Shown here: piece by piece, positions 1-64,000 of the stretch | Layout of the letters: every line of letters starts with the position of its first letter | Numbering within the stretch: position 1 is the stretch's first letter | From: Bacteroidota bacterium | GTDB lineage: Bacteria > Bacteroidota > Bacteroidia > Chitinophagales > LD1 | Assembly: GCA_947479455.1 (NCBI GenBank) | Contig: CANJZE010000008.1 | Span: forward strand, 66,798 to 130,797 | Length of the DNA stretch: 64,000 bases | Direction: 5' to 3' | The notes under the pieces: generated by a model | Told to the model about the DNA's origin: nothing | Seen by the model: the letters and a program-made list of their open reading frames with translations, nothing else | Database searches by the model: none | Translations under genes and position numbers: made by a program

Positions 1-2
1 CA

Positions 3-1034
3 GCAGACGGCAGCAATGAAGACCCTTTTGACCATTTTCTGAAAATGTATGGAGGCTATTTGCCTTCATCAAATTCAAGATGGTGCACCAAAAAATTAAA
101 ACTTGAACCCTTTGAAAAATTTGTCGGTAACGACAATGTAATTTCTTATGTAGGCATTAGAGGTGATGAAGAAAGAGAAGGATATATCTCCCGCAAATCA
201 AACATCCAAAGTATTTTTCCTTTCAGGAAAAATATTTGGAGTGAGGATGTAATTGCCAAAGTTTTATCAAATAATAATTCAAACCAGGTTTTGAATTTAT
301 ACAGCAATATTGCTGCAACAAAAAATTCAAACCGATTTGAAGAACTGTTGAAGCAACCTATCTCTCAAAGTTTTACGCAGACACAGAAACTGAATTTGTT
401 GCTTGACATCAACATCAAAGAATTTAATGCGTTGGTATTTTCATTTCTTAAAGCTACCAATTACCCATTAGCTCAAGAAGAAAATTTTGAATTGATTGAC
501 AACGAAGATATTTTGGTTCGTGACGATATTTTCAGAATCCTTGAAGAAAGTGGAGTAGGAATACCTGCTTATTATAACAAAAATGAGGAATTTAGTTTTG
601 AGTTTAATGGAGAAAAGCATCTATATGGCAGAAGTCGGTCTGGTTGTTTTTTCTGCTTTTTTCAACAAAAAATTGAATGGATTTGGTTATTTGAAAATCA
701 CCTTGAGAAATTTCTTTTAGCAGAACTTTATGAAACCTCAAACGGCAACGACTCTTATTTTACATGGATGGACTCTGGCACATTAAGAGAGTTAATAGGA
801 GTGCCAGCGGATATACCGCTATGTAGAACAAAAATAAATAGCATTACAGGTTCGAAAGAAATCGAATGGATAAATGAGGAGGTCTTGAAAATACGTGACA
901 CGACTAAAACAGACAAGGTTAAGATGGAATACATTTTAAAACATAAAAGGAAAACTTCAAATCCAAGCTCGAATTTACTTATTGACATTCTAAGTGAAAC
1001 TGAAGGAGAAGGGTGTGCGGCTTGTTTTATTTAA
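3..1034 (+). CDS. PAPS-reductase-fold DNA sulfur-modification protein (DndC/SspD-like), 5' end truncated by the window edge
   Basis: The frame is open from base 3 upstream of the listed ATG at 45, so the N-terminal PP-loop lies outside the window. Motifs RWCTKKLKLEPF, YVGIRGDEE and GRSRSGCFFCF resemble the PAPS reductase/DndC family. The C-terminus carries CAAC. The gene converges on a dndA/dndD-like operon. Confidence 0.6.
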   Translation, partial: ADGSNEDPFDHFLKMYGGYLPSSNSRWCTKKLKLEPFEKFVGNDNVISYVGIRGDEEREGYISRKSNIQSIFPFRKNIWSEDVIAKVLSNNNSNQVLNLYSNIAATKNSNRFEELLKQPISQSFTQTQKLNLLLDINIKEFNALVFSFLKATNYPLAQEENFELIDNEDILVRDDIFRILEESGVGIPAYYNKNEEFSFEFNGEKHLYGRSRSGCFFCFFQQKIEWIWLFENHLEKFLLAELYETSNGNDSYFTWMDSGTLRELIGVPADIPLCRTKINSITGSKEIEWINEEVLKIRDTTKTDKVKMEYILKHKRKTSNPSSNLLIDILSETEGEGCAACFI

Positions 1035-1048
1035 AAAACCACTATGAC

Positions 1049-2077
1049 ATGAATGTAAAAGTTACCACTTGGAAGGTTTCCAAGCTCTATAAATTTAAGG
1101 ACAAGATTAATGAGCAACCAGTTTATCAGAGAGGTGAGGTATGGAGTCCCAGAAAAAGAAGCATTCTAATTGATTCAATGCTACGAGGAATTGACATTCC
1201 AAAAATCTATTTGAGAAAACTAAATTCAAATGCTCACGAATATGAAGTAGCAGATGGTCAGCAACGGTTGACAGCAATTTACAAGTTCATCGAAAATCAA
1301 TTTGCACTTTTATCAGATGAAGAAAAGGGTTTGAACTTAGATAGAATTGACGGGAAGGTTGTTGGTGGTTTGAAATATGAAAAACTTAATAAAGATTTTA
1401 AAGCAAGATTTGATAATTACGAAACAACAATTGCAATTATTGAACATGCAACTAATCAAGAGATACGAACTTTGTTCGGCAGATTACAAGAAGGTGAGCC
1501 ATTAGTGCCAGCGGAAAAGAGGAATGCAATCATTAGCACCTTAGGACATCTTATAGATAACTTTGCAATGAATCATAGCTTCTTCACAAATTCTCGAATC
1601 CCTGCGAATAGATTTAAAAGGCAAGATTACATGAGCAATGCCTTAGCTTTAATTCTCTATAAGAATGCAGAATCACTAAAGGCAGAGTTGTTACTAAAAA
1701 TGTATTTGGATAAAAGTTTAGTTGTAAGTCAAGCACAGCAAAAAAAAATAGCAATAATACTTGACAAATTAGCTGAGATAGATTCAAACAGTTCGACACG
1801 CATCTATAAAAAGTATCACTTCACTGATATGTTTTATTTTCTGTTTGAAAACTATAGTAGAATTAGTCAAATGAACCCAAAGTTAATTGCAAAAAAATTC
1901 GATAAGTTTGAGCAACAGCGGTTGGCTAATTACAACAAACCTGAATTGTTAATTGAAAACAGACAGCCAACGCCAGAAGAAAAAGATTTGTATGAATACA
2001 TAATTGCTTTTAGATATAACGGAGCAGAACCTGAAAGCATAACTACCCGACTTCGTGTTTTCACTAATTTATTTTAA
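1049..2077 (+). CDS. DUF262 (ParB-like/GmrSD N-terminal type) domain protein without a DUF1524/HNH domain
   Basis: QPVYQRGEVWS...LIDSMLRGIDIPKIYL...ADGQQRLTAIYKF is the classic DUF262 DGQQR signature. The ATG at 1049 (MNVKV) lies 15 nt after the upstream stop, and the track's GTG at 1013 is less likely. No nuclease domain follows. Confidence 0.75.
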   Translation: MNVKVTTWKVSKLYKFKDKINEQPVYQRGEVWSPRKRSILIDSMLRGIDIPKIYLRKLNSNAHEYEVADGQQRLTAIYKFIENQFALLSDEEKGLNLDRIDGKVVGGLKYEKLNKDFKARFDNYETTIAIIEHATNQEIRTLFGRLQEGEPLVPAEKRNAIISTLGHLIDNFAMNHSFFTNSRIPANRFKRQDYMSNALALILYKNAESLKAELLLKMYLDKSLVVSQAQQKKIAIILDKLAEIDSNSSTRIYKKYHFTDMFYFLFENYSRISQMNPKLIAKKFDKFEQQRLANYNKPELLIENRQPTPEEKDLYEYIIAFRYNGAEPESITTRLRVFTNLF

Positions 2078-2089
2078 TCATTTAATCAA

Positions 2090-2947
2090 ATGACAAAAGC
2101 TGATTTACCAAAAGAGTTGATTGATAACTTCAAGGATAATTTGGGTGTTTTTTTTGTTGGCGCAGGTTTATCAATTGCAGCAGGTTATCCAACTTGGGAT
2201 GGATTAATCGGTGAACTTATTGCTGAAGCTGATAAGATTTCTTGGATTCCAAAGGGAAAAATAGCTGAGTATAAGAAGTTAATTGGAGACAGTTCTAAAT
2301 TCCTTTTTCTTGCAGAGGAATTAAGAGTAGAATTAGGAAGTCACTTTACAAAATATATGGAACAGCGATTTCAATTCTCTGCTCACAACCACACAAAAAA
2401 TCATGAGTTAATTGTGACTACCGAGAGTAGTTTAGTTGTAACAATAAATTATGACGATTTAATAGAACAAGCATACAATAAGGTTTACGGAAAATATCCA
2501 AACGCTTTTATCTACTCACAAGCAAGAGAGGCAGCAAATAATTTTTGGAAGGATAGATTCTTTATTTTGAAAGCACATGGAGATGCAAAGCGAGATATTG
2601 ACACATTAATACTCTCACAAAAAGATTATCGCAAAACACTTTATCGAGAAGCTGGCTACAGAAGTTTGCTCCAATCCATCTTTACAACTAAATCAATTTT
2701 CTTTGTTGGTGTGTCACTGAATGACCCCGAGTTTAATCAGCTACTTGATTTCCTACATGACTCATATCATGGTGGAGGACCTACACACTATCTCTTAATT
2801 GAAAAGCAAAAAAGTATGGAAACAATATCGAGAAGGTATTTTGATGATTTCAATATTCAGACCATAACCTATGATAATGCAAAAGGTGATTATGCTGAAC
2901 TCACAAAGACATTAGAAGTTCTTAATTCTGAATCTCCAAGAAAATAA
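2090..2947 (+). CDS. SIR2_2-family (defence-type SIR2, putative NADase) protein
   Basis: Motifs FFVGAGLSIAAGYPTWDGLI, TINYDDLIEQA, LKAHGD and FFVGVSLNDPEF match the SIR2_2 pattern seen in ThsA/DSR-type proteins. The gene starts 13 nt after the DUF262 stop. Confidence 0.8.
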   Translation: MTKADLPKELIDNFKDNLGVFFVGAGLSIAAGYPTWDGLIGELIAEADKISWIPKGKIAEYKKLIGDSSKFLFLAEELRVELGSHFTKYMEQRFQFSAHNHTKNHELIVTTESSLVVTINYDDLIEQAYNKVYGKYPNAFIYSQAREAANNFWKDRFFILKAHGDAKRDIDTLILSQKDYRKTLYREAGYRSLLQSIFTTKSIFFVGVSLNDPEFNQLLDFLHDSYHGGGPTHYLLIEKQKSMETISRRYFDDFNIQTITYDNAKGDYAELTKTLEVLNSESPRK

Positions 2948-3025
2948 GTTTGAGAACAAAAGATAATTCAACGGTAAATCGATAAAATAGTTGTCGCTAA
3001 TATCAAAATAAACAACCCCTACTTT

Positions 3026-3658
3026 TTATTTCGCCTCGCCTTTTTTCTTCGGCTTTGCTTTACTCTTTGCTACTTTTTTCCCCACAACTTTTTTCGTCAC
3101 CTCAGGTTCAGCAGTTTCTTTCTTCATCTTAACAGTTTGAATTTTACTATCTAAAATCATTGCGAGAAAAGAAGTCGGTTGCAAGAACAGGTTGGAATTT
3201 TCTTCCAACTTTTCTTTTATCAGTGTCAGCCCTCCATTAGTGTATGATTCTACTATTTGAATCAACTCCTTCACAGCATCCTTTTCGCTCACATCCCCTT
3301 TTTCAAGAGCAAGAAAATCAAATTTTGATTTCGCCACCACCGCAGCAAACATGAACTCCTGCAAAATCGTGAAGTCGGTTCTATCAAGCCGACCTCCTTT
3401 GCTTCCCCAGTGCTGAATAGCATGACTGAAATCAACCTTCTTTGTTCCTTCAGGAATAGGTAGAAATTCATCATTGTAAAGACCGAGAAAGAAAGCATAC
3501 ATATACAGTTCATAGTTGTTACTGAAATGTTTTCCCAAGTCAACTTTTGATTTTTCAGAACCACCGAATTTTTTGGTTAAAGAATCGAACAGGGGTTCTC
3601 TAAATTCCTCACTGTATTTCGGAATTTGTGTTTTCCATTTATCGAAAAGATTTTCCAT
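3026..3658 (-). CDS. Hypothetical protein, last gene of the dndA-dndD-like operon (possible dnd system-associated protein) with a Lys-rich C-terminal tail
   Basis: A 210-aa ORF starts 2 nt after the stop of the SMC-like ATPase gene. The tail reads KKVVGKKVAKSKAKPKKKGEAK. The family name rests only on recollection of dnd-associated proteins in Bacteroidetes. Confidence 0.45.
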   Translation of the reverse strand: MENLFDKWKTQIPKYSEEFREPLFDSLTKKFGGSEKSKVDLGKHFSNNYELYMYAFFLGLYNDEFLPIPEGTKKVDFSHAIQHWGSKGGRLDRTDFTILQEFMFAAVVAKSKFDFLALEKGDVSEKDAVKELIQIVESYTNGGLTLIKEKLEENSNLFLQPTSFLAMILDSKIQTVKMKKETAEPEVTKKVVGKKVAKSKAKPKKKGEAK

Positions 3659-3660
3659 AG

Positions 3661-5814
3661 TTATAGAGTTATTACCTGTGTATTTAAAGTGCTTAAATCT
3701 TTTTTATCGAACGGTCTTTCTAAGAAAATCCAAAACGCTTTGTCTCTTTTCACATCGCTAAATTCTTTTCTCACTCCCAGTTTCTTTGTCTTTTCGTTGA
3801 TAGTCAAGAAATCTTTTATCAAAAGAATTTTCTGATTTCCGGTTTCATAAATCAGGTTAAGGAATTGCGATGTTTTTGTTTCTCCGAAAGAAGAAGTTGG
3901 AGCATCAAAAATCATCGGATAACTTTCCTCTCTAAGTTCAGTAGCCAGTTCAGAAATTGCAAACAAAATTGAAATGTGCATTGAAGTTAGAAGCGATTGA
4001 TTAGGCATGTAAAAAATTTTCCCATCTGCTTCTTGTAATTCAATTTTTACAACCACTTTTCCTGCTGACATTTTCTTGTTGAACACAATCGTTCCAGTGA
4101 ACGATTCAATATTTATTTCTTCAAAGATTTTGTTGGACTTACTTTGAAGCATATCAATAAACTCATCAAACTTTCGCTCCTTGGTGTCATTGAAAATAAT
4201 TTCAATGTCGCGCAGTATCTCTCTTGTTTTAATCAGGAAATTATTTGCCGTCTTAGTATCAATGTTATCCTTTTCAATCTTCCGTTGTTTCAATTCATCA
4301 TCAACAGATTTCAATTGACCTTTATTGTAATTCAGGTCGCGATTGAATGTAGCCAAGTCCTTTTGCCATCCAGAATAATTCTTCAACACACTTCCAAGTT
4401 TCTCAGCACCAACATTCGAACTGCCAACAATTTTTTCACGCTCTAAAATTTCCTTATCTAATTTTTGTTGAAGGTCTTCCAAATCTTCTTTTCGTTTCTT
4501 GTTAAATTCAAACAGGTCTTTAATGGTTTTTTTTACCCCCCTCAAATTGGCAAGATTGTCTTCATGGCTCACTCCCAAATTGAACATTCGTGTTAGGAAG
4601 TCATTCTTGAAAAGTATTTCGTCTTCAGCATTTTCTGCTTCCTCTGGCACTTGACTTTTCAGATATTCTTCAAGTCGTTTCATCATGAAAGTATGTGCAT
4701 GACTTCCTTTCGGAGCAGCACGGTCACATACCTTACACCACTTATCCTTAAGCATTTCTTCCATGTGTGCCTTTGATGGAACACCAGTCGGTAATGGAAT
4801 TGAGTTATTCAGGAGTTCTGCTTTCATTCTCTTCTTACCTTCCTTAATTCCTATTTCCGTATCAAACGCTTTTTCTAATTCTCTTTTCCTGCTTCCTAAC
4901 TCAGCCACCTTTTGAGAAAATTCATGATGAATTTTTTCAAAGTTCACCAGTATCCAATTTTGGTCAAACAATGCAGTTGTGTAGTTTTCATCAATTTTGT
5001 TTGAAGTAACTGTAATCTGGTCTTCTATTTTTTTGATTCGGTCATTGATAGTTTCTAATGCCTCCGCATTCGTAACATATTTTTCTGCTTCCTGAATATT
5101 GTCTTCGGTCTTTCCAATTTGTTGCTCCAACGAATTGATGAACACAGTGATTTTGTTTCTATCGCCCGACAATCTGAAAATTTCTGCTTCCAATCGCTTA
5201 TACTCTTTCTGATTTTGGCTGTCGCTTCGTGCAGCATCATCAACTGCTTTCTCCGCTTTCTCTCGAAGAAACTCGCCTTTTTCAGAATACTTTTCATAAT
5301 GCTTTGCACTTGAAAAAGAGTTAATCAGATTGAGCAACGCATCATCATTCTTGAAAATATTCAAATCAGCTTCGCCCTTAAACATTGAATATCTTCTAAT
5401 CGTTTGAGGGAAAATTCTGTCTAACAAAATATGTCCATCAACTTTACTTCGCTCACCTGCCTTGTTTTCTTCAATCCCTTCAACAGAATAATTCAAAGTT
5501 GAAAAATCATTGTCTTCAAGTTTCTTAACGATAAATGATTTTGATATTGTTTTCTTTTCATCGTATTGTTCAACAGTAATAGAAACTCGCACAGGAAATT
5601 GTTCTCCACTTTCTGCTTTGGCTAACGCCTTCGCAGAAATAAGCTTTTCTAAACCGCGCTGGTCTCCATTGAATAACCAATCAAGAGCTTCAAAGAATTT
5701 TGTTTTGCCTTCTCCATTTTCGCCCAAGATGATGTTCAATCCATCTGAGAGTTCAAATTCTTTTACCCCATTATAGCAGAGGTAATTTTCTATGCTAACT
5801 TTTTTGATAATCAT
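3661..5814 (-). CDS. DndD/SspC-like SMC/Rad50-type ATPase
   Basis: The N-terminus MIIKKVSIENYLCYNG...ILGENGEGKTKFFEALDWLF carries a Walker A (AAA_23 type). A long coiled-coil middle contains CKVCD (a CxxC, zinc-hook-like). The C-terminus carries Walker B MIFDAPTSSFG. Confidence 0.75.
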   Translation of the reverse strand: MIIKKVSIENYLCYNGVKEFELSDGLNIILGENGEGKTKFFEALDWLFNGDQRGLEKLISAKALAKAESGEQFPVRVSITVEQYDEKKTISKSFIVKKLEDNDFSTLNYSVEGIEENKAGERSKVDGHILLDRIFPQTIRRYSMFKGEADLNIFKNDDALLNLINSFSSAKHYEKYSEKGEFLREKAEKAVDDAARSDSQNQKEYKRLEAEIFRLSGDRNKITVFINSLEQQIGKTEDNIQEAEKYVTNAEALETINDRIKKIEDQITVTSNKIDENYTTALFDQNWILVNFEKIHHEFSQKVAELGSRKRELEKAFDTEIGIKEGKKRMKAELLNNSIPLPTGVPSKAHMEEMLKDKWCKVCDRAAPKGSHAHTFMMKRLEEYLKSQVPEEAENAEDEILFKNDFLTRMFNLGVSHEDNLANLRGVKKTIKDLFEFNKKRKEDLEDLQQKLDKEILEREKIVGSSNVGAEKLGSVLKNYSGWQKDLATFNRDLNYNKGQLKSVDDELKQRKIEKDNIDTKTANNFLIKTREILRDIEIIFNDTKERKFDEFIDMLQSKSNKIFEEINIESFTGTIVFNKKMSAGKVVVKIELQEADGKIFYMPNQSLLTSMHISILFAISELATELREESYPMIFDAPTSSFGETKTSQFLNLIYETGNQKILLIKDFLTINEKTKKLGVRKEFSDVKRDKAFWIFLERPFDKKDLSTLNTQVITL

Positions 5815-6044
5815 ATTGCTGTTTGATTAAGGTGTTGAAGAATTAAATTTCTTAATTCCTTATCAGGCATCACTTGCGTTGCTTCTAAATTTTCTACAAT
5901 TAATGCAATTGCTTTCACAATAGGCATATCAGATTTAATAGCCTCACGAATATTATTCGGCATATCAGCAGCTTTAATTTTGTATTTGCTTTTCAAAATA
6001 TCATGCTTCAAAAAACTTTGTAGAATATCATCTTTTCGTGCCAT
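5811..6044 (-). CDS. Small hypothetical protein (77 aa) in the DndE position
   Basis: It is translationally coupled to the downstream ATPase gene (ATGA overlap at 5811-5814). No recognisable motif was seen. Confidence 0.4.
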   Translation of the reverse strand: MARKDDILQSFLKHDILKSKYKIKAADMPNNIREAIKSDMPIVKAIALIVENLEATQVMPDKELRNLILQHLNQTAI

Positions 6045-6056
6045 AGCAATAGAGTT

Positions 6057-8294
6057 TTAATTAGAAATCAAATCATTCAAATTTAAGTTGTAGTAATCGA
6101 GAATATCTTTCAGTTCTTCGTAAGTATCAATTTTATTCATTGACAATTCTGAGAAGTCAACTACTCTTTCCAATTCTTTTTTGATAAGGTTACGCTCCAT
6201 TCCAAAATTTCCTTCACCGTCACTTATTTTCGGAACAACAACCAAATCGTGAATCACTGCATGAACTTTATCTTTATGATTTCTCAAAACCCTTCCACGC
6301 CTTTGAATAAATTGTCTTGGATTACCGGTGCTTGAACAGAATACTGCTAATTCAGAACGAGGAACATCAACCCCTTCATCCAAGCATTTCATAGAAGTTA
6401 AAACATGAACAGTTCCATTTTCAAAGTCATTTATTATTTCATTTCTGTTTTGAGTATTTGAAGTGTATTGTTTTACCAAGATTGAATCATTAGTATCTTT
6501 CACAATTCTGGTGTATTCGTTTATGAGATTCGTTTCCTCCTCATCTTCTTCATACTCATCCACCTTACTGTAATCAGGTTCTAATCCTTCGGGAACATAA
6601 ACCAAAGTGTATTTCAAATTTCCTCTACGTTTAAATTCATTTTTCATTATTTTTTTGAAAACATCCTTCTTGTTAAATGCCTTATGAATAATTCTCTTTC
6701 GCTTCAACAATAAATTCTCAACTTCCTTACACTCTTTGTAGCGACCAGTTTTAGCATCCAAATATGTTAAGAGTTGTTTTGAAATCTTGATATACTCTAC
6801 GAGTTCTTCATCAGTCAAATAAACAATGTGAGGGAAGTAAGTGTATTTACAAAGCCAGCCAACCTCCAACGCTTGCTTCATCGAATAAGAATATATGAAA
6901 GGTGCTTTATCATTGAAGAACGATTCAATAGCAGTGTTCCCCTCCAAATCATATTTCCTATTTGGTGTTGCAGACAAACCGATTCTTTTTTCTAAGTGAA
7001 TACTGGGTAACAGTTTTGAAATACTTGGCGAACCCATATTGTGAACTTCATCAGCAATCAATAATGTTTCCTTCGGCAACAACTTGAAATGACTTTGAAA
7101 TTTTGGTCTTGTCAGCGAAGCATAAGTTACAATAACAATAAAGTTTGTGTTCGTCAACTTCGTTGCCGTATTGAAGAAAGCAAGATTATCACTCCAATTT
7201 TCCTTTGAACTAACTGTAATGACATTACTAAAATTGAATTTAGCACATTCCTTTTTCCACTGCTCCAACAACGCTGTTGTTGGCACTGTAATAATTGCTT
7301 TGTAGGTATTTGTTTCTCTATAAAGATTCAGCAAACAATTAAGAGAAGTAATAGTTTTCCCTGTTCCAGTTGCCATTGCAAAAACTCCTTTGTAGCCATT
7401 GCCAACCCAAGCATCATAAGCAGCAATTTGATATTCTCTCGCTCCCTCAGGATATGGGAATCTTGGTTCTCTCTGAATTTCTTCAATGTGGGTAATCGCT
7501 TTCTCAAAACTTTTTCTCACTCCTTTGTTTTCTAACACCCGACTTTTTCTCTCAACCAATTCCTTTTCTTTTATCAACAACTCATTAAGTGAAGCGTTTC
7601 CAAATTCCTTTTTGATTGCTATCGAAACATCTTCAACCTCCAAATAATCTACAATGTCTGACTTGCCAGAAAAAACCATTTCGAAAAAACTGTTCTGTCT
7701 GTTTATCATTTTACTTGAACGGCTGTTTTCCCAACTAAGAAATCCGTCTAACTCTTCCAAATTTTCAAGTAACCCAAATGCAGTAAAATTGCAAGATGCT
7801 TTAAAGCCAACCGTATCAACTCCGTCCGAAAATGCTCCTGACTTGTAGTGTGCGATTCCTTTCCCTGTTTTCGGTTTGATGATTTTGATTTGAATTTTTT
7901 CATTTGCAATCAACCATGCAAGGCAATCAAAAAAATGTTTGCCGTAATCATTAAGCGTTCTTTTCAATTGCTTAATGTCTGTCAAGTCAATTGCAATATT
8001 TTCTATATCACCTTCTCTTCCTGCTTTGATTGCATCTCTATCTTCTTGCGACAAAACATTATTTACAACCATTCGCATTGTGCCTCCACTGTAAAGAAAA
8101 CTTGCAAAGCCAAGTGAGAGGACATTGATAGCTGCTGAACTAAAATAGCCAAGCAGCAAATCAAATTTTTTGCTGTTACATAAGCCGTCCATGTAAAATT
8201 GAATAGGTTCGCTTTCACTACCCGTTCTATATGACCTGTCTTCTGACCAATTGACTTGCTTAAGCATAGTTTGTTGTCGACTGTAATGATTCAC
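6057..8294 (-). CDS. PLD-like nuclease domain + SF2 (ResIII/DEAH) helicase, resembling a DNA phosphorothioation system restriction enzyme
   Basis: The N-terminal region has a PLD-like HxK (GIAHYKSGAFSDG). Helicase motifs are FAMATGTGKT, IADEVHN, LSATP and QRRGRVLR. The gene overlaps the upstream cysteine desulfurase stop (alternative start MLKQ at 8267). Confidence 0.75.
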   Translation of the reverse strand: MNHYSRQQTMLKQVNWSEDRSYRTGSESEPIQFYMDGLCNSKKFDLLLGYFSSAAINVLSLGFASFLYSGGTMRMVVNNVLSQEDRDAIKAGREGDIENIAIDLTDIKQLKRTLNDYGKHFFDCLAWLIANEKIQIKIIKPKTGKGIAHYKSGAFSDGVDTVGFKASCNFTAFGLLENLEELDGFLSWENSRSSKMINRQNSFFEMVFSGKSDIVDYLEVEDVSIAIKKEFGNASLNELLIKEKELVERKSRVLENKGVRKSFEKAITHIEEIQREPRFPYPEGAREYQIAAYDAWVGNGYKGVFAMATGTGKTITSLNCLLNLYRETNTYKAIITVPTTALLEQWKKECAKFNFSNVITVSSKENWSDNLAFFNTATKLTNTNFIVIVTYASLTRPKFQSHFKLLPKETLLIADEVHNMGSPSISKLLPSIHLEKRIGLSATPNRKYDLEGNTAIESFFNDKAPFIYSYSMKQALEVGWLCKYTYFPHIVYLTDEELVEYIKISKQLLTYLDAKTGRYKECKEVENLLLKRKRIIHKAFNKKDVFKKIMKNEFKRRGNLKYTLVYVPEGLEPDYSKVDEYEEDEEETNLINEYTRIVKDTNDSILVKQYTSNTQNRNEIINDFENGTVHVLTSMKCLDEGVDVPRSELAVFCSSTGNPRQFIQRRGRVLRNHKDKVHAVIHDLVVVPKISDGEGNFGMERNLIKKELERVVDFSELSMNKIDTYEELKDILDYYNLNLNDLISN

Positions 8295-9411
8295 TAAATA
8301 TTTTTAAAACTTCTTGCACTTCGCTTTCAGTATTAAATCTTCCCAACGAAAACCTAATTGAAGAAAACGCATCATCATCAGACAAAGCCATTGCTTTCAA
8401 AACATGAGAGGGCTCAATAATTGCTGAAGTGCAAGCTGAACCATTTGACACTGCAACATTTTTCATTTTCGCAATTAGCACATTTGCGTCTATACCAGGG
8501 AAACAAATATTGGTGACATTATACATTCTGTCTTGCGTTGAACCATTTACAAATGCCCTATGCAATTTTAGCAACTCACTTTCAAGTTCATCTCTGAGAA
8601 ATAAAATTCTATTTTTATCGTTTCCCATTTCTGCCTTTGCAATCTCACACGCTTTACCCATAGCGACAATTGCAGGAACGTTCAATGTCCCGCTTCGTAA
8701 TCCATTTTCATGTCCACCTCCATGTTGCAAAGCATCCAACTTGATTTTATTTTTCTTCAGCCCTCTTACATACAAAGCTCCAAGCCCTTTTGCGCCATAA
8801 AATTTATGAGCAGAAAAAGTCATTAGGTCAACACCCAATTCAGCTACATCTGTCGCAATTTTCCCAACTGCTTGCGTTGCATCGCTCATCAAAATCGCAC
8901 CTGCATTATGAGTAATATTTGCAATCTCTTTAACCGGTTGTAAAACACCTGTTTCATTATTTGCAAGCATCACACATACAAGAATTGAGTCGCTTCGCAA
9001 TTCGGTCTTCAAATTTTCCAAATTAATCAATCCGTCATTTTTCACAGGAAGATAACTCACATCAAAACCGATTGTTTCGAGATATTTACATGTATCGAGA
9101 ACGGCTTTATGTTCAGTCTCAACAGTAATAATATGTTTGCCTCTACTCTGATTTGCTAAAGCAAATCCTTTCAAAGCAAGATTGATACTTTCAGTAGCCC
9201 CAGAAGTGAAAATGATTTCAGTTGCATCGGCAGAAATTAAATCAGCAATTGTTTCCCGGGATTGGTCAACAGCTTTGGCACTGTTTAACCCAAATTGATG
9301 AATGCTGGAGGAGTTACCATATTGTTTTTCAAAATACGGTAACATCGCATCAAGAACTCTTGAATCTATTTCAGTAGTTGCATTATTATCAAGATAGATA
9401 ATTTCTTTCAT
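8260..9411 (-). CDS. Cysteine desulfurase (NifS/IscS class V aminotransferase; DndA/SspA-like)
   Basis: Motifs IYLDNNATT, FTSGATESINLA, SAHKFYGAKGLGALYV (PLP lysine) and SNGSACTS (catalytic Cys loop). It is the first gene of the minus-strand PT operon. Confidence 0.9.
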   Translation of the reverse strand: MKEIIYLDNNATTEIDSRVLDAMLPYFEKQYGNSSSIHQFGLNSAKAVDQSRETIADLISADATEIIFTSGATESINLALKGFALANQSRGKHIITVETEHKAVLDTCKYLETIGFDVSYLPVKNDGLINLENLKTELRSDSILVCVMLANNETGVLQPVKEIANITHNAGAILMSDATQAVGKIATDVAELGVDLMTFSAHKFYGAKGLGALYVRGLKKNKIKLDALQHGGGHENGLRSGTLNVPAIVAMGKACEIAKAEMGNDKNRILFLRDELESELLKLHRAFVNGSTQDRMYNVTNICFPGIDANVLIAKMKNVAVSNGSACTSAIIEPSHVLKAMALSDDDAFSSIRFSLGRFNTESEVQEVLKIFSESLQSTTNYA

Positions 9412-9514
9412 TAAATGCCAATATAGGAAAGAAGAGGGATTCCCGTAATTTGACTACCAAATTCGTGGCATCTTTATTTGTTACCCTTTATTTTTCATCT
9501 TCTATTTTTACGGT

Positions 9515-11005
9515 ATGAGTTCTAATAATCTTCACATTCTTTCCAAATCCACTTTCGTCCGTGGCTGTATCTGCAAGAAAAGTCTCTGGCTGTCCAAACA
9601 CAGAAGAGATTTAATTCCGCCCACCCCCGCAGGTCAACAATTTATCTTTGACCAAGGCCACGAGGTCGGCAAACTGGCACGGCAGCTATTTCCTGGTGGT
9701 GTTGACGCAAGTTCTGCTACCCCGTTCGATTACCAACCATCTTTAGAACTTACCCAAAAACTTATTGCCGAAGACAGGCATGTAATTTACGAAGCAGCAT
9801 TTCAACATGATGGTGTGTTAGCGGCACTTGATATTTTGGTAAAGAAAGAAGATGGATGGCATGCGTTCGAGGTGAAATCATCCACGAAGGTTGCTGACAT
9901 AAATGTTACTGATGCAGCACTTCAATATTGGGTGATGCAAAATTCCGGTTTGAAATTGCAGGACATCTCAATCATCCACATCAATAACGAGTATGAAAGA
10001 ACCGGTGAAATTGAACCCGAAAAATTATTCAAAACCGAATCAATTCTTTATTTGGTTCTTGCTTTACAAGATGAAATTACGGAGCAAGTAAAAGAATTAA
10101 AGAGGGTTGCTATGGATAAAAGCTGTCCGGTTGTTCCTAACGGAAAGCAATGCACCACACCTTGGGCTTGTTCTTTCAAAGACCATTGCTGGAACGAATC
10201 GAAGGTGCCGGATGAATCTATTCTTGATTTCGATTTATACAGAAAGGAAGAACGCTTCAAATTGTTTCATTCCGGCATAAAGCAGATTGCAGATGTTCCT
10301 AATTGGGAGCTGTTGAAAGTTCCATACAATTATGTAGTTGAAGCACACCGGAATAAAGGCATTTATGTAGATGACATTCAACTTAAAAAATTCATGGAAG
10401 GCATAACCTATCCAATCTACTTCATGGATTTTGAAACTGTGCGCTTTGCGGTTCCTAAATTTAATAACTCCTATCCATACGAGCAGATACCGAATCAGTA
10501 TTCAATTCATGTTTTAGATAATGAAAATGCGGAACCGGTTCATCTCTCTTATCTGGCTGACCCTGCTAAAGAGTTCAGAATGGATTTTACAGAAACACTT
10601 CTCAAAGATTTAGGCAACAACGGAACTATTCTTGTTTACAATGTCTCCTTCGAGCGTTCAAGATTAAAAATGCTGGCATTTCTGTTTCCGCAATATGAAT
10701 CGCAAATAAACTCTGTAATAGAACGATTGTTAGACTTGGCATTCCCGTTCCAAAAAAAGTTTTTTTACGACCACAAATTTTCCTGCTCATATTCCATAAA
10801 AGATGTATTGCCGGTGCTTGCTCCTGATTTGAGTTACAAAAATCTGACCGTTAACAACGGTGACGATGCCAGCATAATATTTATGAAAATGATGGAAGAG
10901 CCTGATAAAGACTGGTCAGCCGAAAGAAAAAACCTACTCGAATACTGCGGATTGGATACTTGGGCGATGGTTCGGATTTTCCGGTATCTGAATACGATTG
11001 TATGA
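9515..11005 (+). CDS. DUF2779-type protein with an N-terminal Cas4/RecB-like nuclease region
   Basis: The 496-aa product has an N-terminus SKSTFVRGCICKKSLWL, a Cys cluster CPVVPNGKQCTTPWACSFKDHCW and a C-terminal FMDFETV... region, all typical of DUF2779 proteins. Confidence 0.6.
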   Translation: MSSNNLHILSKSTFVRGCICKKSLWLSKHRRDLIPPTPAGQQFIFDQGHEVGKLARQLFPGGVDASSATPFDYQPSLELTQKLIAEDRHVIYEAAFQHDGVLAALDILVKKEDGWHAFEVKSSTKVADINVTDAALQYWVMQNSGLKLQDISIIHINNEYERTGEIEPEKLFKTESILYLVLALQDEITEQVKELKRVAMDKSCPVVPNGKQCTTPWACSFKDHCWNESKVPDESILDFDLYRKEERFKLFHSGIKQIADVPNWELLKVPYNYVVEAHRNKGIYVDDIQLKKFMEGITYPIYFMDFETVRFAVPKFNNSYPYEQIPNQYSIHVLDNENAEPVHLSYLADPAKEFRMDFTETLLKDLGNNGTILVYNVSFERSRLKMLAFLFPQYESQINSVIERLLDLAFPFQKKFFYDHKFSCSYSIKDVLPVLAPDLSYKNLTVNNGDDASIIFMKMMEEPDKDWSAERKNLLEYCGLDTWAMVRIFRYLNTIV

Positions 11006-11032
11006 TGTTACAAGAATTGTAAGTAGGAGAGC

Positions 11033-11878
11033 TTAACCCGTTGCAATATTCCAAGAGATGCAGTTGAGTATTCCACCTTTTTTAGCAAGCTCATTGCTTT
11101 TTACAGTTACTATCCTTTGCCCATGGAATAATTCTTCAAATTTCTTTGTCGCCTTCTCATCTTCAGGGAAGTCAAAAACTGGAACGAAGACAACATTCTG
11201 CATTTCTAAATAGTTGATGTAAATTCTACAAGCACTGGTGTAAGGTTTGTTATCGTAAGGATTGTAAGGCAATTCTTCCCAATCAAGTCCCGCGTTATAC
11301 AATGCCGTTCGGAAAGCAACCTGAAATTCATCCTTATTTTTTGCATACCGGTTGATTAAAACCGTTTTTTCATCGAGGAATCTAACCATGCCATCAGCGT
11401 GACCGGTAAAGTCGTGCCGGTCTGATGGTATAACAATTACTCTGTCTACTTCAAGGAGTTTCTCCAATTCTCTTATGAGTTTTCTTTCATCCGGTTTAGG
11501 ATTCTCTTTAAAAATCCGGTCAGTTACTATTGCCTTGTTTTTGGACTTTACAACGTTCCCTCCATCCAGAATAATGTCGCTCTTAATTTCGGTTCTTATG
11601 CCTCTGGCTTTGCAGATTGATTCTGTGTCCGAGATAGACTTCACTCCGCTTTTGGTATTTCGCAAGTAGCCCGGATTGTAAGTAAAGGGGACAAATTTTT
11701 CTTTGTCAACTTGAATTGGCATATAGTCCCTCGACCAAACATCTTTCGTTCCTGGCAGCCACTTATTTTCAATACCATTTTCTTTCAAAGCTTTATCGAA
11801 CTCGTAAAAGAATGCTGGATATTTTTTAGGTAAGCAGTCAGCGAGATATAGAATATTGGTTTCTGAATCTACTACCAT
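11033..11878 (-). CDS. Peptidyl-arginine/agmatine deiminase-fold (PAD_porph family) enzyme
   Basis: Motifs DVWSRDYMP, LDGGNVV, FTGHADGMVRF, YINYLEMQNVVFVPVF and GGILNCISW (catalytic Cys) match the guanidino-modifying enzyme pattern. The preferred start is the ATG at 11878, which overlaps the upstream stop as TAATG. Confidence 0.7.
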   Translation of the reverse strand: MVVDSETNILYLADCLPKKYPAFFYEFDKALKENGIENKWLPGTKDVWSRDYMPIQVDKEKFVPFTYNPGYLRNTKSGVKSISDTESICKARGIRTEIKSDIILDGGNVVKSKNKAIVTDRIFKENPKPDERKLIRELEKLLEVDRVIVIPSDRHDFTGHADGMVRFLDEKTVLINRYAKNKDEFQVAFRTALYNAGLDWEELPYNPYDNKPYTSACRIYINYLEMQNVVFVPVFDFPEDEKATKKFEELFHGQRIVTVKSNELAKKGGILNCISWNIATG

Positions 11879-12534
11879 TATTGTGCTACCAATTTTGCGT
11901 CTAAGTGATTGAAGTAGCAATAATACTTTTCAAAATATTTCATCTCCTCTTCCGACTCAGGATAAAAAATATTGTGTCGTTTGCCTTTATAGATTGGTGC
12001 GTTCAATGAGTTTGAATGAACTTCAAGTCGGAGTGGTGAAGCCGAATCGAAAACGAACTTTCCCTTTCCAGTGGCCAGCCGAGCCACTTCTTCTATGCCA
12101 ATATTGTCTATGATTTCTTTTACAATATTGCTTATGCCTTCAGTGCATTTATTCGTTCCGATATTTTCAATCTGACGTATCAGAATTCCACCATAGTTCA
12201 TGTGTCTCTTATTCCCAAAAGTAATATCGAGTCCTCTATGCTTATTCTTCAAATAAGCAGCCGGTGTTTTAAAACGGTGAAAATACCACTCACCAAATTC
12301 AGCCTGCCGTGGTTCAGTCTTATATTGGTTACTGTGAGCATAAGGGTCGTGGTGGCGATAATGAACGCTGTCGAAGTAAAATTCTATCTCCTTTATCAGG
12401 AAGGTGGATTCACCGGCAACTAACTTAGTGTTACGCAGTAGTTCTGTCGCAATCTTATCGAATGCACTTTCCAGTTCAAGAAGCGGCAGAGTATCAACTG
12501 AAATGTCTGTAAGGATTTTTTCTAAATCTGTCAT
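11878..12534 (-). CDS. Hypothetical protein with motifs reminiscent of the AAG/Mpg 3-methyladenine DNA glycosylase fold
   Basis: The order IATELLRNTKLV...IKEIEFY...HHDPYAHSN...GEWYFHRF...GGILIRQIE parallels the Mpg pattern LLGK.LV...IVETEAY...DPASHA...YVY...AVLIRALE. This is an eye alignment only. Confidence 0.35.
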   Translation of the reverse strand: MTDLEKILTDISVDTLPLLELESAFDKIATELLRNTKLVAGESTFLIKEIEFYFDSVHYRHHDPYAHSNQYKTEPRQAEFGEWYFHRFKTPAAYLKNKHRGLDITFGNKRHMNYGGILIRQIENIGTNKCTEGISNIVKEIIDNIGIEEVARLATGKGKFVFDSASPLRLEVHSNSLNAPIYKGKRHNIFYPESEEEMKYFEKYYCYFNHLDAKLVAQ

Positions 12535-12564
12535 AATGAATTTTGGATTAAGTGTCCGTGAAAG

Positions 12565-14070
12565 CTATTTTGAAGTAAGGGCTGCAATTATTTTATCATA
12601 GCCTCCTATCATGTTATTCTCCGTAATATAGGGTTGTCTTGCATTCTTTGTATAGAGCAAGTTCGGATAGCCCTGTAATTCGGTTACTGCGTTGAGCCAA
12701 AGGTTCTTGCTGCGGGTAATAATAATTACAGCATCGCGCTTAATGGCTTCACGCACGAGGTGGAAGTTATATTCCTGTGTAGGGAGATATTTTTTACCAG
12801 CCCCAAATTCATTCTCGATAAATTTATGAGGAACGGATTTAAACTTCTTTGAAACGTATGGGAAGAACTGAATCTTACTTAGCTTTTTGCCAAGGACTTC
12901 TTTGCCAAAATATTCTTCTAATATCCGTAGCCTCTTTTTCCAATAATCCGAATATTCAGCGTATTCTTCATCCAAACAATACAAAGGACATTCGAACCGG
13001 TTACTGTGAGTTAGCTCTTTCAGAAACCAATCCCGATATTTTCCATAGAAGTCCTTCTCTTCTTCATTCTCGTCAAACCCCGGATTCAAAGTGAGCAAAA
13101 CAACTTTTGAATTGAATACATCTCCCATAAACGCAGCCGGAAAAATTTCCGTATGAATCTTAAACAATTCTGAATGTTCGTTCTTTAAAGAATTATTGAA
13201 CCGGTCAATTATTTTGGACTCGGCAGGATGAATAAAATAATCGCCTTGGTTGTAAGAGTTTAATTCAAACCAGGGATTTGTCATGGGAGATTTATTAAGG
13301 TAAATGATTTCGGTCAAATCTATTGCAAAGTTCATCAAGTGCTGTTTCCTTTTTTCAGAGGAATAAGCCAGTTCTTGCAAGTGCATATCCGGCACGTGCT
13401 TTTTGCAAAGTCTGAATTGTAACAGACTCATGCCCATTTCAGGAAGCCAATCTATATTCGCATCGCCTATTCGCTCAAAAATAGATTGGAGAAAACTAAA
13501 CAGATTGATATAGGTGTGAAGTAAAACATTCTCAGCTTTCTCTCTTCGAATCAATGAATTTTCGATTCGTTTATCATTAAAATCAATTCCGAAGAATCTT
13601 GATTGTATTTTGTATTTATCTTCACTTTTGCCGTTGTGTCTGTAATCAATATAGCTGGCAACTAAATTTTTAATGCTATAGGTCGGAATGACTTTGCTTT
13701 TAAGCAGAGAAATAAGTGTTTGAACCAATTCGTTTTCTGTTTTTCCATCGAACTGTTTAGAGATTTTGTAATTGACGATGTCCTCTGAAATCAGAAATGA
13801 CAACAAGTGAATCAAAGAACCTTTCAGATTATTTAGTATATGCTTATACCCTTCGGAACAATAATCTTGTTTGTATTCATTTATCAATTGTGGTAAGTCA
13901 TATCCGTGATAAACAATTTTTGCAAGAGTTCCTATTTTTTCATCCGGTGTGGTTGTCTTAAATTCATGGGAAAGGCTATCCAGAAGGGAACGCCAGTTGT
14001 CAACCTTTATAGTTTGCTCAACTACTTCTGTCAATCGCTCGGAGGGAGCTTCTAATTGTAATGTATTCAT
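12565..14070 (-). CDS. Hypothetical 501-aa protein; the C-terminal ~200 aa has a UDG-superfamily-like LNPG motif
   Basis: It is the first gene of the 14070->11033 operon. KVVLLTLNPGF resembles motif A of the MUG/SMUG families (GINPG/GMNPG), and later beta-strand-like segments are AVIIITRS and LLYTKNARQP. The N-terminal ~300 aa are helical with no recognised motif. Confidence 0.3.
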   Translation of the reverse strand: MNTLQLEAPSERLTEVVEQTIKVDNWRSLLDSLSHEFKTTTPDEKIGTLAKIVYHGYDLPQLINEYKQDYCSEGYKHILNNLKGSLIHLLSFLISEDIVNYKISKQFDGKTENELVQTLISLLKSKVIPTYSIKNLVASYIDYRHNGKSEDKYKIQSRFFGIDFNDKRIENSLIRREKAENVLLHTYINLFSFLQSIFERIGDANIDWLPEMGMSLLQFRLCKKHVPDMHLQELAYSSEKRKQHLMNFAIDLTEIIYLNKSPMTNPWFELNSYNQGDYFIHPAESKIIDRFNNSLKNEHSELFKIHTEIFPAAFMGDVFNSKVVLLTLNPGFDENEEEKDFYGKYRDWFLKELTHSNRFECPLYCLDEEYAEYSDYWKKRLRILEEYFGKEVLGKKLSKIQFFPYVSKKFKSVPHKFIENEFGAGKKYLPTQEYNFHLVREAIKRDAVIIITRSKNLWLNAVTELQGYPNLLYTKNARQPYITENNMIGGYDKIIAALTSK

Positions 14071-14142
14071 GACGCGAAAATAACTCCCGATTACGCAATG
14101 TATTTGCGTAGAGAAATGTTTTTCCGTATAGAGTAGTGAAAT

Positions 14143-14775
14143 TCAATTGTTCTTGAGCGTTTTCATGAACTCTTCCCTGCTGATAAATTTCGCTCCCATT
14201 TTTTGAAGGTGCTGCGTGTATACCTGGCAGTCTATCAGTTCAAATTTACCGGAACGGCACAAGGCAATCAAGGCGAGCTTCGAAGTATTCGGCAGTTTAC
14301 TGAACATACTTTCACCGCAGAATACCTTGCCCACTACCACACCATAAAGGCCACCGACAAGCGTCTCTCCTTGCCATACTTCGACAGACTGCGCAATTTT
14401 TTTATTGTGGAGACGGGTATAAGCGTCTTTCATATCATCATGTATCCATGTTCCGCTTTGGCCTTTGCGTCTGATACCTGAGCACCGGGTGATTACTTCG
14501 TCAAAGGCTGTGTTCCATTTAATCTCATATTTCGCGGACTTGATTTGCTGCCGCATACTATGCGATACTTTCACCTCACCCGGCACAATTACAAATCGTT
14601 CATGCGGACTAAACCAAAGGATAGGTTCCTCTTCTGAATACCAAGGAAAGATTCCGTTCTGGTATGCTAACAACAACCGTTCCTCAGATAAGTCACCACC
14701 AATGGCAAGCAAGCCGTCATCATCGGCAAGGGATGGTTTGGGGAAAATAATTTCATCGGTGAGTCGAAAGAGCAT
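14143..14775 (-). CDS. aat: Leucyl/phenylalanyl-tRNA--protein transferase
   Basis: LLAIGGDLSEERLLLAYQNGIFPWY...ILWFSPHERFVI...GGLYGV..G.VFCGESMF is the canonical Aat pattern, in a 210-aa product. Confidence 0.9.
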   Translation of the reverse strand: MLFRLTDEIIFPKPSLADDDGLLAIGGDLSEERLLLAYQNGIFPWYSEEEPILWFSPHERFVIVPGEVKVSHSMRQQIKSAKYEIKWNTAFDEVITRCSGIRRKGQSGTWIHDDMKDAYTRLHNKKIAQSVEVWQGETLVGGLYGVVVGKVFCGESMFSKLPNTSKLALIALCRSGKFELIDCQVYTQHLQKMGAKFISREEFMKTLKNN

Positions 14776-14812
14776 ATCGGAACGAAGATGAGAAATTGAG
14801 ATTAGATAGAAA

Positions 14813-15484
14813 CTATCCCAGCGTCACGCACACTCCGATGTGGTCACTCAGCTTTTTATCCTCATTCCAAACGGATGTCACCGGTTTCAGTGATTTCAAA
14901 AAAGAAACGGAGATGGCGATGTGGTCAATGTTCTCTGGGATATTCTGCGTCAGGTTTTCAACCTTTAACTCATTGAAACAGGAGTTTATCTTTTGCCGAC
15001 CATCCTTTGTATAGTAGTAGTTGTCAGCGAAGGAAATATTGAAGTCACCGGCTACGCAGATGTTTCCTATGCCGCAGATTCGCTCCCAATCGGCAAGCTG
15101 TTCATTGAGGTCGATATTGAAACTCTCTCTTCTATTGCCATGAATCCCGATGACAGTTCCGTATACATTCAAATCACCTATTGGTGTTCTGATACCGATG
15201 CAGATACTCGTGAAGCCATCGTATGTTTTCATATACCGGTTTGCGGGATACTTAGTCCAGATGGTCGTTCGGTTCTCGCCTTTTTTGTAATAAGGTTCGT
15301 CCAAGAGTAGCAGAGAAGCGGTGGCAAACGGATTGTATGCTTCACCTGGATGAATTATTGAACTCGTCTCCGTAAGGATTAAAATATCCGCGTCAACCTC
15401 TTTCAACGCGTCAACTATTTTCGTGTTTCTCGTTTTGGAAGAATCATTCGGTCGCTCTACGTTCCATGTCGCAATTTTCATCAT
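14813..15484 (-). CDS. Endonuclease/exonuclease/phosphatase (EEP) family protein
   Basis: Motifs IATWNVERPN, DADILILTET, VAGDFN and a C-terminal SDHIGV are EEP catalytic motifs. The gene is transcribed divergently from the RT gene. Confidence 0.75.
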   Translation of the reverse strand: MMKIATWNVERPNDSSKTRNTKIVDALKEVDADILILTETSSIIHPGEAYNPFATASLLLLDEPYYKKGENRTTIWTKYPANRYMKTYDGFTSICIGIRTPIGDLNVYGTVIGIHGNRRESFNIDLNEQLADWERICGIGNICVAGDFNISFADNYYYTKDGRQKINSCFNELKVENLTQNIPENIDHIAISVSFLKSLKPVTSVWNEDKKLSDHIGVCVTLG

Positions 15485-15588
15485 TATCTATTTATCACTT
15501 TCGATGGAAAGTAAGAGAACTTATTTCGCTACCGGAAGTTTTTTCGCAGGATACATCCTTCCACTCAATCTTATCTCTAATTTCAGGG

Positions 15589-15736
15589 AACATCTAAGGC
15601 GCGGAACATAGGAGGATAACAGCGTTGCTTGTCTCAGGTAGTTATCCGGTGCATTGAGAACCTGCTTTGAATGATTGCAATCTTTTGAGCAGCGTTGCTG
15701 CAAAATGCTTTTTAGCGGTTACCGGCCTTAGATGTT
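15589..15736 (+). ncRNA. Candidate structured RNA element immediately upstream of and overlapping the RT start
   Basis: A 12-bp perfect inverted repeat, aacatctaaggc (15589-15600) / gccttagatgtt (15725-15736), encloses hairpins ggataac...gttatcc (15614-15647) and gcagc-gtt-gctgc (15689-15701). The 10-mer cagcgttgct occurs twice (15620, 15690). Confidence 0.35.
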
Positions 15737-17510
15737 TTTTATGAGAACATACGCGACCTACTTCACCTACCCCAAAATCTTATTCGCACTCGTGGCGAAA
15801 AGGCTTGCCTTATCTACAAGAAGACACGATGAGATTTTTCTTAACAACATCAGCGTTCGCAGAACTCAAAAATTTGAACCATCGGATTCCGAGAAAATAC
15901 TTTCGGAAATATTCCCACCCCGAAATATTTGGGTCAGGGCGTCAAAGAAGAAGAGGATGAGCGCCACGGATAACCCTGAAAAAATCAGATTCCAAGAGTT
16001 ATTTACCACGGTGATGAAAGCGAGAGCAGAGGCACGGCAAACAGGTGTTGTTCCAGACTGGCTTAAAAAACTCAATTGCCTAATATCGGAAATCAGGGAA
16101 TCTATGATGGCGCCGGCATCGCTCGCAAAAATTAAACCAGCCGAACAAGCCTACCTTCTGAAAAATAAAAAAACGGCAGAACACCGCGTAATAGCCAGGT
16201 ATTCTCTTACCGACAGCATTATATCAAGCCTGGTGAGCGAATACCTAACGGACCATACAGATGCCGCACTGAACCGACCTTACTTCTCAGATAGCAGCTA
16301 CGCTTTCAGAAGCGCCAGACAGTCAAAGAAAGGCGGGCGGGTATTTAGTTATCATTCAGCCACCAGTGACATCGAGGAATACAGACGGATGAATATCGAC
16401 AAGGGAATCTACGTGGCTGAGGTTGACTTGGAGAAATTCTTTGACACTATTAACCACAGCGTCCTTTTGCATAGTCTCGAAAAAATGGTTGAACATTTCA
16501 GGTCGTCAGGGAAACCGCTGGACTATCGGGCGATTGAGATTGCCAGAAACTACCTCGGCTCTTTTAGCTTTAATCTGGATGCCTTGCCGAACGAAATTAC
16601 TGCCGAACGTGAGTTTAAATGGCCGGCTGCTAAACTGCAATCGTTAGGAGTGAATATTTATGAAGAGAAAGTTGGTGTTGCCCAAGGCGGTGCATTGTCA
16701 TGCTTTTTCGCCAACCTGATAATGCACGAGCTCGACAGCGTATTTCAAACGGGAGATTGCGACTTGAAATACCTCAGATACTGTGACGATTTTATCATCT
16801 TCCACACGAATCGCGACATGTGTCAACGGTATATTGACTTGGCGCGCAGGAAAATCCGGGAGCTGAAACTTATAGCTCACTCACCGGAGGACTACAATTT
16901 AGATGACTACAAAAAAAGAATACCGAAAAAGGGCGGCAGCAGGGATGTGAACGAATTCTGGAATTCTACGAAATCGAAAAACCCGTATAAATGGGGACAC
17001 TACGACACGGAGAACAGAATGAATGTGCCCTATGTTTCTTTTGTGGGTTATCAGCGTAGATATGATGGACTGCTCCGTGTCAGAAAGAAATCTTTAAAGA
17101 AAGAATACCAGAAGCAAAAGAATTTGGTGGACGTAGTGTTAGTGAGGATTGATTTGACCCTAAGTTCGAAAGTTAAACTCACCCGTAAGCAAATAATTTT
17201 TAGAACGGAGCAAAAGCTGATAGCGATGTCGGTTGGTAAGAAAAATGTCTTCAATGCAGGCAAGACGCTCGGATTCTGTTGGTGCAACGGATTCAAAGAG
17301 ATGAATTCGGGAGTGAAGAAATCCAATGCCCAGTTAAAATATTTAGACAGGTCACGCGAGAGACAACTGGGCCGGTTGAGAAATAAAATGAAGAGGCTGC
17401 CGCACAGAAAATCAAAGGGGCAAAAAGAGAAGAGTGTCATGCCTCTTCATAGTCCATTGACCAGCTACTTTACTTATTTCAATAAAACGGAAAAAGGACT
17501 CTCAGATTAA
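15732..17510 (+). CDS. Reverse transcriptase (stand-alone; group II-like/UG-DRT-like, class unresolved)
   Basis: RT motifs appear in order: RVIARYSLTDSIISSLV (1), YAFRS (2a), YVAEVDLEKFFDTINH (3/A), GVAQGGALSCFFANLIMHELD (4/B), YLRYCDDFIIF (5/C, YxDD), LKLIAH (6) and VSFVGYQ (7). The C-terminus is basic. The start codon is uncertain (ATG 15732 lies inside a 12-bp stem; the next ATG is at 15741). Confidence 0.9.
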   Translation: MFFMRTYATYFTYPKILFALVAKRLALSTRRHDEIFLNNISVRRTQKFEPSDSEKILSEIFPPRNIWVRASKKKRMSATDNPEKIRFQELFTTVMKARAEARQTGVVPDWLKKLNCLISEIRESMMAPASLAKIKPAEQAYLLKNKKTAEHRVIARYSLTDSIISSLVSEYLTDHTDAALNRPYFSDSSYAFRSARQSKKGGRVFSYHSATSDIEEYRRMNIDKGIYVAEVDLEKFFDTINHSVLLHSLEKMVEHFRSSGKPLDYRAIEIARNYLGSFSFNLDALPNEITAEREFKWPAAKLQSLGVNIYEEKVGVAQGGALSCFFANLIMHELDSVFQTGDCDLKYLRYCDDFIIFHTNRDMCQRYIDLARRKIRELKLIAHSPEDYNLDDYKKRIPKKGGSRDVNEFWNSTKSKNPYKWGHYDTENRMNVPYVSFVGYQRRYDGLLRVRKKSLKKEYQKQKNLVDVVLVRIDLTLSSKVKLTRKQIIFRTEQKLIAMSVGKKNVFNAGKTLGFCWCNGFKEMNSGVKKSNAQLKYLDRSRERQLGRLRNKMKRLPHRKSKGQKEKSVMPLHSPLTSYFTYFNKTEKGLSD

Positions 17511-18120
17511 GAGAGCCTTTCCCAAATTAGACCTGTCATGAACATCATTTATAGAGCAACGGAAGAGAAGTGTTTCATGTAAAGCTCCTAAGGATTACTT
17601 ACTCGCCCACACGCCTTTCCAACTGGGCGGACTAATGCAGGTGGGTAAATCGAATTGCCGTCAGCGCGTTGTTACAATTTTTGTAAGTGAGTTCATCTTC
17701 GGAATTTTCGTGAACCGTTGTCGGACGGTCAGCGCATGATTATTAAAGGCTTCGCCTGTGAAGTTCTTTACCGTCTCTACAAGAGTTAAATACTTTCATA
17801 ATTCTCCTTATACAGTGTTTAATCTTCCTTTGGAGCGAATAAGATGTGCAAGGGGGTTTGAAGTGGCTATGAAGTCGCGTTAGTGTCTTTACTGTCCGTT
17901 AAGACCTATAAAGTCCGTTAAGCGTATAAAGTGGTTTAAGATGTGTTAGTGTCTTTTCCTGTCTTAAAACCTTTAATGAATACAAACCCGTTTGAATGTC
18001 GTAAATATTTTATGCTCTGTCCAGCAGATTGTTTCGCTTTTTGGAAAAAATATTTTCGGTCGCATTAGGACGCTCCTGGTGAGCTCTGGCCGATTTATTA
18101 AGAGAATACCAGTATAAATC
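17511..18120 (+). other. ORF-free ~0.6 kb region downstream of the RT with hairpins and short direct repeats (candidate ncRNA or template region)
   Basis: The track shows no ORF of 60 aa or more on either strand in an otherwise tightly packed locus. Exact repeats are gttagtgtcttt (17879, 17945) and gtccgttaag (17894, 17913). Units tataaagtccgttaag and tataaagtggtttaag start at 17907 and 17925. Confidence 0.3.
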
Positions 18121-18148
18121 AAAACGGACGCCCAGGAGCGTCCGTTTT
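18121..18148. terminator. Bidirectional Rho-independent-type terminator hairpin
   Basis: Stem aaaacggacgc (18121-18131), loop ccagga, stem gcgtccgtttt (18138-18148): an 11-bp stem with A/T runs on both sides. It lies between the RT-downstream region (+) and the stop of the 201-aa gene (-). Confidence 0.6.
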
Positions 18149-18178
18149 GCGAATGGAAAGCGTTTAAGTCAGCCGGTG

Positions 18179-18784
18179 CTACTTGATTTTGTAACCGAGC
18201 TTCTTAGCTGCCTGTAAAAATGGGCGGATATTGTCAGCCGTCCACTGATTGCAAACTGCAATTGTTTTATCCTTCAGCTTGATAAGATGTTCCGGTTTAA
18301 AAAAATATCTGTCACGAGCACCTGAGAGTGAACGGGCAGAATCCTCGTCCATGAACGGAGCGAACCTTTTCAGCAACTCGTCAGGAAATGCTTCCTTGAG
18401 TAGCTTGTAGGTTATCTTTCCTTTTGAAGCGGCAACGTGGTCGGAAATTATCTGTCTTACCAGCGGCCCTTTCTTATACTCCGCACCACCATATTGAAAA
18501 GTTGAATTATCCCGGCCTTTCGATTTTGGTTCCGTCTGCCCACCTGCCTCTTCTAATTCTTCCGTTACCGGTTGTTCAGCTTCCGGTGCCTCGACAAGTG
18601 AGTAGGTTGCTTCCTTCCCTTTACCTTCCTGAGCTAAAAGACCTTCACCGGTCATTTTTTTCAAGGCGTTGACTAAAATAATTCCTTTTACTCCTGTTGC
18701 TTCGCCAATGGCTTTTGCATTGGAAGCTGGGTTATTGCGAAGAAACTCCGCAATTTTTTCCTGTGCTGTTTGTTTGTTTTTCAT
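18179..18784 (-). CDS. Putative winged-helix DNA-binding protein with a conserved-looking C-terminal domain
   Basis: The N-terminus IAEFLRNNPASNAKAIGEATGVKGIILVNALKKMTGEGLL is wHTH-like. An acidic linker follows. The C-terminus RYFFKPEHLIKLKDKTIAVCNQWTADNIRPFLQAAKKLGYKI resembles a domain often attached to restriction/modification proteins; no family name is assigned. Confidence 0.45.
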   Translation of the reverse strand: MKNKQTAQEKIAEFLRNNPASNAKAIGEATGVKGIILVNALKKMTGEGLLAQEGKGKEATYSLVEAPEAEQPVTEELEEAGGQTEPKSKGRDNSTFQYGGAEYKKGPLVRQIISDHVAASKGKITYKLLKEAFPDELLKRFAPFMDEDSARSLSGARDRYFFKPEHLIKLKDKTIAVCNQWTADNIRPFLQAAKKLGYKIK

Positions 18785-18899
18785 TGCTTATAAATTTTAG
18801 ATTAAAAAATATAAGCCGAGCATAGGAGCATCGGTGGAAAGGGAAAAGGAAACGATGGAAAAGTTTCCAGACGCTTGCGATTTTTAGCGAATGGACTTG

Positions 18900-20219
18900 T
18901 TATTGATATAATTCAATCAATGCAGATAATCCTCCTTCGAAACCTTGTCCCACCCCTTCTACAACCCAATTGCCATTATTACGGGAAATAGATGCGACAA
19001 GCACAGAGTCTATTTTATCAAAAGACTTCGTTAGATGGCATTCATGCAGTATCATGTTATCATCTGTGTTTCGAACTTTAACAGAGGCGTTCTGAGTTAA
19101 ACCAAAATGATACTGATGGCTTTCCGCTTCATTTATAGTAACCGCGATGTATAGAAATTCGACTCTTTCGTCTACCTGAGATAAGTTTATCCTTAAAGAT
19201 TCTTGATTGAGGTCGTTGCTGTTTTTCTCACCCGAGTGCTTCGCTGCGCTATCAGGACTTTTAAGGTTATTGAAAAAAACCAGAAATTCAGATGCTGGGA
19301 GTTTCCCATCTTCACCCAACATAAAAACGGACAAATCACAGTCAGTTTCTTTGTCTTTGGTTATTGCCTTCTCCCACGTGAGTTCTACTAAAATATTCTG
19401 AAGGACTACCTTTTTCTTTGATATTGAAATTGGACTCTTTTTTATTGAGATACTTTCTTTATTGCTTGGCACATGGGCTGACCTATTCATATTCTCCAGC
19501 AATTCTTGGTGCTCTTTATGTTCGGCTTTTTTGGTTTTAAACTCATCTATCTCATCATCTGTTCGCACTAATTCCTCCAATTGTTCCAATAATTCTTGTT
19601 CTGCCTTAAATGCGGCATTCATCCTTGTAAGGTCATCCTTTTCCTGAACTATTCCCTTCATCTGCTCCGCATATTCTTGCTTGATTTTAAGTATCGCATT
19701 CAATCTTTTCTTCTCTTTCTCCACCTGCGTTTGCATAGCTAATTTACTTCTCAATAAATTAGCTTCATCTGTTTCTATATTTTTCTTCAGCGCATCTTCT
19801 TTTCGAGCATCTTCCATAATTTCGTTCCACCTTTTATTCTCTTCCTTAAGCTCTTCTGCGATGGTCTTGCGGTGTATTGGCTCCTCTTCTACCTCCTCTT
19901 CGGGTTCAGAATAAACACTTTTATAAGGTTTGGACTCTTCTTCACCTCCCTCAATCAGTCTCTTTATTTCCTTTACTTCTGATTTAGTAAACCCATGTGC
20001 TTTGACGTATCCAATTCCCGTGGTATAAAATGTAATAGTTGAATAACCAACTAAAGGTGTATCCACTGAAACCTCGGAAATTTTATCAAATCCAATTTCC
20101 TTATCCTGATTGCTAAACAGTCCAGGTATTCTCACTGTAATTTTATTACCGCCTACGATAATTTTACAAGGGAACACTCCATTTCCATCAGAAACTCTTG
20201 AAGCAGTAAATGTTTTCAT
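18900..20219 (-). CDS. PH-like N-terminal domain / coiled coil / C-terminal TerD-family domain fusion protein
   Basis: The C-terminal ~170 aa (VELTWEK...DCDLSVFMLGEDGK...EFLVFFNNLKS...INLSQVDERVEFLYIAVTI...W.VEGVGQGFEGGL) match TerD/CABP1 family signatures. The middle is a Glu/Lys-rich coiled coil. The N-terminal ~90 aa form a small beta-rich domain. Confidence 0.75.
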   Translation of the reverse strand: MKTFTASRVSDGNGVFPCKIIVGGNKITVRIPGLFSNQDKEIGFDKISEVSVDTPLVGYSTITFYTTGIGYVKAHGFTKSEVKEIKRLIEGGEEESKPYKSVYSEPEEEVEEEPIHRKTIAEELKEENKRWNEIMEDARKEDALKKNIETDEANLLRSKLAMQTQVEKEKKRLNAILKIKQEYAEQMKGIVQEKDDLTRMNAAFKAEQELLEQLEELVRTDDEIDEFKTKKAEHKEHQELLENMNRSAHVPSNKESISIKKSPISISKKKVVLQNILVELTWEKAITKDKETDCDLSVFMLGEDGKLPASEFLVFFNNLKSPDSAAKHSGEKNSNDLNQESLRINLSQVDERVEFLYIAVTINEAESHQYHFGLTQNASVKVRNTDDNMILHECHLTKSFDKIDSVLVASISRNNGNWVVEGVGQGFEGGLSALIELYQ

Positions 20220-20364
20220 TGATTTTTTTGTTTCGCATGAAATTGATTTTGTTTTCTAACTCCATTGTGTTCTTATTGTCCATTCAAACCGTTCATTTCA
20301 TTCACTTCATTCTTTAAGTTCATTTTACTTCCCGCTCGTTCCTGACAATAGCTTTGCTCAAGCT

Positions 20365-20934
20365 ATGCTGTCCAAAGTCATTAAAGAAATGGTGGAAGAA
20401 AAATTTGGTCAGGCTGTCAGATACCCCAAAGATTGTGAGGCACTGGCGGCACGGATTTCTGATGCCTGTAAACAGCAAATCAGTGCCTCAACTATTAAAC
20501 GGCTTTATGGTTTTGTGAAAGGAATTGAACAACCAAGACTTTACACGCTCGATGTTATCTCCAACTACCTCGGTCACTCATCATGGGAGAATCTATTGAT
20601 GTCTTTGAACAAGCAGAACCGACCAAGCAGGGCAACGATTGAGCACCTACTGCCGGCTCAACTCAAAAAGGGTTCGGTCTTAGAAATTGGTTACGAACCG
20701 AACAGGATGATTACTATCAGATACGAGGGTAAGAATTGCTTTAATATCATTCATTCGACAGAAAAGAAACTATTGCAGAATGATGTGATAACAATTCAGA
20801 GTGCTGATTTGCATTATCCACTATTGGTAAGCGAAATAAAAAGAGGCGAAAAGAATATCGGTCAATGCACTCTCGGTAGCATTAGTGGAGTAACTTTCAT
20901 CAAGAAAATACAAACAGCGAAAACTAAGAAGTAA
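20365..20934 (+). CDS. Hypothetical protein (189 aa)
   Basis: The ORF sits in a divergent promoter arrangement with the TerD-fusion gene. The N-terminal ISASTIKRLYGFVKG segment could be HTH-like. No firm motif was seen. Confidence 0.4.
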   Translation: MLSKVIKEMVEEKFGQAVRYPKDCEALAARISDACKQQISASTIKRLYGFVKGIEQPRLYTLDVISNYLGHSSWENLLMSLNKQNRPSRATIEHLLPAQLKKGSVLEIGYEPNRMITIRYEGKNCFNIIHSTEKKLLQNDVITIQSADLHYPLLVSEIKRGEKNIGQCTLGSISGVTFIKKIQTAKTKK

Positions 20935-21529
20935 TTTCCTTCGTTGCCTCATCTTCGCAACCTTCACAATGAGCAGTTCCATTAGCTAAAGCCGCTTCAT
21001 ATTCACGAACAGTAGTATCATACCAGAGGTCGAATCTATGCTCTATAAACCGTTCCATGTTATTTGCTTTTCCGAAATCTGTGTTGAACTCATCGGTGCA
21101 AAAAGGACTACCGGTGATTAAAGCAGATTTCAAATTGTCTATTACAGATTGAGAAATATTGTTGCGAAGAGATTCAAGAAAACTTTCTGCGCTTTCTTCT
21201 TTCCTAAAAGTGAATTCAAACGCATCACTGAAATGCTGTCTTATATGAAAATGCTTGTTCCCGATTTTTACCTCACAGGGATTACCAAGTTTCAAATCCG
21301 CTAAACGGTTTGCCAGTTCACTGAACAGAATATTTTGTTTACAAAAACTGAGCGTGTTATCTGTCTGCTCAAAATTTTCATCATGAAAGGCATAATCTTC
21401 ATCTACAAAAAATACAAGGAGATAAATGTTGACTGCTTCCTCTTTGAAAACTTGTTTCACCGTTTCCCAAGTGATGCCTTCGATGAACAGCTTAATTGTG
21501 TTCTCTTCTTTTTTTATCGCTATTTCCAT
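20924..21529 (-). CDS. Hypothetical protein, single-copy member of a local paralogous family
   Basis: MEIAIKKEENTIKLFIEGITWETVKQVFKEEAV aligns with the N-terminus of the adjacent 523-aa protein (MELALCQEKEDTKLFIQGIKWTEIINALKEEEV). The shared C-terminal motif is C..E....DF.KA.NM. Confidence 0.5.
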   Translation of the reverse strand: MEIAIKKEENTIKLFIEGITWETVKQVFKEEAVNIYLLVFFVDEDYAFHDENFEQTDNTLSFCKQNILFSELANRLADLKLGNPCEVKIGNKHFHIRQHFSDAFEFTFRKEESAESFLESLRNNISQSVIDNLKSALITGSPFCTDEFNTDFGKANNMERFIEHRFDLWYDTTVREYEAALANGTAHCEGCEDEATKEITS

Positions 21530-21639
21530 AGATGTATTTATACGAAGTTAGCTTTCAGAATCGAGGGAGAACCGATATGAACGAAATGAATTTGATAAAT
21601 ATGCTTACCGTGAAGTTTTCTTGACCAACTTACTTCTTG

Positions 21640-23211
21640 CTAAAGCTGTTCCTTGACCATAGACTGGTGAAATCTTTTTTTGTAATACATAAGCAAAGTT
21701 TCCATATCCTCTTTAATTTCCGGTTGAGAAAAATAAGATATGAGACATTTAATTACCGTTTCACCATCGAAACCGTAAATTTTGCCATCACCATCGAAAC
21801 AGTTCATTCGGTCTGCACGAAGCCTGTAATAGACCAGAAAATATGGATAGGGTCTATTCCAAGGCCTGCCATAACTACTTCCATATATTTTCTTCTCATT
21901 GTCAGTAAGTTTAACCGGTTCTTCCTCATTAACTACCTCGTCACCCGGTTGAGCATGCTCGTTTTGGGTTGTAATTTTTAGAGCCTTTGCTAACTCTTGC
22001 TCCTCATTGATAATCCATACACGTTCCATCAACCCAATCATACTTTCAGTTCTATACATATTTCTGGCCTTTTCAAAATCGCTTCCGCATCCTTCCGTGC
22101 AGTAATCCTTTCCTTTTTGCACGGCTTTTTTCATTGCGTCAACTACCTCCTTTGTAACAAAAGGTTCAAAAGCATTCAGAAATTTCAGCATTACATCCTC
22201 TTGCCAAAAAGTAAGAGTATACATTGGCGGATACCAACTCCAGCGACTATCCAGCTCAAAAGAAGCGTTACCTATATTTAAGAGTTGCGGTTCCCTAAAA
22301 TTTTCCGGTAGATTAAGAGATGTAATTTTCTCCATCAAGTGTCCAAAATGAATTTTTTGCGGATTAAACTCATACCAAAGCTCCCCCATTTTGAAATCAT
22401 CACTTTCGATAGTGTAGAGGTCGTTAGTATCAATACCAAGAGAAGAAACAAAAACTGTCTCATTCTTAAAAATATCAGATAAATCCTTAAGGGACAATCC
22501 TTCTGTGAGTAACTTAAAGTTATTATGACGACTGGTTACCACAAGTTCTATAGGATAGTCTTTACTTGGTTCCTGTTTAGGGTTGATGCGAAGATTTTGA
22601 AAGGTATCAATTTGACCCACCTTGCCGGCCTCTTCAAAAACTGCTTTAAATCCATCGGTAGCATAGGGCTTTTCTTCCTTTGCAGCCAATATAAAGTCTG
22701 TAGAGGTTTGCCCCGACAATATGAGATTTGCATTTTCGATAAAACTGATGAGTTTATCCTTGCTATGAAATGTAAGAAGGTAGGATTCAAGACTCGCATA
22801 GCATTCCAGATAAAAAGCATCATTGCCCAATCGCAATTCATACGGCATTTCCCGTTCAACATTAGTCCTGAAAAATCTTTCCCAAATTTCATCTAAAGAC
22901 AAGCCATGCTCGACAAGTTCTGGAAATCCTGCCTTTAATTTTTCCAGTTTAATAGTTTCGACTTCCTTCAAAGGATTAAGTGAAACTATCATATTGATAA
23001 TTTCACCGAAAAGAGTGTGGTGATTAGAAATACTAAAATAGCTTATGACATGTTTGTCATCAGGATTGTTAGTGAAATCGTTGTCATAACCTAACTCGTA
23101 GTAGTCAACTTTGACTTCCTCCTCTTTAAGGGCATTGATTATTTCAGTCCACTTTATCCCTTGGATAAATAATTTCGTATCCTCTTTTTCTTGGCATAAT
23201 GCTAATTCCAT
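21640..23211 (-). CDS. Hypothetical protein with two tandem copies of the domain found in the 201-aa neighbour plus a ~120-aa C-terminal extension
   Basis: Repeat 1 spans about aa 1-205 and repeat 2 about aa 215-400 (YPIELVVTSRHNNFKLLTEGLSLKDL...CTEGCGSDFEKARNM). No known family was recognised. Confidence 0.5.
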   Translation of the reverse strand: MELALCQEKEDTKLFIQGIKWTEIINALKEEEVKVDYYELGYDNDFTNNPDDKHVISYFSISNHHTLFGEIINMIVSLNPLKEVETIKLEKLKAGFPELVEHGLSLDEIWERFFRTNVEREMPYELRLGNDAFYLECYASLESYLLTFHSKDKLISFIENANLILSGQTSTDFILAAKEEKPYATDGFKAVFEEAGKVGQIDTFQNLRINPKQEPSKDYPIELVVTSRHNNFKLLTEGLSLKDLSDIFKNETVFVSSLGIDTNDLYTIESDDFKMGELWYEFNPQKIHFGHLMEKITSLNLPENFREPQLLNIGNASFELDSRWSWYPPMYTLTFWQEDVMLKFLNAFEPFVTKEVVDAMKKAVQKGKDYCTEGCGSDFEKARNMYRTESMIGLMERVWIINEEQELAKALKITTQNEHAQPGDEVVNEEEPVKLTDNEKKIYGSSYGRPWNRPYPYFLVYYRLRADRMNCFDGDGKIYGFDGETVIKCLISYFSQPEIKEDMETLLMYYKKRFHQSMVKEQL

Positions 23212-23286
23212 AAAAATATTTTTTCGAAGATAAAAGATTTGTGATTTTAATTATCGGATGTCAACAAACAACGATATTCATTACGC

Positions 23287-23490
23287 TTATTTATTCAACT
23301 TTTTTAGAAATAATTTGAATACCACCCCAATTGCTTCCGCATCAGAATTGAAGTAGTGTTCCGGCTTCACTATGTTATGCGGGTCGAGGGCTTTCAACTT
23401 CTTGATGACCGGTTCAAATTCCGGTCTTACAACTTTCTCTAATTGGCTGATATAATCAGGATACCGGTTGATGAATTCTATTGCGTCCAT
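23287..23490 (-). CDS. Small hypothetical protein (67 aa)
   Basis: The ORF lies between the AAA+ gene and the 523-aa gene on the same strand. No motif was seen. Confidence 0.3.
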   Translation of the reverse strand: MDAIEFINRYPDYISQLEKVVRPEFEPVIKKLKALDPHNIVKPEHYFNSDAEAIGVVFKLFLKKLNK

Positions 23491-23572
23491 ATTATTTCGG
23501 ATTGTTGACGCAAATTAGACTTAGGTGTGGCAGGGAAATTATTCTGAGCGATAAACAACTTTTTCGAATCAG

Positions 23573-24604
23573 CTATTTTTTCAGTTTAACCTGGATTTGA
23601 AAATTCCTTCTGTGTGATTGTGTAACTTTTTTATCCGTCCAATTTTTCATCGTTCCTTGCCCCAACTTCAATTTATTCTCTGCAAGTGAGAAAGTGCCAT
23701 ATTCTTTCTTACCCCAACTTCTGACCTGAATTTTAAACTGGCCAATCAAATCATCCATAGTAAATCCAGGTCGAATCTGAAATACACTTAAGTCATTTCC
23801 TTCGGCACTGTGCAACTGGGTCTTACTTATAAAGTCTTCTTTTATGGTTTCTACAATCTTCTTTTCAGTTTCATCCAGTATTTTCTTCTTCTCACCGTAA
23901 AGCAAAATCCGATAGTTAAAATACATACACGCCAGTTTGTCAAGGTCGCGAAAACCGCCATCAAACTTTTCAGCGTAGTCTTCAAGAAATTTTTCGAGTG
24001 TGGCATTTTTCGGAGGAACAGCAAAGTGTTCGAAGCCCTCTGTGTTCTCAAAATTCATCTTTTGCCATGTAGAGTGGAAGTCCTTTACAACGCTTCCGTT
24101 CTCCTTTTTATAGGAGGGGAACTCTACCACCAATTGACTTATTCTATCCCAGAACAATCCATGCAATTGATTTTCATCCTCACGGAGAACTTCAATATCC
24201 TTTGAAGACGTAAAGACTAAGCGAACATTAAATTTCTTCTCAACTCCGAACTTACCGTCTGTAGTTGATAGCGCTATGAATAACAAGTCTTGTTGCTCCT
24301 CGGTCAAACGTTCAACATCTTCAATCACCAAAGTTTGGTTTTGGTGTTTCTTGAGAAGGGTATCAATTTCAGCTACTGATGATGGTATTTTTACCGCTGA
24401 GATAAATTCTAATTTCTCCACGCATAATTTCTTTCGATTAGCCGTTTTGATTTCTCTAAAAGCATTTTCGATGGCGAAATGTTTCCCCGTGCCTCGTGCG
24501 CCAACTACAATCAAGCAGAACTTGCCGGGGTTTACAAGAAATACTTTTAGCCGCTTATATGCCTGCTCCCTTAGTGGACTGCCCACAGTTACAATCTGAT
24601 TCAT
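23573..24604 (-). CDS. AAA+ ATPase related to the sigma-54 interaction domain (bEBP/RtcR-like core) without a recognisable sensor domain
   Basis: LIVVGARGTGKHFAIENAF (Walker A, cf. GESGTGKE), TLVIEDVERLTEEQQDLLF (Walker B, cf. LFLDEI..L....Q..LL), VRLVFTSS and GGFRDLDKLA (cf. GNVRELEN). No GAFTGA loop was seen. Confidence 0.55.
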   Translation of the reverse strand: MNQIVTVGSPLREQAYKRLKVFLVNPGKFCLIVVGARGTGKHFAIENAFREIKTANRKKLCVEKLEFISAVKIPSSVAEIDTLLKKHQNQTLVIEDVERLTEEQQDLLFIALSTTDGKFGVEKKFNVRLVFTSSKDIEVLREDENQLHGLFWDRISQLVVEFPSYKKENGSVVKDFHSTWQKMNFENTEGFEHFAVPPKNATLEKFLEDYAEKFDGGFRDLDKLACMYFNYRILLYGEKKKILDETEKKIVETIKEDFISKTQLHSAEGNDLSVFQIRPGFTMDDLIGQFKIQVRSWGKKEYGTFSLAENKLKLGQGTMKNWTDKKVTQSHRRNFQIQVKLKK

Positions 24605-24708
24605 TTAGTTTGTCAAATATTTACCAATAATAGGGAGAAATATTTATCTACCCAAAAAGCGCTTTGTTTATTACTCCATCATTGCCCCGTCAACAAAACA
24701 ATCATAAA

Positions 24709-25011
24709 ATGAAAAACTTAAACTTCTCAACCAGCCCTCACGGAGCCTGTAAGGTGACCGAGGCAAAACCAGATGAAATTTCTGTTACACGCGTTCTAAA
24801 GTCATCAAAGAAAAAACCCAAGGCTTCAAATACCATCATCATCGCGAGGTATGAATGGCTTAAAAGAAACAAGTTGTCTTTGCCAAGCAACATCGAACTC
24901 CCAAATCTTTGCGTGACCATCAAAGAGGGTAAACTAATAAGAGCCTTCTACTCAAATGTTCTTTCGCATATCATTAAGAAACAGAAATACTACATCCAAA
25001 TACTGAACTGA
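24709..25011 (+). CDS. Small basic ORF (~100 aa) translationally coupled to the GT-radical SAM gene
   Basis: The ATG at 24709 (MKNLNFSTSPHGACKV...) is preferred over the track's TTG at 24664. The stop overlaps the next start as TGATG at 25009-25013. No known motif was seen. Confidence 0.35.
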   Translation: MKNLNFSTSPHGACKVTEAKPDEISVTRVLKSSKKKPKASNTIIIARYEWLKRNKLSLPSNIELPNLCVTIKEGKLIRAFYSNVLSHIIKKQKYYIQILN

Positions 25012-27308
25012 TGCACATACTTAAAATCATACACGGCTATCCGCCAAATTATAATGCCGGCTCTGAAGTTTACAGTCAGTCTATCTGTAACGAACTTTCA
25101 AAGCACTATAAGGTTTCTGTTTTCACAAGAGAAGAAAATCCCTATACGCCAGACTTTGTTATCAGACATCAAAAAGCAAGTGACAACCTGAATTTTTACT
25201 TCGTCAACAATCCGCAAGGCAAAGATGGCTACCGGCATAAACCGATGGATGACAACTTCTCTGAGTTGCTCAAAAAAATCAAACCCGATATAGCTCACAT
25301 CGGTCACCTTAACCATCTTTCAACCGGTTTGATTGATGAGCTAAACACACAAAAGATACCAATCGTATTTACACTGCATGACTTCTGGCTAATGTGTCCG
25401 AGAGGGCAGTTCTTAACCCGAAGCATTGGGAAAGAGAATAACTTTCAATTGTGCTCCGGGCAGCAAGACAACAAATGTGCAACCGACTGTTACAAGGTTT
25501 ATTTCAGCGGCAGAGAAGAAGATGAAAAACAGGACACGGAAAATTGGAGCAGTTGGACTCATCAACGAATGATTGAAACACAATCAATCATTGACAAGGT
25601 TGATTTATTTGTCGCCCCTTCAAATTACCTGCGTAATCGCTTTATTACTGAATTCTCAATTCCCGAAAATAAAATACGCTATCTCGACTATGGTTTCCCA
25701 ACCGAGTATTTAACTCCAACTGAGAAATCGAAAGAGAAAAACAAATTCACTTTTGGTTACATCGGAACACTCATACCGGCAAAGGGGGTTAACCAACTCA
25801 TTGAAGCATTCAAACAAATCAAGGAACCTGCTTCGCTCAGAATATACGGAAGACATAACGGACAAAGCGCAGATGCTCTAAAATCACTTGCCGCTGATTC
25901 GGAAAATGAAATAGTATTCGCAGGAGAATACATCAACCATAATCTCGCAGATGAAGTTTTCTCAAAAGTAGATTGCATTGTAGTCCCATCCATCTGGGCA
26001 GAGAACTCTCCATTAGTGATTCACGAAGCGCAAGCTTGTAAGATACCCGTCATCACTGCTGACTTTGGTGGTATGAAAGAATACGTGCAGCATAAAGTGA
26101 ATGGTTTATTATTCGAACACCGAAACACAAATTCGCTGGCCGAACAAATGAAGTTCGCAGCCGAACATCCTGATTTACTAAAGCAGTTTGGTGAGAAAGG
26201 TTATTTGTTTTCAGAAGATGGAAATGTTCCAAACATTCAGCAGCACTGTGAGCGGTTAGTGAATATTTATCAGCGGTATACAGCTCCCCGAAGTTTGTGG
26301 CGGGTAACTATTGACACCAACCCCGAAGATTGCAACCTGAAATGTGTGATGTGTGAAGAACACAGTCCTTACAGTGATTTCATTCCAACTCTCTACAAAG
26401 AAACGGGCGTCAAGCGAAGAAGAATGAAGTTGGAGACTGTGGAAGGTATATTTCGTCAGGCCGAGCAACTCGGAGTGAAAGAAATCATTCCATCTACTAT
26501 GGGAGAACCCTTGATGTATAAAGGCATCGAGAAAATATTTGAACTCTCGCAAAAGCATAACATCAAGATAAACCTTACCACTAATGGAACATTCCCCAAG
26601 TTGACGCTGGAAGAATGGGCACATTTGATTGTGCCTAACACTACCGATGTGAAAATCAGCTGGAATGGAGCTACGAAAGAAACAGCCGAAAAGGTAATGC
26701 TCGGACTGAACTTCAATCAGGTTGTAGAAAATGTGAAATCATTTGTCGCACTCCGCAATGAACATTATGAGAGAACCGGCTATTACTGTCGTATCACTTT
26801 TCAGTTGACGTTCATGCAGAACAACATGCACGAGTTGGCCGACATTGTGAAGTTGGCAGCGCAATTGGGAGTGGATAGAGTTAAAGGTCACCAACTATGG
26901 GCTCACTTTGACGAGATAAAAAACCTATCCATGAAAGCAACAAAGGAAAGTGCGACTAAATGGAATGAATATGTAACACAAGCCTTCGAAGCGCAGGAGA
27001 AATTCAGAAAACCTAATGGAGAGAAAGTGATTTTAGAAAATATATTCCCTCTAAATGAAAGAGAAGATGTAGAACTTCCAGAGCACTATGAGTGCCCATT
27101 TCTCAACAAGGAACTTTGGATTTCCGCTACCGGAAAAATATCTCCTTGCTGTGCACCGGATAACCTGCGACAAGCATTAGGTGATTTCGGAAACATCGAA
27201 ACAACAAGTATTGAAGACGTATTGCAAAGTCCGGCCTACACAGAACTTGTGATGAACTACAAACAAAAAAATCTTTGCAAAACCTGTAACATGAGAAAAC
27301 CAAAATGA
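25011..27308 (+). CDS. Fusion protein: GT4-type glycosyltransferase (N-terminal ~420 aa) + radical SAM/SPASM domain (C-terminal ~340 aa)
   Basis: The GT part has MHILKIIHGYPPNYNAGSEVY, VVPSIWAENSPLVIHEAQACKIPVI and NGLLF. The radical SAM part has CNLKCVMC (CX3CX2C) and STMGEPL. The SPASM-like Cys cluster is ECPF...ISPCCAPD...CKTCNM. Confidence 0.8.
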   Translation: MHILKIIHGYPPNYNAGSEVYSQSICNELSKHYKVSVFTREENPYTPDFVIRHQKASDNLNFYFVNNPQGKDGYRHKPMDDNFSELLKKIKPDIAHIGHLNHLSTGLIDELNTQKIPIVFTLHDFWLMCPRGQFLTRSIGKENNFQLCSGQQDNKCATDCYKVYFSGREEDEKQDTENWSSWTHQRMIETQSIIDKVDLFVAPSNYLRNRFITEFSIPENKIRYLDYGFPTEYLTPTEKSKEKNKFTFGYIGTLIPAKGVNQLIEAFKQIKEPASLRIYGRHNGQSADALKSLAADSENEIVFAGEYINHNLADEVFSKVDCIVVPSIWAENSPLVIHEAQACKIPVITADFGGMKEYVQHKVNGLLFEHRNTNSLAEQMKFAAEHPDLLKQFGEKGYLFSEDGNVPNIQQHCERLVNIYQRYTAPRSLWRVTIDTNPEDCNLKCVMCEEHSPYSDFIPTLYKETGVKRRRMKLETVEGIFRQAEQLGVKEIIPSTMGEPLMYKGIEKIFELSQKHNIKINLTTNGTFPKLTLEEWAHLIVPNTTDVKISWNGATKETAEKVMLGLNFNQVVENVKSFVALRNEHYERTGYYCRITFQLTFMQNNMHELADIVKLAAQLGVDRVKGHQLWAHFDEIKNLSMKATKESATKWNEYVTQAFEAQEKFRKPNGEKVILENIFPLNEREDVELPEHYECPFLNKELWISATGKISPCCAPDNLRQALGDFGNIETTSIEDVLQSPAYTELVMNYKQKNLCKTCNMRKPK

Positions 27309-27883
27309 AAATGATAGAACAATTAAAAAAACACCCAGCCAATTCCAAGCTCGCAATGCTTATCAGACATGCCGACAGAGAGCGTATTCCCGATGGAGAG
27401 TTCGGCAACGAAATTCCCATCAATGAGAAAGGCAAATTGAATGCGATAGCTTTTGGTGAGAAGTTGCAAGGACAACAAGTAAAGAGGATTTTCACGAGTC
27501 CTATTTACCGGTGCATTCAAACAGCGGAACACATAAGTATTGGTTACAACAAGAAACTCGAAATAATAAGCACCAAGAGTCTCGGAGACCCTGGACTTCA
27601 TACCGAAGATGAATTGGTTGCAGGGGAATTTTATTTGAAGTATGGATTCGATGAACTATACAGAAGATTTATTGAAGGGGAAAGCATACCAGGTGTTACC
27701 AGTCCCTCTAATTATCACGCGGCAATGACCAAATTTCTAAAAGAGAACACAACCGAACCCGGTCTTACAATTTTTGTAACTCACGATTCATTGATTGCGT
27801 TCTATGATTTCTGTCTTAGCGGCACAGTTTATACAAAGGAGAATTGGGTAAAGTATCTTTCAGGTCTCATTTTAAACTACTAA
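27305..27883 (+). CDS. Histidine phosphatase (phosphoglycerate mutase-like) family protein
   Basis: LIRHADRE carries the RHG-type catalytic His motif, followed by SPIYRCIQTA and VTHDS. A 4-nt overlap with the upstream gene (ATGA) indicates coupling. Confidence 0.7.
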   Translation: MKMIEQLKKHPANSKLAMLIRHADRERIPDGEFGNEIPINEKGKLNAIAFGEKLQGQQVKRIFTSPIYRCIQTAEHISIGYNKKLEIISTKSLGDPGLHTEDELVAGEFYLKYGFDELYRRFIEGESIPGVTSPSNYHAAMTKFLKENTTEPGLTIFVTHDSLIAFYDFCLSGTVYTKENWVKYLSGLILNY

Positions 27884-27884
27884 T

Positions 27885-28598
27885 ATGAATTGGCAGGACA
27901 TAAAAGTTTCGGCAGACAGCAAACAATTTCTTTTTGAAGGCAAGCCGGTTTTCGAAAAGAAGTTTATTGAGGTTCTGAAGTTTCATCCACCAGGACTTGC
28001 ACCGGTGAAAGATGAAACCGGTGCATACCACATTGATGGTTCAGGAAATAGTCTTTATAGCGAAAGGTATTCAAGAACATTCGGCTACTACTGTAATCGT
28101 GCTACGGTATTTAAGGACGGCAGTTGGCATCATCTTACTGAACAAGGTCAGAGAGCCTATGCTGATTCGTTTTCCTGGACGGGTAATTATCAAGAGAATC
28201 TTTGTCCCGTTCGCGACAGAAACAATAGCTATTTTCATATTGACCTTACCGGCAACCGAATTTATTCCGAGAATTACATTTACTGTGGTGATTTTAAAGA
28301 TGGATATGCTTGCGTAAGAGCATCAAATGGTTTTTACCGGCACATAGACATAAAGGGTGCCTCTTTGAACGGGAAGGAGTTTATTGACCTGGGAATCTTT
28401 CATAAGAACTTTGCTACCGCTAAAGATGGAGGCGGGTGGTTTCATATTGACAAACGTGGTGAAGCAATCTACTCAGACCGATTTTCATCAATCGAACCGT
28501 TTTATAACGGATTAGCTTTGGTAGAAACATTTAACGGCAGAAAGCAGATAATTGATGAAGCAGGAAGCTTAGTATTGAAATTAGACGGGAAGGTTTGA
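27885..28598 (+). CDS. WG-repeat (KWG-like) protein
   Basis: Repeated units of the form DG.a.v.....W..id..G..i occur throughout: DGSWHHLTEQGQRAY, DGYACVRASNGFYRHIDIKG, DGGGWFHIDKRGEAIY, NGLALVETFNGRKQIIDEAG. Confidence 0.6.
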   Translation: MNWQDIKVSADSKQFLFEGKPVFEKKFIEVLKFHPPGLAPVKDETGAYHIDGSGNSLYSERYSRTFGYYCNRATVFKDGSWHHLTEQGQRAYADSFSWTGNYQENLCPVRDRNNSYFHIDLTGNRIYSENYIYCGDFKDGYACVRASNGFYRHIDIKGASLNGKEFIDLGIFHKNFATAKDGGGWFHIDKRGEAIYSDRFSSIEPFYNGLALVETFNGRKQIIDEAGSLVLKLDGKV

Positions 28599-28730
28599 CG
28601 AAAAAATAGTTTGATTTCATTGACACTTCTGTCACATTTATATGCTAAATATCTGACAGCCAGGCTCTATTATTTCGGATATAATACGGATATATCCCAA
28701 GTTTCTTTCCCTTTTCCCGCACATTATAAT

Positions 28731-28788
28731 TATACCAAAAAGGGTATAATTATCGCGAAAATCACTTTTTTATACCCTTTTGGGTATA
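28731..28788. promoter_or_regulatory. Two 18-bp palindromic sites (TATACC-N6-GGTATA), a likely operator pair
   Basis: The sites tataccaaaaagggtata (28731-28748) and tatacccttttgggtata (28771-28788) are near reverse complements of each other with centres 40 bp apart. They lie ~90-150 bp upstream of the HTH gene. A further palindrome gataacat-tggcg-atgttatc (28865-28885) covers its ATG. Confidence 0.5.
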
Positions 28789-28877
28789 AAATTTGGCATC
28801 ATACGATGTGTTGGCGGTCCACACCGTTTGAATTGACAATTCCATAATAACACTATATTTGCACGATAACATTGGCG

Positions 28878-29885
28878 ATGTTATCAAGCAGATTAGCCTA
28901 TAACAACCTTAATATGCAAAATATTATCGAGCAACTGAGTCAAATAACAGGAGTAGAAGTTAAACCGGTAAAAGCCGCTTTATCTTTTGTAAACAAGATA
29001 CCTATCTACTTGAGTAGAGCGTATAAATTTCGTGCGGTGGAAATTGCGGAAAAGAGAATTGTGCTGGCCGAGTTGGTTTCATTGAAAAATATTACACCCG
29101 CCCAATTGAAAAAGCAACAACATCAGTTGGAAGAATTCTGCCAATTGCCAGTTGTGTTTTTGATTGACTATATGGAAGCCTATCTGAGGAAGCGGTTAGT
29201 GGAGATGCAAATCTCATTTATTGTGCCTGGCAAGCAACTCTACATTCCAAGCCTGTTAATTCATTTGAATGAAGTAAAAAGAGGAAAGCCGACAGCTCAA
29301 CGGGAAAAGCTAAGTCCGGCAGCCCAATGCCTGTTGCTGTATCATCTGCAAATAGAGAACCTTGATAAAATGCAATTAAAAATAATTGCAGAAAAAATGA
29401 ATTATTCAGCCATGACAGTTAGTCGTGTGGCAAAGGAACTAATGCAGTTTTCTTTATGCGAAATCATAGGCAAGAAAGAGAAGGCAATTGATTTTCCCAA
29501 GCTCAAAAAAGAAATATGGACAAAGGCATTAAGTGTGGCCACTAATCCTATAATACAGAAAGTGTTTGTAAATCAAATGCCTGTTTCGATTCAACCAGTG
29601 TATGCCGGTGAGACAGCAATGGAGCACTATACTCATTTGAATGCAGGTAAAACAAAAACTGTTGCAATCGGCAAAGAAACATTTGCCAAGCTCAAAAAAG
29701 AAAAGCTCATAGAGCTAAATCCATACGAAGGAAATTACCAGCTTGAAGTTTGGAACTATAATCCTGAATTATTGGGGAAAGGAAATTATGTAGATGTGCT
29801 TTCCCTTTATTTGAGCATGAAGGACGAAAGCGATGAAAGAACTCAAATTGAATTAGAACATTTATTAAACAAAATGAAATGGTAA
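28878..29885 (+). CDS. HTH-containing protein, possible AbiEi-like antitoxin/regulator
   Basis: An internal HTH-like segment reads LKIIAEKMNYSAMTVSRVAKELMQFSL. The stop overlaps the start of the downstream nucleotidyltransferase-like gene (29879-29885). The ATG at 28878 is preferred over the TTG at 28872. Confidence 0.4.
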   Translation: MLSSRLAYNNLNMQNIIEQLSQITGVEVKPVKAALSFVNKIPIYLSRAYKFRAVEIAEKRIVLAELVSLKNITPAQLKKQQHQLEEFCQLPVVFLIDYMEAYLRKRLVEMQISFIVPGKQLYIPSLLIHLNEVKRGKPTAQREKLSPAAQCLLLYHLQIENLDKMQLKIIAEKMNYSAMTVSRVAKELMQFSLCEIIGKKEKAIDFPKLKKEIWTKALSVATNPIIQKVFVNQMPVSIQPVYAGETAMEHYTHLNAGKTKTVAIGKETFAKLKKEKLIELNPYEGNYQLEVWNYNPELLGKGNYVDVLSLYLSMKDESDERTQIELEHLLNKMKW

Positions 29886-30649
29886 GAGGATTAGACGTAT
29901 TTAAAGATTGGTTCAAAGGTTTCCCTGGCAGTTACATTATTATTGGCGGCACTGCTTGCGAAAGGCAATTTGCTGACAGAGGCTTAGCCTTCAGAGCTAC
30001 TAAAGATATTGACTTGGTGTTGGTGATTGAAGCGTTAGATTCTGTTTTTGTAAAACAGTTTTGGGAATTCATTAAGGCGGGTAATTACAATCAAACTCAG
30101 GTGGATGAAAAGGAAAGAAAATATTACCGCTTTGCTAATCCTGCTGATGAAAGTTTTCCGGTGTTGTTGGAATTATTTTCAAAGCGACCAGACGTAATTC
30201 GCGAAATTGAAGGTATGCACCTTACACCAATACCGGTAGAAGAAGACCTGTCAAGTTTGTCCGCAATTTTAATGGATGAGGATTACTATAAATTTACTAT
30301 TGAAAATACACAACAGGTGGAGGAATTGCCTGTTGCTTCTGCCGAAACTTTGATTGCATTGAAAGTGAGCGCATACCTTAATATGCTGGAAAGAGAAAAG
30401 GCGGGTGAGAAAATTGACTCAAAGCACATCAAAAAGCATAAGAATGATGTTCTGCGATTGGCGGTAACGCTTACCCCAGATAGTAAGATAAAGACTTATG
30501 ATAAAATTAAAGCTGACATCAGCGAATACATTCGTTTGATGAAAGAAGAAAAACCCGATGTTAAAGCGATGTTCAAAGAAATGGGTATAGATGGCGTTGA
30601 ATCCGAAACGTTACTTGCCCAATTACAATCAACCTTCTTATCCGAATAG
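29879..30649 (+). CDS. Nucleotidyltransferase-fold protein (AbiEii/DUF1814-like toxin candidate)
   Basis: IIIGGTACERQF...RATKDIDLVLV matches the NTase GG.A...T.DIDL signature. The later segment LIALKVSAY...KHKNDVLRL resembles the AbiEii C-terminal motif. Confidence 0.5.
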   Translation: MVRGLDVFKDWFKGFPGSYIIIGGTACERQFADRGLAFRATKDIDLVLVIEALDSVFVKQFWEFIKAGNYNQTQVDEKERKYYRFANPADESFPVLLELFSKRPDVIREIEGMHLTPIPVEEDLSSLSAILMDEDYYKFTIENTQQVEELPVASAETLIALKVSAYLNMLEREKAGEKIDSKHIKKHKNDVLRLAVTLTPDSKIKTYDKIKADISEYIRLMKEEKPDVKAMFKEMGIDGVESETLLAQLQSTFLSE

Positions 30650-30652
30650 GCC

Positions 30653-31420
30653 TTGCGTAAACAAATCATACAATATTGCTCTGACCTTCACTTAGAGTTT
30701 AAAGCAAATGGAAATTATTTGCTACAAAATCCGTTAGTGCCTAAAGCCGAAATTTTGATTTTAGCAGGTGATATATTGCCCTTCAAGTTATTGGATAAGC
30801 CTTGCGAATTTCTTGATTGGTGTTCTGCAAATTTTAGAATCACTTACTGGATTCCGGGCAACCATGAGTATTATCATTTTGATTTAGCTGATGTAAAAAC
30901 ACCCTTGCACAAGCAGGTAAGAGAGAATGTTATCCTGCTCGACAACCAAACGATTACAAATGAAAATGTCGAACTTATTTTTTGCACCCTTTGGAGCTAC
31001 ATACCACCGCATTATGAATACATCGTGCAACAGAATGTAAACGACTTTCACGTCATTAAAGAAAATGGCAGGCCCATTACTGCAAAAAATTTTAATGCCA
31101 TGCACCAAACCAGTTTAGATTTTTTACAAACTGCGTTGGCTAAACCAACAGACAAGCAACGCATAGTTGTAACGCATCATGTACCCACACTAATGAATTA
31201 CCCTGAGCAATACAAAAACAGCAACATCAATCCGGCATTTGCAGTAGAATTATCCAGCACCATTGAAAATAGTAATGCAACTCATTGGATTTACGGACAT
31301 CACCATCGCAATACTCACGCATTTAAAATAGGCAATACTACTTTGCTCACTAACCAACTGGGTTATGTGCAATACAACGAACACGAGACCTTTAATCATT
31401 CAGCCTTAATTGAGATATAA
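30653..31420 (+). CDS. Calcineurin-like metallophosphoesterase
   Basis: Motifs CSDLHLEF, LAGDI, GNHEY, VVTHHVP and YGHHH are the metallophosphoesterase metal-binding motifs in order. The start is TTG. Confidence 0.75.
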   Translation: MRKQIIQYCSDLHLEFKANGNYLLQNPLVPKAEILILAGDILPFKLLDKPCEFLDWCSANFRITYWIPGNHEYYHFDLADVKTPLHKQVRENVILLDNQTITNENVELIFCTLWSYIPPHYEYIVQQNVNDFHVIKENGRPITAKNFNAMHQTSLDFLQTALAKPTDKQRIVVTHHVPTLMNYPEQYKNSNINPAFAVELSSTIENSNATHWIYGHHHRNTHAFKIGNTTLLTNQLGYVQYNEHETFNHSALIEI

Positions 31421-31443
31421 GTAAGTGACATTTGAGAGGAGCC

Positions 31444-31767
31444 TCACAGTTTTGTTTTCCGCTTAGGTGCTCTTTTGGCGATTGTAATGGCGGCATCTTG
31501 TAGTTTTCTACCAAGTATGTCGTTGGTTGCTACTTCTTTTAAATCGTTTTCCATACCAAGAATAAATAACACTTGCAGATATGAACCGATAGACACTGAG
31601 GTTGCCCCCTTCTCTATTTGCCATATAGTATACCGGCTTACATTTGCCCGCTCCGCTACTTGCTCTGCACTATATTTTCTTCTCAGGCGAGCTAACTTTA
31701 TATTCTCCCCGAGTGTTTGAAGTATTCGCTTTAACCTTGGCAATAAAACAATCTCCTTTTTACTCAT
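31444..31767 (-). CDS. XRE-family helix-turn-helix transcriptional regulator
   Basis: LGENIKLARLRRKYSAEQVAERANVSRYTIWQIEKG is the canonical HTH_3/XRE motif, in a 107-aa product. Confidence 0.8.
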   Translation of the reverse strand: MSKKEIVLLPRLKRILQTLGENIKLARLRRKYSAEQVAERANVSRYTIWQIEKGATSVSIGSYLQVLFILGMENDLKEVATNDILGRKLQDAAITIAKRAPKRKTKL

Positions 31768-31823
31768 AATGTTGGTTTAATTAGGTAAGTATAGTACTAC
31801 TTGTTTAATTAAACCAACATTAT
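31766..31823. promoter_or_regulatory. 18-bp perfect inverted repeat overlapping the XRE gene start (putative operator)
   Basis: ataatgttggtttaatta (31766-31783) and taattaaaccaacattat (31806-31823) are separated by a 22-bp spacer. The repeat lies in the divergent region between the XRE and excisionase-like genes. Confidence 0.5.
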
Positions 31824-31973
31824 GAACCATAAAGGTGAACCATGATTTAAAAGAATTCATCCTTCAATCTGACCGAAACCAATTGCAATTTTCCCTATCG
31901 CAGCTAAAACTTATACTCGAGTGATATAGCAGTGATTGCTGCTTTTCATTTTTAATCAAGTTAAACATAGGTT

Positions 31974-32294
31974 ATGGGTAATATCATTGGCATCGAACTC
32001 GAGTTACTTGAAGAAGTGCTCCGAAAAGTAGTCCGCGAGGAAATGAAGGCGATGAGAGACGAGATAAAAGAAACGCTAATCTCAAAGCGGGAATCATTGC
32101 TACAAGAAGAAAGGCTCAGCACTAATCAGGTTGCAGAAATTCTCGGTGTTACGAGACATACTGTCCTCAGCTATAGGAAGAATGGTGAACTGCCTGAACC
32201 CAAAAGAGACCTATCCGGCAGAGTATACTGGACACCCGCTGAACTTGAAAATGTCTTGCTGCGTAGAGGGATAAAAACGAAGTTCCCTGTCTGA
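31974..32294 (+). CDS. Excisionase/MerR-like helix-turn-helix DNA-binding protein
   Basis: LSTNQVAEILGVTRHTVLSYRKNGELP...GRVYWTPAELENVL is typical of the excisionase-family HTH_17 domain. The gene lies directly upstream of the integrase. Confidence 0.6.
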   Translation: MGNIIGIELELLEEVLRKVVREEMKAMRDEIKETLISKRESLLQEERLSTNQVAEILGVTRHTVLSYRKNGELPEPKRDLSGRVYWTPAELENVLLRRGIKTKFPV

Positions 32295-32343
32295 GTCCAA
32301 AGCTGATTTACAAAGTCAGAGTAATATAAGCAGTATCTGAATC

Positions 32344-33615
32344 ATGAGAGAAATAAAAAAATACGTTCGGTATTACATTCCAATTAGAAAAGCGTGGACT
32401 GACCAAAGTCCGGAGAGACCGAGAAACGTGACAATCAATTTTCATTACGAAGGCAAGCGAACGATAAGCAATACCGGAATAAAGATTGCGCCATGCGATT
32501 GGGACAAATCAAGACAAAGGGTGAAATTGACAGTAAAGCGCTCAACAGAAATAAACCGGTATTTGGATTTGTTAGAGGAAAAAATTAACGACATATATTT
32601 CGGTGGTAAGGCGAAGGATATTTTAGTTGATACTCATTACATATTAAAGGAACTTAGAAAAGATAAAAACAAGGAACGGACTTCCTTCTTCGAAGAGTGG
32701 GATAGGTATATCGAAATTCAAAAGAGCCGATTAAGGAATTCATCCATAATCAGCATACGCACTTCATACAAACACTTCAAGAAATTCATCAAAGGCGAGA
32801 GAATTGATTTCAATGATATTAAACCAGAACTGATGGCGAATTATGCGAAGTATCTGCTCGGCATCGGTCTTGTAAACAATACCATTCACAACAATATAAA
32901 GCGGCTCAAAACATTCATGAACTATGCAAGGAATATGGGGCTGCATGACAATATAAAATACAAGCAGTTCAATATTCCTGAGAAAGTTGGAAGAATCCGA
33001 TTCCTTGAGTGGGATGAAGTCAAACTCTTAATGGATTACAAACCTGAAACGGAACTCGAACAGAAGGTGCTCGATAATTTTCTCTTTGGTTGTCTGACTG
33101 CTATGCGTTTCTCTGACTATCATGCTTTGGAGAAAGACGCCATCGTGAAAATTAAGTTCGATGACTCTGATGAAGTTTATTATGCTGCTCATGTTCGTCA
33201 TGTCAAAACAGATAACATAACAGTTGTTCCGCTATTGCCCGAAGCAATGGCGATTATTGAACGCAACCAGAACAGCAAGAGTAAATTCGCTCTTCCGCGG
33301 CTTTACGGACAAAAAATAAATCGCCTAATGAAGGATATTGGCAAGAAGGTGGGTCTAACAGGTAAGCTGCCTATTGACATATTCAAAGGGGATAAACGCG
33401 AAACTATCTACAAGGAAAAGTGGGAGCTTTTGACTACGCACCTCGGTAGGCGCACATTCATCAGTATCGCTGCTACTAAGGGCATTCCAATAAACATCGT
33501 GGCTGCCATTGCCGGTCAAAATCCTAAAACCACGATGAAGCATTATGCAGGAGTTGTAGACAGGGAAAGATTTGTTCGTATCGTGAACGACATGAAATTT
33601 TCTACTACTCAATAG
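32344..33615 (+). CDS. Tyrosine-type site-specific recombinase/integrase (Bacteroidetes phage-integrase type)
   Basis: An N-terminal arm/SAM-like region is followed by the catalytic-domain motifs GCLTAMRFSDY (Arg box), LTTHLGRRTF (H-x-x-R), AGQNPKTTMKHY (His...Tyr nucleophile). Confidence 0.85.
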   Translation: MREIKKYVRYYIPIRKAWTDQSPERPRNVTINFHYEGKRTISNTGIKIAPCDWDKSRQRVKLTVKRSTEINRYLDLLEEKINDIYFGGKAKDILVDTHYILKELRKDKNKERTSFFEEWDRYIEIQKSRLRNSSIISIRTSYKHFKKFIKGERIDFNDIKPELMANYAKYLLGIGLVNNTIHNNIKRLKTFMNYARNMGLHDNIKYKQFNIPEKVGRIRFLEWDEVKLLMDYKPETELEQKVLDNFLFGCLTAMRFSDYHALEKDAIVKIKFDDSDEVYYAAHVRHVKTDNITVVPLLPEAMAIIERNQNSKSKFALPRLYGQKINRLMKDIGKKVGLTGKLPIDIFKGDKRETIYKEKWELLTTHLGRRTFISIAATKGIPINIVAAIAGQNPKTTMKHYAGVVDRERFVRIVNDMKFSTTQ

Positions 33616-33683
33616 TCTCCTTACAATTTTTGTAACTAAAGCATTGACTCAATAGTTGAGCAGGAGCCAGTAGAAAAAATTCG

Positions 33684-34068
33684 GCTTACACAGACTTTTA
33701 CACAAACATTACTACCAGATGCTACCAGAAGTTACTCTCTAATTATGATAATGGTGCTTCAAAACTTCTTCTATATTTGACTTTCATTCTTGATAGAGAG
33801 GTAAGTTCTTTGAATTATAGGTAACCACCTGGCTGGTGAGCGGCTCAGGTGGGACCACAAGATAGTGTAGCGAAACCCTTGTCTGGCAAGGGTTTCGCTC
33901 TTCTTTAGAATCTGCTTACACAGATTTTTACACAAACTCGATACTTGTTTTACCAATGAAAGTCCCTGAGTAATAAAAGCTATGTTCTCTTGATGGATAG
34001 AACGTTCCTTACTGGTGCGTAGTGCAAGTGGGACGACAAAGGGTTGCTCGAAGGAGCAGCCCTTTTTT
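33684..34068 (+). repeat. Two tandem diverged units, each with a 24-nt TTACACA-containing box, conserved internal blocks and a terminator hairpin (candidate sRNA pair and/or att region)
   Basis: gcttacacagacttttacacaaac (33684-33707) and gcttacacagatttttacacaaac (33914-33937) match at 23/24. Shared blocks are cttgatagagag.../cttgatggatag... and ctggtgagcggctcaggtgggaccacaa/ctggtgcgtagtgcaagtgggacgacaa. Terminator-like hairpins lie at 33870-33898 and at 34041-34062 plus a T6 run. Confidence 0.4.
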
Positions 34069-34070
34069 AT

Positions 34071-36521
34071 TTAGTAAACTTTATACCCCTCAAAAACGCT
34101 TTCCAGTTGATTGAGATTTACATTTTGTGAAGTGCCTGTGCTTTGCAAAACAACTACGTCAACCACATCGCCTGAATAAAGCTTGAAGTTGCTGTTTAAA
34201 ATCAGTTGAGCTGTTGCGCCTGTTGAAATTGTTTGTCTTGTTTGTTCTGAAATAATTCCGTTTACCCGAAGTGCGAGTATTGCATTGCCGCTTGAGGAAA
34301 AATTCTCCCAAAGTATTTTCACATCAAAATGATACATGCCTTCGGAATAAACATTGAATGTTCCTAAGCCTGCATCGTAATAGTTGCCATCATTGAAATT
34401 GATATTGTCGAAAAGGATTTGCGTTTCAACTCCACTGGTCACACTCAGCAAACCATTCTGGCTATACGCACTGAAACCTTTCTTCGGATTATCTTCCCCC
34501 CACGAAGCCAAACCTGTGGCATCTGAAATTAAAACCTTACCTGCTGCTGGTCCACCGCCCGTAATTTTTACTTGACCGTTCACTTCTAATTTTGCAGCTG
34601 GAGCGGGTGTGCCAATGCCTACGTTATCATTGGCGAAATCAATAGTGAGTGCATCGTTACCCGTGTTGAAATTAAAAACACGGTAGTTATTGTTGTTCAA
34701 AGTTCCAACTAACCATTGTGCCGAATTATTTAAACTGTACTGAACGGCCGATTGATCATTAGTAGCACTTGATTTATCTAAAATGAAAATGGACCGATTG
34801 AAAGTTCCGCCTTGACCTTTCAATTTGAAAATCGCATCGGTATTAAATGCAGCATCAATATTATAAGCAGGCGAAGCAGACACCAATCCAATTCCAATTT
34901 TTCCGGTTTCTGTAATCCGCATTCTTTCAATAGAAGACGTTCCAAAACTCAACGACTCGTTTTCGTAATTAGTAATAAACGCAGCACCATTGCTGTTGCT
35001 GTGACCAATAACTAAACCATCTGAAGGGCCAGTGCCAGTTGCAGAAGAAGCAATTTGAAAACGCGAAGGCTGAGCCGCTGCATTCTTTACTACCAAATCA
35101 TTTACAGGCGAAGTAACGTTAATGCCTATTCTTCCATCCTGCGAAATTGTTACTCTTTCACTTCCACTTGTGCCAATAGAAACATTTTCTGTTTCATAAT
35201 TCATTAATTGAACTTCTCCTGTGTTACTTCTTTGTCCAATTACAAAGCCATCAAATTTTAAAATGCCTGTTACGGAAGAAACCAACTGAATAGCCGCTGT
35301 ATCAAACCCTGCCGACACCACCAATTCGCGCTGCGGGTTTATCGTTCCTATTCCAACTTTACCGGCTTCATTAATTCGCATTCTTTCCAACGAATTTGTC
35401 CCAAACAACAACGGTTTGTTTTCCTGGTTCATCAATTGTGCCGTTCCAAAAACATCGCTTTGCCCAACAAGCAAGCCATCAGTAGCTAACTGACCGGTAA
35501 GCACAGAAACAATTTGCTGTAAAGTAGGTAGACCCGATTGACTAATAAGTACCAAGTCGCGTTGCGGAGAGGATGTGCCGATTCCCACCAAACCGTCTTT
35601 CGTGAATCGTATGCGTTCATTACCCGAAGTGCTTATGAATAAATCTTTATTCTCCATTTGCATTATTCCCGCTTGGCTACTGTCATTTACGGAAATCAAA
35701 AATCCATCGCTCGCGTTCTTACCCGTACTATCTGTTGTTAGTTGTAAACCTGTTGCGTTGGTGTTGTGAATTTGCAAACTGTTTTGCGGAGTAGAAGTAT
35801 GAATACCCACATTGGTTCCGTTATCGAAAATAGAAGAGTTGCCCAAGGAAACAGAGTCAGGCGTAAATTTAGCTACGTAATTTAATGTGCCCGAGGCATA
35901 TCCAACTCCAGTCGCTCCTGTAACACCTGTTGAACCGGTGTTTCCCTTTAAACCAGTTGCACCGGTAACACCGTTTAATCCATTTGTTCCCGTAGATCCT
36001 GTATTTCCTTTTGCACCTGTTGGTCCGGTTGTTCCGCTTAATCCTGTTGCACCCGTAACTCCGTTGGCACCATTATTTCCATTTGCGCCAGTAGCACCTG
36101 TCGCTCCGCCACCACCGTTGCCTGCTGTTTCCGCATACAAAGCATAGGGCACGCTAAGTAGCTGCGATGAGCCAACAATCAAATAATTGTTTCCGCCCTG
36201 TGCATCAAATTCTACTTGTAAATATTTTAAGCCGCTACCCCAATTGATGCTTGAAAAATTTCCAATACCCGCTGGTCCTTCGCCCACCATAGCGGTAAAC
36301 AAACCGAACTGATTGGTTTGTAAATATTGTGTTTCCTGATAAATGATTGGTCCCGTAACCGCAATATCGCGAATAGAAAAGCGGACGCTGATGTTTTGAT
36401 TAACGTTTATGGCGCCAGAACCATCGCGAGCTACTGCCTGATAATTGAATTTATGCGGCACTTGCGACCAGCCAATATTTGCCATAAGCACAAGAACAAA
36501 AAGGGTAACTTTTTTTTTCAT
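34071..36521 (-). CDS. Secreted protein with a collagen-like G-X-T repeat tract, five ~75-aa internal repeats and a C-terminal C1q/TNF-like globular domain
   Basis: The protein has a signal peptide [20 protein letters not shown] and a (GxT)n tract at about aa 134-206. Repeats of the type ERMRI.E.GKVGIGT..P...LVV follow. The C-terminus GFSAY...[15 protein letters not shown]...[15 protein letters not shown]...LYSGDVVDV...SVFEGYKVY fits the C1q head pattern. Confidence 0.75.
35904..36122 (-). repeat. Collagen-like triplet repeat coding tract (GXT/GXN)n
   Basis: The tract encodes [72 protein letters not shown]. The antisense strand gives the spurious [11 protein letters not shown] (35887-36147). 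Confidence 0.8.
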
Positions 36522-36660
36522 AACATTTAATTTTGCTCAACCGACCTGTCAAAATTATTTACGGTTAAAACTACACATAGTTTGTGCCGCACGTTAGAAA
36601 AGGCAGTAAATTATTTTATGGAAACATTGTTAGCTGTATAGAATAAAAGAACCTCCAATT

Positions 36661-37302
36661 TTATTTGCCGAGCATTTGATTGATGGCTTCATCCACCGTT
36701 TGATTTACGCCCGGCACCGAAGGAAGTGTTTGTTGCTCCTCAGCTATGTAAACTTTCAAATCAAACTTGTAGGGCATGAAATAAAACATCAGGGCTTTTA
36801 CGGTAGCCGTTTTAGAAATCTTTCGATTGATTTTGTTTTTCTCCAACACCGGAATAATGAATTCATATAGTTTGCCTCTAACCGCAGAGGTCATGTTCGA
36901 AGTGGCTTTTTCGTTCAATATCATTCTGTCAAATTTCAATTCGCAGTATTGAAGTTTAGTATCGGGCAGCCAAACTTCTACCGTTTCTTCATTTCTAAAC
37001 AATCTGAAATTACGAACGGTTAAATCTACACCATAACGTGCGTAGTATGGAATACTAAAGGAAACAGTTTCTGCTTTTGAATCCGTATTCAGCAAATTAA
37101 AAAGGGCTTCATCATCTTGCTTTGTAATCGAAACAGAAATAACGGAATCGAATTCAACCGTGGTACCCTGCACCAAATTTTTTACGGTTGGAAAATTTGC
37201 AACTAAGCCATTGCGTACTTTTTCGGCTCCTTTAATAAATCCTATCACCACACCTGCTGTAGTAAGGATAGCAATAAGAAGAAGGACAAGTATTTTTTTC
37301 AT
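36661..37302 (-). CDS. Membrane-anchored protein, DUF4230-like
   Basis: An N-terminal TM helix MKKILVLLLIAILTTAGVVIGF is followed by YYARYGVDLTVRNF...ETVEVWLPDTKL, which resembles the DUF4230 pattern. Confidence 0.4.
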   Translation of the reverse strand: MKKILVLLLIAILTTAGVVIGFIKGAEKVRNGLVANFPTVKNLVQGTTVEFDSVISVSITKQDDEALFNLLNTDSKAETVSFSIPYYARYGVDLTVRNFRLFRNEETVEVWLPDTKLQYCELKFDRMILNEKATSNMTSAVRGKLYEFIIPVLEKNKINRKISKTATVKALMFYFMPYKFDLKVYIAEEQQTLPSVPGVNQTVDEAINQMLGK

Positions 37303-37409
37303 GCAGTTTGTTTTTGATAACCTTAAAGTTTGACCTATCGAATTTTTTAAATGAGAATAATTTGGATCGTTTTTTTTCGTATAGCACTTTTGTTTTGCAC
37401 AAAAGGTTT

Positions 37410-37856
37410 TTAATCCTGTCCTTCTTCCTTCTTCAATAATTCTCCTTTGGTTGAGTAGACCAATTCATAATTCTTGGTTCCCTTAAATGCAATCAATTCG
37501 TAGTTGATTATGTTCTCCGGTTTTTCAACTTCAAATACTTCCTGCAATTGATATCCTTCAAATTCTTTTTGAAAAGCGTTCTGCACTTTCATTGGAACCG
37601 TGTTGTACTTTATTTCGGTTTCGGTTTCTAGCCATTTACCGCTGTTATCAAATAGAGCACTCTGTCTTTTTTTGCCATTGAAAAATTCCACTTCAAAATC
37701 TTTTTCCTCTTTACTCCATCCGGGTTGCGAGCCGTTAGGAAATTTTAGTTTGAACGCGTTCGCTGCTGCTGCCGGCACTTTGTCCATCGTAAGTTTCTGT
37801 GCAAAGCATAAAGAGGTTGCCATGCTTGCCATTAAAATGAGTGTTAGTTTTTTCAT
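37410..37856 (-). CDS. PepSY-like (DUF2874-type) periplasmic protein
   Basis: A signal peptide is followed by two repeats of the type VP..v...F...FP......W..E...yEVeF...G......fd.sGkwl. Confidence 0.55.
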   Translation of the reverse strand: MKKLTLILMASMATSLCFAQKLTMDKVPAAAANAFKLKFPNGSQPGWSKEEKDFEVEFFNGKKRQSALFDNSGKWLETETEIKYNTVPMKVQNAFQKEFEGYQLQEVFEVEKPENIINYELIAFKGTKNYELVYSTKGELLKKEEGQD

Positions 37857-37859
37857 GAT

Positions 37860-39164
37860 TCAATTTTGTGTTTGTGTTTTTGCTGAAACAAATACCTCCA
37901 CATTTTTTTCCACCGCTATGTTTAACTCTGTTTTATAAAACCAAACAGCGGCTAATGCAGTAATTGCAAAATAAGCAACTACAACAGCCGAACCCATTGG
38001 TAAAAAATCATTTAATCCAAACCAGTCGCCACTCACCACTGTAAAGCAAACAATACCTGCTCCAATCATTACCATGCTTACTACACCGTATTTTTTTTTA
38101 TCGAGCAGCGCAGTAAATCCGAAAATAGCCAACATCAAAATAATTCCGTTAATAAGTGCTTCTGCTTGGCTGATTTCGCCAAATCGAAAAAACAAAAAGG
38201 ACAACAGAAGAAAAACAACCGTGATGTGCAATACACTAAAAGCTTGAAACCAATTACTGTAAATGGGATTGTGTTTTTTTAAGTCGCTCATTTTTTCAAC
38301 CGTGAACAACGGATATTTTTCCATTACATCGGCTGGTCGCCATCCGGTTGGCATAAACCAAATGCGAAATTTATCGCCCATGTTTTTTGTGTGCCATGCA
38401 TCAACTGCTAACGTGTACCAGTGTTTAAAGTTGATGATATAAGGGTTCCACGTTTGTGCCGGTCTGCGCATGCCATACACACAAGGTTCGCTCGAAAGTT
38501 CTTCCTGAAACGTGCCGAACATTCTATCCCAAACAATAAAAATTTGGCTGTAATTTTTATCCATATAAATATCGTTCATGGCATGGTGCACGCGGTGTTG
38601 TGAGGGTGTAACAATAATATATTCCAGAAAACCCAACTTACCAATGTAGCGCGTGTGATACCAAAACTGACTGAACAAATGAATAGGGCCAACAAGTGCC
38701 AACACTCCCGGGGATATACCAATCAATGCCATAGGCACAAGCATCAATGTATAGACATTCGTCATTACCGCTATTTGCTGACGCAGGGCGCAGGGCAAAT
38801 TAAATTCTTCGCTACTGTGATGTACCAAATGATGACTCCAGAAAAAATTTACACGGTGTTGTAACCGATGTGCCCAATAACCGCTGAAATCGAAAAACAC
38901 AAATACGATAATGTATGGCCAAAAACTTTCTTTGCCCCATTCCATTAAATGCAAGTGTTGCTCCAAAAACGTGTAAGACACAATAACGATAGTTAAGCCC
39001 AAAGTTGATTTCAGAATATTGGTCATGCCGGAGGTTAAACTTGAAACGGTGTCTATTACCGGTTGATGTTCCTTGTGTTTCCATCTGCCCCAAACCATTT
39101 CAATAATAATTAGCACAAGAAAACCCGGCATAGCAATCAATAAAATGTTTCCGTAAGCGTTCAT
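37860..39164 (-). CDS. Fatty acid hydroxylase/sterol desaturase family membrane protein with an extra C-terminal multi-TM domain
   Basis: The histidine boxes HRLQH, HHLVHH and HRVHH appear in the correct order. About 130 additional C-terminal residues form hydrophobic helices. Confidence 0.8.
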   Translation of the reverse strand: MNAYGNILLIAMPGFLVLIIIEMVWGRWKHKEHQPVIDTVSSLTSGMTNILKSTLGLTIVIVSYTFLEQHLHLMEWGKESFWPYIIVFVFFDFSGYWAHRLQHRVNFFWSHHLVHHSSEEFNLPCALRQQIAVMTNVYTLMLVPMALIGISPGVLALVGPIHLFSQFWYHTRYIGKLGFLEYIIVTPSQHRVHHAMNDIYMDKNYSQIFIVWDRMFGTFQEELSSEPCVYGMRRPAQTWNPYIINFKHWYTLAVDAWHTKNMGDKFRIWFMPTGWRPADVMEKYPLFTVEKMSDLKKHNPIYSNWFQAFSVLHITVVFLLLSFLFFRFGEISQAEALINGIILMLAIFGFTALLDKKKYGVVSMVMIGAGIVCFTVVSGDWFGLNDFLPMGSAVVVAYFAITALAAVWFYKTELNIAVEKNVEVFVSAKTQTQN

Positions 39165-39239
39165 GGTGATAAAGTTTTGTCAGTAATAATCGGAATTTTT
39201 TCTGGTTTAGGCGTGTAAAAAAATTCATACAACTTCGTT

Positions 39240-39313
39240 GATGATTACGCAGAAAGCAGCCATAGATTTTAAAGATTTAATCCAAAAATCAATGTGTTTT
39301 CTGCGTAATCATC
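39240..39313. promoter_or_regulatory. 16-bp perfect inverted repeat in the divergent intergenic region (hydroxylase / amidase)
   Basis: gatgattacgcagaaa (39240-39255) and tttctgcgtaatcatc (39298-39313) are separated by a 42-nt spacer. The repeat lies ~60 nt upstream of the amidase ATG. Confidence 0.5.
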
Positions 39314-39370
39314 CGTTAGGTAATGGTTTTGTATTTATGCACTTAATACAAAAAATATCAATTCAAATTT

Positions 39371-40789
39371 ATGAGCAAACGAATCAGTGCATTTACCAAC
39401 GATGCTTTAGGAAACATGGATGCTGTAGCAGTAGCGGAAGCCATTGCAAAAAAGAAAGTTACCGTGCAGGAAGTAACCGAAGCGGCTATTGCGCGTGCCG
39501 AAAAAGTAAACGGTGATTTAAATGCCATCGTTATAAAAACTTACGATGATGCACGTAATTATTCTTCGCTTGCAAAAGATGGTGCCCTGTATGGCGTTCC
39601 TTCTTTTATTAAAGACAACGAAAACATTAAAGGTTATCCTACGCAGTTAGGTACTGGTTCTTTCAGTTCAAAAATTGCGAAGAGCAATAGCACATACGTC
39701 AACCAGTTTCTTTCTACCGGTGCAAATAATTTAGGTAAAAGCACTTTGCCCGAGTTCGGGTTAATATGCAGCACCGAAAATGAGCGCTGGGGAATTACAC
39801 GCAATCCTTGGAATACCGATTACACTACGGGCGGTTCTTCTTCGGGTTCAGGGGCTTTGGTAGCAAGTGGAGTGGTTCCTATTGCATCGGCCAATGATGG
39901 TGCGGGCTCTATTCGTATTCCCGCTGCGTGTTGCGGATTGGTAGGATTGAAACCTACACGACACCGGTTGGTGCCGGTAGATGGTACGCAAATAATGCCG
40001 CTTCAAATTGTATATGAAGGTGTGCTTACACGCAGCGTACGCGATACTGCTACCTTTTTTGCGGCTGCCGAAAAGTTTTATAAAAATCCAAACCTACCGC
40101 AATTGGGTCACGTGCAACATGCATCAAAGAAAAAATTGCGCATTGTGTTTTTTGAAAATCCTCTGGTGGGGAAAGGCGCACATCAAGATGATGATACTTA
40201 TCGTGTGCAGTTAGAAACCGTGGCTTTGTTGCAATCGCTCGGACATACAGTTGTGCAGTTGCCTTTTCCTGTTGATGTAGATACAATGACCGAACACTAC
40301 TTGCTTTACTATGGCTTTCTTGCTTACATGCTCAGTCATCATGGTCGTTTGGTGTTAGGTGCTAAAGTAAATCATGATGTGCTGGAGCCATTTACGTTGG
40401 GGCTAAGCAAAAAATTTAAAGACAACAAACTGAAACTGCCGCGGAGTATTAAAACCCTGCGCAAGGTAGGCGTAGATACCGAAAAGCTTTTTGACTCTTA
40501 CGATGTAATTATGACTCCCGTATTGGCGCACACCACGCCCAAAATCGGGCACTTTTCTCCCAAGCTTTCTTACGAAGAAGTTACTAAGCGGGCAGTAGAG
40601 TTTGCCGCTTACTGCGGTTTACAAAACATTACTGGCGCACCGGCTATTTCTTTGCCTATGGGTACAACAGAAAACGGAATGCCCATTGCCGTTCAATTCT
40701 CTGCCCCTTTTGGTTTAGACCAACGCCTGCTCGAGCTGGCTTATGAAATGGAAGAAGCAAAGCCGTGGGATTTTATTTACGGTAAATAG
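39371..40789 (+). CDS. Amidase-signature family amidase
   Basis: GGSSSGSGALVASGVVPIASANDGAGSIRIPAACCGLVGLKPT is the amidase signature sequence, including the Ser-cisSer-Lys context. Confidence 0.85.
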   Translation: MSKRISAFTNDALGNMDAVAVAEAIAKKKVTVQEVTEAAIARAEKVNGDLNAIVIKTYDDARNYSSLAKDGALYGVPSFIKDNENIKGYPTQLGTGSFSSKIAKSNSTYVNQFLSTGANNLGKSTLPEFGLICSTENERWGITRNPWNTDYTTGGSSSGSGALVASGVVPIASANDGAGSIRIPAACCGLVGLKPTRHRLVPVDGTQIMPLQIVYEGVLTRSVRDTATFFAAAEKFYKNPNLPQLGHVQHASKKKLRIVFFENPLVGKGAHQDDDTYRVQLETVALLQSLGHTVVQLPFPVDVDTMTEHYLLYYGFLAYMLSHHGRLVLGAKVNHDVLEPFTLGLSKKFKDNKLKLPRSIKTLRKVGVDTEKLFDSYDVIMTPVLAHTTPKIGHFSPKLSYEEVTKRAVEFAAYCGLQNITGAPAISLPMGTTENGMPIAVQFSAPFGLDQRLLELAYEMEEAKPWDFIYGK

Positions 40790-40851
40790 TTTGGTTTCAA
40801 AAAAAACTGACAGGGCAGTAAAAAAATACGAATGCTAAAGATTGGAATCAA

Positions 40852-41346
40852 TCATTCTTTTGTTGCGGGAATGGGCACCGACAACTCCTTTCCTGCGTAA
40901 TAGGAATATTTAATGCCGAAATAATCTTTGTCTTTTATGCCCACCATACCTCGCAATACAAGATTCTGGGTTTCGCACGTGCTCAAAAATTTGTCGTAAT
41001 GCAGATTGTCGTTTTTTTGCTTGTAACCTAACTTAATCAGATTGTGAACCATTTTTGCATAATCTTCTTCACTCGCTGTAAAATATTCCACCTCTACATA
41101 TCGCGCACCTTCGCTGTCTTTTTTGATGGAGAGATAGATAATTTCTCGGGTGGAACGGTTTAGCAATTTCAGTTTAATGTTTTCTCCGCTGCTGCTGTCC
41201 TGCTTCACTACAAAATCCTTTTTAAGCCAATACTCTTTCGGGCTTTTTACCGAATTCATTCTTTCAAAATCTTTGAGGTAAACCGTTTGCGCAAAACAGT
41301 AAGTGGTTGTTTTTATCAAGACTAGAAGCAGAAAAAAATTTTTCAT
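40852..41346 (-). CDS. Hypothetical secreted protein
   Basis: The product has a signal peptide MKNFFLLLVLIKTTTYCFAQ. The gene has a 4-nt overlap with the upstream DinB-like gene. Confidence 0.45.
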   Translation of the reverse strand: MKNFFLLLVLIKTTTYCFAQTVYLKDFERMNSVKSPKEYWLKKDFVVKQDSSSGENIKLKLLNRSTREIIYLSIKKDSEGARYVEVEYFTASEEDYAKMVHNLIKLGYKQKNDNLHYDKFLSTCETQNLVLRGMVGIKDKDYFGIKYSYYAGKELSVPIPATKE

Positions 41347-41831
41347 TGCAATCTTGTTTTGAAAATTTCAATTTGTCTGCGATGGCGAATAACGTGCATA
41401 ACCGCATGCTCAAGCAGTTGGTCAATATCGAAGGTTTGTCCCCACGGAGATTTAATAATGTTGTTCCTAATTTCTTCATCGGTAATGTTCGCCTTTGGAG
41501 TTAAACGCACTTCGCTGTGCATCAGTAGCGCTTCCAATTCAGCGCAAGAATTTTCAATGCTACTTACATCCACTTCTTTTTTGCGCTCGTAAGGTAGGTC
41601 GCCAAATTGTTTGGCTATCATATACAAGTAACCATAACCCGCGAGCAGAGTGTGATTAGTAACCGACTGCACCGAAACGCAATTTTTATTCAGCGTAACC
41701 GCATCAGCAATGGCGGTGAACTGCTGCGGGCTTAAACTATGCAGTACCTCTTTGTATTCTTCAATGGCTTTTTGGTATTCATCGAGCAGGGCATCTATAA
41801 AGCCCTTGTTTTGGCGGAATGTTTTTGGCAC
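41343..41831 (-). CDS. DinB-family (DinB_2-like) four-helix-bundle protein
   Basis: The size, helical pattern and His residues (NHTLL..., LLEHAVMHVIRHRRQIE) are typical of the DinB/YfiT-like metal-binding triad. Confidence 0.55.
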   Translation of the reverse strand: MPKTFRQNKGFIDALLDEYQKAIEEYKEVLHSLSPQQFTAIADAVTLNKNCVSVQSVTNHTLLAGYGYLYMIAKQFGDLPYERKKEVDVSSIENSCAELEALLMHSEVRLTPKANITDEEIRNNIIKSPWGQTFDIDQLLEHAVMHVIRHRRQIEIFKTRLQ

Positions 41832-41840
41832 AGGTTTAAA

Positions 41841-42728
41841 TTAAGCACCTTCAAAAAAATCTTCATCCAACTGTTTGACCTCATAATTAGATTTGATTTG
41901 AACTCCAACATTGTATTGATGCATTAGGTCAACAAGCTTTTTACCATCGATCAAAATGATAGTATGATGAGCGTCATGTGCTTTTTGAATTGCTGCTTTG
42001 TCAAATTCAGAAGTTGTTACAAATACACCTTTTCGCGTATCGCCACTCATAGCACCTATAAAATTTCTGATATCTTTTTCGCGAACTTTGTTTTCATCAT
42101 ACCTCTTTGCTTGGATATAAATTTTATCTAAGCCAAGTTTATCTTCATTGATAATACCATCTATTCCACCATCGCCCGTTTTTGCAGTTTCGGTAAAATC
42201 ACCGTATCCCATTCGTTGAAGCAACAACAGAATTACTTTTTCAAAATAAAAAGGGTCAATACTTTTGAGCTTCTCTAGGAGATCACTCTTGACTTCAGAT
42301 TCTATTTGAGCAAACCCCGAATCAATTAAGTCCTGAGGCGAAGAGGTAATTTGCGGTTGAGTAGTTCCTTTCCCTTTTGTTTTCTCATCAGAATAAAAAT
42401 CCATGAAGTCGGATCCACCTTCCACCTCGTGAAGTTGCAATTTACCGCTGCTGGTTTTCTTTCCCTTCTCAGTAATTTGCACCATGCCTCTTTCCGGATA
42501 AATTATATATCCACCTTTCTTCAAATAGGACTTACCCCATGCGATGCGGTTCAGAATCAAAGTTTCACCGGTCTTTGTTTTTTCTTCCAATAATTCTTTC
42601 GGCAGTTTCGAATAATACTTCTCGACAACTCTTTTCAATAACTCTCTATGATGAACAATGTTTCCATCACTTAAAATATCAAGTATTGGATTAAACGTTT
42701 CGTGAAACTTGGGTAGTTCTTGTTGCAT
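41841..42728 (-). CDS. Mrr-type restriction endonuclease (Mrr_N winged helix + Mrr_cat PD-(D/E)xK)
   Basis: The N-terminus is FHETFNPILDILSDGNIVHHRELLKRV (Mrr_N). The catalytic part is FEKVILLLLQRMGYG...GDGGIDGII...IYIQAKRY. Confidence 0.85.
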   Translation of the reverse strand: MQQELPKFHETFNPILDILSDGNIVHHRELLKRVVEKYYSKLPKELLEEKTKTGETLILNRIAWGKSYLKKGGYIIYPERGMVQITEKGKKTSSGKLQLHEVEGGSDFMDFYSDEKTKGKGTTQPQITSSPQDLIDSGFAQIESEVKSDLLEKLKSIDPFYFEKVILLLLQRMGYGDFTETAKTGDGGIDGIINEDKLGLDKIYIQAKRYDENKVREKDIRNFIGAMSGDTRKGVFVTTSEFDKAAIQKAHDAHHTIILIDGKKLVDLMHQYNVGVQIKSNYEVKQLDEDFFEGA

Positions 42729-42821
42729 GCTTTATGTTTTGTGTCGCTTATACATTTACTTAAACAAATGTCGAATAATGAATTGGTAGCTGTTTCGGTG
42801 TTTATCCTTCATCATTCTGTA

Positions 42822-42901
42822 TTACATACTTCTCCTATACTGACCACCCATTTCATACAGCGCATGAGATATTTGCCCGAGCGAGCAAACCTTTACGGTT
42901 T
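42822..42901 (-). pseudogene. Orphan duplicate of the last ~26 codons plus stop of icmF
   Basis: The 80 bp at 42822-42901 align with 43305-43384 (the true icmF 3' end). A 49-bp block is identical (42853-42901 = 43336-43384), and the remaining 31 bp differ at a handful of positions, most of which are synonymous in my translation. The copy would encode ...[24 protein letters not shown]. Confidence 0.7.
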
Positions 42902-43178
42902 ACTTTTTCTCGCGCACATTCTCTTTAATCTTCTCCCATGTAGTTCGTCCGGTAGTATTCTGGTAAGTGTTTAGCCGCTTATCCAAAACTTCTTGCACTT
43001 CGAAAGTGTTGTGTTCTTCATCCCATGTTTCAATTAGCAGCGTAAGCAAATCAACTTCTTCTTTCGCTGCTTTTGATTTTGCTCCGCTTTCCAAAAGTGT
43101 TTCCAATTCTTTGCAGTAAACGTTGTATTGGCTTTTGCTTTTTATCACTTTATACTTCTCTATTTTCAAACTATTCAT
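42900..43178 (-). CDS. Small protein resembling only the N-terminal helical part of HigA-type antitoxins (no HTH), possibly a truncated remnant
   Basis: IKSKSQYNVYCKELETLLESG...EEVDLLTLLIETWDEEH follows the pattern I.se.eY..al..i..L.......e.d.l.lL..LIe.YEe.H. The stop abuts the duplicated icmF fragment. Confidence 0.35.
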   Translation of the reverse strand: MNSLKIEKYKVIKSKSQYNVYCKELETLLESGAKSKAAKEEVDLLTLLIETWDEEHNTFEVQEVLDKRLNTYQNTTGRTTWEKIKENVREKK

Positions 43179-43217
43179 GTTACAAAAGTAATAAAGGGAT
43201 TTCAGTTGGTTTTAACT

Positions 43218-43282
43218 TCGTTAATCTAAAATCGTTAATCGTTGTTCTTAAATCAAATTGATTAGCGATTGAAGATTAACGA
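43218..43282. promoter_or_regulatory. Symmetric array of four 9-mers (2 direct + 2 inverted) upstream of the 92-aa ORF
   Basis: tcgttaatc occurs at 43218 and 43232. Its complement gattaacga occurs at 43274, with a 1-mismatch copy gattagcga at 43260. Spacing within each pair is 14 bp. Confidence 0.5.
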
Positions 43283-43304
43283 ATGCAGATTGCAGAAGTT
43301 TTAA

Positions 43305-46300
43305 TTACATGCTTCGCCTGTATTGACCTCCGACCTCATACAGCGCATGAGATATTTGCCCGAGCGAGCAAACCTTTACGGTTTCCATCAGCTCGGCAAA
43401 AAGATTTCCGTTGGTAGTAGCCACTTGCTGTAAACGCTTCAGCGCTTCTTCGCTTTCTTTTTCGTGGCGCTTTTTAAAAGCGTTCAGTGCGCTTATCTGA
43501 AATTCTTTTTCATCAGTAGTAGAGCGGATAACTTCTTTAGGCACAATAGTAGGCGAGCCGTTTTTGCTGAGGAAAGTATTCACCCCCACAATCGGAAACT
43601 CACCGGTGTGTTTCTGGTGCTCGTAATACATGCTCTCCTCCTGAATTTTGTTGCGCTGATACATGCGCTCCATAGCGCCCAGCACTCCGCCACGCTCGGT
43701 AATGCGCTTAAATTCGGTGAGCACCGCTTCTTCTACGAGTGCCGTCATTTCTTCAATTAAGAATGAACCCTGGTTCGGGTTTTCGTTTTTAGCCGTGCCC
43801 AGCTCGCGGTTGATGATAAGCTGGATTGCCATTGCTCTGCGAACACTCTCTTCTGTTGGAGTTGTGATTGCTTCATCGTATGCATTTGTATGAAGTGAAT
43901 TGCAGTTATCGTAAATAGCATAGAGCGCTTGCAAGGTTGTGCGTATATCATTGAAATCAATTTCCTGCGCGTGCAAACTTCTGCCGCTTGTTTGAATATG
44001 ATATTTCAGTTTCTGGCTCCGGTCGTTGCCTTTGTATTTCTGCTTCATCGCCTTCGCCCAAATTCTGCGCGCCACGCGGCCAATCACCGAATACTCAGGG
44101 TCCATGCCATTGCTGAAAAAGAAAGAAAGGTTAGGCGCGAAATCATCAATCTTCATTCCGCGGCTGAGGTAATACTCTACATAAGTAAAACCGTTGGCGA
44201 GTGTAAACGCGAGTTGCGTAATCGGGTTAGCACCGGCTTCGGCAATATGGTACCCGCTGATAGAAACAGAATAAAAATTCTGCACTTTGTTCTCGATGAA
44301 ATACTGCTGCACATCGCCCATCATCTTCAGCGCAAACTCGGTGCTAAAGATACAGGTGTTCTGCGCCTGGTCTTCTTTTAAAATATCGGCCTGCACTGTT
44401 CCGCGAACAGAAGAGAGTGCTTTGGCTTTTAGTTTTTCGTAAACATCTTTCGGTAAAACTTTATCACCGGACAAGCCGAGTATTTGCAAACCGAGTCCGT
44501 TGTTTCCTTTCGGCAAATCGCCATTGTATTGCGGCAATCCTTTCAGCTTCGCGCTTTCAATTTTGATGTTGTTCTCCTTGATATACTTTTCGCATTCCTG
44601 GTCAATCGCTGCGTTCATAAAGAAAGCAAGAATCATCGGAGCCGGTCCGTTGATAGTCATGCTCACCGAAGTTTTGGGGCTGCATAAATCGAAGCCGCTA
44701 TAAAGTTTTTTGGCGTCATCCACCGTGGCTATGCTCACACCGCTGTTGCCCACCTTGCCGTAAATATCGGGGCGGTGGTCAGGGTCTTCGCCATACAGTG
44801 TTACCGAATCAAAAGCCGTAGACAAACGAATAGCGGGCTGGTCGAGCGATACATAATGGAAACGCTTGTTGGTGCGCTCCGGTCCGCCCTCACCGGCAAA
44901 CATACGCGTAGGGTCTTCGCCTTCGCGCTTGAGCGGAAACACACCGGCCGTGTAAGGAAACTCACCCGGCACGTTTTCCTGCAACTGCCATTTCAGAATA
45001 TCGCCCCAGTCTTTGTAACGCGGTAAATACACTTTGCGAATAGTTGTTCCGCTGAGTGATTTGGATGTGAACGGCAAATCCAAAACTTTATCGCGCACTT
45101 TAAAAGCAAACGTATCACCGGAATATTTTTTCTGCTTTTCGTTCCACTCATCCAATAATTTTTTGCATTCGGGGTGAAGCTTCTTCAAGTAATCATCGCG
45201 CAGCATATCCAACTCCAATAAATCACCAATGTATTTCTCTCCCTGAATGCCGTTGATTTGATACAGTTTAGTAGCAACAACACATTGGTCACTTACCCAT
45301 TCATCGTAACGCTCGTTGTTCTCTGCAATTTCTGCGAGGTAACGTACACGGGCGGGAGGAATTATTTGCGATTTGGTAACGGTGTTCTTTGCGGAAGTGT
45401 GTTTTACTTTAAAATCAACTTTCGTTTTCTCAGTCACCTTGTGCATCAGCAATTCGAAGAGGTGATTTACACCGGCATCATTAAACTGCGAAGCTATCGT
45501 TCCCACAACCGGAACATCTTCATCCTTCGCCATAAATATCTGGTGGCTGCGCTTGTATTGTTTGCGCACATCAGCCAATGCATCAAGCGCTCCCGCCTTG
45601 TCGAACTTGTTGATGGCAATAGCATCGGCATAGTCGAGCATGTTTATTTTTTCGAGCTGTGTTGCCGCTCCGTATTCGGGAGTCATCACCAAGAGCGAAA
45701 CATTGCAGTAATCGAGAATCGAAGCATCGCTTTGTCCCGTGCCCGCGCTTTCCAGAATAATGAAATCGAAGTGCGCGGCTTTGCAAACATCAATTGCTTC
45801 CTGCACGTGAACGCTGAGCGCCTTGTCGCTTTCGCGCGTAGCCAGCGAGCGCATATAAGCGCGTGGATTCGAAATAGAATTCATTCTAATTCTATCGCCC
45901 AATAAAGCACCACCGGTTTTCTTTTTGCTCGGGTCAACAGAAATAACCGCGATAGTTTTATCCGTATAGTTCTTTAAAAATCTTCTAACGATTTCATCGG
46001 TCACAGAAGATTTTCCTGCACCACCGGTGCCGGTGATACCGAGAACCGGAACAGCCCCCAAACCCCCGAAGGGGGCTTTAAGGTTGTCTTTTATTTTGTC
46101 GAACTTGCCATCTTCAGCAATAGAAATTGCCTCTGCAATTATTTTCCAATCACTTGGTTTCAGATTTTTCCACTCCCCATTCAGTTCTGTCTTTAAGCCC
46201 CCTTCGGGGGTTTGGGGGCTACATTGCTTCACCACATCTTCAATCATTCCTTCCAGCCCCATAGTTCTGCCGTCATCGGGAGAATAAATTTTTACGATGC

Positions 46301-46637
46301 CGTATTGGTGTAACTCTTCAATTTCATGCGGATGAATGGTTCCTCCGCCTCCGCCAAAAATTTTTATGTGGCTGCAATTGCGCTCCTTCAGCAAATCATA
46401 CATGTATTTGAAAAACTCCACGTGCCCACCCTGATAACTCGTAATCGCAATTCCCTGCGCATCTTCCTGTATGGCGCATTCCACAATTTCCTGCGCGCTG
46501 CGATTGTGCCCGAGGTGAATCACCTCCGCACCCTTCGCCTGCATAATTCTGCGCATAATATTAATAGCGGCATCGTGGCCATCAAAGAGGGATGCAGCAG
46601 TAACAATGCGGACTTTATTTTTCAGTTGTAAACTCAT
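43305..46637 (-). CDS. icmF: Fused isobutyryl-CoA mutase (B12-binding domain + MeaB-like GTPase + mutase catalytic domain)
   Basis: The N-terminus [23 protein letters not shown] has the DxHxxG B12 motif. [12 protein letters not shown] is the MeaB/ArgK P-loop. The C-terminal ~560 aa form a methylmalonyl-CoA mutase-like barrel ([12 protein letters not shown]...). The product is 1110 aa. Confidence 0.9.
46054..46221. repeat. Pair of 30-bp inverted G5/C5-rich hairpin elements inside the icmF coding sequence
   Basis: agcccccaaacccccgaagggggctttaag (46054-46083) is the reverse complement (29/30) of ctttaagcccccttcgggggtttgggggct (46192-46221). The two are 108 bp apart and both are read in frame (PFGGLG and PEGGLK). 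A related copy is intergenic at 52309-52334. Confidence 0.7.
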
Positions 46638-46760
46638 AATGGGTGGCTAAATTAAGATATTGCTATCCACTAAAAAGAGAGTTTGTGTTTCCGCAAAACG
46701 CAGCACCATTTCTTTTATTCCGCTTATGAAACTAATTGTAAATTCGTTTAGCGTTTAATC

Positions 46761-47222
46761 ATGGCAGAGAAAAAAATAACCAACGATTTAGATGTCAATT
46801 ACCGGCTCATCGGTATTGCGGCTTTGCTTAAAGAATATAAGCTTTGCTATCATCTCAATCAATTTTTAAATGCCGATTTCAAAAAACTCAATGACCTTGC
46901 TTTTTCATCTCCCGATCGCACGCGCACCATTTTGTTCGCTGTTTTTAAATCGGGCGATGAAGAAGACCGCAATCAGTTTTTTGTTTTTGTGAATAAAAAT
47001 TTAGGTGAAGCGCTTTTATCTGAAGCAGGAAATTTTGATTATTTAATACAGATAAAAGGTGAGTGTAGCGATGAAGAGTTAATCGGAATTGTAAACGGAA
47101 TAAAATTGTTTCCCGATGTAATTGCCTGCACCGAAATTTCGCTTAGGAAAATTAAAAACAAAGAGCGGCTAATTTACTTCGAAGAAAAAACTTCGACCAA
47201 GCACGTCAAAAAATTCAAATGA
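46761..47222 (+). CDS. IPExxxVDY-family-like protein
   Basis: The N-terminus ITNDLDVNYRLIGIAALLKEYKLCYHLNQFL parallels the Bacteroidetes IPExxxVDY family pattern (VDY.LIAIH..LEDYRLAY.LNQ.L). The stop overlaps the pyk start. Confidence 0.55.
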   Translation: MAEKKITNDLDVNYRLIGIAALLKEYKLCYHLNQFLNADFKKLNDLAFSSPDRTRTILFAVFKSGDEEDRNQFFVFVNKNLGEALLSEAGNFDYLIQIKGECSDEELIGIVNGIKLFPDVIACTEISLRKIKNKERLIYFEEKTSTKHVKKFK

Positions 47223-48649
47223 AAGTACGCATCAACAAAACAAAAATAATTGCCACTTACGGTCCCGCCTGTAGTGACATTAAAGTGATGGAAGACATGG
47301 TGCAAAGCGGTGTGGATGTTTTTCGTTTCAACATGAGCCATGGCGACCACAAGCAACATATTGACGGCTATCAAAAAGTTCGGCAGATAAACAAAGAGCA
47401 TAATCTCAACATTGCCATACTTGCCGATTTACAGGGACCTAAAATTCGTTTGGGCGAAGTGCGTGATAATATGGAAGTGCTTGAGACCGGTCGGGAAGTT
47501 GAAATTACGAACAAAGAGTGTGTGAGTACTTTCAAAAAACTTTACGTGAGTTATAAATCTTTACCTAAGGAAGTTCAAATAGGAGATGCGATTTTAATTG
47601 ACGATGGAAAAATTGAGTTGAAAGTTCTCTCCACCAATCGCAGAAATAAAATTGTGGCGAAGGTGATTAACGGAGGAAAAATCAGTAGCAACAAAGGCGT
47701 GAATTTGCCGGATACAAAAACTACGGTTCCCGCGCTTACCGAAAAAGACAAAAAGGATTTGAAGTTTGCTATTGCCAATGGTGCAAACTGGATTGCGCTT
47801 TCGTTTGTGCGTTCACCACAGGATGTAATCGACTTGAAAGAAATCATCGGCAAAAAAAATTCGTACATGAAGGTGATGGCAAAAATTGAAAAGCCCGAAG
47901 CACTAACCTGCATTGACGAAATCATAAAAGTGAGTGACGGCATTATGATTGCGCGTGGCGATTTAGCAGTAGAAGTTCCGCAGGAACGCATGCCTATTAT
48001 TCAAAAAGGAATTATTGCCAAGTGCATTCGCTTTGCCAAACCCGTGGTGGTGGCTACACAAATGATGGAGAGCATGATTGAAAATCCGAATCCTACGCGC
48101 GCAGAAATTACCGATGTGGCAAATGCAGTTATTGATGGTGCCGATGCCGTGATGCTTAGCGGAGAAACTTCAACGGGCAAACACCCTATGAAAGTGATTG
48201 AAATAATGGAAAAGATTTTGACGACTACAGAAAACGTAAGCACCATTTATAACAAAGAGCAGAAAGCAGATATTGATTCGTCCACTTACATCAGCGATGC
48301 TATTTGTTACAACGCTGCGCGCATCAGCAGCGAACTTGGCGCTCGTGCTATTATCGGAATGACCTTCAGCGGTTACACAGGTTTTGTGCTTTCGAGTTAC
48401 CGCCCTAAAGCGGACATTTACATTTTCACAGAGAATCATTCGCTCTTAAATGCGCTGAGTATTTGTTGGGGGGTGCGTGCTTTTCATTACAATAAATTTG
48501 TTGGCACCGATACTTCCATTCGCGATGTAATTCGCATTCTCAAAGAAAATAATTTGCTGAAAGCAGGTGACCTTGCGGTAAACATAGGCAGTATGCCGCT
48601 GTCAAATAAAGGTCGCGCGAATATGGTGAAGGTTACGAAGGTGGAATAA
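47219..48649 (+). CDS. pyk: Pyruvate kinase
   Basis: Motifs TKIIATYGPA, FRFNMSHG, DLQGPKIRLG, MIARGDLAVEV and MLSGETSTGKHP are diagnostic of pyruvate kinase. Confidence 0.95.
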   Translation: MKVRINKTKIIATYGPACSDIKVMEDMVQSGVDVFRFNMSHGDHKQHIDGYQKVRQINKEHNLNIAILADLQGPKIRLGEVRDNMEVLETGREVEITNKECVSTFKKLYVSYKSLPKEVQIGDAILIDDGKIELKVLSTNRRNKIVAKVINGGKISSNKGVNLPDTKTTVPALTEKDKKDLKFAIANGANWIALSFVRSPQDVIDLKEIIGKKNSYMKVMAKIEKPEALTCIDEIIKVSDGIMIARGDLAVEVPQERMPIIQKGIIAKCIRFAKPVVVATQMMESMIENPNPTRAEITDVANAVIDGADAVMLSGETSTGKHPMKVIEIMEKILTTTENVSTIYNKEQKADIDSSTYISDAICYNAARISSELGARAIIGMTFSGYTGFVLSSYRPKADIYIFTENHSLLNALSICWGVRAFHYNKFVGTDTSIRDVIRILKENNLLKAGDLAVNIGSMPLSNKGRANMVKVTKVE

Positions 48650-48652
48650 AAA

Positions 48653-49675
48653 CTACTGCGCGCCTCTCTCCGCATCATACTGGTAAATCGTATAAAGCAA
48701 AGTTTTACCCACGGCATTCAACGTAGTTTTATCAATCACACTCATATCATCGGCATGTGTATGCCAGTAACTTCCAAATGTTCCGGATGGAGAAGCCAGG
48801 TCGATATGAATAATATCTACGGTCGGAATTTTTGCGATTTGATTGATGTAAACGTGGTCATCGGTAATTGAACCAATAGTTTGATTGATGAAAAAGCTTC
48901 CGAAGCCCAGTGATCTCGCATTTGCCCAAACTTTATCCTGCACCCAACCGGCATTGAAAGAAGAAATTCCTTCGCGCGAAAACACCGCGCCTTTTGCGGC
49001 AGCCATGTCTAACAAAACTCCAAAGTCTGCTTTGTATCCCGGCACATGAGGATTGGCACTCCAGTGTTGTGAGCCCAAACACCACGAGCCTTCACTGTCA
49101 TAATCTCCGGGTTTTACAATTCCATCAAGTGAAGAAGAATAGCCGCGGTCCTCAGCATCATTGAAAAAAATATCAACGCCAATGTTTTTAAGTGGCGAAG
49201 ATTGGATTGCTCTTGCAATTTCAATAAGTGTTCCTACACCGCTTGCACCATCGCAGGCAGAAAGAATTGGTTTGTCACGGTCTTTGGTATCCTGGTCTGC
49301 CCACGGGCGACTATCCCAATGCGAAGTGAGCAAAATTCTGTTTGTTGCTTTTGGATTTATTGAGCCAATGATGTTTGTGCATTTCAAATTCACTCCATCA
49401 AATCCGAGTACGTCAAATTTCTGCACGTAAACGGTATCGGTAAATTTTTTGATTTCCTCTATCAAATATTTCGCGCAGGCTTCGTGTCCTTTCGAATTCA
49501 TTTCACGCGTGCCGTAATCGAGTTGATAATTTGTGTAGTTGTAAGCAGAATCGCTATTGAAGTCAGGGGCGGTAACAACAATTTGTTTTGACGGCTCAAC
49601 AACCTGTGGCGTTTGCTGGTTGCATTTATCGCAGGAAGCGAGGAAGAGTAAAATTATTGGAAAGAGTTTTTTCAT
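48653..49675 (-). CDS. M28-family metallopeptidase / glutaminyl-cyclase-like lipoprotein
   Basis: A lipoprotein signal (LFLASC) is followed by LLTSHWDSRPWADQD, CDGASGVGTLIEIARA, NDAEDRG and WHTHADD, the M28 metal ligand pattern. Confidence 0.75.
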   Translation of the reverse strand: MKKLFPIILLFLASCDKCNQQTPQVVEPSKQIVVTAPDFNSDSAYNYTNYQLDYGTREMNSKGHEACAKYLIEEIKKFTDTVYVQKFDVLGFDGVNLKCTNIIGSINPKATNRILLTSHWDSRPWADQDTKDRDKPILSACDGASGVGTLIEIARAIQSSPLKNIGVDIFFNDAEDRGYSSSLDGIVKPGDYDSEGSWCLGSQHWSANPHVPGYKADFGVLLDMAAAKGAVFSREGISSFNAGWVQDKVWANARSLGFGSFFINQTIGSITDDHVYINQIAKIPTVDIIHIDLASPSGTFGSYWHTHADDMSVIDKTTLNAVGKTLLYTIYQYDAERGAQ

Positions 49676-49680
49676 TGCAA

Positions 49681-51144
49681 TTAATTTGAACTCCAGCTAA
49701 CTCCTTCCTTCCCATCTTTCACCTGTATGCCCACTTTCAAAAGCTCATCGCGAATTTTATCGCTGGCAGCAAAATCTTTTTTAGCACGAACATCTTTACG
49801 TAATTCTAAAATCAAATTCATCAATCCTTCAACTTTATCGGAACCGCTTTCGCTTTCTTCTTTCAATCCTAAAACATCCAAAACAATTTCATTGAAAAGT
49901 TTTTGAAGTTGCTCCTTGTCGTATAATGTGATTGAATCGTTTCCATCGTTGATAGAATTAATCACTCTTACTGCTTCAAACAAATTTGCAATGGCAATAG
50001 AAGTATTGAAGTCATCGTTCATTGCATCGTAAATTGCAGTCTTGATGTTTTCTAAATTGAAAGAAGATTTTTCACCAGCCTTTAAATTCGGAATCAACTT
50101 TAAAGCATTCATCAATCGCTGATAACCTTTTTCAGCTGCTTGTAATGCGCCATTCGACAAATCAAGCGTGCTGGTATAATGTGCCTGCAACATAAAAAAG
50201 CGAACGGTCATTGGAGAATATCCCTTCTCTAACAGAGGATGCTCTCCACTAAAAAGTTCATTGGGCAAAACAGAATTGCCGAGACTCTTGCTCATCTTCT
50301 GTCCGTTCATGTTCAGCATGTTCGTGTGCATCCAAATATTTGCCGGAGATTTTTTGCAGCAGGCAAGATTCTGCGCAATCTCATTGGTGTGGTGCGTTGG
50401 AATCAAATCCATTCCACCTCCGTGAATATCAAATTGCTCTCCAAGATATTTTGAACTCATGGCACTGCATTCAATATGCCAACCGGGAAACCCTTCTCCC
50501 CAGGGACTTGGCCAACGCATAATATGTTCGGGTTTAGCTTTTTTCCATAGTGCAAAATCCAATCGTCCGCGCTTTTCAGTTTGACCTTCTAAGTTGTCGC
50601 GTGTGCCTTCGAGCAACTCGTCTAATTTTCTTCCGCTGAGTTGCGTGTAAGCATTTGTCTTCGCAAATTTTTCTACATCAAACCAGATGGTTCCATCCAC
50701 TTCATATGCAAGACCGTTGTCCATAATTTTCTTCGTCATCTCAATCTGCTCTAGGATATGTCCACTGGCAGTTGGTTCAATGCTTGGCGGAAGAATATTC
50801 AACTTGTCAAGCACCTTATGAAAATCAATAGCGTACAACTGCACAATTTCCATCGGCTCTAATTTTTCGAGGCGCGCGCGCTTTGCAATTTTATCTTCTC
50901 CTTCATCGCCATCACTTTCCAAATGCCCTACATCGGTAATGTTGCGCACGTAACGAACTTTATAACCAAGATGCGTGAGATAACGCACCACCACATCAAA
51001 CGAAGTGTAAGTGCGGCAATTGCCTAGGTGAGCGTAACTATATAAAGTAGGACCGCACACATACAAACCCACATGAGGTGCATTGAGCGGTTTGAAAATT
51101 TCTTTTTCGCGCGTGAGCGTGTTGTAAATTTTTAGTTCAGACAT
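49681..51144 (-). CDS. cysS: Cysteine--tRNA ligase
   Basis: [19 protein letters not shown] carries the HIGH-type motif. [19 protein letters not shown] and KMSKSLGN (KMSKS) follow. The product is 487 aa. Confidence 0.95.
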
Positions 51145-51172
51145 GGGCGCAATATAATGCGTTGAAGATTTT

Positions 51173-52288
51173 TCAGAGAGAAAAAGTAGAGATAACCGGA
51201 TAATGGTCGGAGAGTTCCTTGCGGATAGTTTTACAGGAGTTGATTTTTATATCGGCATCGAACAGCGTATAATCAATTCTGAAAAACGAAAGTTTATTCG
51301 CGTATGTAGTTCCGAAGCCCTTTCCTTTTTCAACGAACGCATCCTGTAAGTTTCCTTTCGCAGTGCTATAGGTATATGAAACCGGCACATCATTAAAGTC
51401 TCCGCAAAGAATTTTTTGTCCCTGATAATCATTCATGCTTTTTGCCACGGCATTTGTTTGCATCGACCGTTTAGCATAAGCACGCTTCATTTTTCGCATG
51501 ATTTTTTTCAATGGATCCCAACGAGTAGTTTGATTTTCTTCCAATGAATCGATAGTTGCATAATCATCATAGCCGAGATGAATAGATTGAAAATGCACAT
51601 TGTAAACTCTTGCGGTTTTACCGTTGAAATCAATGTCGGTATAAATACAATCGTTAGCTAAAGAATTTTTGAAATCAATTTTACCGGTGTCAACAATTGG
51701 GAATTTTGAAAACGTAGCAACACCCCATATTTGATGCAGCTCTCCCTTTTTCCAAAGTGTAGATTGCAATTTGCTTTTGGGAAACTTATGCAAATCAACC
51801 GAAGGAAAAAAATAAACGTAAGGGTAACCCAATGAATCGCGTAGGTATTCGAGATTATGAAAGAGTTGATTATTGGTATAAAATTCCTGCAAGCAAAGCA
51901 CATCGGCCTTTTCTTTTTTGATAAGTGCCATCATCTGCCCTCTCGTTTCGGTGTTCTTACTCCAATTGTATAAATCGAAATTCTTTACGTTCCACGTCAT
52001 CACCTTAAATCCCGTTTCTTTATTCACTTCATTAAAGTTTACAGCAAAAGTAGAGTGAATGAATTGCCATGTCAACACAATAGCCACCAGCGAAATCAAT
52101 CCAAATGCATCGCGTTTTAAAATCCAGAGCAAGAGAAAAAAAACATTTACTACCAATACAATCGGGAACGCGAAGCCAATGAAAGTAAGTTGCCAGTATT
52201 TTGTGGGCTCAATGTAAGTTGCCATGCAAGAAGCGAGCAACACAACAAGTGCAAGTATGTTTAAGAATTTAAAGAAGCCTCTGAGCAT
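51173..52288 (-). CDS. Membrane-anchored endonuclease/exonuclease/phosphatase family protein
   Basis: N-terminal TM helices are followed by VMTWNVKNF, DVLCLQEF, CGDFND and a C-terminal SDHYPV. Confidence 0.75.
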   Translation of the reverse strand: MLRGFFKFLNILALVVLLASCMATYIEPTKYWQLTFIGFAFPIVLVVNVFFLLLWILKRDAFGLISLVAIVLTWQFIHSTFAVNFNEVNKETGFKVMTWNVKNFDLYNWSKNTETRGQMMALIKKEKADVLCLQEFYTNNQLFHNLEYLRDSLGYPYVYFFPSVDLHKFPKSKLQSTLWKKGELHQIWGVATFSKFPIVDTGKIDFKNSLANDCIYTDIDFNGKTARVYNVHFQSIHLGYDDYATIDSLEENQTTRWDPLKKIMRKMKRAYAKRSMQTNAVAKSMNDYQGQKILCGDFNDVPVSYTYSTAKGNLQDAFVEKGKGFGTTYANKLSFFRIDYTLFDADIKINSCKTIRKELSDHYPVISTFSL

Positions 52289-52308
52289 GTATTTTGTATT
52301 TGCCTTTA

Positions 52309-52334
52309 TTCCCCTTTCGGGGGTTAGGGGGCGG
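52309..52334. repeat. Intergenic copy of the G5-rich hairpin element seen inside icmF
   Basis: ttcccctttcgggggttagggggcgg compares with gcccccttcgggggtttgggggct. It lies between the rhomboid stop (52338) and the EEP start (52288). Confidence 0.5.
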
Positions 52335-52337
52335 CTG

Positions 52338-53228
52338 TTATTTCTTAGAATAATTAAATAGAAAATCCTTTTCCTCTTTCGTCAAGCTATCATAACCCGA
52401 ACGCGCAATCTTATCCAATATATCATCTACCCGTTGTTGTTCGTTTTTGCTGCGCAAAGTTTTTTCTGCTTTTTGTGAATCGCTTTTGTAAGTAACCTTT
52501 ATGTTCGATTTTGGTTTAAACAAATTTGCAGCACCATCAAAAAGTTTGTTGAATGGTAAAACAAAATCAAAACCGCCTTGCAATGATTTGATATAAAGAT
52601 AGCCGCTCAACGCACCGCCAATGTGCGCAATATATCCACCGGCATTTCCGTAAGGAATATTGATGATGTCGAGAAGCAATGAAACAACTGCTATGTATTT
52701 TATCTTGACGATGCCGATAAACATCAAACGGATTTCATAATCAGGCGCAATTGTAGCCGCAGCAAACACGATAGCAAAAACACTTGCCGATGCGCCAAGC
52801 ATCATCGAAACATCAACCAGTGGTTTAAAAACAGGAAGCAGATTATAGGCAAGCAAATAAATTACAGCGCCCGTCAATCCACCAAGAATATAAAGCGGTA
52901 GAATTTTTTTATCGCCCAGGTACAGCACAAATATTTCTCCAAACCAATAGAACCAAAGCATGTTGAAGAGCACATGAAAAAAACCGGTATGCAAAAACAT
53001 GTAAGTAAAAAACGACCAAGGCTGATAAAGCAAAGTGCCAAGCGAAGCGGGCATTTCAACCTTACTAAGAATTAAACTGTAGAACGAATTGTTTTGAAAA
53101 AGAAACCCGATGAGATTGAAAATTCCGAAAAACAAAAACACGCCTACGTTCACAAAAATCAATTTCATCACCATGTTGCCATAGCGGAATTGATGTTTGA
53201 TATCGTTGGTAATGGAACCGGTGAGCAT
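52338..53228 (-). CDS. Rhomboid-family intramembrane serine protease with a C-terminal soluble extension
   Basis: Motifs HTGFFHVLFNMLWFYWFG, GASASVFA (GxSx catalytic Ser) and AHIGGALSGYLY. Confidence 0.8.
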   Translation of the reverse strand: MLTGSITNDIKHQFRYGNMVMKLIFVNVGVFLFFGIFNLIGFLFQNNSFYSLILSKVEMPASLGTLLYQPWSFFTYMFLHTGFFHVLFNMLWFYWFGEIFVLYLGDKKILPLYILGGLTGAVIYLLAYNLLPVFKPLVDVSMMLGASASVFAIVFAAATIAPDYEIRLMFIGIVKIKYIAVVSLLLDIINIPYGNAGGYIAHIGGALSGYLYIKSLQGGFDFVLPFNKLFDGAANLFKPKSNIKVTYKSDSQKAEKTLRSKNEQQRVDDILDKIARSGYDSLTKEEKDFLFNYSKK

Positions 53229-53230
53229 TT

Positions 53231-54832
53231 TTAATTTATTTTCTCAATGGTATAACTCAAAAAATATCTGTCCTTCAAATCAAATTTACTGAATGGGCAA
53301 GGGTCCTCGTTTTTTCCTTCGTGTGGCGAATTTGTGAAATGATCAACACTTCCTAGTTTATCATAAGAATGCAGATTGCTTATTTCGCCAAACTCATCAT
53401 CTAAACAACCTTTGAGCAACATGTTCTGAATAGAAAAAATACGGTTCTTGAAAAACCGCTTAGTACTTCTATCGCAAGGTGAACCACCATCCAAAATATC
53501 TCCCGCAAGCAAATCAATTCCATCTACTTCCCATCCGCTCATATACACTCTAAAGTTTTTCCCCCGCGGAACCACAACCGTAAACTCATTGTTCAGATTC
53601 CATTTATGGTAGTATGTTTTGCCCAAACCCTTCGTCAATATTTTCCCTTTCTTTCCATGAAAATCGTTGAGAAAAATCCATTCACTTCCTACGTTGGCAA
53701 ACAAACGCACTTCGGCTTTTGAAAGTTTATCGTTGATGTATCTGAATTTTAAATGCGTCAACTTCACTTTATAAATATCCACCGGCTGCGCGCTTGCAAC
53801 ACCGCGCCCTTCATCCCAATAAAAATAAATTGTACGCGCATAAATTTCTAAGTCGTTTGCGTTTTTTGTTTTCCATGGAATGAGAATGTTTGCAGTAGCT
53901 GAATCACTATTTATATCAAGTACTTCGCTCTGCGAAAAAGTATCGCCCTTTCTTTTTTCAAGTTTATAGCGCAGTTGTGCTGTGGCCGATGGCCTGGGTA
54001 GATTAACTTTCACGTTAAACTCATAATCCTTGTTGCTCATGTTTACTCGCCTCACAAAATTTTGCGCGTTAAAACGATTGTTCTGCAAGGCGCTGCCATC
54101 GCCACTTGCAAAAACATCAACGCGTGTTGCAAATTTAATAGAGCTGTCACCAATAGATACTTGCTCGGGAAGCGAACGTTTAATTGCTACAATTCTTGGT
54201 GGATGAATTTCTGCGTGGCTTGGTGGATGTCCTCTATCCCAAATGTAGCTTCCTTCTACATGCACCCAATCGCCTATACTTGGCCAGTTCCAAATTTTAT
54301 CACCTTGTTCATGTCCAGCGCTGAAAAACCCACCACTTCTTCCCGCATCATTATCGGCACTTAAAATATTTACGCGATTGCTCATTCCCAAGCCGCACTC
54401 CCACTCAACACCAATGGTAGAATGCAACACCGTATCGTTGCCTTCTTTCTTTTTGTAAACCAGATAAGGAAGAAGATTAGTGTAACGATTATCGTTTGTT
54501 ACATCGGGCACTACTTCAAAATCCAGATCGTGTGAGTAATGATAAAATGGTAAATCTTCATGACTCACATGCGGACCGTTGGTGCCCGTAACCAAATTAG
54601 AGGTAACCCTTCCTTCTAAAATGGCTATGTAATTTTTGTCCACCACGGGCAACCATGAAGGAAGAATAACACCGATGTCATAAAACTCATGGCGCTTTAG
54701 AAAAGAGATGGTGTCCTTGCATGGATTGAAACCGTCTTCGCTTTGTGTAGAGTAGGGATGCGAAGCCATTGGCGATTGTGCCAATAAAATATTTGTTGCA
54801 AAAAATAAAGCGGGTAACAAAAAATTTTTCAC
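53231..54832 (-). CDS. Hypothetical secreted protein (533 aa) inserted between the two rhomboid genes
   Basis: The product has a signal peptide MKNFLLPALFFATNILLAQS. No family was recognised. The gene is tightly packed with its neighbours (2-nt and 16-nt gaps). Confidence 0.45.
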   Translation of the reverse strand: MKNFLLPALFFATNILLAQSPMASHPYSTQSEDGFNPCKDTISFLKRHEFYDIGVILPSWLPVVDKNYIAILEGRVTSNLVTGTNGPHVSHEDLPFYHYSHDLDFEVVPDVTNDNRYTNLLPYLVYKKKEGNDTVLHSTIGVEWECGLGMSNRVNILSADNDAGRSGGFFSAGHEQGDKIWNWPSIGDWVHVEGSYIWDRGHPPSHAEIHPPRIVAIKRSLPEQVSIGDSSIKFATRVDVFASGDGSALQNNRFNAQNFVRRVNMSNKDYEFNVKVNLPRPSATAQLRYKLEKRKGDTFSQSEVLDINSDSATANILIPWKTKNANDLEIYARTIYFYWDEGRGVASAQPVDIYKVKLTHLKFRYINDKLSKAEVRLFANVGSEWIFLNDFHGKKGKILTKGLGKTYYHKWNLNNEFTVVVPRGKNFRVYMSGWEVDGIDLLAGDILDGGSPCDRSTKRFFKNRIFSIQNMLLKGCLDDEFGEISNLHSYDKLGSVDHFTNSPHEGKNEDPCPFSKFDLKDRYFLSYTIEKIN

Positions 54833-54848
54833 AAGAATGCTGAACAGT

Positions 54849-55619
54849 TTAGTAAAACGAGTTTGTGTTTCTATTCCAATACTTCACCAGCAAAAACCCA
54901 AAGAGGGCACCTCCTAAATGCGCGAAGTGCGCTACGTTATCTCCGCTATGCATAGCCACGCCCGAGTAGAGTTCTATCAAAATATAAACGGTTACAAAAT
55001 ATTTCGCTTTAATAGGAACAGGAATAAACATTAAATACAATTCAGTATTGGGAAACAACATGGCAAATGCGGTGAGCACCCCGAACAACGCACCCGATGC
55101 GCCAACGGTTGAAGAAAAATAAGTGCCCCAGGCAGAAGGGTTGCTTTCCAGCAAAGCCATAGAAGGGTCAACGCTACCTGTTGCTTTGAAAATTAAAAAT
55201 GCCTGAACAAACATGTGCAGAATCACCGCACCAAACCCGGTTATGATATAGAAAGTAAGAAAGCGTTGCGCTCCCCAAACTCTTTCCAAAATAATTCCAA
55301 TAGTAAACAAGCCAAACATGTTGAAGAAAATGTGCCCAATGCTACCATGCATGAACATGTGCGTTATGATTTGGATAGGCATAAACACTCCTGCCGAACC
55401 GTAGTAATAGGCCTGTTGTGCAAACTGACTAAGGTTTGGAAACTGGCTGGTATCTACAGAGCCGTTGTAAAGCGATTGTAAAAAATCGTGCTTGTTGAAG
55501 AAATAATGCAGGCTCAAAAAATGTTGCAATTCGGGGCGGATGCTGCAAACAATAAACAGCAGCACATTAATAACAATGAGATTGAACGTAACACTGCGGG
55601 TATCTATATTGTTGAACAT
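54849..55619 (-). CDS. Rhomboid-family intramembrane serine protease
   Basis: Motifs HMFMHGSIGHIFFNMFGLF, GASGALFGV and AHLGGALFGFLL. Confidence 0.85.
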   Translation of the reverse strand: MFNNIDTRSVTFNLIVINVLLFIVCSIRPELQHFLSLHYFFNKHDFLQSLYNGSVDTSQFPNLSQFAQQAYYYGSAGVFMPIQIITHMFMHGSIGHIFFNMFGLFTIGIILERVWGAQRFLTFYIITGFGAVILHMFVQAFLIFKATGSVDPSMALLESNPSAWGTYFSSTVGASGALFGVLTAFAMLFPNTELYLMFIPVPIKAKYFVTVYILIELYSGVAMHSGDNVAHFAHLGGALFGFLLVKYWNRNTNSFY

Positions 55620-55661
55620 GGTGCAAATCTAATTAAGACATCAAACGAATGAGCGCACAAA

Positions 55662-57524
55662 TTATTTATTCTCGAATCTTTTTTCGAGTTCATCATTTGC
55701 AAGCGTGATGAATGTAAATTTTCCGTTGGGTGCATTGAATGCATTTTCACAAGCAAACAATTCATCAATCAGTGTTTTCATTTCTTCGACCGAAAGTTTT
55801 TTGCCTGCTTTAATACTTGAACTATACGCCAGCGACTTTGCTAAATTTTCGCGCTTCGAAAGTTTTGTAATCTGCAAATTCATTTTGTATTGCTCAATCA
55901 GCTCCTCAATCATTTTCTTTTCATCGCCTTGTAAAAGGTCGGCAGGAAAGCCGTGAATAACAAAACTGTTTTTGCCAAACTCCTGTATATCGAAACCGAG
56001 GTTATTTATATCGGGAAGCAGTTGATGAAGTATCTGAGCGTCCATCGCATTCAAATCCAAATTCTGCGGAAATAATTGCCGCTGACTTTCATTTTTATTT
56101 CTGTCGAGCAACTTCAGGTAACGTTCAAACATAATGCGCTCATGCGCGGCTTGCTGGTCAATCAAAATAAATCCGCTCTTGATTTGCGAAACGATATAAC
56201 GCCTTTGAATTTGATGAGGCGGCACCGCTTCTTTGTAAGCTTCCGCGTCCGAAGTCCGAAGTCCGAAGTCCGAAGCAGAGCCAAGTTCTGTATTTGCTTC
56301 CGTCTTCTGTCTTCCGTCTTCTGTCTTTCCCACTGTATCAAACGCGTGTTCCCAATTTTTCAAATTGTTTTCCTCGCGTGTGGTGAGCGGTTGAAAATTA
56401 GATGGAGGTGCAAATTTTTTTGCGTCCTTGGTAGTGGTGGCGTGTTGCGTAATTTCTAACCAGGTGCGCGGCTGTTGAGTGAAGGTATCGTTGTTGTTCA
56501 AATGATGTTCCTGATTAAAATCTAAAGTGGGTGAAACGCTGTACGCGCCCAAGGCGTGTTTCACTCCGAGGTTCACAAATGTGTAAACCAATTTTTCGTC
56601 TTCAAATTTGATTTCGTGTTTTGCAGGGTGAACGTTGATGTCAATTTTTGCGGGGTCAATGTCTAAGAACAAAACATAAAACGGAAAACTTCCCTGCGGC
56701 AACATTTGTTCAAACGCCATACTCACCGCATGATTCAAGTAAGGCGATTTGATGAAGCGGTTATTGACAAAAATAAACTGCTCGCCTCTTGTCTTCTTCG
56801 AAAACTCGGGTTTGCCTGTAAAACCATAAACATGCAGCGCGTAACTTTTTTCTTCTACTGGAACAATCTTACCTGCATAATTCTCACCGAACATGGCAAC
56901 AATTCTTTGTTTCAAGTTGCCCGCTTTGAGATGATACATTTCGTAATCGTTATTAAAAAGCTGAAACCCGATTTTAGGATGCGCGAGCGCAATGCGCTGA
57001 AACTCTTCAATGATGTTTTTCAATTCAACGGTATCGCTCTTCAAAAAATTTCTTCGTGCCGGCACATTAAAAAACAAATTTTTCATAGCAATGGAAGTGC
57101 CTTCGGGTGTTTGACACGGTTCCTGTTTCAGAATTTTCATTCCTTCAATTTCAATCGAAGTGCCCAGCTGTTCACCAGTTTGTTTTGTTTTTAATTCCAC
57201 TTGCGCAATGGCGGCAATTGAAGCGAGTGCTTCTCCGCGAAAACCCATCGTGCGTATGTTGAACAAATCTTCTGCCGCGCGAATTTTTGAAGTAGCATGT
57301 TTTTCGAAACTCATGCGCGCATCGGTTTCGCTCATGCCGCAACCGTTATCAATTACCTGCACTAAACTTTTCCCGGCTTGTTTTACAATCAACTTAATAT
57401 GCGTAGCTCCTGAATCAATCGAATTTTCGAGCAGTTCTTTTACGGCAGAAGCGGGCCGCTGAATAACTTCACCGGCTGCAATTTGATTCGCAATATTATC
57501 GGGGAGAAGACGAATAATGTCCAT
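55662..57524 (-). CDS. mutL: DNA mismatch repair protein MutL
   Basis: The N-terminus is IRLLPDNIANQIAAGEVIQRPASAVKELLENSIDSGAT...DNGCGM...GFRGEALASI (GHKL ATPase). The C-terminal dimerisation domain carries QQAAHERI. The product is 620 aa. Confidence 0.95.
   Translation of the reverse strand: MDIIRLLPDNIANQIAAGEVIQRPASAVKELLENSIDSGATHIKLIVKQAGKSLVQVIDNGCGMSETDARMSFEKHATSKIRAAEDLFNIRTMGFRGEALASIAAIAQVELKTKQTGEQLGTSIEIEGMKILKQEPCQTPEGTSIAMKNLFFNVPARRNFLKSDTVELKNIIEEFQRIALAHPKIGFQLFNNDYEMYHLKAGNLKQRIVAMFGENYAGKIVPVEEKSYALHVYGFTGKPEFSKKTRGEQFIFVNNRFIKSPYLNHAVSMAFEQMLPQGSFPFYVLFLDIDPAKIDINVHPAKHEIKFEDEKLVYTFVNLGVKHALGAYSVSPTLDFNQEHHLNNNDTFTQQPRTWLEITQHATTTKDAKKFAPPSNFQPLTTREENNLKNWEHAFDTVGKTEDGRQKTEANTELGSASDFGLRTSDAEAYKEAVPPHQIQRRYIVSQIKSGFILIDQQAAHERIMFERYLKLLDRNKNESQRQLFPQNLDLNAMDAQILHQLLPDINNLGFDIQEFGKNSFVIHGFPADLLQGDEKKMIEELIEQYKMNLQITKLSKRENLAKSLAYSSSIKAGKKLSVEEMKTLIDELFACENAFNAPNGKFTFITLANDELEKRFENK
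56247..56324 (-). repeat. Tandem repeats inside the mutL linker coding region: 7-bp unit x4 and 14-bp unit x2
   Basis: (gtccgaa)x4 occupies 56247-56274 and cttccgtcttctgt x2 occupies 56297-56324. Neither unit length is a multiple of three, so copies are read in different frames (SDFGLRTSD and KTEDGRQKTE). Confidence 0.85.
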
Positions 57525-57598
57525 GAATAGAAGCTGAAATTTAAGGCGGCAAACTTAATTATTTGCGGGTGGCATTAACTGATATTTCGCCTAATACC

Positions 57599-57648
57599 CT
57601 TCGACAAGCTCAGGGTGACAAGGCTCTGTCATGCTGAGCCTGTCGAAG
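57599..57648. repeat. REP-like imperfect palindrome (cttcgacaagctcag ... ctgagcctgtcgaag)
   Basis: Two 15-nt arms with one mismatch (57599-57613 and 57634-57648) enclose an inner tgaca/tgtca pair. The element lies between the MFP gene stop and the mutL start. I recall this sequence type recurring in Bacteroidetes intergenic regions. Confidence 0.55.
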
Positions 57649-57650
57649 CA

Positions 57651-58715
57651 TTATTCTATCACCTTCACCACTTTTAAATCCATATCGGGTTTTACATACA
57701 TCAAAGCGGTGGCAACAATCGTATCACCTGCTTCAACACCTTTAATGATTTGTATAGATGATTCGTTGCGCAAACCCGTTTCTACTTTTCTGAATTCGGC
57801 TTTGCCGTTAGTAACCACAATCAGTTTTTTGTTTCGCGCATCGGGAATAATGCATTGTGTAGGAACCATCAGTGCGCCTTCAATATTTTTTAAACCCAAG
57901 TCAATTTTGGCAAAAGCCCCGGGCAATAATTTTGCTCTTGCGTTTTGAACAAGCGCACGCACTTTAATGGTTCGTGTGGCTTCATCAATTTGCGGTTCTA
58001 TAGCAAAAACTTTTCCGTGAAAAATTTCGGTGCTGCCATCTACTGAAAATTTGAGCACATCATTTTTGTTGAGCGATGAAAAATATTTTTCGGGTACCGT
58101 AAAATCAATTTTGAGTTGTTCAATCTGTTGCAGCGAAGCAATGGTTGTAGCCGATGAAACATAAGCGCCATTGCTTACATTTTTTAAACCTACCACTCCA
58201 TTGAACGGGGCTCGTATTTCCGTTTTCGAAATTTGCGCGTGCGTTAAATCAATATCGGCATCAATGTTATTGAGTTGCGTAACCGCATTATCATATTCCT
58301 GTTGCCCGATTCCGTTAATGGCGAGTAATTGTTTCAATCGCTTTTCGGTTTTGTCGGCAGCATCGTGTTGCAGTTGCAGTTTTTTTAGTTGAGCTTGCAG
58401 GTCGGCATCAAAAAGTTTTACCAGTAATGTTCCTTTGGAAACGGCAGTGCCTTCATTTAAATTCAGCTGCGTTATTTTTCCTGAAACTTCGGGATGCAAT
58501 TCTACCGCTTCGTTGGCAAGCAAAGTTCCTGAGGCGGTAATTCCGTTTTCTAAATTTTGCCGCTTCACCACATAGCCCGTTACCGACATTGCTTTTGGCG
58601 ATCCGCCCTTCATCATAGGCGCAGCTTCTTCTTTCGGATTCAGAATTTTATTGTAAACAATAATGCCTGCTACTAAAACTACGATAGCAAGAATAAACCA
58701 GGTAAATTTTGACAT
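57651..58715 (-). CDS. Efflux transporter periplasmic adaptor subunit (MFP/HlyD family)
   Basis: An N-terminal TM anchor is followed by a lipoyl/hairpin/beta-barrel pattern (PEVSGKITQLNLNEGTAVSKGTLLVKLD...IRAPFNGVVG...). Confidence 0.85.
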   Translation of the reverse strand: MSKFTWFILAIVVLVAGIIVYNKILNPKEEAAPMMKGGSPKAMSVTGYVVKRQNLENGITASGTLLANEAVELHPEVSGKITQLNLNEGTAVSKGTLLVKLFDADLQAQLKKLQLQHDAADKTEKRLKQLLAINGIGQQEYDNAVTQLNNIDADIDLTHAQISKTEIRAPFNGVVGLKNVSNGAYVSSATTIASLQQIEQLKIDFTVPEKYFSSLNKNDVLKFSVDGSTEIFHGKVFAIEPQIDEATRTIKVRALVQNARAKLLPGAFAKIDLGLKNIEGALMVPTQCIIPDARNKKLIVVTNGKAEFRKVETGLRNESSIQIIKGVEAGDTIVATALMYVKPDMDLKVVKVIE

Positions 58716-58800
58716 GCTCTTTTTTTAGCGCGCCAAAGATTCGAAAATAGTTTGATCCACCGCCATGCGAGCAGCGCAAATGATTTTATTTCTGGATTTT

Positions 58801-61167
58801 TCAGAAAGTATAGCGAAGCTGCAGCGTGTAGTTACGCAACGGTTCGGGTTTGCCCGGTCGCAATTGATATAAACGATTGGTTACATTTTTTACAATGAAA
58901 CCAATTTTGAAGTGGTCGTTGATGTTTACTCCGGCTCTTATGTCCATAAAAAAATCTCCTGCAGGGTGGTTTGCCACGTAATTGTCCAAAGCATTCAAAT
59001 CATGAAAGAAAATTAGTGATGCCGCTTTGAAAAGCTGTGGGATTTTTTCGGGCGTAGTGCCGTAGTTAAAGGTGGCTCCTAAGTAACATTTCCAGTAGCT
59101 CAACTCTATATCGGCACGAAACAAATGGCGCATGCGATAGTAAAGCAATTTGCTGGTATCATCTACGCCCACCTTTTTAAAATTGTAAATGAAAATATCT
59201 TTAAAAAACTCGCCTGTTGTATAGTGATTACTTCCTGTATCGTTATCTACTTTACCGGGCCAAGTGTAAGTGTACCCTGTTACTAACTGCACACCTACAG
59301 GTCCTATTTTTCCACTTCCAGCCAAGCCAATTTCATATCCTGCAATGCGCGCCTGTTCCACGTTTATCGCTCTTAATCCTAACAACTTTCCCGGACCGGC
59401 AGTTTCCAATGCTTCAGGAAATATTTTTTGCCCGTTGCTGTATTGATTATCCCAAACACTAAATTGGTACTCAATAAAGTTTTTGTATTGCTGCCAAAAA
59501 AATGCCGCATCGAAATAGGCATTCCAGTTTCCAATTTTAAATCCCTGTTTAAATCCCAACTCGGCACTCCACCCTCTTTCCGGTCTCAGGGTATCGTTAG
59601 GAACAATTACAACGCCACCAACAAATTCTGAGGCAATATATTTTTCGCCAATACTCGGAATACGGTAGGCTTGCCCAAATGAGCCGCGGAAAAAAGTTGC
59701 CCTGCCTGCTTGTACGTTGAATCCTGCGCGAAAAATAGGAATGCCCTTTTCAATAACAGTATCAACGGCCGAAACCTCATAGCGAATACCACCTTGCAGT
59801 GTAAGCACTTTGTAATTGAATTCAAGCTGTGTATAGATGGCCGTGTTCCAACTTATTTGCTTTCCGTCATATAAATTACTGGTGCTTATTCCAACACCAA
59901 ACGGAAAGCCTGCGGTTAGTACCAACATGTTTTTCCAACGAAACTGATATTGATTGTCCATGTTCACCGAATGCGAAACGGCATTAGGATCGGTGCCCCC
60001 ACCCTTTCTAAAAATATTCATGTAGCGCAGATTGCACGAAATGCGATGCCCTTTTGAGTTTTGATAAGTCATGTGCGGGTCAATCGTGCTGCGCACGTAT
60101 TGATCTCCGGAGCCCGCTCCCTGAAACAGCATAGTGGAGTCAAGACTTTTAGATATAAAAAATCGATTGCTGCCTTCGTACATAATTAAGCCGTTTAACC
60201 CAAAATTTAATCCTTCAATTTTAGGATGCAGGTACCTTGTTTTTATAACTGAACGCACGCGAAATTCATCTGAAAGCTCAAGGTAACCTTCGTTCTTGGT
60301 AATGTTTCCTGCTACTACTAATTGCAGGTTTTTTATTCTGCGCTGGTGGTTAAAGTTCACAGAACCAAACATTGGATTCAAATCATCGCCCCACCATTTT
60401 TTGGCGATATATGATGGCTTGTCATACATTCCGAAATTTAATTCCACCTCAGTTTTGGGGTCGCTGTCCTTGGGCCATTCAGTAACCACATTCACCACTC
60501 CGTTCAAAGCGCCCGAACCATACACAACCGATGATGCGCCCTTAATTACTTCTACCTGTTTCACATTTTCTACCGATGCCATTTTACTTTGTCCTTCACC
60601 CAAATCGGCACTCATCAAACCCAAACCATCGCTGAGCACCGCCACGCGTGAACCCACCCCATACGAATAAGAACTTCCACCACGAATAGAAATTTGCCCG
60701 TCCTGCACCAACACTCCCGGAGTTTTATTTACCATTTCTCCAATGTCATTTGCGTTGGTGTTTTTGATTTGATTCTTGGTGATTACTTCGGTTGTTACGG
60801 TTTCTTTCGCAGAGTTTTTTCTATACTGACTCACTGTTACTACCTGACTGATTTGAATGGCCGAAGATTTCATGGCTACTTCAATATTTAATTTCTCTCC
60901 CTCTTTAAGCGACACTTGTCGCTTATCGGTTTTGTAACCCATGTACGAAATACTCAGGTCGTGTTCTCCTACTGGAATGTTCAAAACAAATTTTCCGGAA
61001 GCGTCAGTTATAGCTCCTTTTGTTTTATCGAACTTGATGGAAGCTCCGGTGAGTTGCTCTCGGCTTTCGCTATCGCGAACAGTGCCGGTGATTTGAGCAT
61101 TTTGAGCAAACAAAATTTTTGTAAAAAGCAGAATAAAGAAGAGGGTAGAGATTTTTTTCATCAGCAC
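58801..61167 (-). CDS. TonB-dependent receptor with an N-terminal CarboxypepD_reg-like domain
   Basis: A signal peptide is followed by ITGTVRDSESREQLTGASIKF (the Cna-B/CarboxypepD_reg domain). The plug region is VEVIKGASSVVYGSGALNGVVNV. The C-terminus ends in the terminal beta strand LQLRYTF. Confidence 0.85.
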   Translation of the reverse strand: MLMKKISTLFFILLFTKILFAQNAQITGTVRDSESREQLTGASIKFDKTKGAITDASGKFVLNIPVGEHDLSISYMGYKTDKRQVSLKEGEKLNIEVAMKSSAIQISQVVTVSQYRKNSAKETVTTEVITKNQIKNTNANDIGEMVNKTPGVLVQDGQISIRGGSSYSYGVGSRVAVLSDGLGLMSADLGEGQSKMASVENVKQVEVIKGASSVVYGSGALNGVVNVVTEWPKDSDPKTEVELNFGMYDKPSYIAKKWWGDDLNPMFGSVNFNHQRRIKNLQLVVAGNITKNEGYLELSDEFRVRSVIKTRYLHPKIEGLNFGLNGLIMYEGSNRFFISKSLDSTMLFQGAGSGDQYVRSTIDPHMTYQNSKGHRISCNLRYMNIFRKGGGTDPNAVSHSVNMDNQYQFRWKNMLVLTAGFPFGVGISTSNLYDGKQISWNTAIYTQLEFNYKVLTLQGGIRYEVSAVDTVIEKGIPIFRAGFNVQAGRATFFRGSFGQAYRIPSIGEKYIASEFVGGVVIVPNDTLRPERGWSAELGFKQGFKIGNWNAYFDAAFFWQQYKNFIEYQFSVWDNQYSNGQKIFPEALETAGPGKLLGLRAINVEQARIAGYEIGLAGSGKIGPVGVQLVTGYTYTWPGKVDNDTGSNHYTTGEFFKDIFIYNFKKVGVDDTSKLLYYRMRHLFRADIELSYWKCYLGATFNYGTTPEKIPQLFKAASLIFFHDLNALDNYVANHPAGDFFMDIRAGVNINDHFKIGFIVKNVTNRLYQLRPGKPEPLRNYTLQLRYTF

Positions 61168-61218
61168 GGTTTCTTGAAAAATTGAAAGTAGAAGAATTTC
61201 GAAGTTTTTAAAACAACA

Positions 61219-62013
61219 TTATGGTAAATCATCTTCTTCTACCTTGAGCCATGTAGCAGGAAAAATAAGACTCTTGTACCAAACCAGTTTCCATTCGCCA
61301 TGGTTGTATTCAAGCGCGGTCATGTTTTCTACCCAATCGCCACTGTTCATGTATGTAACGCATCCGCGTTCTGTGTTAATTTCTTTAATAACCGGAAGAT
61401 GCACGTGTCCATTAATCACGTAATCGTAACCTTCGTCTAGCGCAATTTCAACCGCTGTAGTTTCATGGTTGTGTAGCTTCTTTACACCGCGCTTGGTGGC
61501 AAATTTTACTTCCTGCGAAAACGAAGATTTTTCTCTGCCAAAAAGTTCAAGAAAAAAGTTGACGTGTTTGTTGATGAGAATTAAAATTTCATAGCCTGTA
61601 GTGCCAAGTTTTGCCAACCACCGCGAACCCTGCATGGTTACATCAAAAATATCTCCATGAAAAAACCAATGTTTTTTTCCGTCTAATTCTAATACGAGTT
61701 TGTCTTCCAATTCAAGATTGCCCAAATTCAATCCTGAATATCTGCGCAGCATTTCATCGTGATTGCCGGTGAGGTAATATACTTTTACTCCTTCCGAAAT
61801 AAACTTGAAAACATACTCTAAAACTTTGCTGTGCGATTTTGGAAAGTAATATGAGCGAAACTGCCAGATGTCAATAAAGTCGCCATTGATAATTAAAATT
61901 TCGGGATCAATGCTTTCTAAATATTTATTCAACTCTTTAGCACGGCAGCCTACAAAGCCGAGGTGAATATCGGAGATGACAACAACTTTTACTTTGCGTT
62001 TTCGTTCGTTCAT
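61219..62013 (-). CDS. LpxH-like metallophosphoesterase (UDP-2,3-diacylglucosamine diphosphatase family)
   Basis: VVVISDIHLG, INGDFIDIW, GNHD, HGD and GHVH are metallophosphoesterase motifs with LpxH-like spacing. Confidence 0.65.
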   Translation of the reverse strand: MNERKRKVKVVVISDIHLGFVGCRAKELNKYLESIDPEILIINGDFIDIWQFRSYYFPKSHSKVLEYVFKFISEGVKVYYLTGNHDEMLRRYSGLNLGNLELEDKLVLELDGKKHWFFHGDIFDVTMQGSRWLAKLGTTGYEILILINKHVNFFLELFGREKSSFSQEVKFATKRGVKKLHNHETTAVEIALDEGYDYVINGHVHLPVIKEINTERGCVTYMNSGDWVENMTALEYNHGEWKLVWYKSLIFPATWLKVEEDDLP

Positions 62014-62048
62014 GAGCCGCTAATTTCTCTTTCCATATTAGCAGAACA

Positions 62049-63254
62049 TTATTCTTTTATAGTTCCCAAACCCGATTGACCGCTTGCGGAAATGGAATCT
62101 ATGCGGGCGAGTTCATGGTTAGGAAAGTTAACGTGGTAGTCTGTCCATCCGGTTGTACCTGCGCGATAATCGGCTTTATAATAATCGGTAGAAATAATTT
62201 GTGCCCCGCTCGAAAACGCGGCATACATTTTCGTATAGTCACCTGTGCGTGCTTCAGTGGTACCCCCATCGGCCCTGGTGCGAACAATAAAACCTTGCTG
62301 AACTCTTTGTTGAATTTGATTATAACTGTCCACAGGTCCGTTCAATATTACAAAGGCGGCTTCAGCGGTACTTGGTGAAGAATAAACAAACATAGCTCTG
62401 CCCTGCAATGATGGATGCCCGCTTTTGTAAAGCGATTCTGCTGCCCCTTGCATAATGAAAACAACTTTATTGCGTGCTGCCGCTAAAGTTGGCCAGTTGC
62501 CTGCTCGTGCTGCTGAGTCCAATCGCAGATAAGAACCGCGCACATCATCGGGTGTAATTACTTTGTCTAAGTTTTCGCCAAACACGCTTTTAATTTCTTC
62601 ATCCATTTTATCGCAGGAATTTGCATCATATGGAACAGCCTGGGTAAAATGATAGGGGAGCGAAGCGAGCGTTGGATTGTCGGCCGGCACGTCTTGTTTG
62701 GTTTCAACATTAATAAAAATGGGTAGGTGGTTAGGGTGTGCAACACTCCAATTGTAAATGGCGGTAAGCGCACTTTTGAAAGTGAAGTGATTAGTGTTGT
62801 AATCAAAATCGGGAATATGAAGAATTTTAAATCCGGGAGCATCGAGCTCAGGTATGTGCGCCTCGGCATCTAAGCCTAACATTTCTAACCCTGCGCGGTG
62901 AGTAAACTGTCCGCCATTGGGGTCGTTGTAAATATCCAATTCAATTCCACGTACGCCATAGTCGCTAAACTGTTGTTCGAGCGGAATGTGCGCATAATCA
63001 ATTCCAATAGGATCGTAACTAGATGGTAATATTCCTAGTGCATTTGCGCGAATCAAAAAGTCAAACACGGTATCGTCTGTATGGAGATGATAGCTGTTGT
63101 GGCTCGCAATAATTTGAATTTGATTCAGTTTTAAACTATCGGTAGGTCCGTTGTCGAAAGTTGTTTCTTCAATGAGTAACTTTCTTTGTGTTTCTTTTTT
63201 ACAAGCACCTACAAAAATAAATGCAAGAGCAAATACAATAGCGTAATGTTTCAT
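62049..63254 (-). CDS. Secreted Ca2+-dependent phosphoinositide-specific phospholipase C-like protein
   Basis: A lipoprotein-like signal (FVGAC) is followed by LNQIQIIASHNSYH and GIELDIY, which resemble the PI-PLC X-box/PI-PLC-C1 family. Confidence 0.55.
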   Translation of the reverse strand: MKHYAIVFALAFIFVGACKKETQRKLLIEETTFDNGPTDSLKLNQIQIIASHNSYHLHTDDTVFDFLIRANALGILPSSYDPIGIDYAHIPLEQQFSDYGVRGIELDIYNDPNGGQFTHRAGLEMLGLDAEAHIPELDAPGFKILHIPDFDYNTNHFTFKSALTAIYNWSVAHPNHLPIFINVETKQDVPADNPTLASLPYHFTQAVPYDANSCDKMDEEIKSVFGENLDKVITPDDVRGSYLRLDSAARAGNWPTLAAARNKVVFIMQGAAESLYKSGHPSLQGRAMFVYSSPSTAEAAFVILNGPVDSYNQIQQRVQQGFIVRTRADGGTTEARTGDYTKMYAAFSSGAQIISTDYYKADYRAGTTGWTDYHVNFPNHELARIDSISASGQSGLGTIKE

Positions 63255-63325
63255 TAACCAAAATTTTATATGAAGATAATGAAAGCGGATCTGCCTGCAA
63301 GAAAGTTTGGTTAAATATTGAGTGG

Positions 63326-64000
63326 CTATTTTTTCGGAGCTGAAGTTTTTTTGAAACCGGCAAGAGCACTAACCTCTTCGCCTATTCCAATCATGGAACG
63401 GTAGTTTAAGGGGAACTCTAAAAACACATGAAGCATACTGAGGAAGTAAAGCGCTATCAATCCTGTTTTATAATCATAAGCATACAACGCCACCGAAATA
63501 ATCCAAAGCGCAATAACTGAAATCAACCATTGCTTAGGAACCTGATGCCATTTAATAACCGAAGTTTTTGAAAACCAATTGAGATAATGATAAGTATATG
63601 CAAAAGCAATAAACCGCATAATGCCGAAACCAATATCGCTTACAAAAATATTTTCGCGCGCTGTTGCTCCAAGTTTAAAAACATAAATGAACGATTGATT
63701 TACCATCGTAAATCCACTTGCCGTTAAAGCTTTTTCTGCATAGTCACTCACCTGATAAAAACTGAATTTGGGAAACAACACAAAGAAACTTATAGCGCAT
63801 GAAGCAAAAACCAAAATAGAAACAATGCCGGTAACGCTTTTATTCTTGAGCGCACCAAACAGAATGAACAAACCGGTGAAAAGAAAAACGTGAATCAAGG
63901 TTGGCAGAAAAACCGCGAACAGAAAAAAGAATGGCTGGGTGTTTAAAATCAATCCGCCAACGAAAGCAGCAATCACCACAAACAGAATTTTCGAAAGCAA
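63326..64000 (-). CDS. Polytopic membrane protein of unknown function, 5' end probably beyond the window
   Basis: The product is hydrophobic with multiple helices. The ORF runs to the window edge at 64000, so the listed start is not reliable. Confidence 0.45.
   Translation of the reverse strand: MLSKILFVVIAAFVGGLILNTQPFFFLFAVFLPTLIHVFLFTGLFILFGALKNKSVTGIVSILVFASCAISFFVLFPKFSFYQVSDYAEKALTASGFTMVNQSFIYVFKLGATARENIFVSDIGFGIMRFIAFAYTYHYLNWFSKTSVIKWHQVPKQWLISVIALWIISVALYAYDYKTGLIALYFLSMLHVFLEFPLNYRSMIGIGEEVSALAGFKKTSAPKK

Follow-up and report, generated by a model that had tools for sequence, protein, structure and literature searches.

A UG39-Class Reverse Transcriptase and a Conserved Folded RNA Directly Upstream of Its Gene in a Bacteroidota Bacterium

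Introduction

A reverse transcriptase (RT) gene standing alone between two non-coding stretches raises the question of which RT class it belongs to, and whether an RNA partner is encoded beside it and on which side. Such a gene lies in the 64,000-nucleotide stretch of DNA analyzed here (the window). The original prediction was of a UG/DRT-type RT of unresolved class, with one or more ncRNA partners encoded in its flanks.

The UG39 group of RTs (Mestre et al., 2022, NAR, PMC9226505; PADLOC model RT_UG39; formerly ‘UG28b’ in myRT) is a Class 2 UG/Abi group that split off UG28/DRT9. In that study the defence prediction for UG39 was rated ‘inconclusive’, no ncRNA was described for the group, and an association with protein cluster 64, a PrimPol-like protein with an N-terminal VirE and a C-terminal PriCT-2 domain, was worded as predicted and not as a requirement (PMC9226505). 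In the literature searched, neither a described RNA nor any RNA, cDNA or phage data were found for UG39. The family is known, and its upstream folded RNA, reported here, is apparently what is new.

Results

The RT Is a Member of the UG39 Group

The PADLOC model RT_UG39 matched the protein over nearly its whole length, with residues 7-584 aligned to model positions 2-538 of 541 (454.6 bits; E = 1.4e-136), whereas the second-best model, Drt9, matched residues 134-370 only (E = 7.3e-25). By this HMM profile match, which served as a proxy for tree placement, the protein is assigned over its full length to UG39 (Class 2 UG/Abi); the predicted UG/DRT type was thus borne out, and the class no longer needs to be called unresolved. 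RVT_1 (residues 145-381) was the sole Pfam domain on the RT, with no further fused known domain, and NCBIfam gave sub-threshold RT-core matches only; the lack of a fused accessory domain is what defines Class 2. UG39 is a large family that occurs mostly in Bacteroidota; at least 412 relatives were found among species-representative genomes, and the window RT is only 27-37% identical to most UG39 members in the genome collection.

The 592-aa ORF with an intact catalytic box, as originally described, was confirmed in the ORF listing and by homologue alignment (Table 1). Within the R-Y-C-D-D box, C351, D352 and D353 did not vary among 26 homologues, and Y/F350 is conserved. The protein aligns with its homologues end to end, and since these start with ‘MR..YATYF’, the true start of the RT is most likely the ATG at 15741; the in-frame upstream ATG at 15732 sits within the 3′ strand of the RNA closing helix described below. 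In the C-terminal tail, Y579 was invariant in RT alignment A1, and an S-Y-[YFH] motif was present in 72 of 85 RTs, where its median distance to the C-terminus was 11 residues. When the RT was modeled with AF2 (pLDDT 85), the closest solved folds were the DRT9 RT-ncRNA complexes, which matched nearly full length (E roughly 1e-11 to 1e-12). The similarity is distant, with TM values of 0.42-0.56 and an identity close to 15%.

Signals of group II introns, retrons and DGRs had been reported as missing, and this was upheld by each of the searches. Between positions 14000 and 19500 the only Rfam match at E <= 1 was a snoRNA model inside the aat gene (20.9 bits vs a gathering score of 45, sub-threshold), and no family reached its gathering score in the whole window. 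Neither a GIIM/maturase nor an En domain was found in the RT protein by Pfam, and the group II intron RT model TIGR04416 scored 84.7 bits vs a cutoff of 300. Retron RT models gave weak, partial matches only (e.g., retron_St85_RT, 38 bits vs a cutoff of 235). No TR/VR pair was found in 9000-25000, where the sole direct repeat of at least 35 nt was a 38-nt pair with 71% identity.

A Structured RNA Lies Directly Upstream of the RT

Blastn analysis of the 5′ flank identified homologous sequences in relatives with 76-82% identity, collinear with the RT start. The flank folded with z = -3.9, and none of 200 shuffles was as stable. Consensus folding of clade A by RNAalifold gave 30 pairs, 9 of them compensatory. 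In the corresponding pair counts 95.4% of the cells were paired and 9 pairs had double changes, vs 4.1 ± 1.3 in shuffled alignments (0/500 reached 9) and 0-3 in slid controls. The covariation check proposed for the flanks thus supported the 5′ side. Moreover, the covariance model R1 recovered two loci outside its seed, L089 and L001, in both cases adjoining the RT. The UUUU loop of P5 in the window is replaced by UAUUC in three relatives (L084, L087, and L088). A pairing between two copies of CAGCGTTGCT (at 15621 and 15690), used by the single-sequence MFE fold, was rejected, as it is not conserved in relatives.

In the resulting closed domain (Table 1), the 3′ strand of the closing helix is followed by the U-tract and then by the AUG, and the long-range helix brings the 5′ end of the RNA beside the U-tract. 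Two mechanical ORFs overlap the flank, 15423..15611 (+; 62 aa, GTG start) and 15521..15703 (-; 60 aa, TTG start). Neither is conserved, the longest frame shifting strand and frame among relatives and falling to 35-40 codons, and the 5′ flank was therefore taken as non-coding. The earlier statement that both flanks lack ORFs of 60 aa or more accordingly holds for the 3′ flank and not for the 5′ flank.

A promoter for an RNA-RT transcript probably lies in the spacer that separates the RNA from the divergent EEP gene; the ends of this transcript, like the promoter itself, are putative. Two blocks of the spacer are conserved in close relatives (alignment A2), namely CTGGAAGTTTTTT at about 15533-15547 and a -7-like block, TAATTTCA, at 15578-15585. 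In subclade C, an exact Bacteroidota -7 box (TAtaTTTG) was found at the place equivalent to that of TAATTTCA in the window.

Table 1. Coordinates of the features of the RT locus, numbered from the first nucleotide of the window.
Feature	Position (nt)	Strand	Remarks
Spacer, divergent EEP gene to RNA	15485..15589	+	Probable promoter of RNA-RT transcript
UG39-associated structured ncRNA, closed multi-helix domain	15590..15740	+	About 150 nt; conservation, fold, covariation
P1 closing helix	15590-15600 x 15725-15735	+	Extension 15602-15604 x 15722-15724
P2	15614-15620 x 15641-15647	+	Consensus fold
P2b	15626-15630 x 15636-15640	+	Consensus fold
Variable middle of RNA	15648-15688	+	Between P2 and P4
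P4	15689-15693 x 15697-15701	+	Consensus fold
P5	15706-15709 x 15714-15717	+	Consensus fold
U-tract	15735-15740	+	After closing helix, abuts RT start codon
Mechanical RT ORF	15732..17510	+	592 aa, ORF listing
UG39-class RT	15741..17510	+	589 aa counted from homologue-consistent start
Catalytic Y-C-D-D box	16779..16790	+	Residues 350-353 of 592-aa ORF
Ser578-Tyr579, C-terminal tail	17463..17468	+	Candidate priming residue(s), role suggested by DRT9/DRT10
Proximal 3′ flank	17511..17849		Unique sequence, outside system
Palindrome GTTACAA-N3-TTGTAAG	17671-17687		One copy of genome-wide palindrome
Repeat-bearing conserved intergenic block	17850..18060	+	Position unlinked to RT
Terminator region	18068..18149		At 3′ end of convergent gene 18179-18784

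The RNA Architecture Is Kept Across the UG39 Family

An upstream gap is a family trait of the UG39 RTs, with a median of 180 nt. Compensatory pairs were counted by RNAalifold in two further clades, 14 of 49 in clade C (0/500 shuffles) and 10 of 19 in clade D, and in clade B visual inspection revealed a matching arrangement, with the closing helix also picked up by the helix scan. A single covariance model for the whole family was tried and given up: R1 reached only the subclade of the window together with L089 and L001, and not the relatives with 26-37% identity, so it was replaced by a sequence-independent closing-helix test with gene controls. The median closing-helix score was 12.75 in 88 RT loci vs 8.75 in 331 control genes (p = 2.6e-30). 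In this family scan the 5′ strand of the helix lay 147-227 nt before the ATG, the median distance from the end of its 3′ strand to the AUG was 9 nt, and a U-tract followed the helix in 48% of the loci vs 10% in the background. The architecture of the RNA is thus kept by compensatory changes within subclades, and family-wide with completely different sequences. This conserved folded RNA upstream of the UG39 RT appears to be previously undescribed.

A search for a universal motif or template yielded no k-mer common to the 34 RNA sequence clusters above shuffle level. A DRT10/telomerase-like tandem duplication was also considered as a family signature and dropped, being found in 56 of 67 loci vs a null expectation of 57.6. 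Separately, subclade B carries an invariant UCGAUUCGAUUC, which is a candidate template.

The 3′ Flank Is Not Part of the RT System

On neither strand of the 668 nt that follow the RT stop codon (17511-18178) did the ORF listing contain a frame of at least 50 aa. Conservation of the flanks among loci encoding orthologous RTs had been named beforehand as the test of their role, and the 3′ flank fails it because it is not conserved in those loci. Downstream gaps in the UG39 family range from 0 to 900 nt with a median of 143 nt, and are at most 39 nt in a quarter of the loci. The proximal part (∼340 nt) had no blastn match in 91 related loci, a short palindrome excepted. This palindrome occurs in 4 copies in the window vs 0.43 expected, 2 of them directly 3′ of the stop codon of an unrelated gene. 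A decayed gene was not detected either, as all tblastn matches with DUF3846 and eight further neighbor proteins, taken from related loci, had E > 0.1.

The distal block contains two copies of GTTAGTGTCTTT and three TATAAAGTCCGTTAAG-like units spaced by 18-19 nt. Blocks homologous to it were found 420 nt (L088), 1450 nt (L084) and 2000 nt (L001) after the RT stop; in L090 the homologous block precedes the RNA. L081, L082 and L085 lack the block, and in L091 the match was confined to 29 nt at its 3′ edge. Fold stability was at shuffle level both for 17511-17860 (z = -0.31) and for 17850-18060 (z = -0.64 on the + strand, -1.45 on the - strand), and no structure or covariation signal was found in these two segments. 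The remainder contains a perfect hairpin (18120-18149), in which CAAAACGGACGC pairs with GCGTCCGTTTTG, nested in an outer inverted repeat (18068-18079 x 18132-18143). This terminator hairpin is the only strong stop signal for read-through from the RT.

The original prediction had placed stems and repeats in both flanks and had inferred one or more ncRNA partners from them. For the 5′ flank both points stand, with a conserved structured RNA; on the 3′ side the repeats and the terminator hairpin exist, the RNA fold does not rise above shuffle level, and the idea of a partner was lost with the failed conservation.

The Neighborhood of the RT

In 51 of 91 related loci the RT is directly preceded by a gene with BT4734-like_N/VirE_N and PriCT_2 domains. 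Tblastn detected no such PrimPol-like gene in subclades A and B or anywhere in the 64 kb of the window, nor did Pfam scans of 26 window ORFs. The window lineage would work without the PrimPol-like partner of most UG39 loci, and this partner-less form might be incomplete or work differently. The EEP, wHTH and TerD genes were considered as system partners and rejected: outside clade A they do not recur, and within it their distance and orientation vary, as for island content that is shared, and the gene set of EEP, wHTH and TerD fusion to which attention had been drawn does not consist of system components. In the window and in relatives, the RT lies in a variable island beside DUF2779/Cas4, among recognized defence genes; the window itself carries GmrSD, SIR2, SMC-like ATPase, helicase, Cas4/DUF2779, TerD and AbiEii genes. 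Sequenced phages and plasmids contain hardly any UG39-like RTs.

Discussion

On balance, the locus probably constitutes a two-part UG39 system, formed by the ncRNA (about 15590-15740) and the RT (15741-17510) and acting like its Class 2 relatives. A promoter within the 15485-15589 spacer would drive transcription of both parts, which have one orientation, and the helix with its U-tract is probably a leaky terminator, through which much RNA and little RT would be made. On the model of DRT9, DRT2, and DRT10, the RT would bind the upstream RNA as scaffold and template. By analogy with DRT9 and DRT10, we infer a protein-primed copying of this RNA: DNA synthesis may be primed from the hydroxyl of the conserved C-terminal Ser578/Tyr579, and a short internal segment of the RNA would be copied over and over, giving long single-stranded DNA of repetitive sequence. 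When a phage infects, this repetitive DNA would stop the cell or the phage.

Profile searches do match group II intron RTs, which have the core of fingers and palm in common with the protein, and the protein could on that account be read as the RT of a group II intron, a retron or a DGR, with the flanks as ribozyme, msr/msd or TR. The end-to-end match to the UG39 model argues against this, as do the TIGR04416 score far below cutoff, the missing GIIM/maturase and En domains, the Rfam intron and msr families unmatched at E <= 1 or at gathering score, the absence of a TR/VR repeat and the weak, partial retron HMM matches; these tests refute the reading and leave it a negligible probability. In DRT3, the ncRNA lies downstream of the RT. 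A second, DRT3-like RNA partner in 17511-18178 would agree with the unusual length of this ORF-free region, with its internal and inverted repeats, and with the presence of the 17850-18060 block near the RT, in the same orientation, in five clade-A loci. It is nevertheless highly improbable and was largely refuted here, given the short downstream gaps of the family, a proximal segment without homologue, the absent thermodynamic and covariation signal, a block that varies in distance, may lie upstream or may be missing, and a remainder that is the terminator of the convergent gene.

Because the closing helix adjoins the AUG, the 5′ element could equally be a purely cis-acting translational or transcriptional leader, that is, an attenuator or translational switch of the RT mRNA rather than a template or scaffold. 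The short distance from helix to AUG followed by a terminator-like U-tract, the in-frame upstream ATG covered by the helix in the window, the lack of a template motif across the 34 RNA clusters and the tandem signature that is not enriched all point this way. Against it, the adjacent ncRNA is both template and scaffold in DRT2, DRT9 and DRT10 (PMC12483538, PMC12632851); an attenuator would not need several helices in a domain of 140-220 nt that persists family-wide despite full sequence turnover; and DRT9 ncRNAs also end in a U-rich region, which is dispensable there (PMC12483538). A leader role alone is hence unlikely, and the leader and template/scaffold roles are compatible with each other. 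Since the RT is coupled to a PrimPol-like primase in most loci, the pair, and with it the orphan RT, might instead serve the replication or maintenance of integrated elements or DNA repair. The VirE_N/PriCT-2 gene of the 51 loci is of a type typical of mobile-element replication, Mestre et al. obtained no conclusive defence enrichment for UG39 (PMC9226505), and one report (PMC12439943) places some RT/PrimPol fusions in DNA damage responses. A non-antiviral role is nonetheless quite improbable in view of the defence genes around the RT in its variable island, the near absence of UG39-like RTs from sequenced phages and plasmids, and the fact that all tested Class 2 relatives are defence systems.

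Beyond the two-part system itself, it can be suggested tentatively that UG39 is a distinct type of RT-ncRNA immune system, with a cDNA product unlike those of DRT2, DRT9 and DRT10, a self-sufficient core, autoregulation and clade-specific templates. If so, the RT and its closed RNA domain of ∼150 nt would be the self-sufficient core, as exemplified by the window lineage, and in other lineages the PrimPol-like gene would have been added to it, perhaps to make a second strand. With helix and U-tract held in a conserved position against the start codon, expression of the RT would be tied to the folding of the RNA or to its binding by the RT, in a built-in autoregulatory loop, and clade-specific templates, for which the invariant UCGAUUCGAUUC of subclade B is one candidate, would give different repeat products in different lineages. 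The Class 2 defence RTs investigated to date, DRT2, DRT9 and DRT10, have each proved to make DNA by an unexpected route. With exact RNA boundaries, a covariation-supported fold, candidate priming residues and a minimal two-part construct (15485-17510), the UG39 family becomes directly testable, and the 3′ flank has been removed as a false lead. The PrimPol partner published as ‘defining’ also appears to be dispensable in whole sublineages.

Among the known systems, DRT10 (UG17) and DRT2 (UG2) (PMC12632851; PDB 9c0i) resemble the locus in being Class 2 UG RTs that have a structured ncRNA beside them, the sequence of which is poorly conserved between subgroups. In both, cDNA is made repetitively from a template; the primer in DRT10 is a C-terminal Ser or Tyr, and its authors expect ncRNA templates in other Class 2 groups (PMC12632851). 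They differ in that the window RT matched their models weakly and over the core only (RT_UG17, 2e-15; Drt2, 7e-18, 57 bits vs a cutoff of 390). No DRT10-type SLATT partner was present among the neighbors scanned, and the telomerase-like tandem duplication of DRT10 is not a feature of the UG39 RNA.

DRT9 (UG28; Tang et al., 2025, Nature, PMC12483538; PDB 9nlv, 9vma, 9ioa) is the sister group, since UG39 split from UG28. Its upstream ncRNA is scaffold and template, tyrosines of the C-terminal tail (Y496/Y498) prime the synthesis, the product is poly-dA and the assembly is hexameric (PMC12483538). DRT9 provides the closest solved fold and the second-best PADLOC model, and the two share a structured ncRNA directly upstream of the RT with a U-rich 3′ end, and conserved tyrosine(s) in the C-terminal tail. 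In contrast, the Drt9 model covers only the RT core of the UG39 protein, which is about 90 residues longer, and DRT9 ncRNAs are highly conserved in sequence with a universal U-rich template loop, whereas UG39 RNAs share an architecture and no motif. The upstream element is present and structured as in DRT9, which does not imply shared ancestry with the DRT9 ncRNA. Canonical UG39 loci differ from the window, and from its whole subclade, in having the cluster 64 gene (VirE_N and PriCT-2). They agree with it in the full-length match to the family model, in the lack of a fused accessory domain and, mostly, in their occurrence in Bacteroidota, and the upstream closed RNA domain is common to the window and to the canonical PrimPol-linked loci.

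Classification of the reverse transcriptase and its gene

When the reverse transcriptase (RT) of the window was compared with the PADLOC models, residues 7-584 aligned with positions 2-538 of the 541 in RT_UG39 (E = 1.4e-136), and the next best models, Drt9 (7e-25) and Drt2 (7e-18), gave core-only matches. The RT almost certainly belongs to UG39, a Class 2 UG/Abi group split from UG28 (DRT9) by Mestre et al. 2022 (PMC9226505). The original prediction had correctly called the enzyme UG/DRT-like and had left its class open, which does not hold given this full-length match. NCBIfam returned sub-threshold core matches only (group II RT/maturase, 84.7 bits where the cutoff is 300; Drt2, 57 bits where it is 390), and a profile search of PDB sequences likewise matched RT cores only. 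The AlphaFold2 model of the RT was confident (pLDDT 85, pTM 0.85), and its closest structures were the DRT9 RT-ncRNA complexes 9vma, 9nlv and 9ioa, matched over nearly the full length (E ∼1e-11 to 1e-12) at TM scores of 0.42-0.56 and an identity of ∼15%; group II intron RTs, G2L4 and DRT2 ranked after them. Apart from one sub-threshold snoRNA-model hit within aat, no Rfam family was matched at 14000-19500 (E ≤ 1) or in the whole window (gathering scores), and a repeat search of 9000-25000 found no TR/VR pair around the RT, in agreement with the earlier reading that no diversity-generating retroelement pair is present.

In Mestre et al. 2022, UG39 was associated with a VirE + PriCT-2 (PrimPol-like) protein, its defence prediction was rated 'inconclusive', and no ncRNA was described for it (PMC9226505). 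No later paper on UG39 was found in the literature searched; the name 'DRT11' denotes UG5.

The RT ORF spans 15732..17510 (+) and encodes 592 amino acid residues with an RVT_1 domain (Pfam) and an intact R-Y-C-D-D box, invariant across 26 homologues in the protein alignment; the predicted ORF and catalytic box were thus confirmed. The ATG at 15741, giving 589 residues, is most likely the true start, because all RT homologues in the alignment begin with 'M(K/R)xFxxYF'. The public protein call identical to the RT of the window (P0001) starts too late and has 468 residues. Its called start, like those of two relatives (P0010 and P0011), lies ∼90-125 codons too far downstream, and the missing N-terminus is conserved as protein in the family; these are therefore start-codon miscalls. 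In two other loci the UG39 RT looks disrupted at its N-terminal end, the frame being open only from residue ∼60 in L001 (6000-6250) and from residue ∼150 in L035. Loss of gene function or faulty assembly may explain this, and the upstream RNA is still detectable in L001.

A structured RNA directly upstream of the RT

At least 412 RT relatives, mainly from Bacteroidota, were present in the genome collection, of which 80 (26-49% identity) were kept; 11 metagenomic loci (9 distinct; RT identity 50-71%) were added. UG39-like RTs were nearly absent from the phage and plasmid collections. On clustering, the upstream-region sequences grouped by RT subclade.

The region 15526-15731 is 76-82% identical to, and collinear with, the sequence immediately before the RT start in close relatives (blastn). 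The 5′ flank contains two mechanical ORFs (62 and 60 residues, GTG/TTG starts), but relatives do not preserve these frames, so this flank is non-coding. The claim that both flanks lack ORFs of 60 residues or more therefore stood for the 3′ flank (668 nt after the RT stop, none of at least 50 residues) but not, in the strict sense, for the 5′ flank.

The 5′ element folds into a closing helix (P1) and inner hairpins (see the table), with z = -3.9, and none of 200 shuffled sequences was as stable. Pairing was evaluated on a MAFFT alignment of eight subclade-A sequences, unfitted to any structure. In this alignment 95.4% of cells pair, and double changes were observed in 9 of 30 pairs, compared with 4.1 ± 1.3 in shuffles (0/500) and 0-3 when partners were slid, so the covariation proposed as a check on the 5′ flank was indeed found. 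A covariance model from the subclade-A sequences recovered two non-seed loci, L089 and L001, directly before their RTs, and did not reach more distant UG39 relatives. The 5′ element is very likely a conserved structured RNA.

Coordinates of the features of the RT locus and its surroundings
Feature	Position	Description
P1 long-range helix	15590-15600 with 15725-15735	ACAUCUAAGGC with GCCUUAGAUGU; alignment
P2/P2b hairpin	15614-15647	alignment
Variable middle		between P2/P2b and P4; alignment
P4 small hairpin	15689-15701	alignment
P5 small hairpin	15706-15717	alignment
U-tract	15735-15740	AUG next; alignment
Proximal 3′ flank	17511-17849	no homologue in any locus; fold z = -0.31, like shuffled sequence
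Repeat-bearing block	17850-18060	62-75% identity to intergenic blocks in relatives
Terminator hairpin of convergent gene	18068-18149	
Palindrome copies	11007-11023, 17671-17687, 27764-27780, 33620-33636	
Defence-island genes	1013-8294, 9515-11005, 29879-30649, 32344-33615	GmrSD, SIR2, AAA_23/SMC-like ATPase, ResIII/SNF2 helicase, DUF2779/Cas4-like nuclease, AbiEii, tyrosine integrase

Closing-helix architecture across the UG39 family

The architecture of the RNA is family-wide although its sequence is not conserved, and no sequence motif was common to the RNA clusters. Independently of sequence, each locus was scored for the best ungapped helix that the final 40 nt preceding the ATG can form with any segment further upstream. 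The median was 12.75 for 88 RT loci versus 8.75 for 331 control genes taken from those loci (Mann-Whitney p = 2.6e-30), and scores of at least 14 were reached by 37.5% of RT loci versus 1.2% of controls. The 5′ strand of the helix lies 147-227 nt before the ATG in RT loci, its 3′ end stops a median of 9 nt short of the ATG, and at least 5 T occur in the 8 nt after it in 48% of loci versus a 10% background. The median length of the element is 172 nt and that of the upstream gap 180 nt; the gap is at least 239 nt in all relatives of at least 50% identity except L001, with its disrupted RT N-terminus.

The subclade-C RNA (UUAAGGCGUAGGC ... GC-UACGCCUUA, a U-run and AUG) has the same design as in the window, with 14 compensatory pairs among 49 (0/500 shuffles) and an exact Bacteroidota -7 box (TAtaTTTG) just 5′ of P1. 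In six loci of this subclade (L012, L016, L017, L018, L022 and L025) the P1 3′ strand is tandemly duplicated, e.g., CTACGCCTACGCCT and TACGCTTACGC, so that the 5′ strand could pair with it in either of two registers. In subclade D, the canonical PrimPol-linked form, the RNA (GGGGUUCC ... GGAACCCC, a U-tract and AUG) begins at the stop codon of the partner gene and has compensatory changes in 10 of its 19 pairs. In the subclade-B RNA the same layout (GGAUACAC ... GUGUAUCC), with covariation, is visible by eye. An invariant tandem, UCGAUUCGAUUC (∼2.4 copies of a 5-nt unit), is found in seven subclade-B loci (L002, L003, L006-L009 and L013). It lies in what seems to be an unpaired stretch of the RNA, ∼60-75 nt ahead of the RT start, and would fit the role of an alignment-plus-template segment of the telomerase/DRT10 type. 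Such a tandem is not a family-wide feature, and no tandem signature was enriched in the RNAs. The family-wide upstream RNA is undescribed in the literature searched.

The 3′ flank and neighbouring genes

The original prediction had sought ncRNA partners in both flanks; the 5′ flank bore this out by covariation and the family-wide helix, but the 3′ flank showed neither conservation with the RT nor structure. The downstream gap varies across the family (median 143 nt; at most 39 nt in a quarter of loci), the proximal part has no homologue, and the repeat-bearing block, which holds two copies of GTTAGTGTCTTT and three GTCCGTTAAG-like units, is unlinked to the RT and gave no RNA structure signal; the 3′ flank was therefore rejected as an RNA partner. 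Copies of the block were located in L084 (9217-9375 and 8073-8135), L090 (3025-3231), L088 (3142-3226) and L001 (9768-9861). In L088, L084 and L001 the block follows the RT by 420-2000 nt, and in L090 it precedes the RNA; its orientation is always that of the RT, but its position differs widely. It was absent from L081, L082 and L085, and L091 retains a 29-nt edge match only. Possible roles for the block lie at the DNA level, as an operator, an iteron or a site of recombination. No decayed neighbour gene was detectable in the 3′ flank.

The palindrome GTTACAA-N3-TTGTAAC occurs four times in the window versus 0.43 expected, twice directly after the stop codons (11005 and 33615) of unrelated genes. 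It also occurs in related loci (L081 1862, L082 9386 and L088 2893), and copies precede the RNA in L081 and L082 as well. The copy at 17671 is one of a genome-wide set, and the motif resembles a gene-end or terminator-like element present across the genus. The 3′ flank is an incidental mosaic and not part of the system.

A PrimPol-like gene (BT4734-like_N/VirE_N + PriCT_2) lies directly upstream of the RT, co-directional or divergent, in 51 of 91 loci; the window and subclades A and B lack it. Recurring neighbours among the 11 subclade-A loci were the wHTH protein (6), DUF3846 (5) and EEP (4), but their distance and orientation vary. This pattern fits a variable island, shared by these loci, beside DUF2779/Cas4 and aat. 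The EEP, wHTH and TerD-fusion genes, listed earlier as a notable neighbour set, are thus incidental to the system, as is the 3′ flank. Defence genes are abundant in the window (GmrSD, SIR2, SMC-like ATPase, helicase, TerD and AbiEii), and no tRNA was found in it.

Several island genes were recorded in passing. The gene at 18179-18784 (-) encodes 201 residues, with a MarR/ArsR-like wHTH at the N-terminus, and matches PADLOC PDC-S57 weakly. Of the 11 clade-A loci, 6 have a homologue no more than 3.5 kb from the RT, and both its side and its orientation vary. The adjacent paralogues 20924-21529 (-) and 21640-23211 (-), which lack a Pfam domain and share a repeated N-terminal module ('...KLFI.GI.W....'), are homologous to a 540-residue gene adjoining the RT in L090 (1245-2867; tblastn E = 2e-48) and represent an uncharacterised island gene family. 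The gene at 25011-27308 (+) encodes a 765-residue fusion of a GT4 glycosyltransferase (GT4-conflict, 25.7 bits, below the cutoff of 26) and a radical SAM/SPASM domain, an unusual architecture in the island, and is followed by histidine phosphatase and WG-repeat protein genes. In L042, a group II intron RT/maturase (RVT_1 + GIIM; 7842-9158, -) is convergent with a canonical UG39 RT and ∼45 nt after it; a UG39 RT and a group II intron RT can therefore adjoin without being related.

Proposed mechanism and comparison with known systems

The locus represents a partner-less variant of a known RT family, with a conserved closed RNA domain abutting the RT start codon. A Ser-Tyr pair is near-universal in the C-terminal tail (72 of 85 RTs), at a median distance of 11 residues from the C-terminus. 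In DRT9 the upstream ncRNA is both scaffold and template, and priming is from a C-tail tyrosine (PMC12483538); in DRT10 a C-terminal Ser/Tyr primes and a short template is copied repeatedly (PMC12632851). By analogy with these two systems, the UG39 RT would bind the upstream RNA, DNA synthesis would be primed from S578/Y579, an internal RNA segment would be copied over and over into repetitive ssDNA, and this ssDNA would mediate abortive infection; the helix-plus-U-tract could plausibly act as a leaky terminator. On these parallels we somewhat favour the upstream RNA being the template and scaffold of the RT in a defence role. The window locus resembles DRT9 in having an upstream RNA and a conserved C-tail tyrosine, for which roles like those in DRT9 are proposed.

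What the first reader, a model, noticed from the sequence alone, without database searches (positions are those of the whole stretch)
15589..15736. 12-bp closing stem that sequesters the annotated RT start codon, enclosing two hairpins and a duplicated 10-mer (retron a1/a2-like geometry)
Seen in the sequence:
- aacatctaaggc (15589-15600) is the exact reverse complement of gccttagatgtt (15725-15736). After a 1-nt bulge, 3 more base pairs are possible (cgg 15602-15604 / ccg 15722-15724).
- The right arm contains the ATG at 15732.
- Inside the enclosed ~125 nt are ggataac...gttatcc (15614-15620 / 15641-15647) and gcagc-gtt-gctgc (15689-15701). Each hairpin carries the same 10-mer cagcgttgct (15620-15629 and 15690-15699).
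- A weak Bacteroidetes -7-like box (TAATTTCA, 15579-15586) lies just upstream of the left arm.

Inference: this is a discrete ~150-nt RNA ending at the RT start. The geometry resembles retron a1/a2 repeats or the upstream ncRNAs of DRT2/DRT9, although the RT motifs are not retron-typical. It could alternatively be a translational control element.
Basis: seen in the sequence. Interest (0 to 1): 0.65.

Follow-up and report, generated by a model that had tools for sequence, protein, structure and literature searches.

The report
Structured RNA partner of UG39 reverse transcriptase
The inverted repeat is real and closes a conserved, roughly 150-nt folded RNA that always lies just upstream of an uncharacterised bacterial reverse transcriptase (group UG39), so it is most likely that enzyme's partner or template RNA, which I could not find described for this group.

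Summary

The downstream ORF is a Class 2 UG/Abi reverse transcriptase of group UG39 (PADLOC E 1.4e-136). Its predicted fold is closest to DRT9.

The same element lies directly upstream of the RT in all 12 close homologous loci (49-71% RT identity). There 92.5% of pair cells form pairs, 23 of 36 pairs show compensatory changes, and G·U pairs favour the RT strand.

A run of T follows the closing stem in every locus. Across the wider UG39 family, at least 67 of 145 loci have a long-range closing stem ending at a T-run before the RT.

Homologues start at ATG 15741, not 15732, and the stem-to-start distance varies from 4 to 26 nt, so start-codon sequestration is not conserved. The 10-mer duplication is specific to this window. 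It is not a retron.

Best reading: a discrete ncRNA (about 15589-15740) that scaffolds the RT and probably templates repetitive DNA synthesis, as in DRT9, DRT10 and DRT2. This is inferred, not shown. No Rfam family and no paper in the searchable library describes a UG39 ncRNA.

The parts
15557..15588 (+). Conserved promoter-like block upstream of the RNA (CC..TCA..CTCTA-NN-TTCA; includes TAATTTCA at 15578-15585).
   Evidence: Alignable in the window, L161, L162, L169, L164 and L165 (blastn). The TAnnTTCA box ends 3 nt before the 5' arm of P1. Promoter function is inferred. The sigma-70 scan found nothing here.
15589..15740 (+). Predicted UG39-associated ncRNA, about 152 nt: P1 closing helix, P2, variable P3, P4, P5 and a 3' U-tract.
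   Evidence: Model R1 hits one copy per locus, always directly 5' of the RT, in the window (E 5e-41) and in all 12 close homologous loci. On alignment A4, 92.5% of pair cells form pairs, against 25-44% when partners are slid, and 23 of 36 pairs show compensatory change. There are 32 G·U cells against 9 A·C cells, which favours the + strand. No Rfam match. Transcript ends are not mapped.
15589..15604 (+). P1 5' arm (12 bp, bulged G15601, then 3 bp).
   Evidence: It covaries: ACAUC/GAUGU, GUAUC/GAUAC, GUACC/GGUAC, CACC/GGUG, GUGAAGGCCGG/CCGGCCUUCAC. Eleven of 16 pairs show compensatory change. P1 is recovered in 11 of 11 single-sequence folds.
15722..15736 (+). P1 3' arm. It contains a non-conserved ATG at 15732.
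   Evidence: The ATG is missing or out of frame in L164-L167.
15614..15647 (+). P2 hairpin: GGAUAAC/GUUAUCC, a 5-nt bulge AGCGU, then inner helix UGCUUG/CAGGUA (15626-15631/15635-15640) with loop UCU.
   Evidence: Six of 7 outer pairs show compensatory change: GGAUGAC/GUCAUCC, GUAUAAC/GUUAUAC, GGACGAC/GUCGUCC, CCCGGC/GCUGGG, GAGUAAC/GUUACUC.
15673..15682 (+). P3 region: the perfect 10-nt palindrome GAUUGCAAUC, in a segment of variable sequence.
   Evidence: Different perfect palindromes occupy the same relative position in L162 (GGAUUUAAAUCC), L164 (GAUUUAAAUC) and L001 (GAUUCAAUUGAAUC), and L165 has AUUGCAAU. L161, L167 and L168 have an ordinary hairpin there. A role in RNA-RNA pairing is speculation.
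15689..15701 (+). P4 hairpin GCAGC-GUU-GCUGC.
   Evidence: Three of 5 pairs show compensatory change: UGCG/CGCA in L167, AGGU/ACCU in L001, GGC/GCC in L168.
15707..15716 (+). P5 mini-hairpin GCU-UUUU-AGC. The U-run 15709-15713 is nt 121-125 of the RNA and is the candidate template loop.
   Evidence: GC/GC is invariant and the third pair switches between U-A (8 sequences) and C-G (4 sequences). The loop is UUUU in most sequences, GUUU in two, and UAUU(C) in four. In DRT9 the templating U4 lies at nt 123-127 (PMC12483538, PMC12489045). A template role here is inferred.
15735..15740 (+). U-tract (6 T) directly after P1, giving a terminator-like 3' end.
   Evidence: A run of 4-8 T follows P1 in all 12 close loci. 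Across the family, at least 67 of 145 UG39 loci have a long-range stem ending at such a run. The terminator scan did not flag it because its loop limit is 8 nt.
15741..17510 (+). UG39 reverse transcriptase gene, 589 aa from the conserved start ATG 15741.
   Evidence: PADLOC RT_UG39 E 1.4e-136, next best Drt9 at 7e-25. Pfam RVT_1. Homologues start at MR/MK, which corresponds to window M4. The AlphaFold model has pLDDT 84 and its best PDB matches are DRT9 chains 9vma and 9nlv, E about 3e-12. An S-Y motif near the C-terminus is conserved (invariant in A1, at least 90% of 143 sequences in A5).

Best explanation
The inverted repeat is helix P1 of a roughly 150-nt non-coding RNA (about 15589-15740, + strand). 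This RNA is the partner of the UG39 reverse transcriptase encoded immediately downstream.

Proposed mechanism:
- Transcription starts at or near the 5' arm of P1, from the conserved upstream block.
- The RNA folds into P1 enclosing P2, a variable P3, P4 and a small hairpin P5 with a U-rich loop.
- P1 followed by the U-tract ends most transcripts, so the ncRNA accumulates. Occasional read-through provides the RT mRNA.
- By analogy with the characterised Class 2 UG/Abi systems (DRT9, DRT10, DRT2, DRT3), the RNA binds the RT as a scaffold.
- It presents a short single-stranded segment as a template that is copied repeatedly, probably primed from the conserved C-terminal tyrosine. The best candidate is the U-run of the P5 loop, 15709-15713. 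The resulting repetitive DNA would act in phage defence.

Shown here by computation: the structure, its conservation and covariation, its strand, its fixed position, the U-tract, and the RT's family and fold.

Inferred: the transcript ends, termination, RT binding, the identity of the template, and the product.
For: Structure and position:
- The structure is real and constrained. On alignment A4, 92.5% of pair cells form pairs against 25-44% in slid controls. Twenty-three of 36 pairs show compensatory change, and 0 of 500 shuffles reach the observed values.
- P1 is recovered in 11 of 11 alignment-free folds.
- RNAalifold on a plain MAFFT alignment gives the same P1, P2, P4 and P5.
- There are 32 G·U cells against 9 A·C cells, so the fold is on the RT strand.
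- There is one copy per locus, always directly 5' of the RT, in genomic neighbourhoods that otherwise differ.
- A U-run follows P1 in all 12 loci.

Family level:
- Ten of 10 sampled distant loci are RT_UG39.
- At least 67 of 145 loci have a 10-14 bp long-range stem ending at a T-run within 50 nt of the RT start, at p <= 0.01. Roughly 5 would be expected by chance.

The enzyme:
- The RT is UG39, which the literature treats as Class 2.
- Its best structural matches are DRT9.
- A C-terminal S-Y motif is conserved (invariant in A1, at least 90% of the 143 sequences in A5). DRT9 primes synthesis from conserved C-terminal tyrosines.

Resemblance to DRT9: the DRT9 ncRNA is 150-188 nt, lies upstream of the RT, has a U4 template at nt 123-127 and a dispensable 3' U-rich terminator region. 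Here U5 lies at nt 121-125 and a 3' U-tract follows.

Sister clade: 16 loci carry GAUUCGAUUC, a tandem pentamer, at a fixed -54 to -68 nt from the RT start. This looks like a repeat-type template.

Context: PbeA and SspA/DndA lie 6-9 kb away. Type III restriction-modification genes lie next to UG39 in L198-L201.
Against: - There are no expression, binding or product data.
- The template is not identified. Four of 12 sequences have UAUU(C/G) rather than a U-run in the P5 loop, and P5 is only 3-4 bp.
- Model R1 does not detect the RNAs of the distant UG39 clades. Only the architecture (closing stem plus U-run) is shared, not the sequence.
- Mestre et al. 2022 rated the defence role of UG39 as inconclusive and linked it to a VirE+PriCT-2 protein, which is absent from this window.
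- The covariation counts come from an alignment fitted to the model.
- A stem plus U-tract in a 5' leader is also what an attenuator looks like.
Confidence: 0.65

Rival explanations
1. A purely cis-acting leader. The structure is a transcription attenuator or translational control element in the 5' UTR of the RT mRNA. It sets RT expression through the P1 plus U-tract terminator or by occluding the initiation region, and it has no role acting on the RT in trans.
For: The element lies in the 5' leader on the RT strand. P1 ends 4-26 nt before the start codon and is followed by a U-run in all loci. In the window the 3' arm lies 4 nt from ATG 15741.
Against: The distance to the start codon is not conserved, and the ATG inside the arm is not the conserved start. 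I saw no conserved alternative (anti-terminator) pairing. The only alternative fold, 10-mer against 10-mer, is specific to this window. Four covarying helices and conserved loops across about 150 nt are more than a terminator needs. The experimentally characterised Class 2 UG RTs described in the papers read here (DRT2, DRT3, DRT9, DRT10) use their adjacent ncRNA in trans. The two roles are not exclusive.
Confidence: 0.2
2. A DRT2-like looped template. P1 closes a loop that the RT copies by rolling-circle reverse transcription, producing concatemeric cDNA that encodes a never-ending ORF (Neo-like).
For: P1 brings the 5' and 3' ends of a stretch of about 117 nt together. Drt2 is among the next-best PADLOC and NCBIfam hits. 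DRT2 is the ninth-best structural match.
Against: No stop-free frame spans the enclosed region in several homologues. The longest open stretch is 28 codons in L001 and 27 in L161, counting both strands. The length of the element varies from 128 to 205 nt through insertion of whole hairpins. The Drt2 equivalog scores 57 bits against a cut-off of 390.
Confidence: 0.06
3. A retron msr-msd RNA, in which the 12-bp stem is the a1/a2 repeat pair and the RT makes branched msDNA.
For: The geometry fits: inverted repeats flank a structured RNA directly upstream of an RT on the same strand.
Against: The RT is UG39, not a retron type. The retron St85 model scores 38 bits against a cut-off of 235, and Ec67 scores 20 against 450. 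The protein is 589 aa with a long conserved N-terminal extension. No Rfam family matches at E <= 10. No long msd-like hairpin is conserved.
Confidence: 0.03
4. A chance inverted repeat, or a DNA-level palindrome such as a protein-binding or recombination site, with no RNA function.
For: The single-sequence z-score is only -3.0. A different palindromic repeat family does occur in this genome.
Against: Both arms change together in homologues while pairing is kept. The excess of G·U over A·C shows that the constraint acts on one strand. The inner helices covary as well.
Confidence: 0.01

Closest known systems
DRT9 (UG28) RT-ncRNA system
   Same: - The RT has no fused domains and a structured ncRNA of 150-190 nt lies directly upstream on the same strand.
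- There is a U-rich loop about 120-127 nt from the 5' end and a second U-rich stretch at the 3' end, linked to termination in DRT9.
- C-terminal tyrosine(s) are conserved.
- UG39 was originally binned inside UG28 as UG28b.
- DRT9 chains are the best structural matches to the modelled RT.
   Different: - The RT is about 100 aa longer and only about 15% identical in the structural alignment. Sequence search against the DRT9 chain gives only E 2.5e-5.
- The active site is YCDD rather than YADD.
- Here the 5' and 3' ends form a long Watson-Crick helix. In SenDRT9 the ends touch without base pairing, and a separate SL6 acts as terminator.
- The U-run is not universal here (4 of 12 have UAUU).
- No similarity at the level of ncRNA sequence was established.
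DRT10 (UG17) and telomerase-like repeat synthesis
   Same: It is a Class 2 UG RT with an upstream ncRNA of about 140 nt, whose short template loop lies next to a stem that sets the template boundary. The tandem GAUUCGAUUC in the sister-clade UG39 RNAs resembles such repeat-flanked templates.
   Different: No SLATT partner is present. No A-B-A' repeat is evident in this window's clade. The RT_UG17 profile is only a weak hit (2e-15).
DRT2 (UG2) looped ncRNA
   Same: An upstream ncRNA in which a stem brings together the two ends of a stretch of about 120 nt. The ncRNA sequence is specific to each group within one RT family, as Mestre et al. reported for UG2.
   Different: There is no conserved stop-free frame. 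The Drt2 equivalog scores far below its cut-off.
Retron msr-msd with a1/a2 repeats
   Same: Terminal inverted repeats close an ncRNA that lies upstream of its RT.
   Different: The RT family is wrong, no msr model matches, and there is no msd-type hairpin.

Membership tests
Class 2 UG/Abi RT-associated ncRNA (the kind that includes the DRT2, DRT9 and DRT10 RNAs) | The adjacent gene is a Class 2 UG/Abi reverse transcriptase without fused effector domains. | tested here: met
   RT_UG39 E 1.4e-136. Only RVT_1 is found in Pfam. UG39 is described under Class 2 in PMC9226505.
Class 2 UG/Abi RT-associated ncRNA (the kind that includes the DRT2, DRT9 and DRT10 RNAs) | A conserved non-coding stretch lies next to the RT on the same strand, with a conserved secondary structure. 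| tested here: met
   There is an intergenic gap upstream of the RT in all close loci: about 230-680 nt between called genes, 257 nt in the window. Model R1 hits sit directly 5' of the RT. Covariation is shown and de novo folds.
Class 2 UG/Abi RT-associated ncRNA (the kind that includes the DRT2, DRT9 and DRT10 RNAs) | The RNA is abundant, binds the RT and is required for function. | not testable with these tools
   This needs RNA-seq, RIP-seq and genetics.
Class 2 UG/Abi RT-associated ncRNA (the kind that includes the DRT2, DRT9 and DRT10 RNAs) | It contains a short repetitive or repeat-flanked template that is reverse transcribed iteratively. | tested here: inconclusive
   The P5 loop is UUUU(U) or GUUU in 8 of 12 sequences and UAUU in 4 of 12. 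The sister clade has GAUUCGAUUC. No product data exist.
DRT9 (UG28) system | The RT is classified as UG28/Drt9. | tested here: not met
   The Drt9 profile is second best at 7e-25, against 1.4e-136 for UG39. Mestre et al. separate UG39 from UG28.
DRT9 (UG28) system | A universally conserved poly-U template loop in the ncRNA. | tested here: inconclusive
   The window has U5 at 15709-15713 (nt 121-125), but the run is not invariant across the clade.
DRT9 (UG28) system | The ncRNA matches the DRT9 ncRNA covariance model. | not tested
Rfam holds nothing that matches.
UG39 system as defined by Mestre et al. 2022 | Association with a VirE + PriCT-2 (PrimPol-like) protein, cluster 64. | tested here: not met
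   None of the 10 large ORFs scanned between 9.5 and 21.5 kb has such a domain. A PF08800 (BT4734-like_N) gene, which I take to be Pfam's former VirE N-terminal family (from memory, not checked), does lie divergently upstream of the UG39 RT in Pedobacter mucosus, L198.
Retron | Retron-type RT. | tested here: not met
   NCBIfam retron_St85_RT scores 38 bits against a cut-off of 235. retron_Ec67 scores 20 against 450.
Retron | An msr/msd RNA with a1/a2 repeats, a branching G and an msd hairpin. | tested here: inconclusive
   Terminal inverted repeats are present. No Rfam family matches at E <= 10 and no long msd-like hairpin is conserved. The branching G cannot be assessed from sequence.
DRT2 (UG2) / Neo | A stop-free reading frame runs around the looped template. 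| tested here: not met
   The longest open stretches are 27-28 codons in L161 and L001, on either strand.
Intrinsic terminator | A G+C-rich stem immediately followed by a U-run. | tested here: inconclusive
   A 12+3 bp stem is followed by U6, and this is conserved. The 'loop', however, is a 117-nt multi-helix domain, so the consensus scan does not call it. Termination needs 3'-end mapping.

The most novel reading that the evidence does not exclude
UG39 RT plus this RNA is a new telomerase-like, protein-primed repeat-DNA synthesis system. The long helix joining the 5' and 3' ends doubles as the transcription terminator and as the structural clamp or template boundary. Different UG39 clades would carry different short templates: a U-run in this clade, giving a poly-dA-like product, and GAUUCGAUUC in the sister clade, giving pentamer repeats. 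Palindromic P3 segments would pair two RNAs to drive oligomerisation of the complex.
Probability: 0.3. Interest if true: 0.75.

Novelty: new member of a known kind. Interest (0 to 1): 0.6.

Why it matters
UG39 is one of the Class 2 UG/Abi reverse transcriptase groups whose function is unknown. Its defence role was rated inconclusive and no RNA partner was reported (PMC9226505).

Recent work on DRT2, DRT9, DRT10 and DRT3 predicts that further Class 2 enzymes use adjacent ncRNAs to template repetitive DNA, and it links this chemistry to the origin of telomerase.

A defined, covarying ncRNA gives experimenters what they need to reconstitute a UG39 system: its ends, its helices, a candidate template loop, and clade-specific variants across hundreds of loci. 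They could then find out what DNA the enzyme makes.

There is also an annotation point. The true RT start is 15741, and one gene call for this protein (P0001, 468 aa) omits about 120 conserved N-terminal residues.

Tried and rejected
- MAFFT alignments of all 11 elements (A2) and of 8 elements (A6) misalign P1 in the divergent members and in those with insertions. They were not used for pair counts. The counts come from the model-fitted alignment A4, with that caveat, backed by alignment-free folds and by RNAalifold on the five-sequence MAFFT alignment.
Homology between this clade's RNA and those of distant UG39 clades therefore remains untested. Model R1 does not find them.
- A direct comparison with a DRT9 ncRNA could not be made. 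No sequence is given in the papers or in the supplements that are held. The weak RT hits L152-L160 are enzymes of about 330-350 aa, not DRT9.
- I looked by eye for a pseudoknot between the P2 bulge and other segments and found nothing consistent.
- The test for a Neo-like ORF was negative.
- There are no tRNA or tmRNA genes in the window, and no sigma-70 promoter call at the element.
- UG39 is almost absent from viral contigs: one full-length hit. A phage origin was therefore not pursued.

Full report
**Observation.**
- A 12-nt perfect inverted repeat lies at 15589-15600 and 15725-15736. It extends by 3 bp past a bulged G.
- The hairpin GGATAAC/GTTATCC is at 15614-15620 and 15641-15647.
- The hairpin GCAGC-GTT-GCTGC is at 15689-15701.
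- The 10-mer CAGCGTTGCT occurs twice.
- TAATTTCA is at 15578-15585, one base left of the stated position.
- The region folds better than shuffles (-55.2 kcal/mol, z = -3.0).

**The gene downstream.** ORF 15732-17510 carries RVT_1. It is an RT of group UG39 (PADLOC 1.4e-136; next best is Drt9 at 7e-25).

UG39 was split off from UG28/DRT9 as 'UG28b'. It is discussed under Class 2 UG/Abi RTs, was linked to a VirE+PriCT-2 protein, and had an inconclusive defence score. No ncRNA was reported for it. ncRNAs were reported for UG2, UG3+UG8, UG28 and UG27 (PMC9226505).

An alignment of 24 homologues shows that they begin at MR/MK, which corresponds to window residue M4. The real start is therefore most likely ATG 15741. 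One gene call for this protein (P0001, 468 aa) omits about 120 conserved N-terminal residues.

The AlphaFold model (pLDDT 84) matches DRT9 cryo-EM chains best (E about 3e-12). Group II intron RTs and DRT2 follow. At the sequence level the PDB hits are weak: DRT2 at 9e-7 and DRT9 at 2.5e-5. All NCBIfam RT models score far below their cut-offs: Drt2 57 against 390, retron St85 38 against 235.

**Homologous loci.** I fetched 11 further close loci, with RTs 49-71% identical, and about 160 more distant ones. Every close locus has an intergenic gap upstream of the RT, about 230-680 nt between called genes.

Compensatory changes in the closing stem are visible in the raw sequences:
- ACAUCUAAGGC / GCCUUAGAUGU
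- GUAUC.. / ..GAUAC
- GUACC.. / ..GGUAC
- CACC.. / ..GGUG
- GUGAAGGCCGG / CCGGCCUUCAC
- AUCCG(u)GGGCCGG / CCGGCCCCGGAU

RNAalifold on a plain MAFFT alignment of five sequences returns P1, P2 (outer and inner helix), P4 and a 3-bp hairpin P5, GCU-UUUU-AGC.

A covariance model built from these five finds one hit per locus in all 12 loci, always directly 5' of the RT. It finds nothing in the distant loci.

On the 12-sequence model alignment:
- 92.5% of pair cells form pairs, against 25-44% when partners are slid by 1-3 columns.
- Twenty-three of 36 pairs show changes on both sides.
- No shuffle out of 500 reaches the observed values.

That alignment is fitted to the structure, so I checked without one. 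Single-sequence folds recover P1 in 11 of 11 sequences, and P2, P4 and P5 in most. G·U cells outnumber A·C cells 32 to 9, so the constraint acts on the RT strand, that is, on an RNA.

**What is not conserved.**
- The 10-mer duplication occurs only in the window. The window's own minimum-energy fold pairs the two copies (-51.2 kcal/mol) and so competes with the conserved fold (-43.7 kcal/mol when enforced). I treat this as specific to this window.
- The ATG inside the 3' arm is absent or out of frame in L164-L167.
- The gap between P1 and the RT start ranges from 4 to 26 nt.
- Sequestration of the start codon is therefore not the conserved function.

**What else is conserved.**
- A run of 4-8 T follows P1 in all 12 loci.
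- An upstream block containing TAnnTTCA ends 3 nt before P1 in the six closest loci.
- L164-L166 carry an extra hairpin after the 5' arm of P1.
- P3 is variable. In five distinct sequences it is a different perfect palindrome at the same relative position.

**Family level.** Ten of 10 sampled distant loci are RT_UG39 (E 1e-146 to 1e-191). Of 145 loci with 300 nt of upstream sequence, 104 have a T-run within 50 nt of the RT start. In 67 of these, the 14 nt before that run pair with a site 110-220 nt upstream (10-14 bp) at p <= 0.01 against shuffles. About 5 such cases would be expected by chance.

The internal sequences are specific to each clade, as Mestre et al. found for UG2. One clade of 16 loci carries GAUUCGAUUC at a fixed -54 to -68 nt from the RT start.

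**Comparison with what is known.**
- The DRT9 ncRNA is 150-188 nt and lies upstream of the RT. It has six stem-loops, a U4 template at nt 123-127, a dispensable 3' U-rich region and a terminator SL6. RNA-RNA contacts build its hexamer, and synthesis is primed from C-terminal tyrosines.
- In the window, U5 lies at nt 121-125 of the predicted RNA, a 3' U-tract follows P1, and the RT family has a conserved C-terminal S-Y motif (invariant in the 25-sequence A1, at least 90% of the 143 sequences in A5).
- DRT10 and DRT2 use repeat-flanked or looped templates. The field now expects other Class 2 RTs to do likewise.
- No Rfam family matches, even at E <= 10.
- Full-text searches found no paper describing a UG39 ncRNA. 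Subscription-only literature could not be searched.

**Explanations.** I rank them as follows.
1. A trans-acting scaffold and template ncRNA of the UG39 RT (0.65).
2. A purely cis-acting leader or attenuator (0.2). This is not exclusive with the first.
3. DRT2-like rolling-circle gene synthesis (0.06). There is no conserved stop-free frame, and lengths vary from 128 to 205 nt.
4. A retron (0.03).
5. Chance, or a DNA palindrome (0.01).

**Context.** PbeA (6057-8294) and SspA/DndA (8260-9411) lie nearby. Relatives have an McrA-like HNH gene in the same neighbourhood. Other UG39 loci lie beside type III restriction-modification genes. Only one full-length UG39 hit was found in 2.9 million viral contigs. 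This fits a chromosomal defence-island gene.

**Verdict.** The core of the interpretation, an upstream ncRNA of the DRT2/DRT9 type, is supported by strong comparative evidence. The start-codon, 10-mer and retron elements are not supported. It is a new member of a known kind: an ncRNA partner, which I could not find described, for an uncharacterised Class 2 UG/Abi RT group.

Noticed in passing
window 11007-11023, 17671-17687, 27764-27780, 33620-33636; also L161 2726, L162 2729/4874/6386, L166 5272: The palindromic motif GTTACAA-N3-TTGTAAG occurs 4 times in the window, where 0.06 would be expected. At least two copies sit just after stop codons. It recurs near the RT loci of relatives. It looks like a lineage-specific REP-like or terminator hairpin.
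   Followed up: partly
window 17511-18120, especially 17840-17960: About 600 nt between the convergent RT gene and the 18179-18784 gene contain no ORF longer than 49 aa. The stretch holds short direct repeats: TATAAAGTCCGTTAAG-like units spaced 18-19 nt apart, and GTTAGTGTCTTT twice. Parts are 71-76% similar to non-coding stretches near the RT in L166, L169 and L165. It is unexplained. It could be iteron-like or arm-type sites, or a second RNA.
   Followed up: partly
window 18179-18784 (-): A 201-aa protein has an N-terminal winged-helix domain (weak MarR/ArsR-like hits) and an unknown C-terminal domain. It also has a weak PADLOC PDC-S57 hit. Homologues lie within a few kb of the RT in L162, L167, L001, L168 and L170, in varying position and orientation. 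It may be a conserved partner or regulator, or this may simply be synteny.
   Followed up: partly
window 6057-9411 and 12565-14070: There are defence genes near the RT. PbeA (E = 0) and SspA/DndA cysteine desulfurase (8e-160) point to a phosphorothioation-type system. The 501-aa ORF 12565-14070 has a weak match to the Brig1 anti-phage DNA glycosylase (2e-5, below its cut-off).
   Followed up: no
L002, L003, L006-L012, L016, L061, L081, L083, L084, L087, L089: -54 to -68 nt from the RT start: The ncRNAs of a sister UG39 clade carry a tandem pentamer, GAUUCGAUUC, at a fixed position between two hairpins. It resembles the repeat-type templates of DRT10 and DRT3.
   Followed up: partly
window 15673-15682 and the equivalent position in L162, L164, L165, L001: The P3 segment is a different perfect palindrome of 8-14 nt in several homologues. 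A hairpin with a 0-2 nt loop cannot form, so pairing between two RNA molecules is conceivable, by analogy with the RNA-RNA contacts in DRT9. Each case is statistically weak on its own.
   Followed up: partly
L170 2559-2698 versus L171 1619-1765: Two contigs encode the identical RT protein (P0010). L170 lacks 20 nt that form the 5' strand of P2 in L171. This could be natural variation, decay of the RNA, or an assembly artefact.
   Followed up: no
window 15732-16104: One gene call for this RT in the protein collection is a 468-aa version (P0001) that omits about 120 N-terminal residues. These residues are conserved across the family. P0010 and P0011 are truncated in the same way.
   Followed up: yes
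L198 4803-5774 (Pedobacter mucosus): A PF08800 (BT4734-like_N) gene lies divergently upstream of the UG39 RT, with 227 nt between them. I take PF08800 to be Pfam's former VirE N-terminal family (from memory, not checked). That would match the published UG39 association, which is absent from this window's clade.
   Followed up: no
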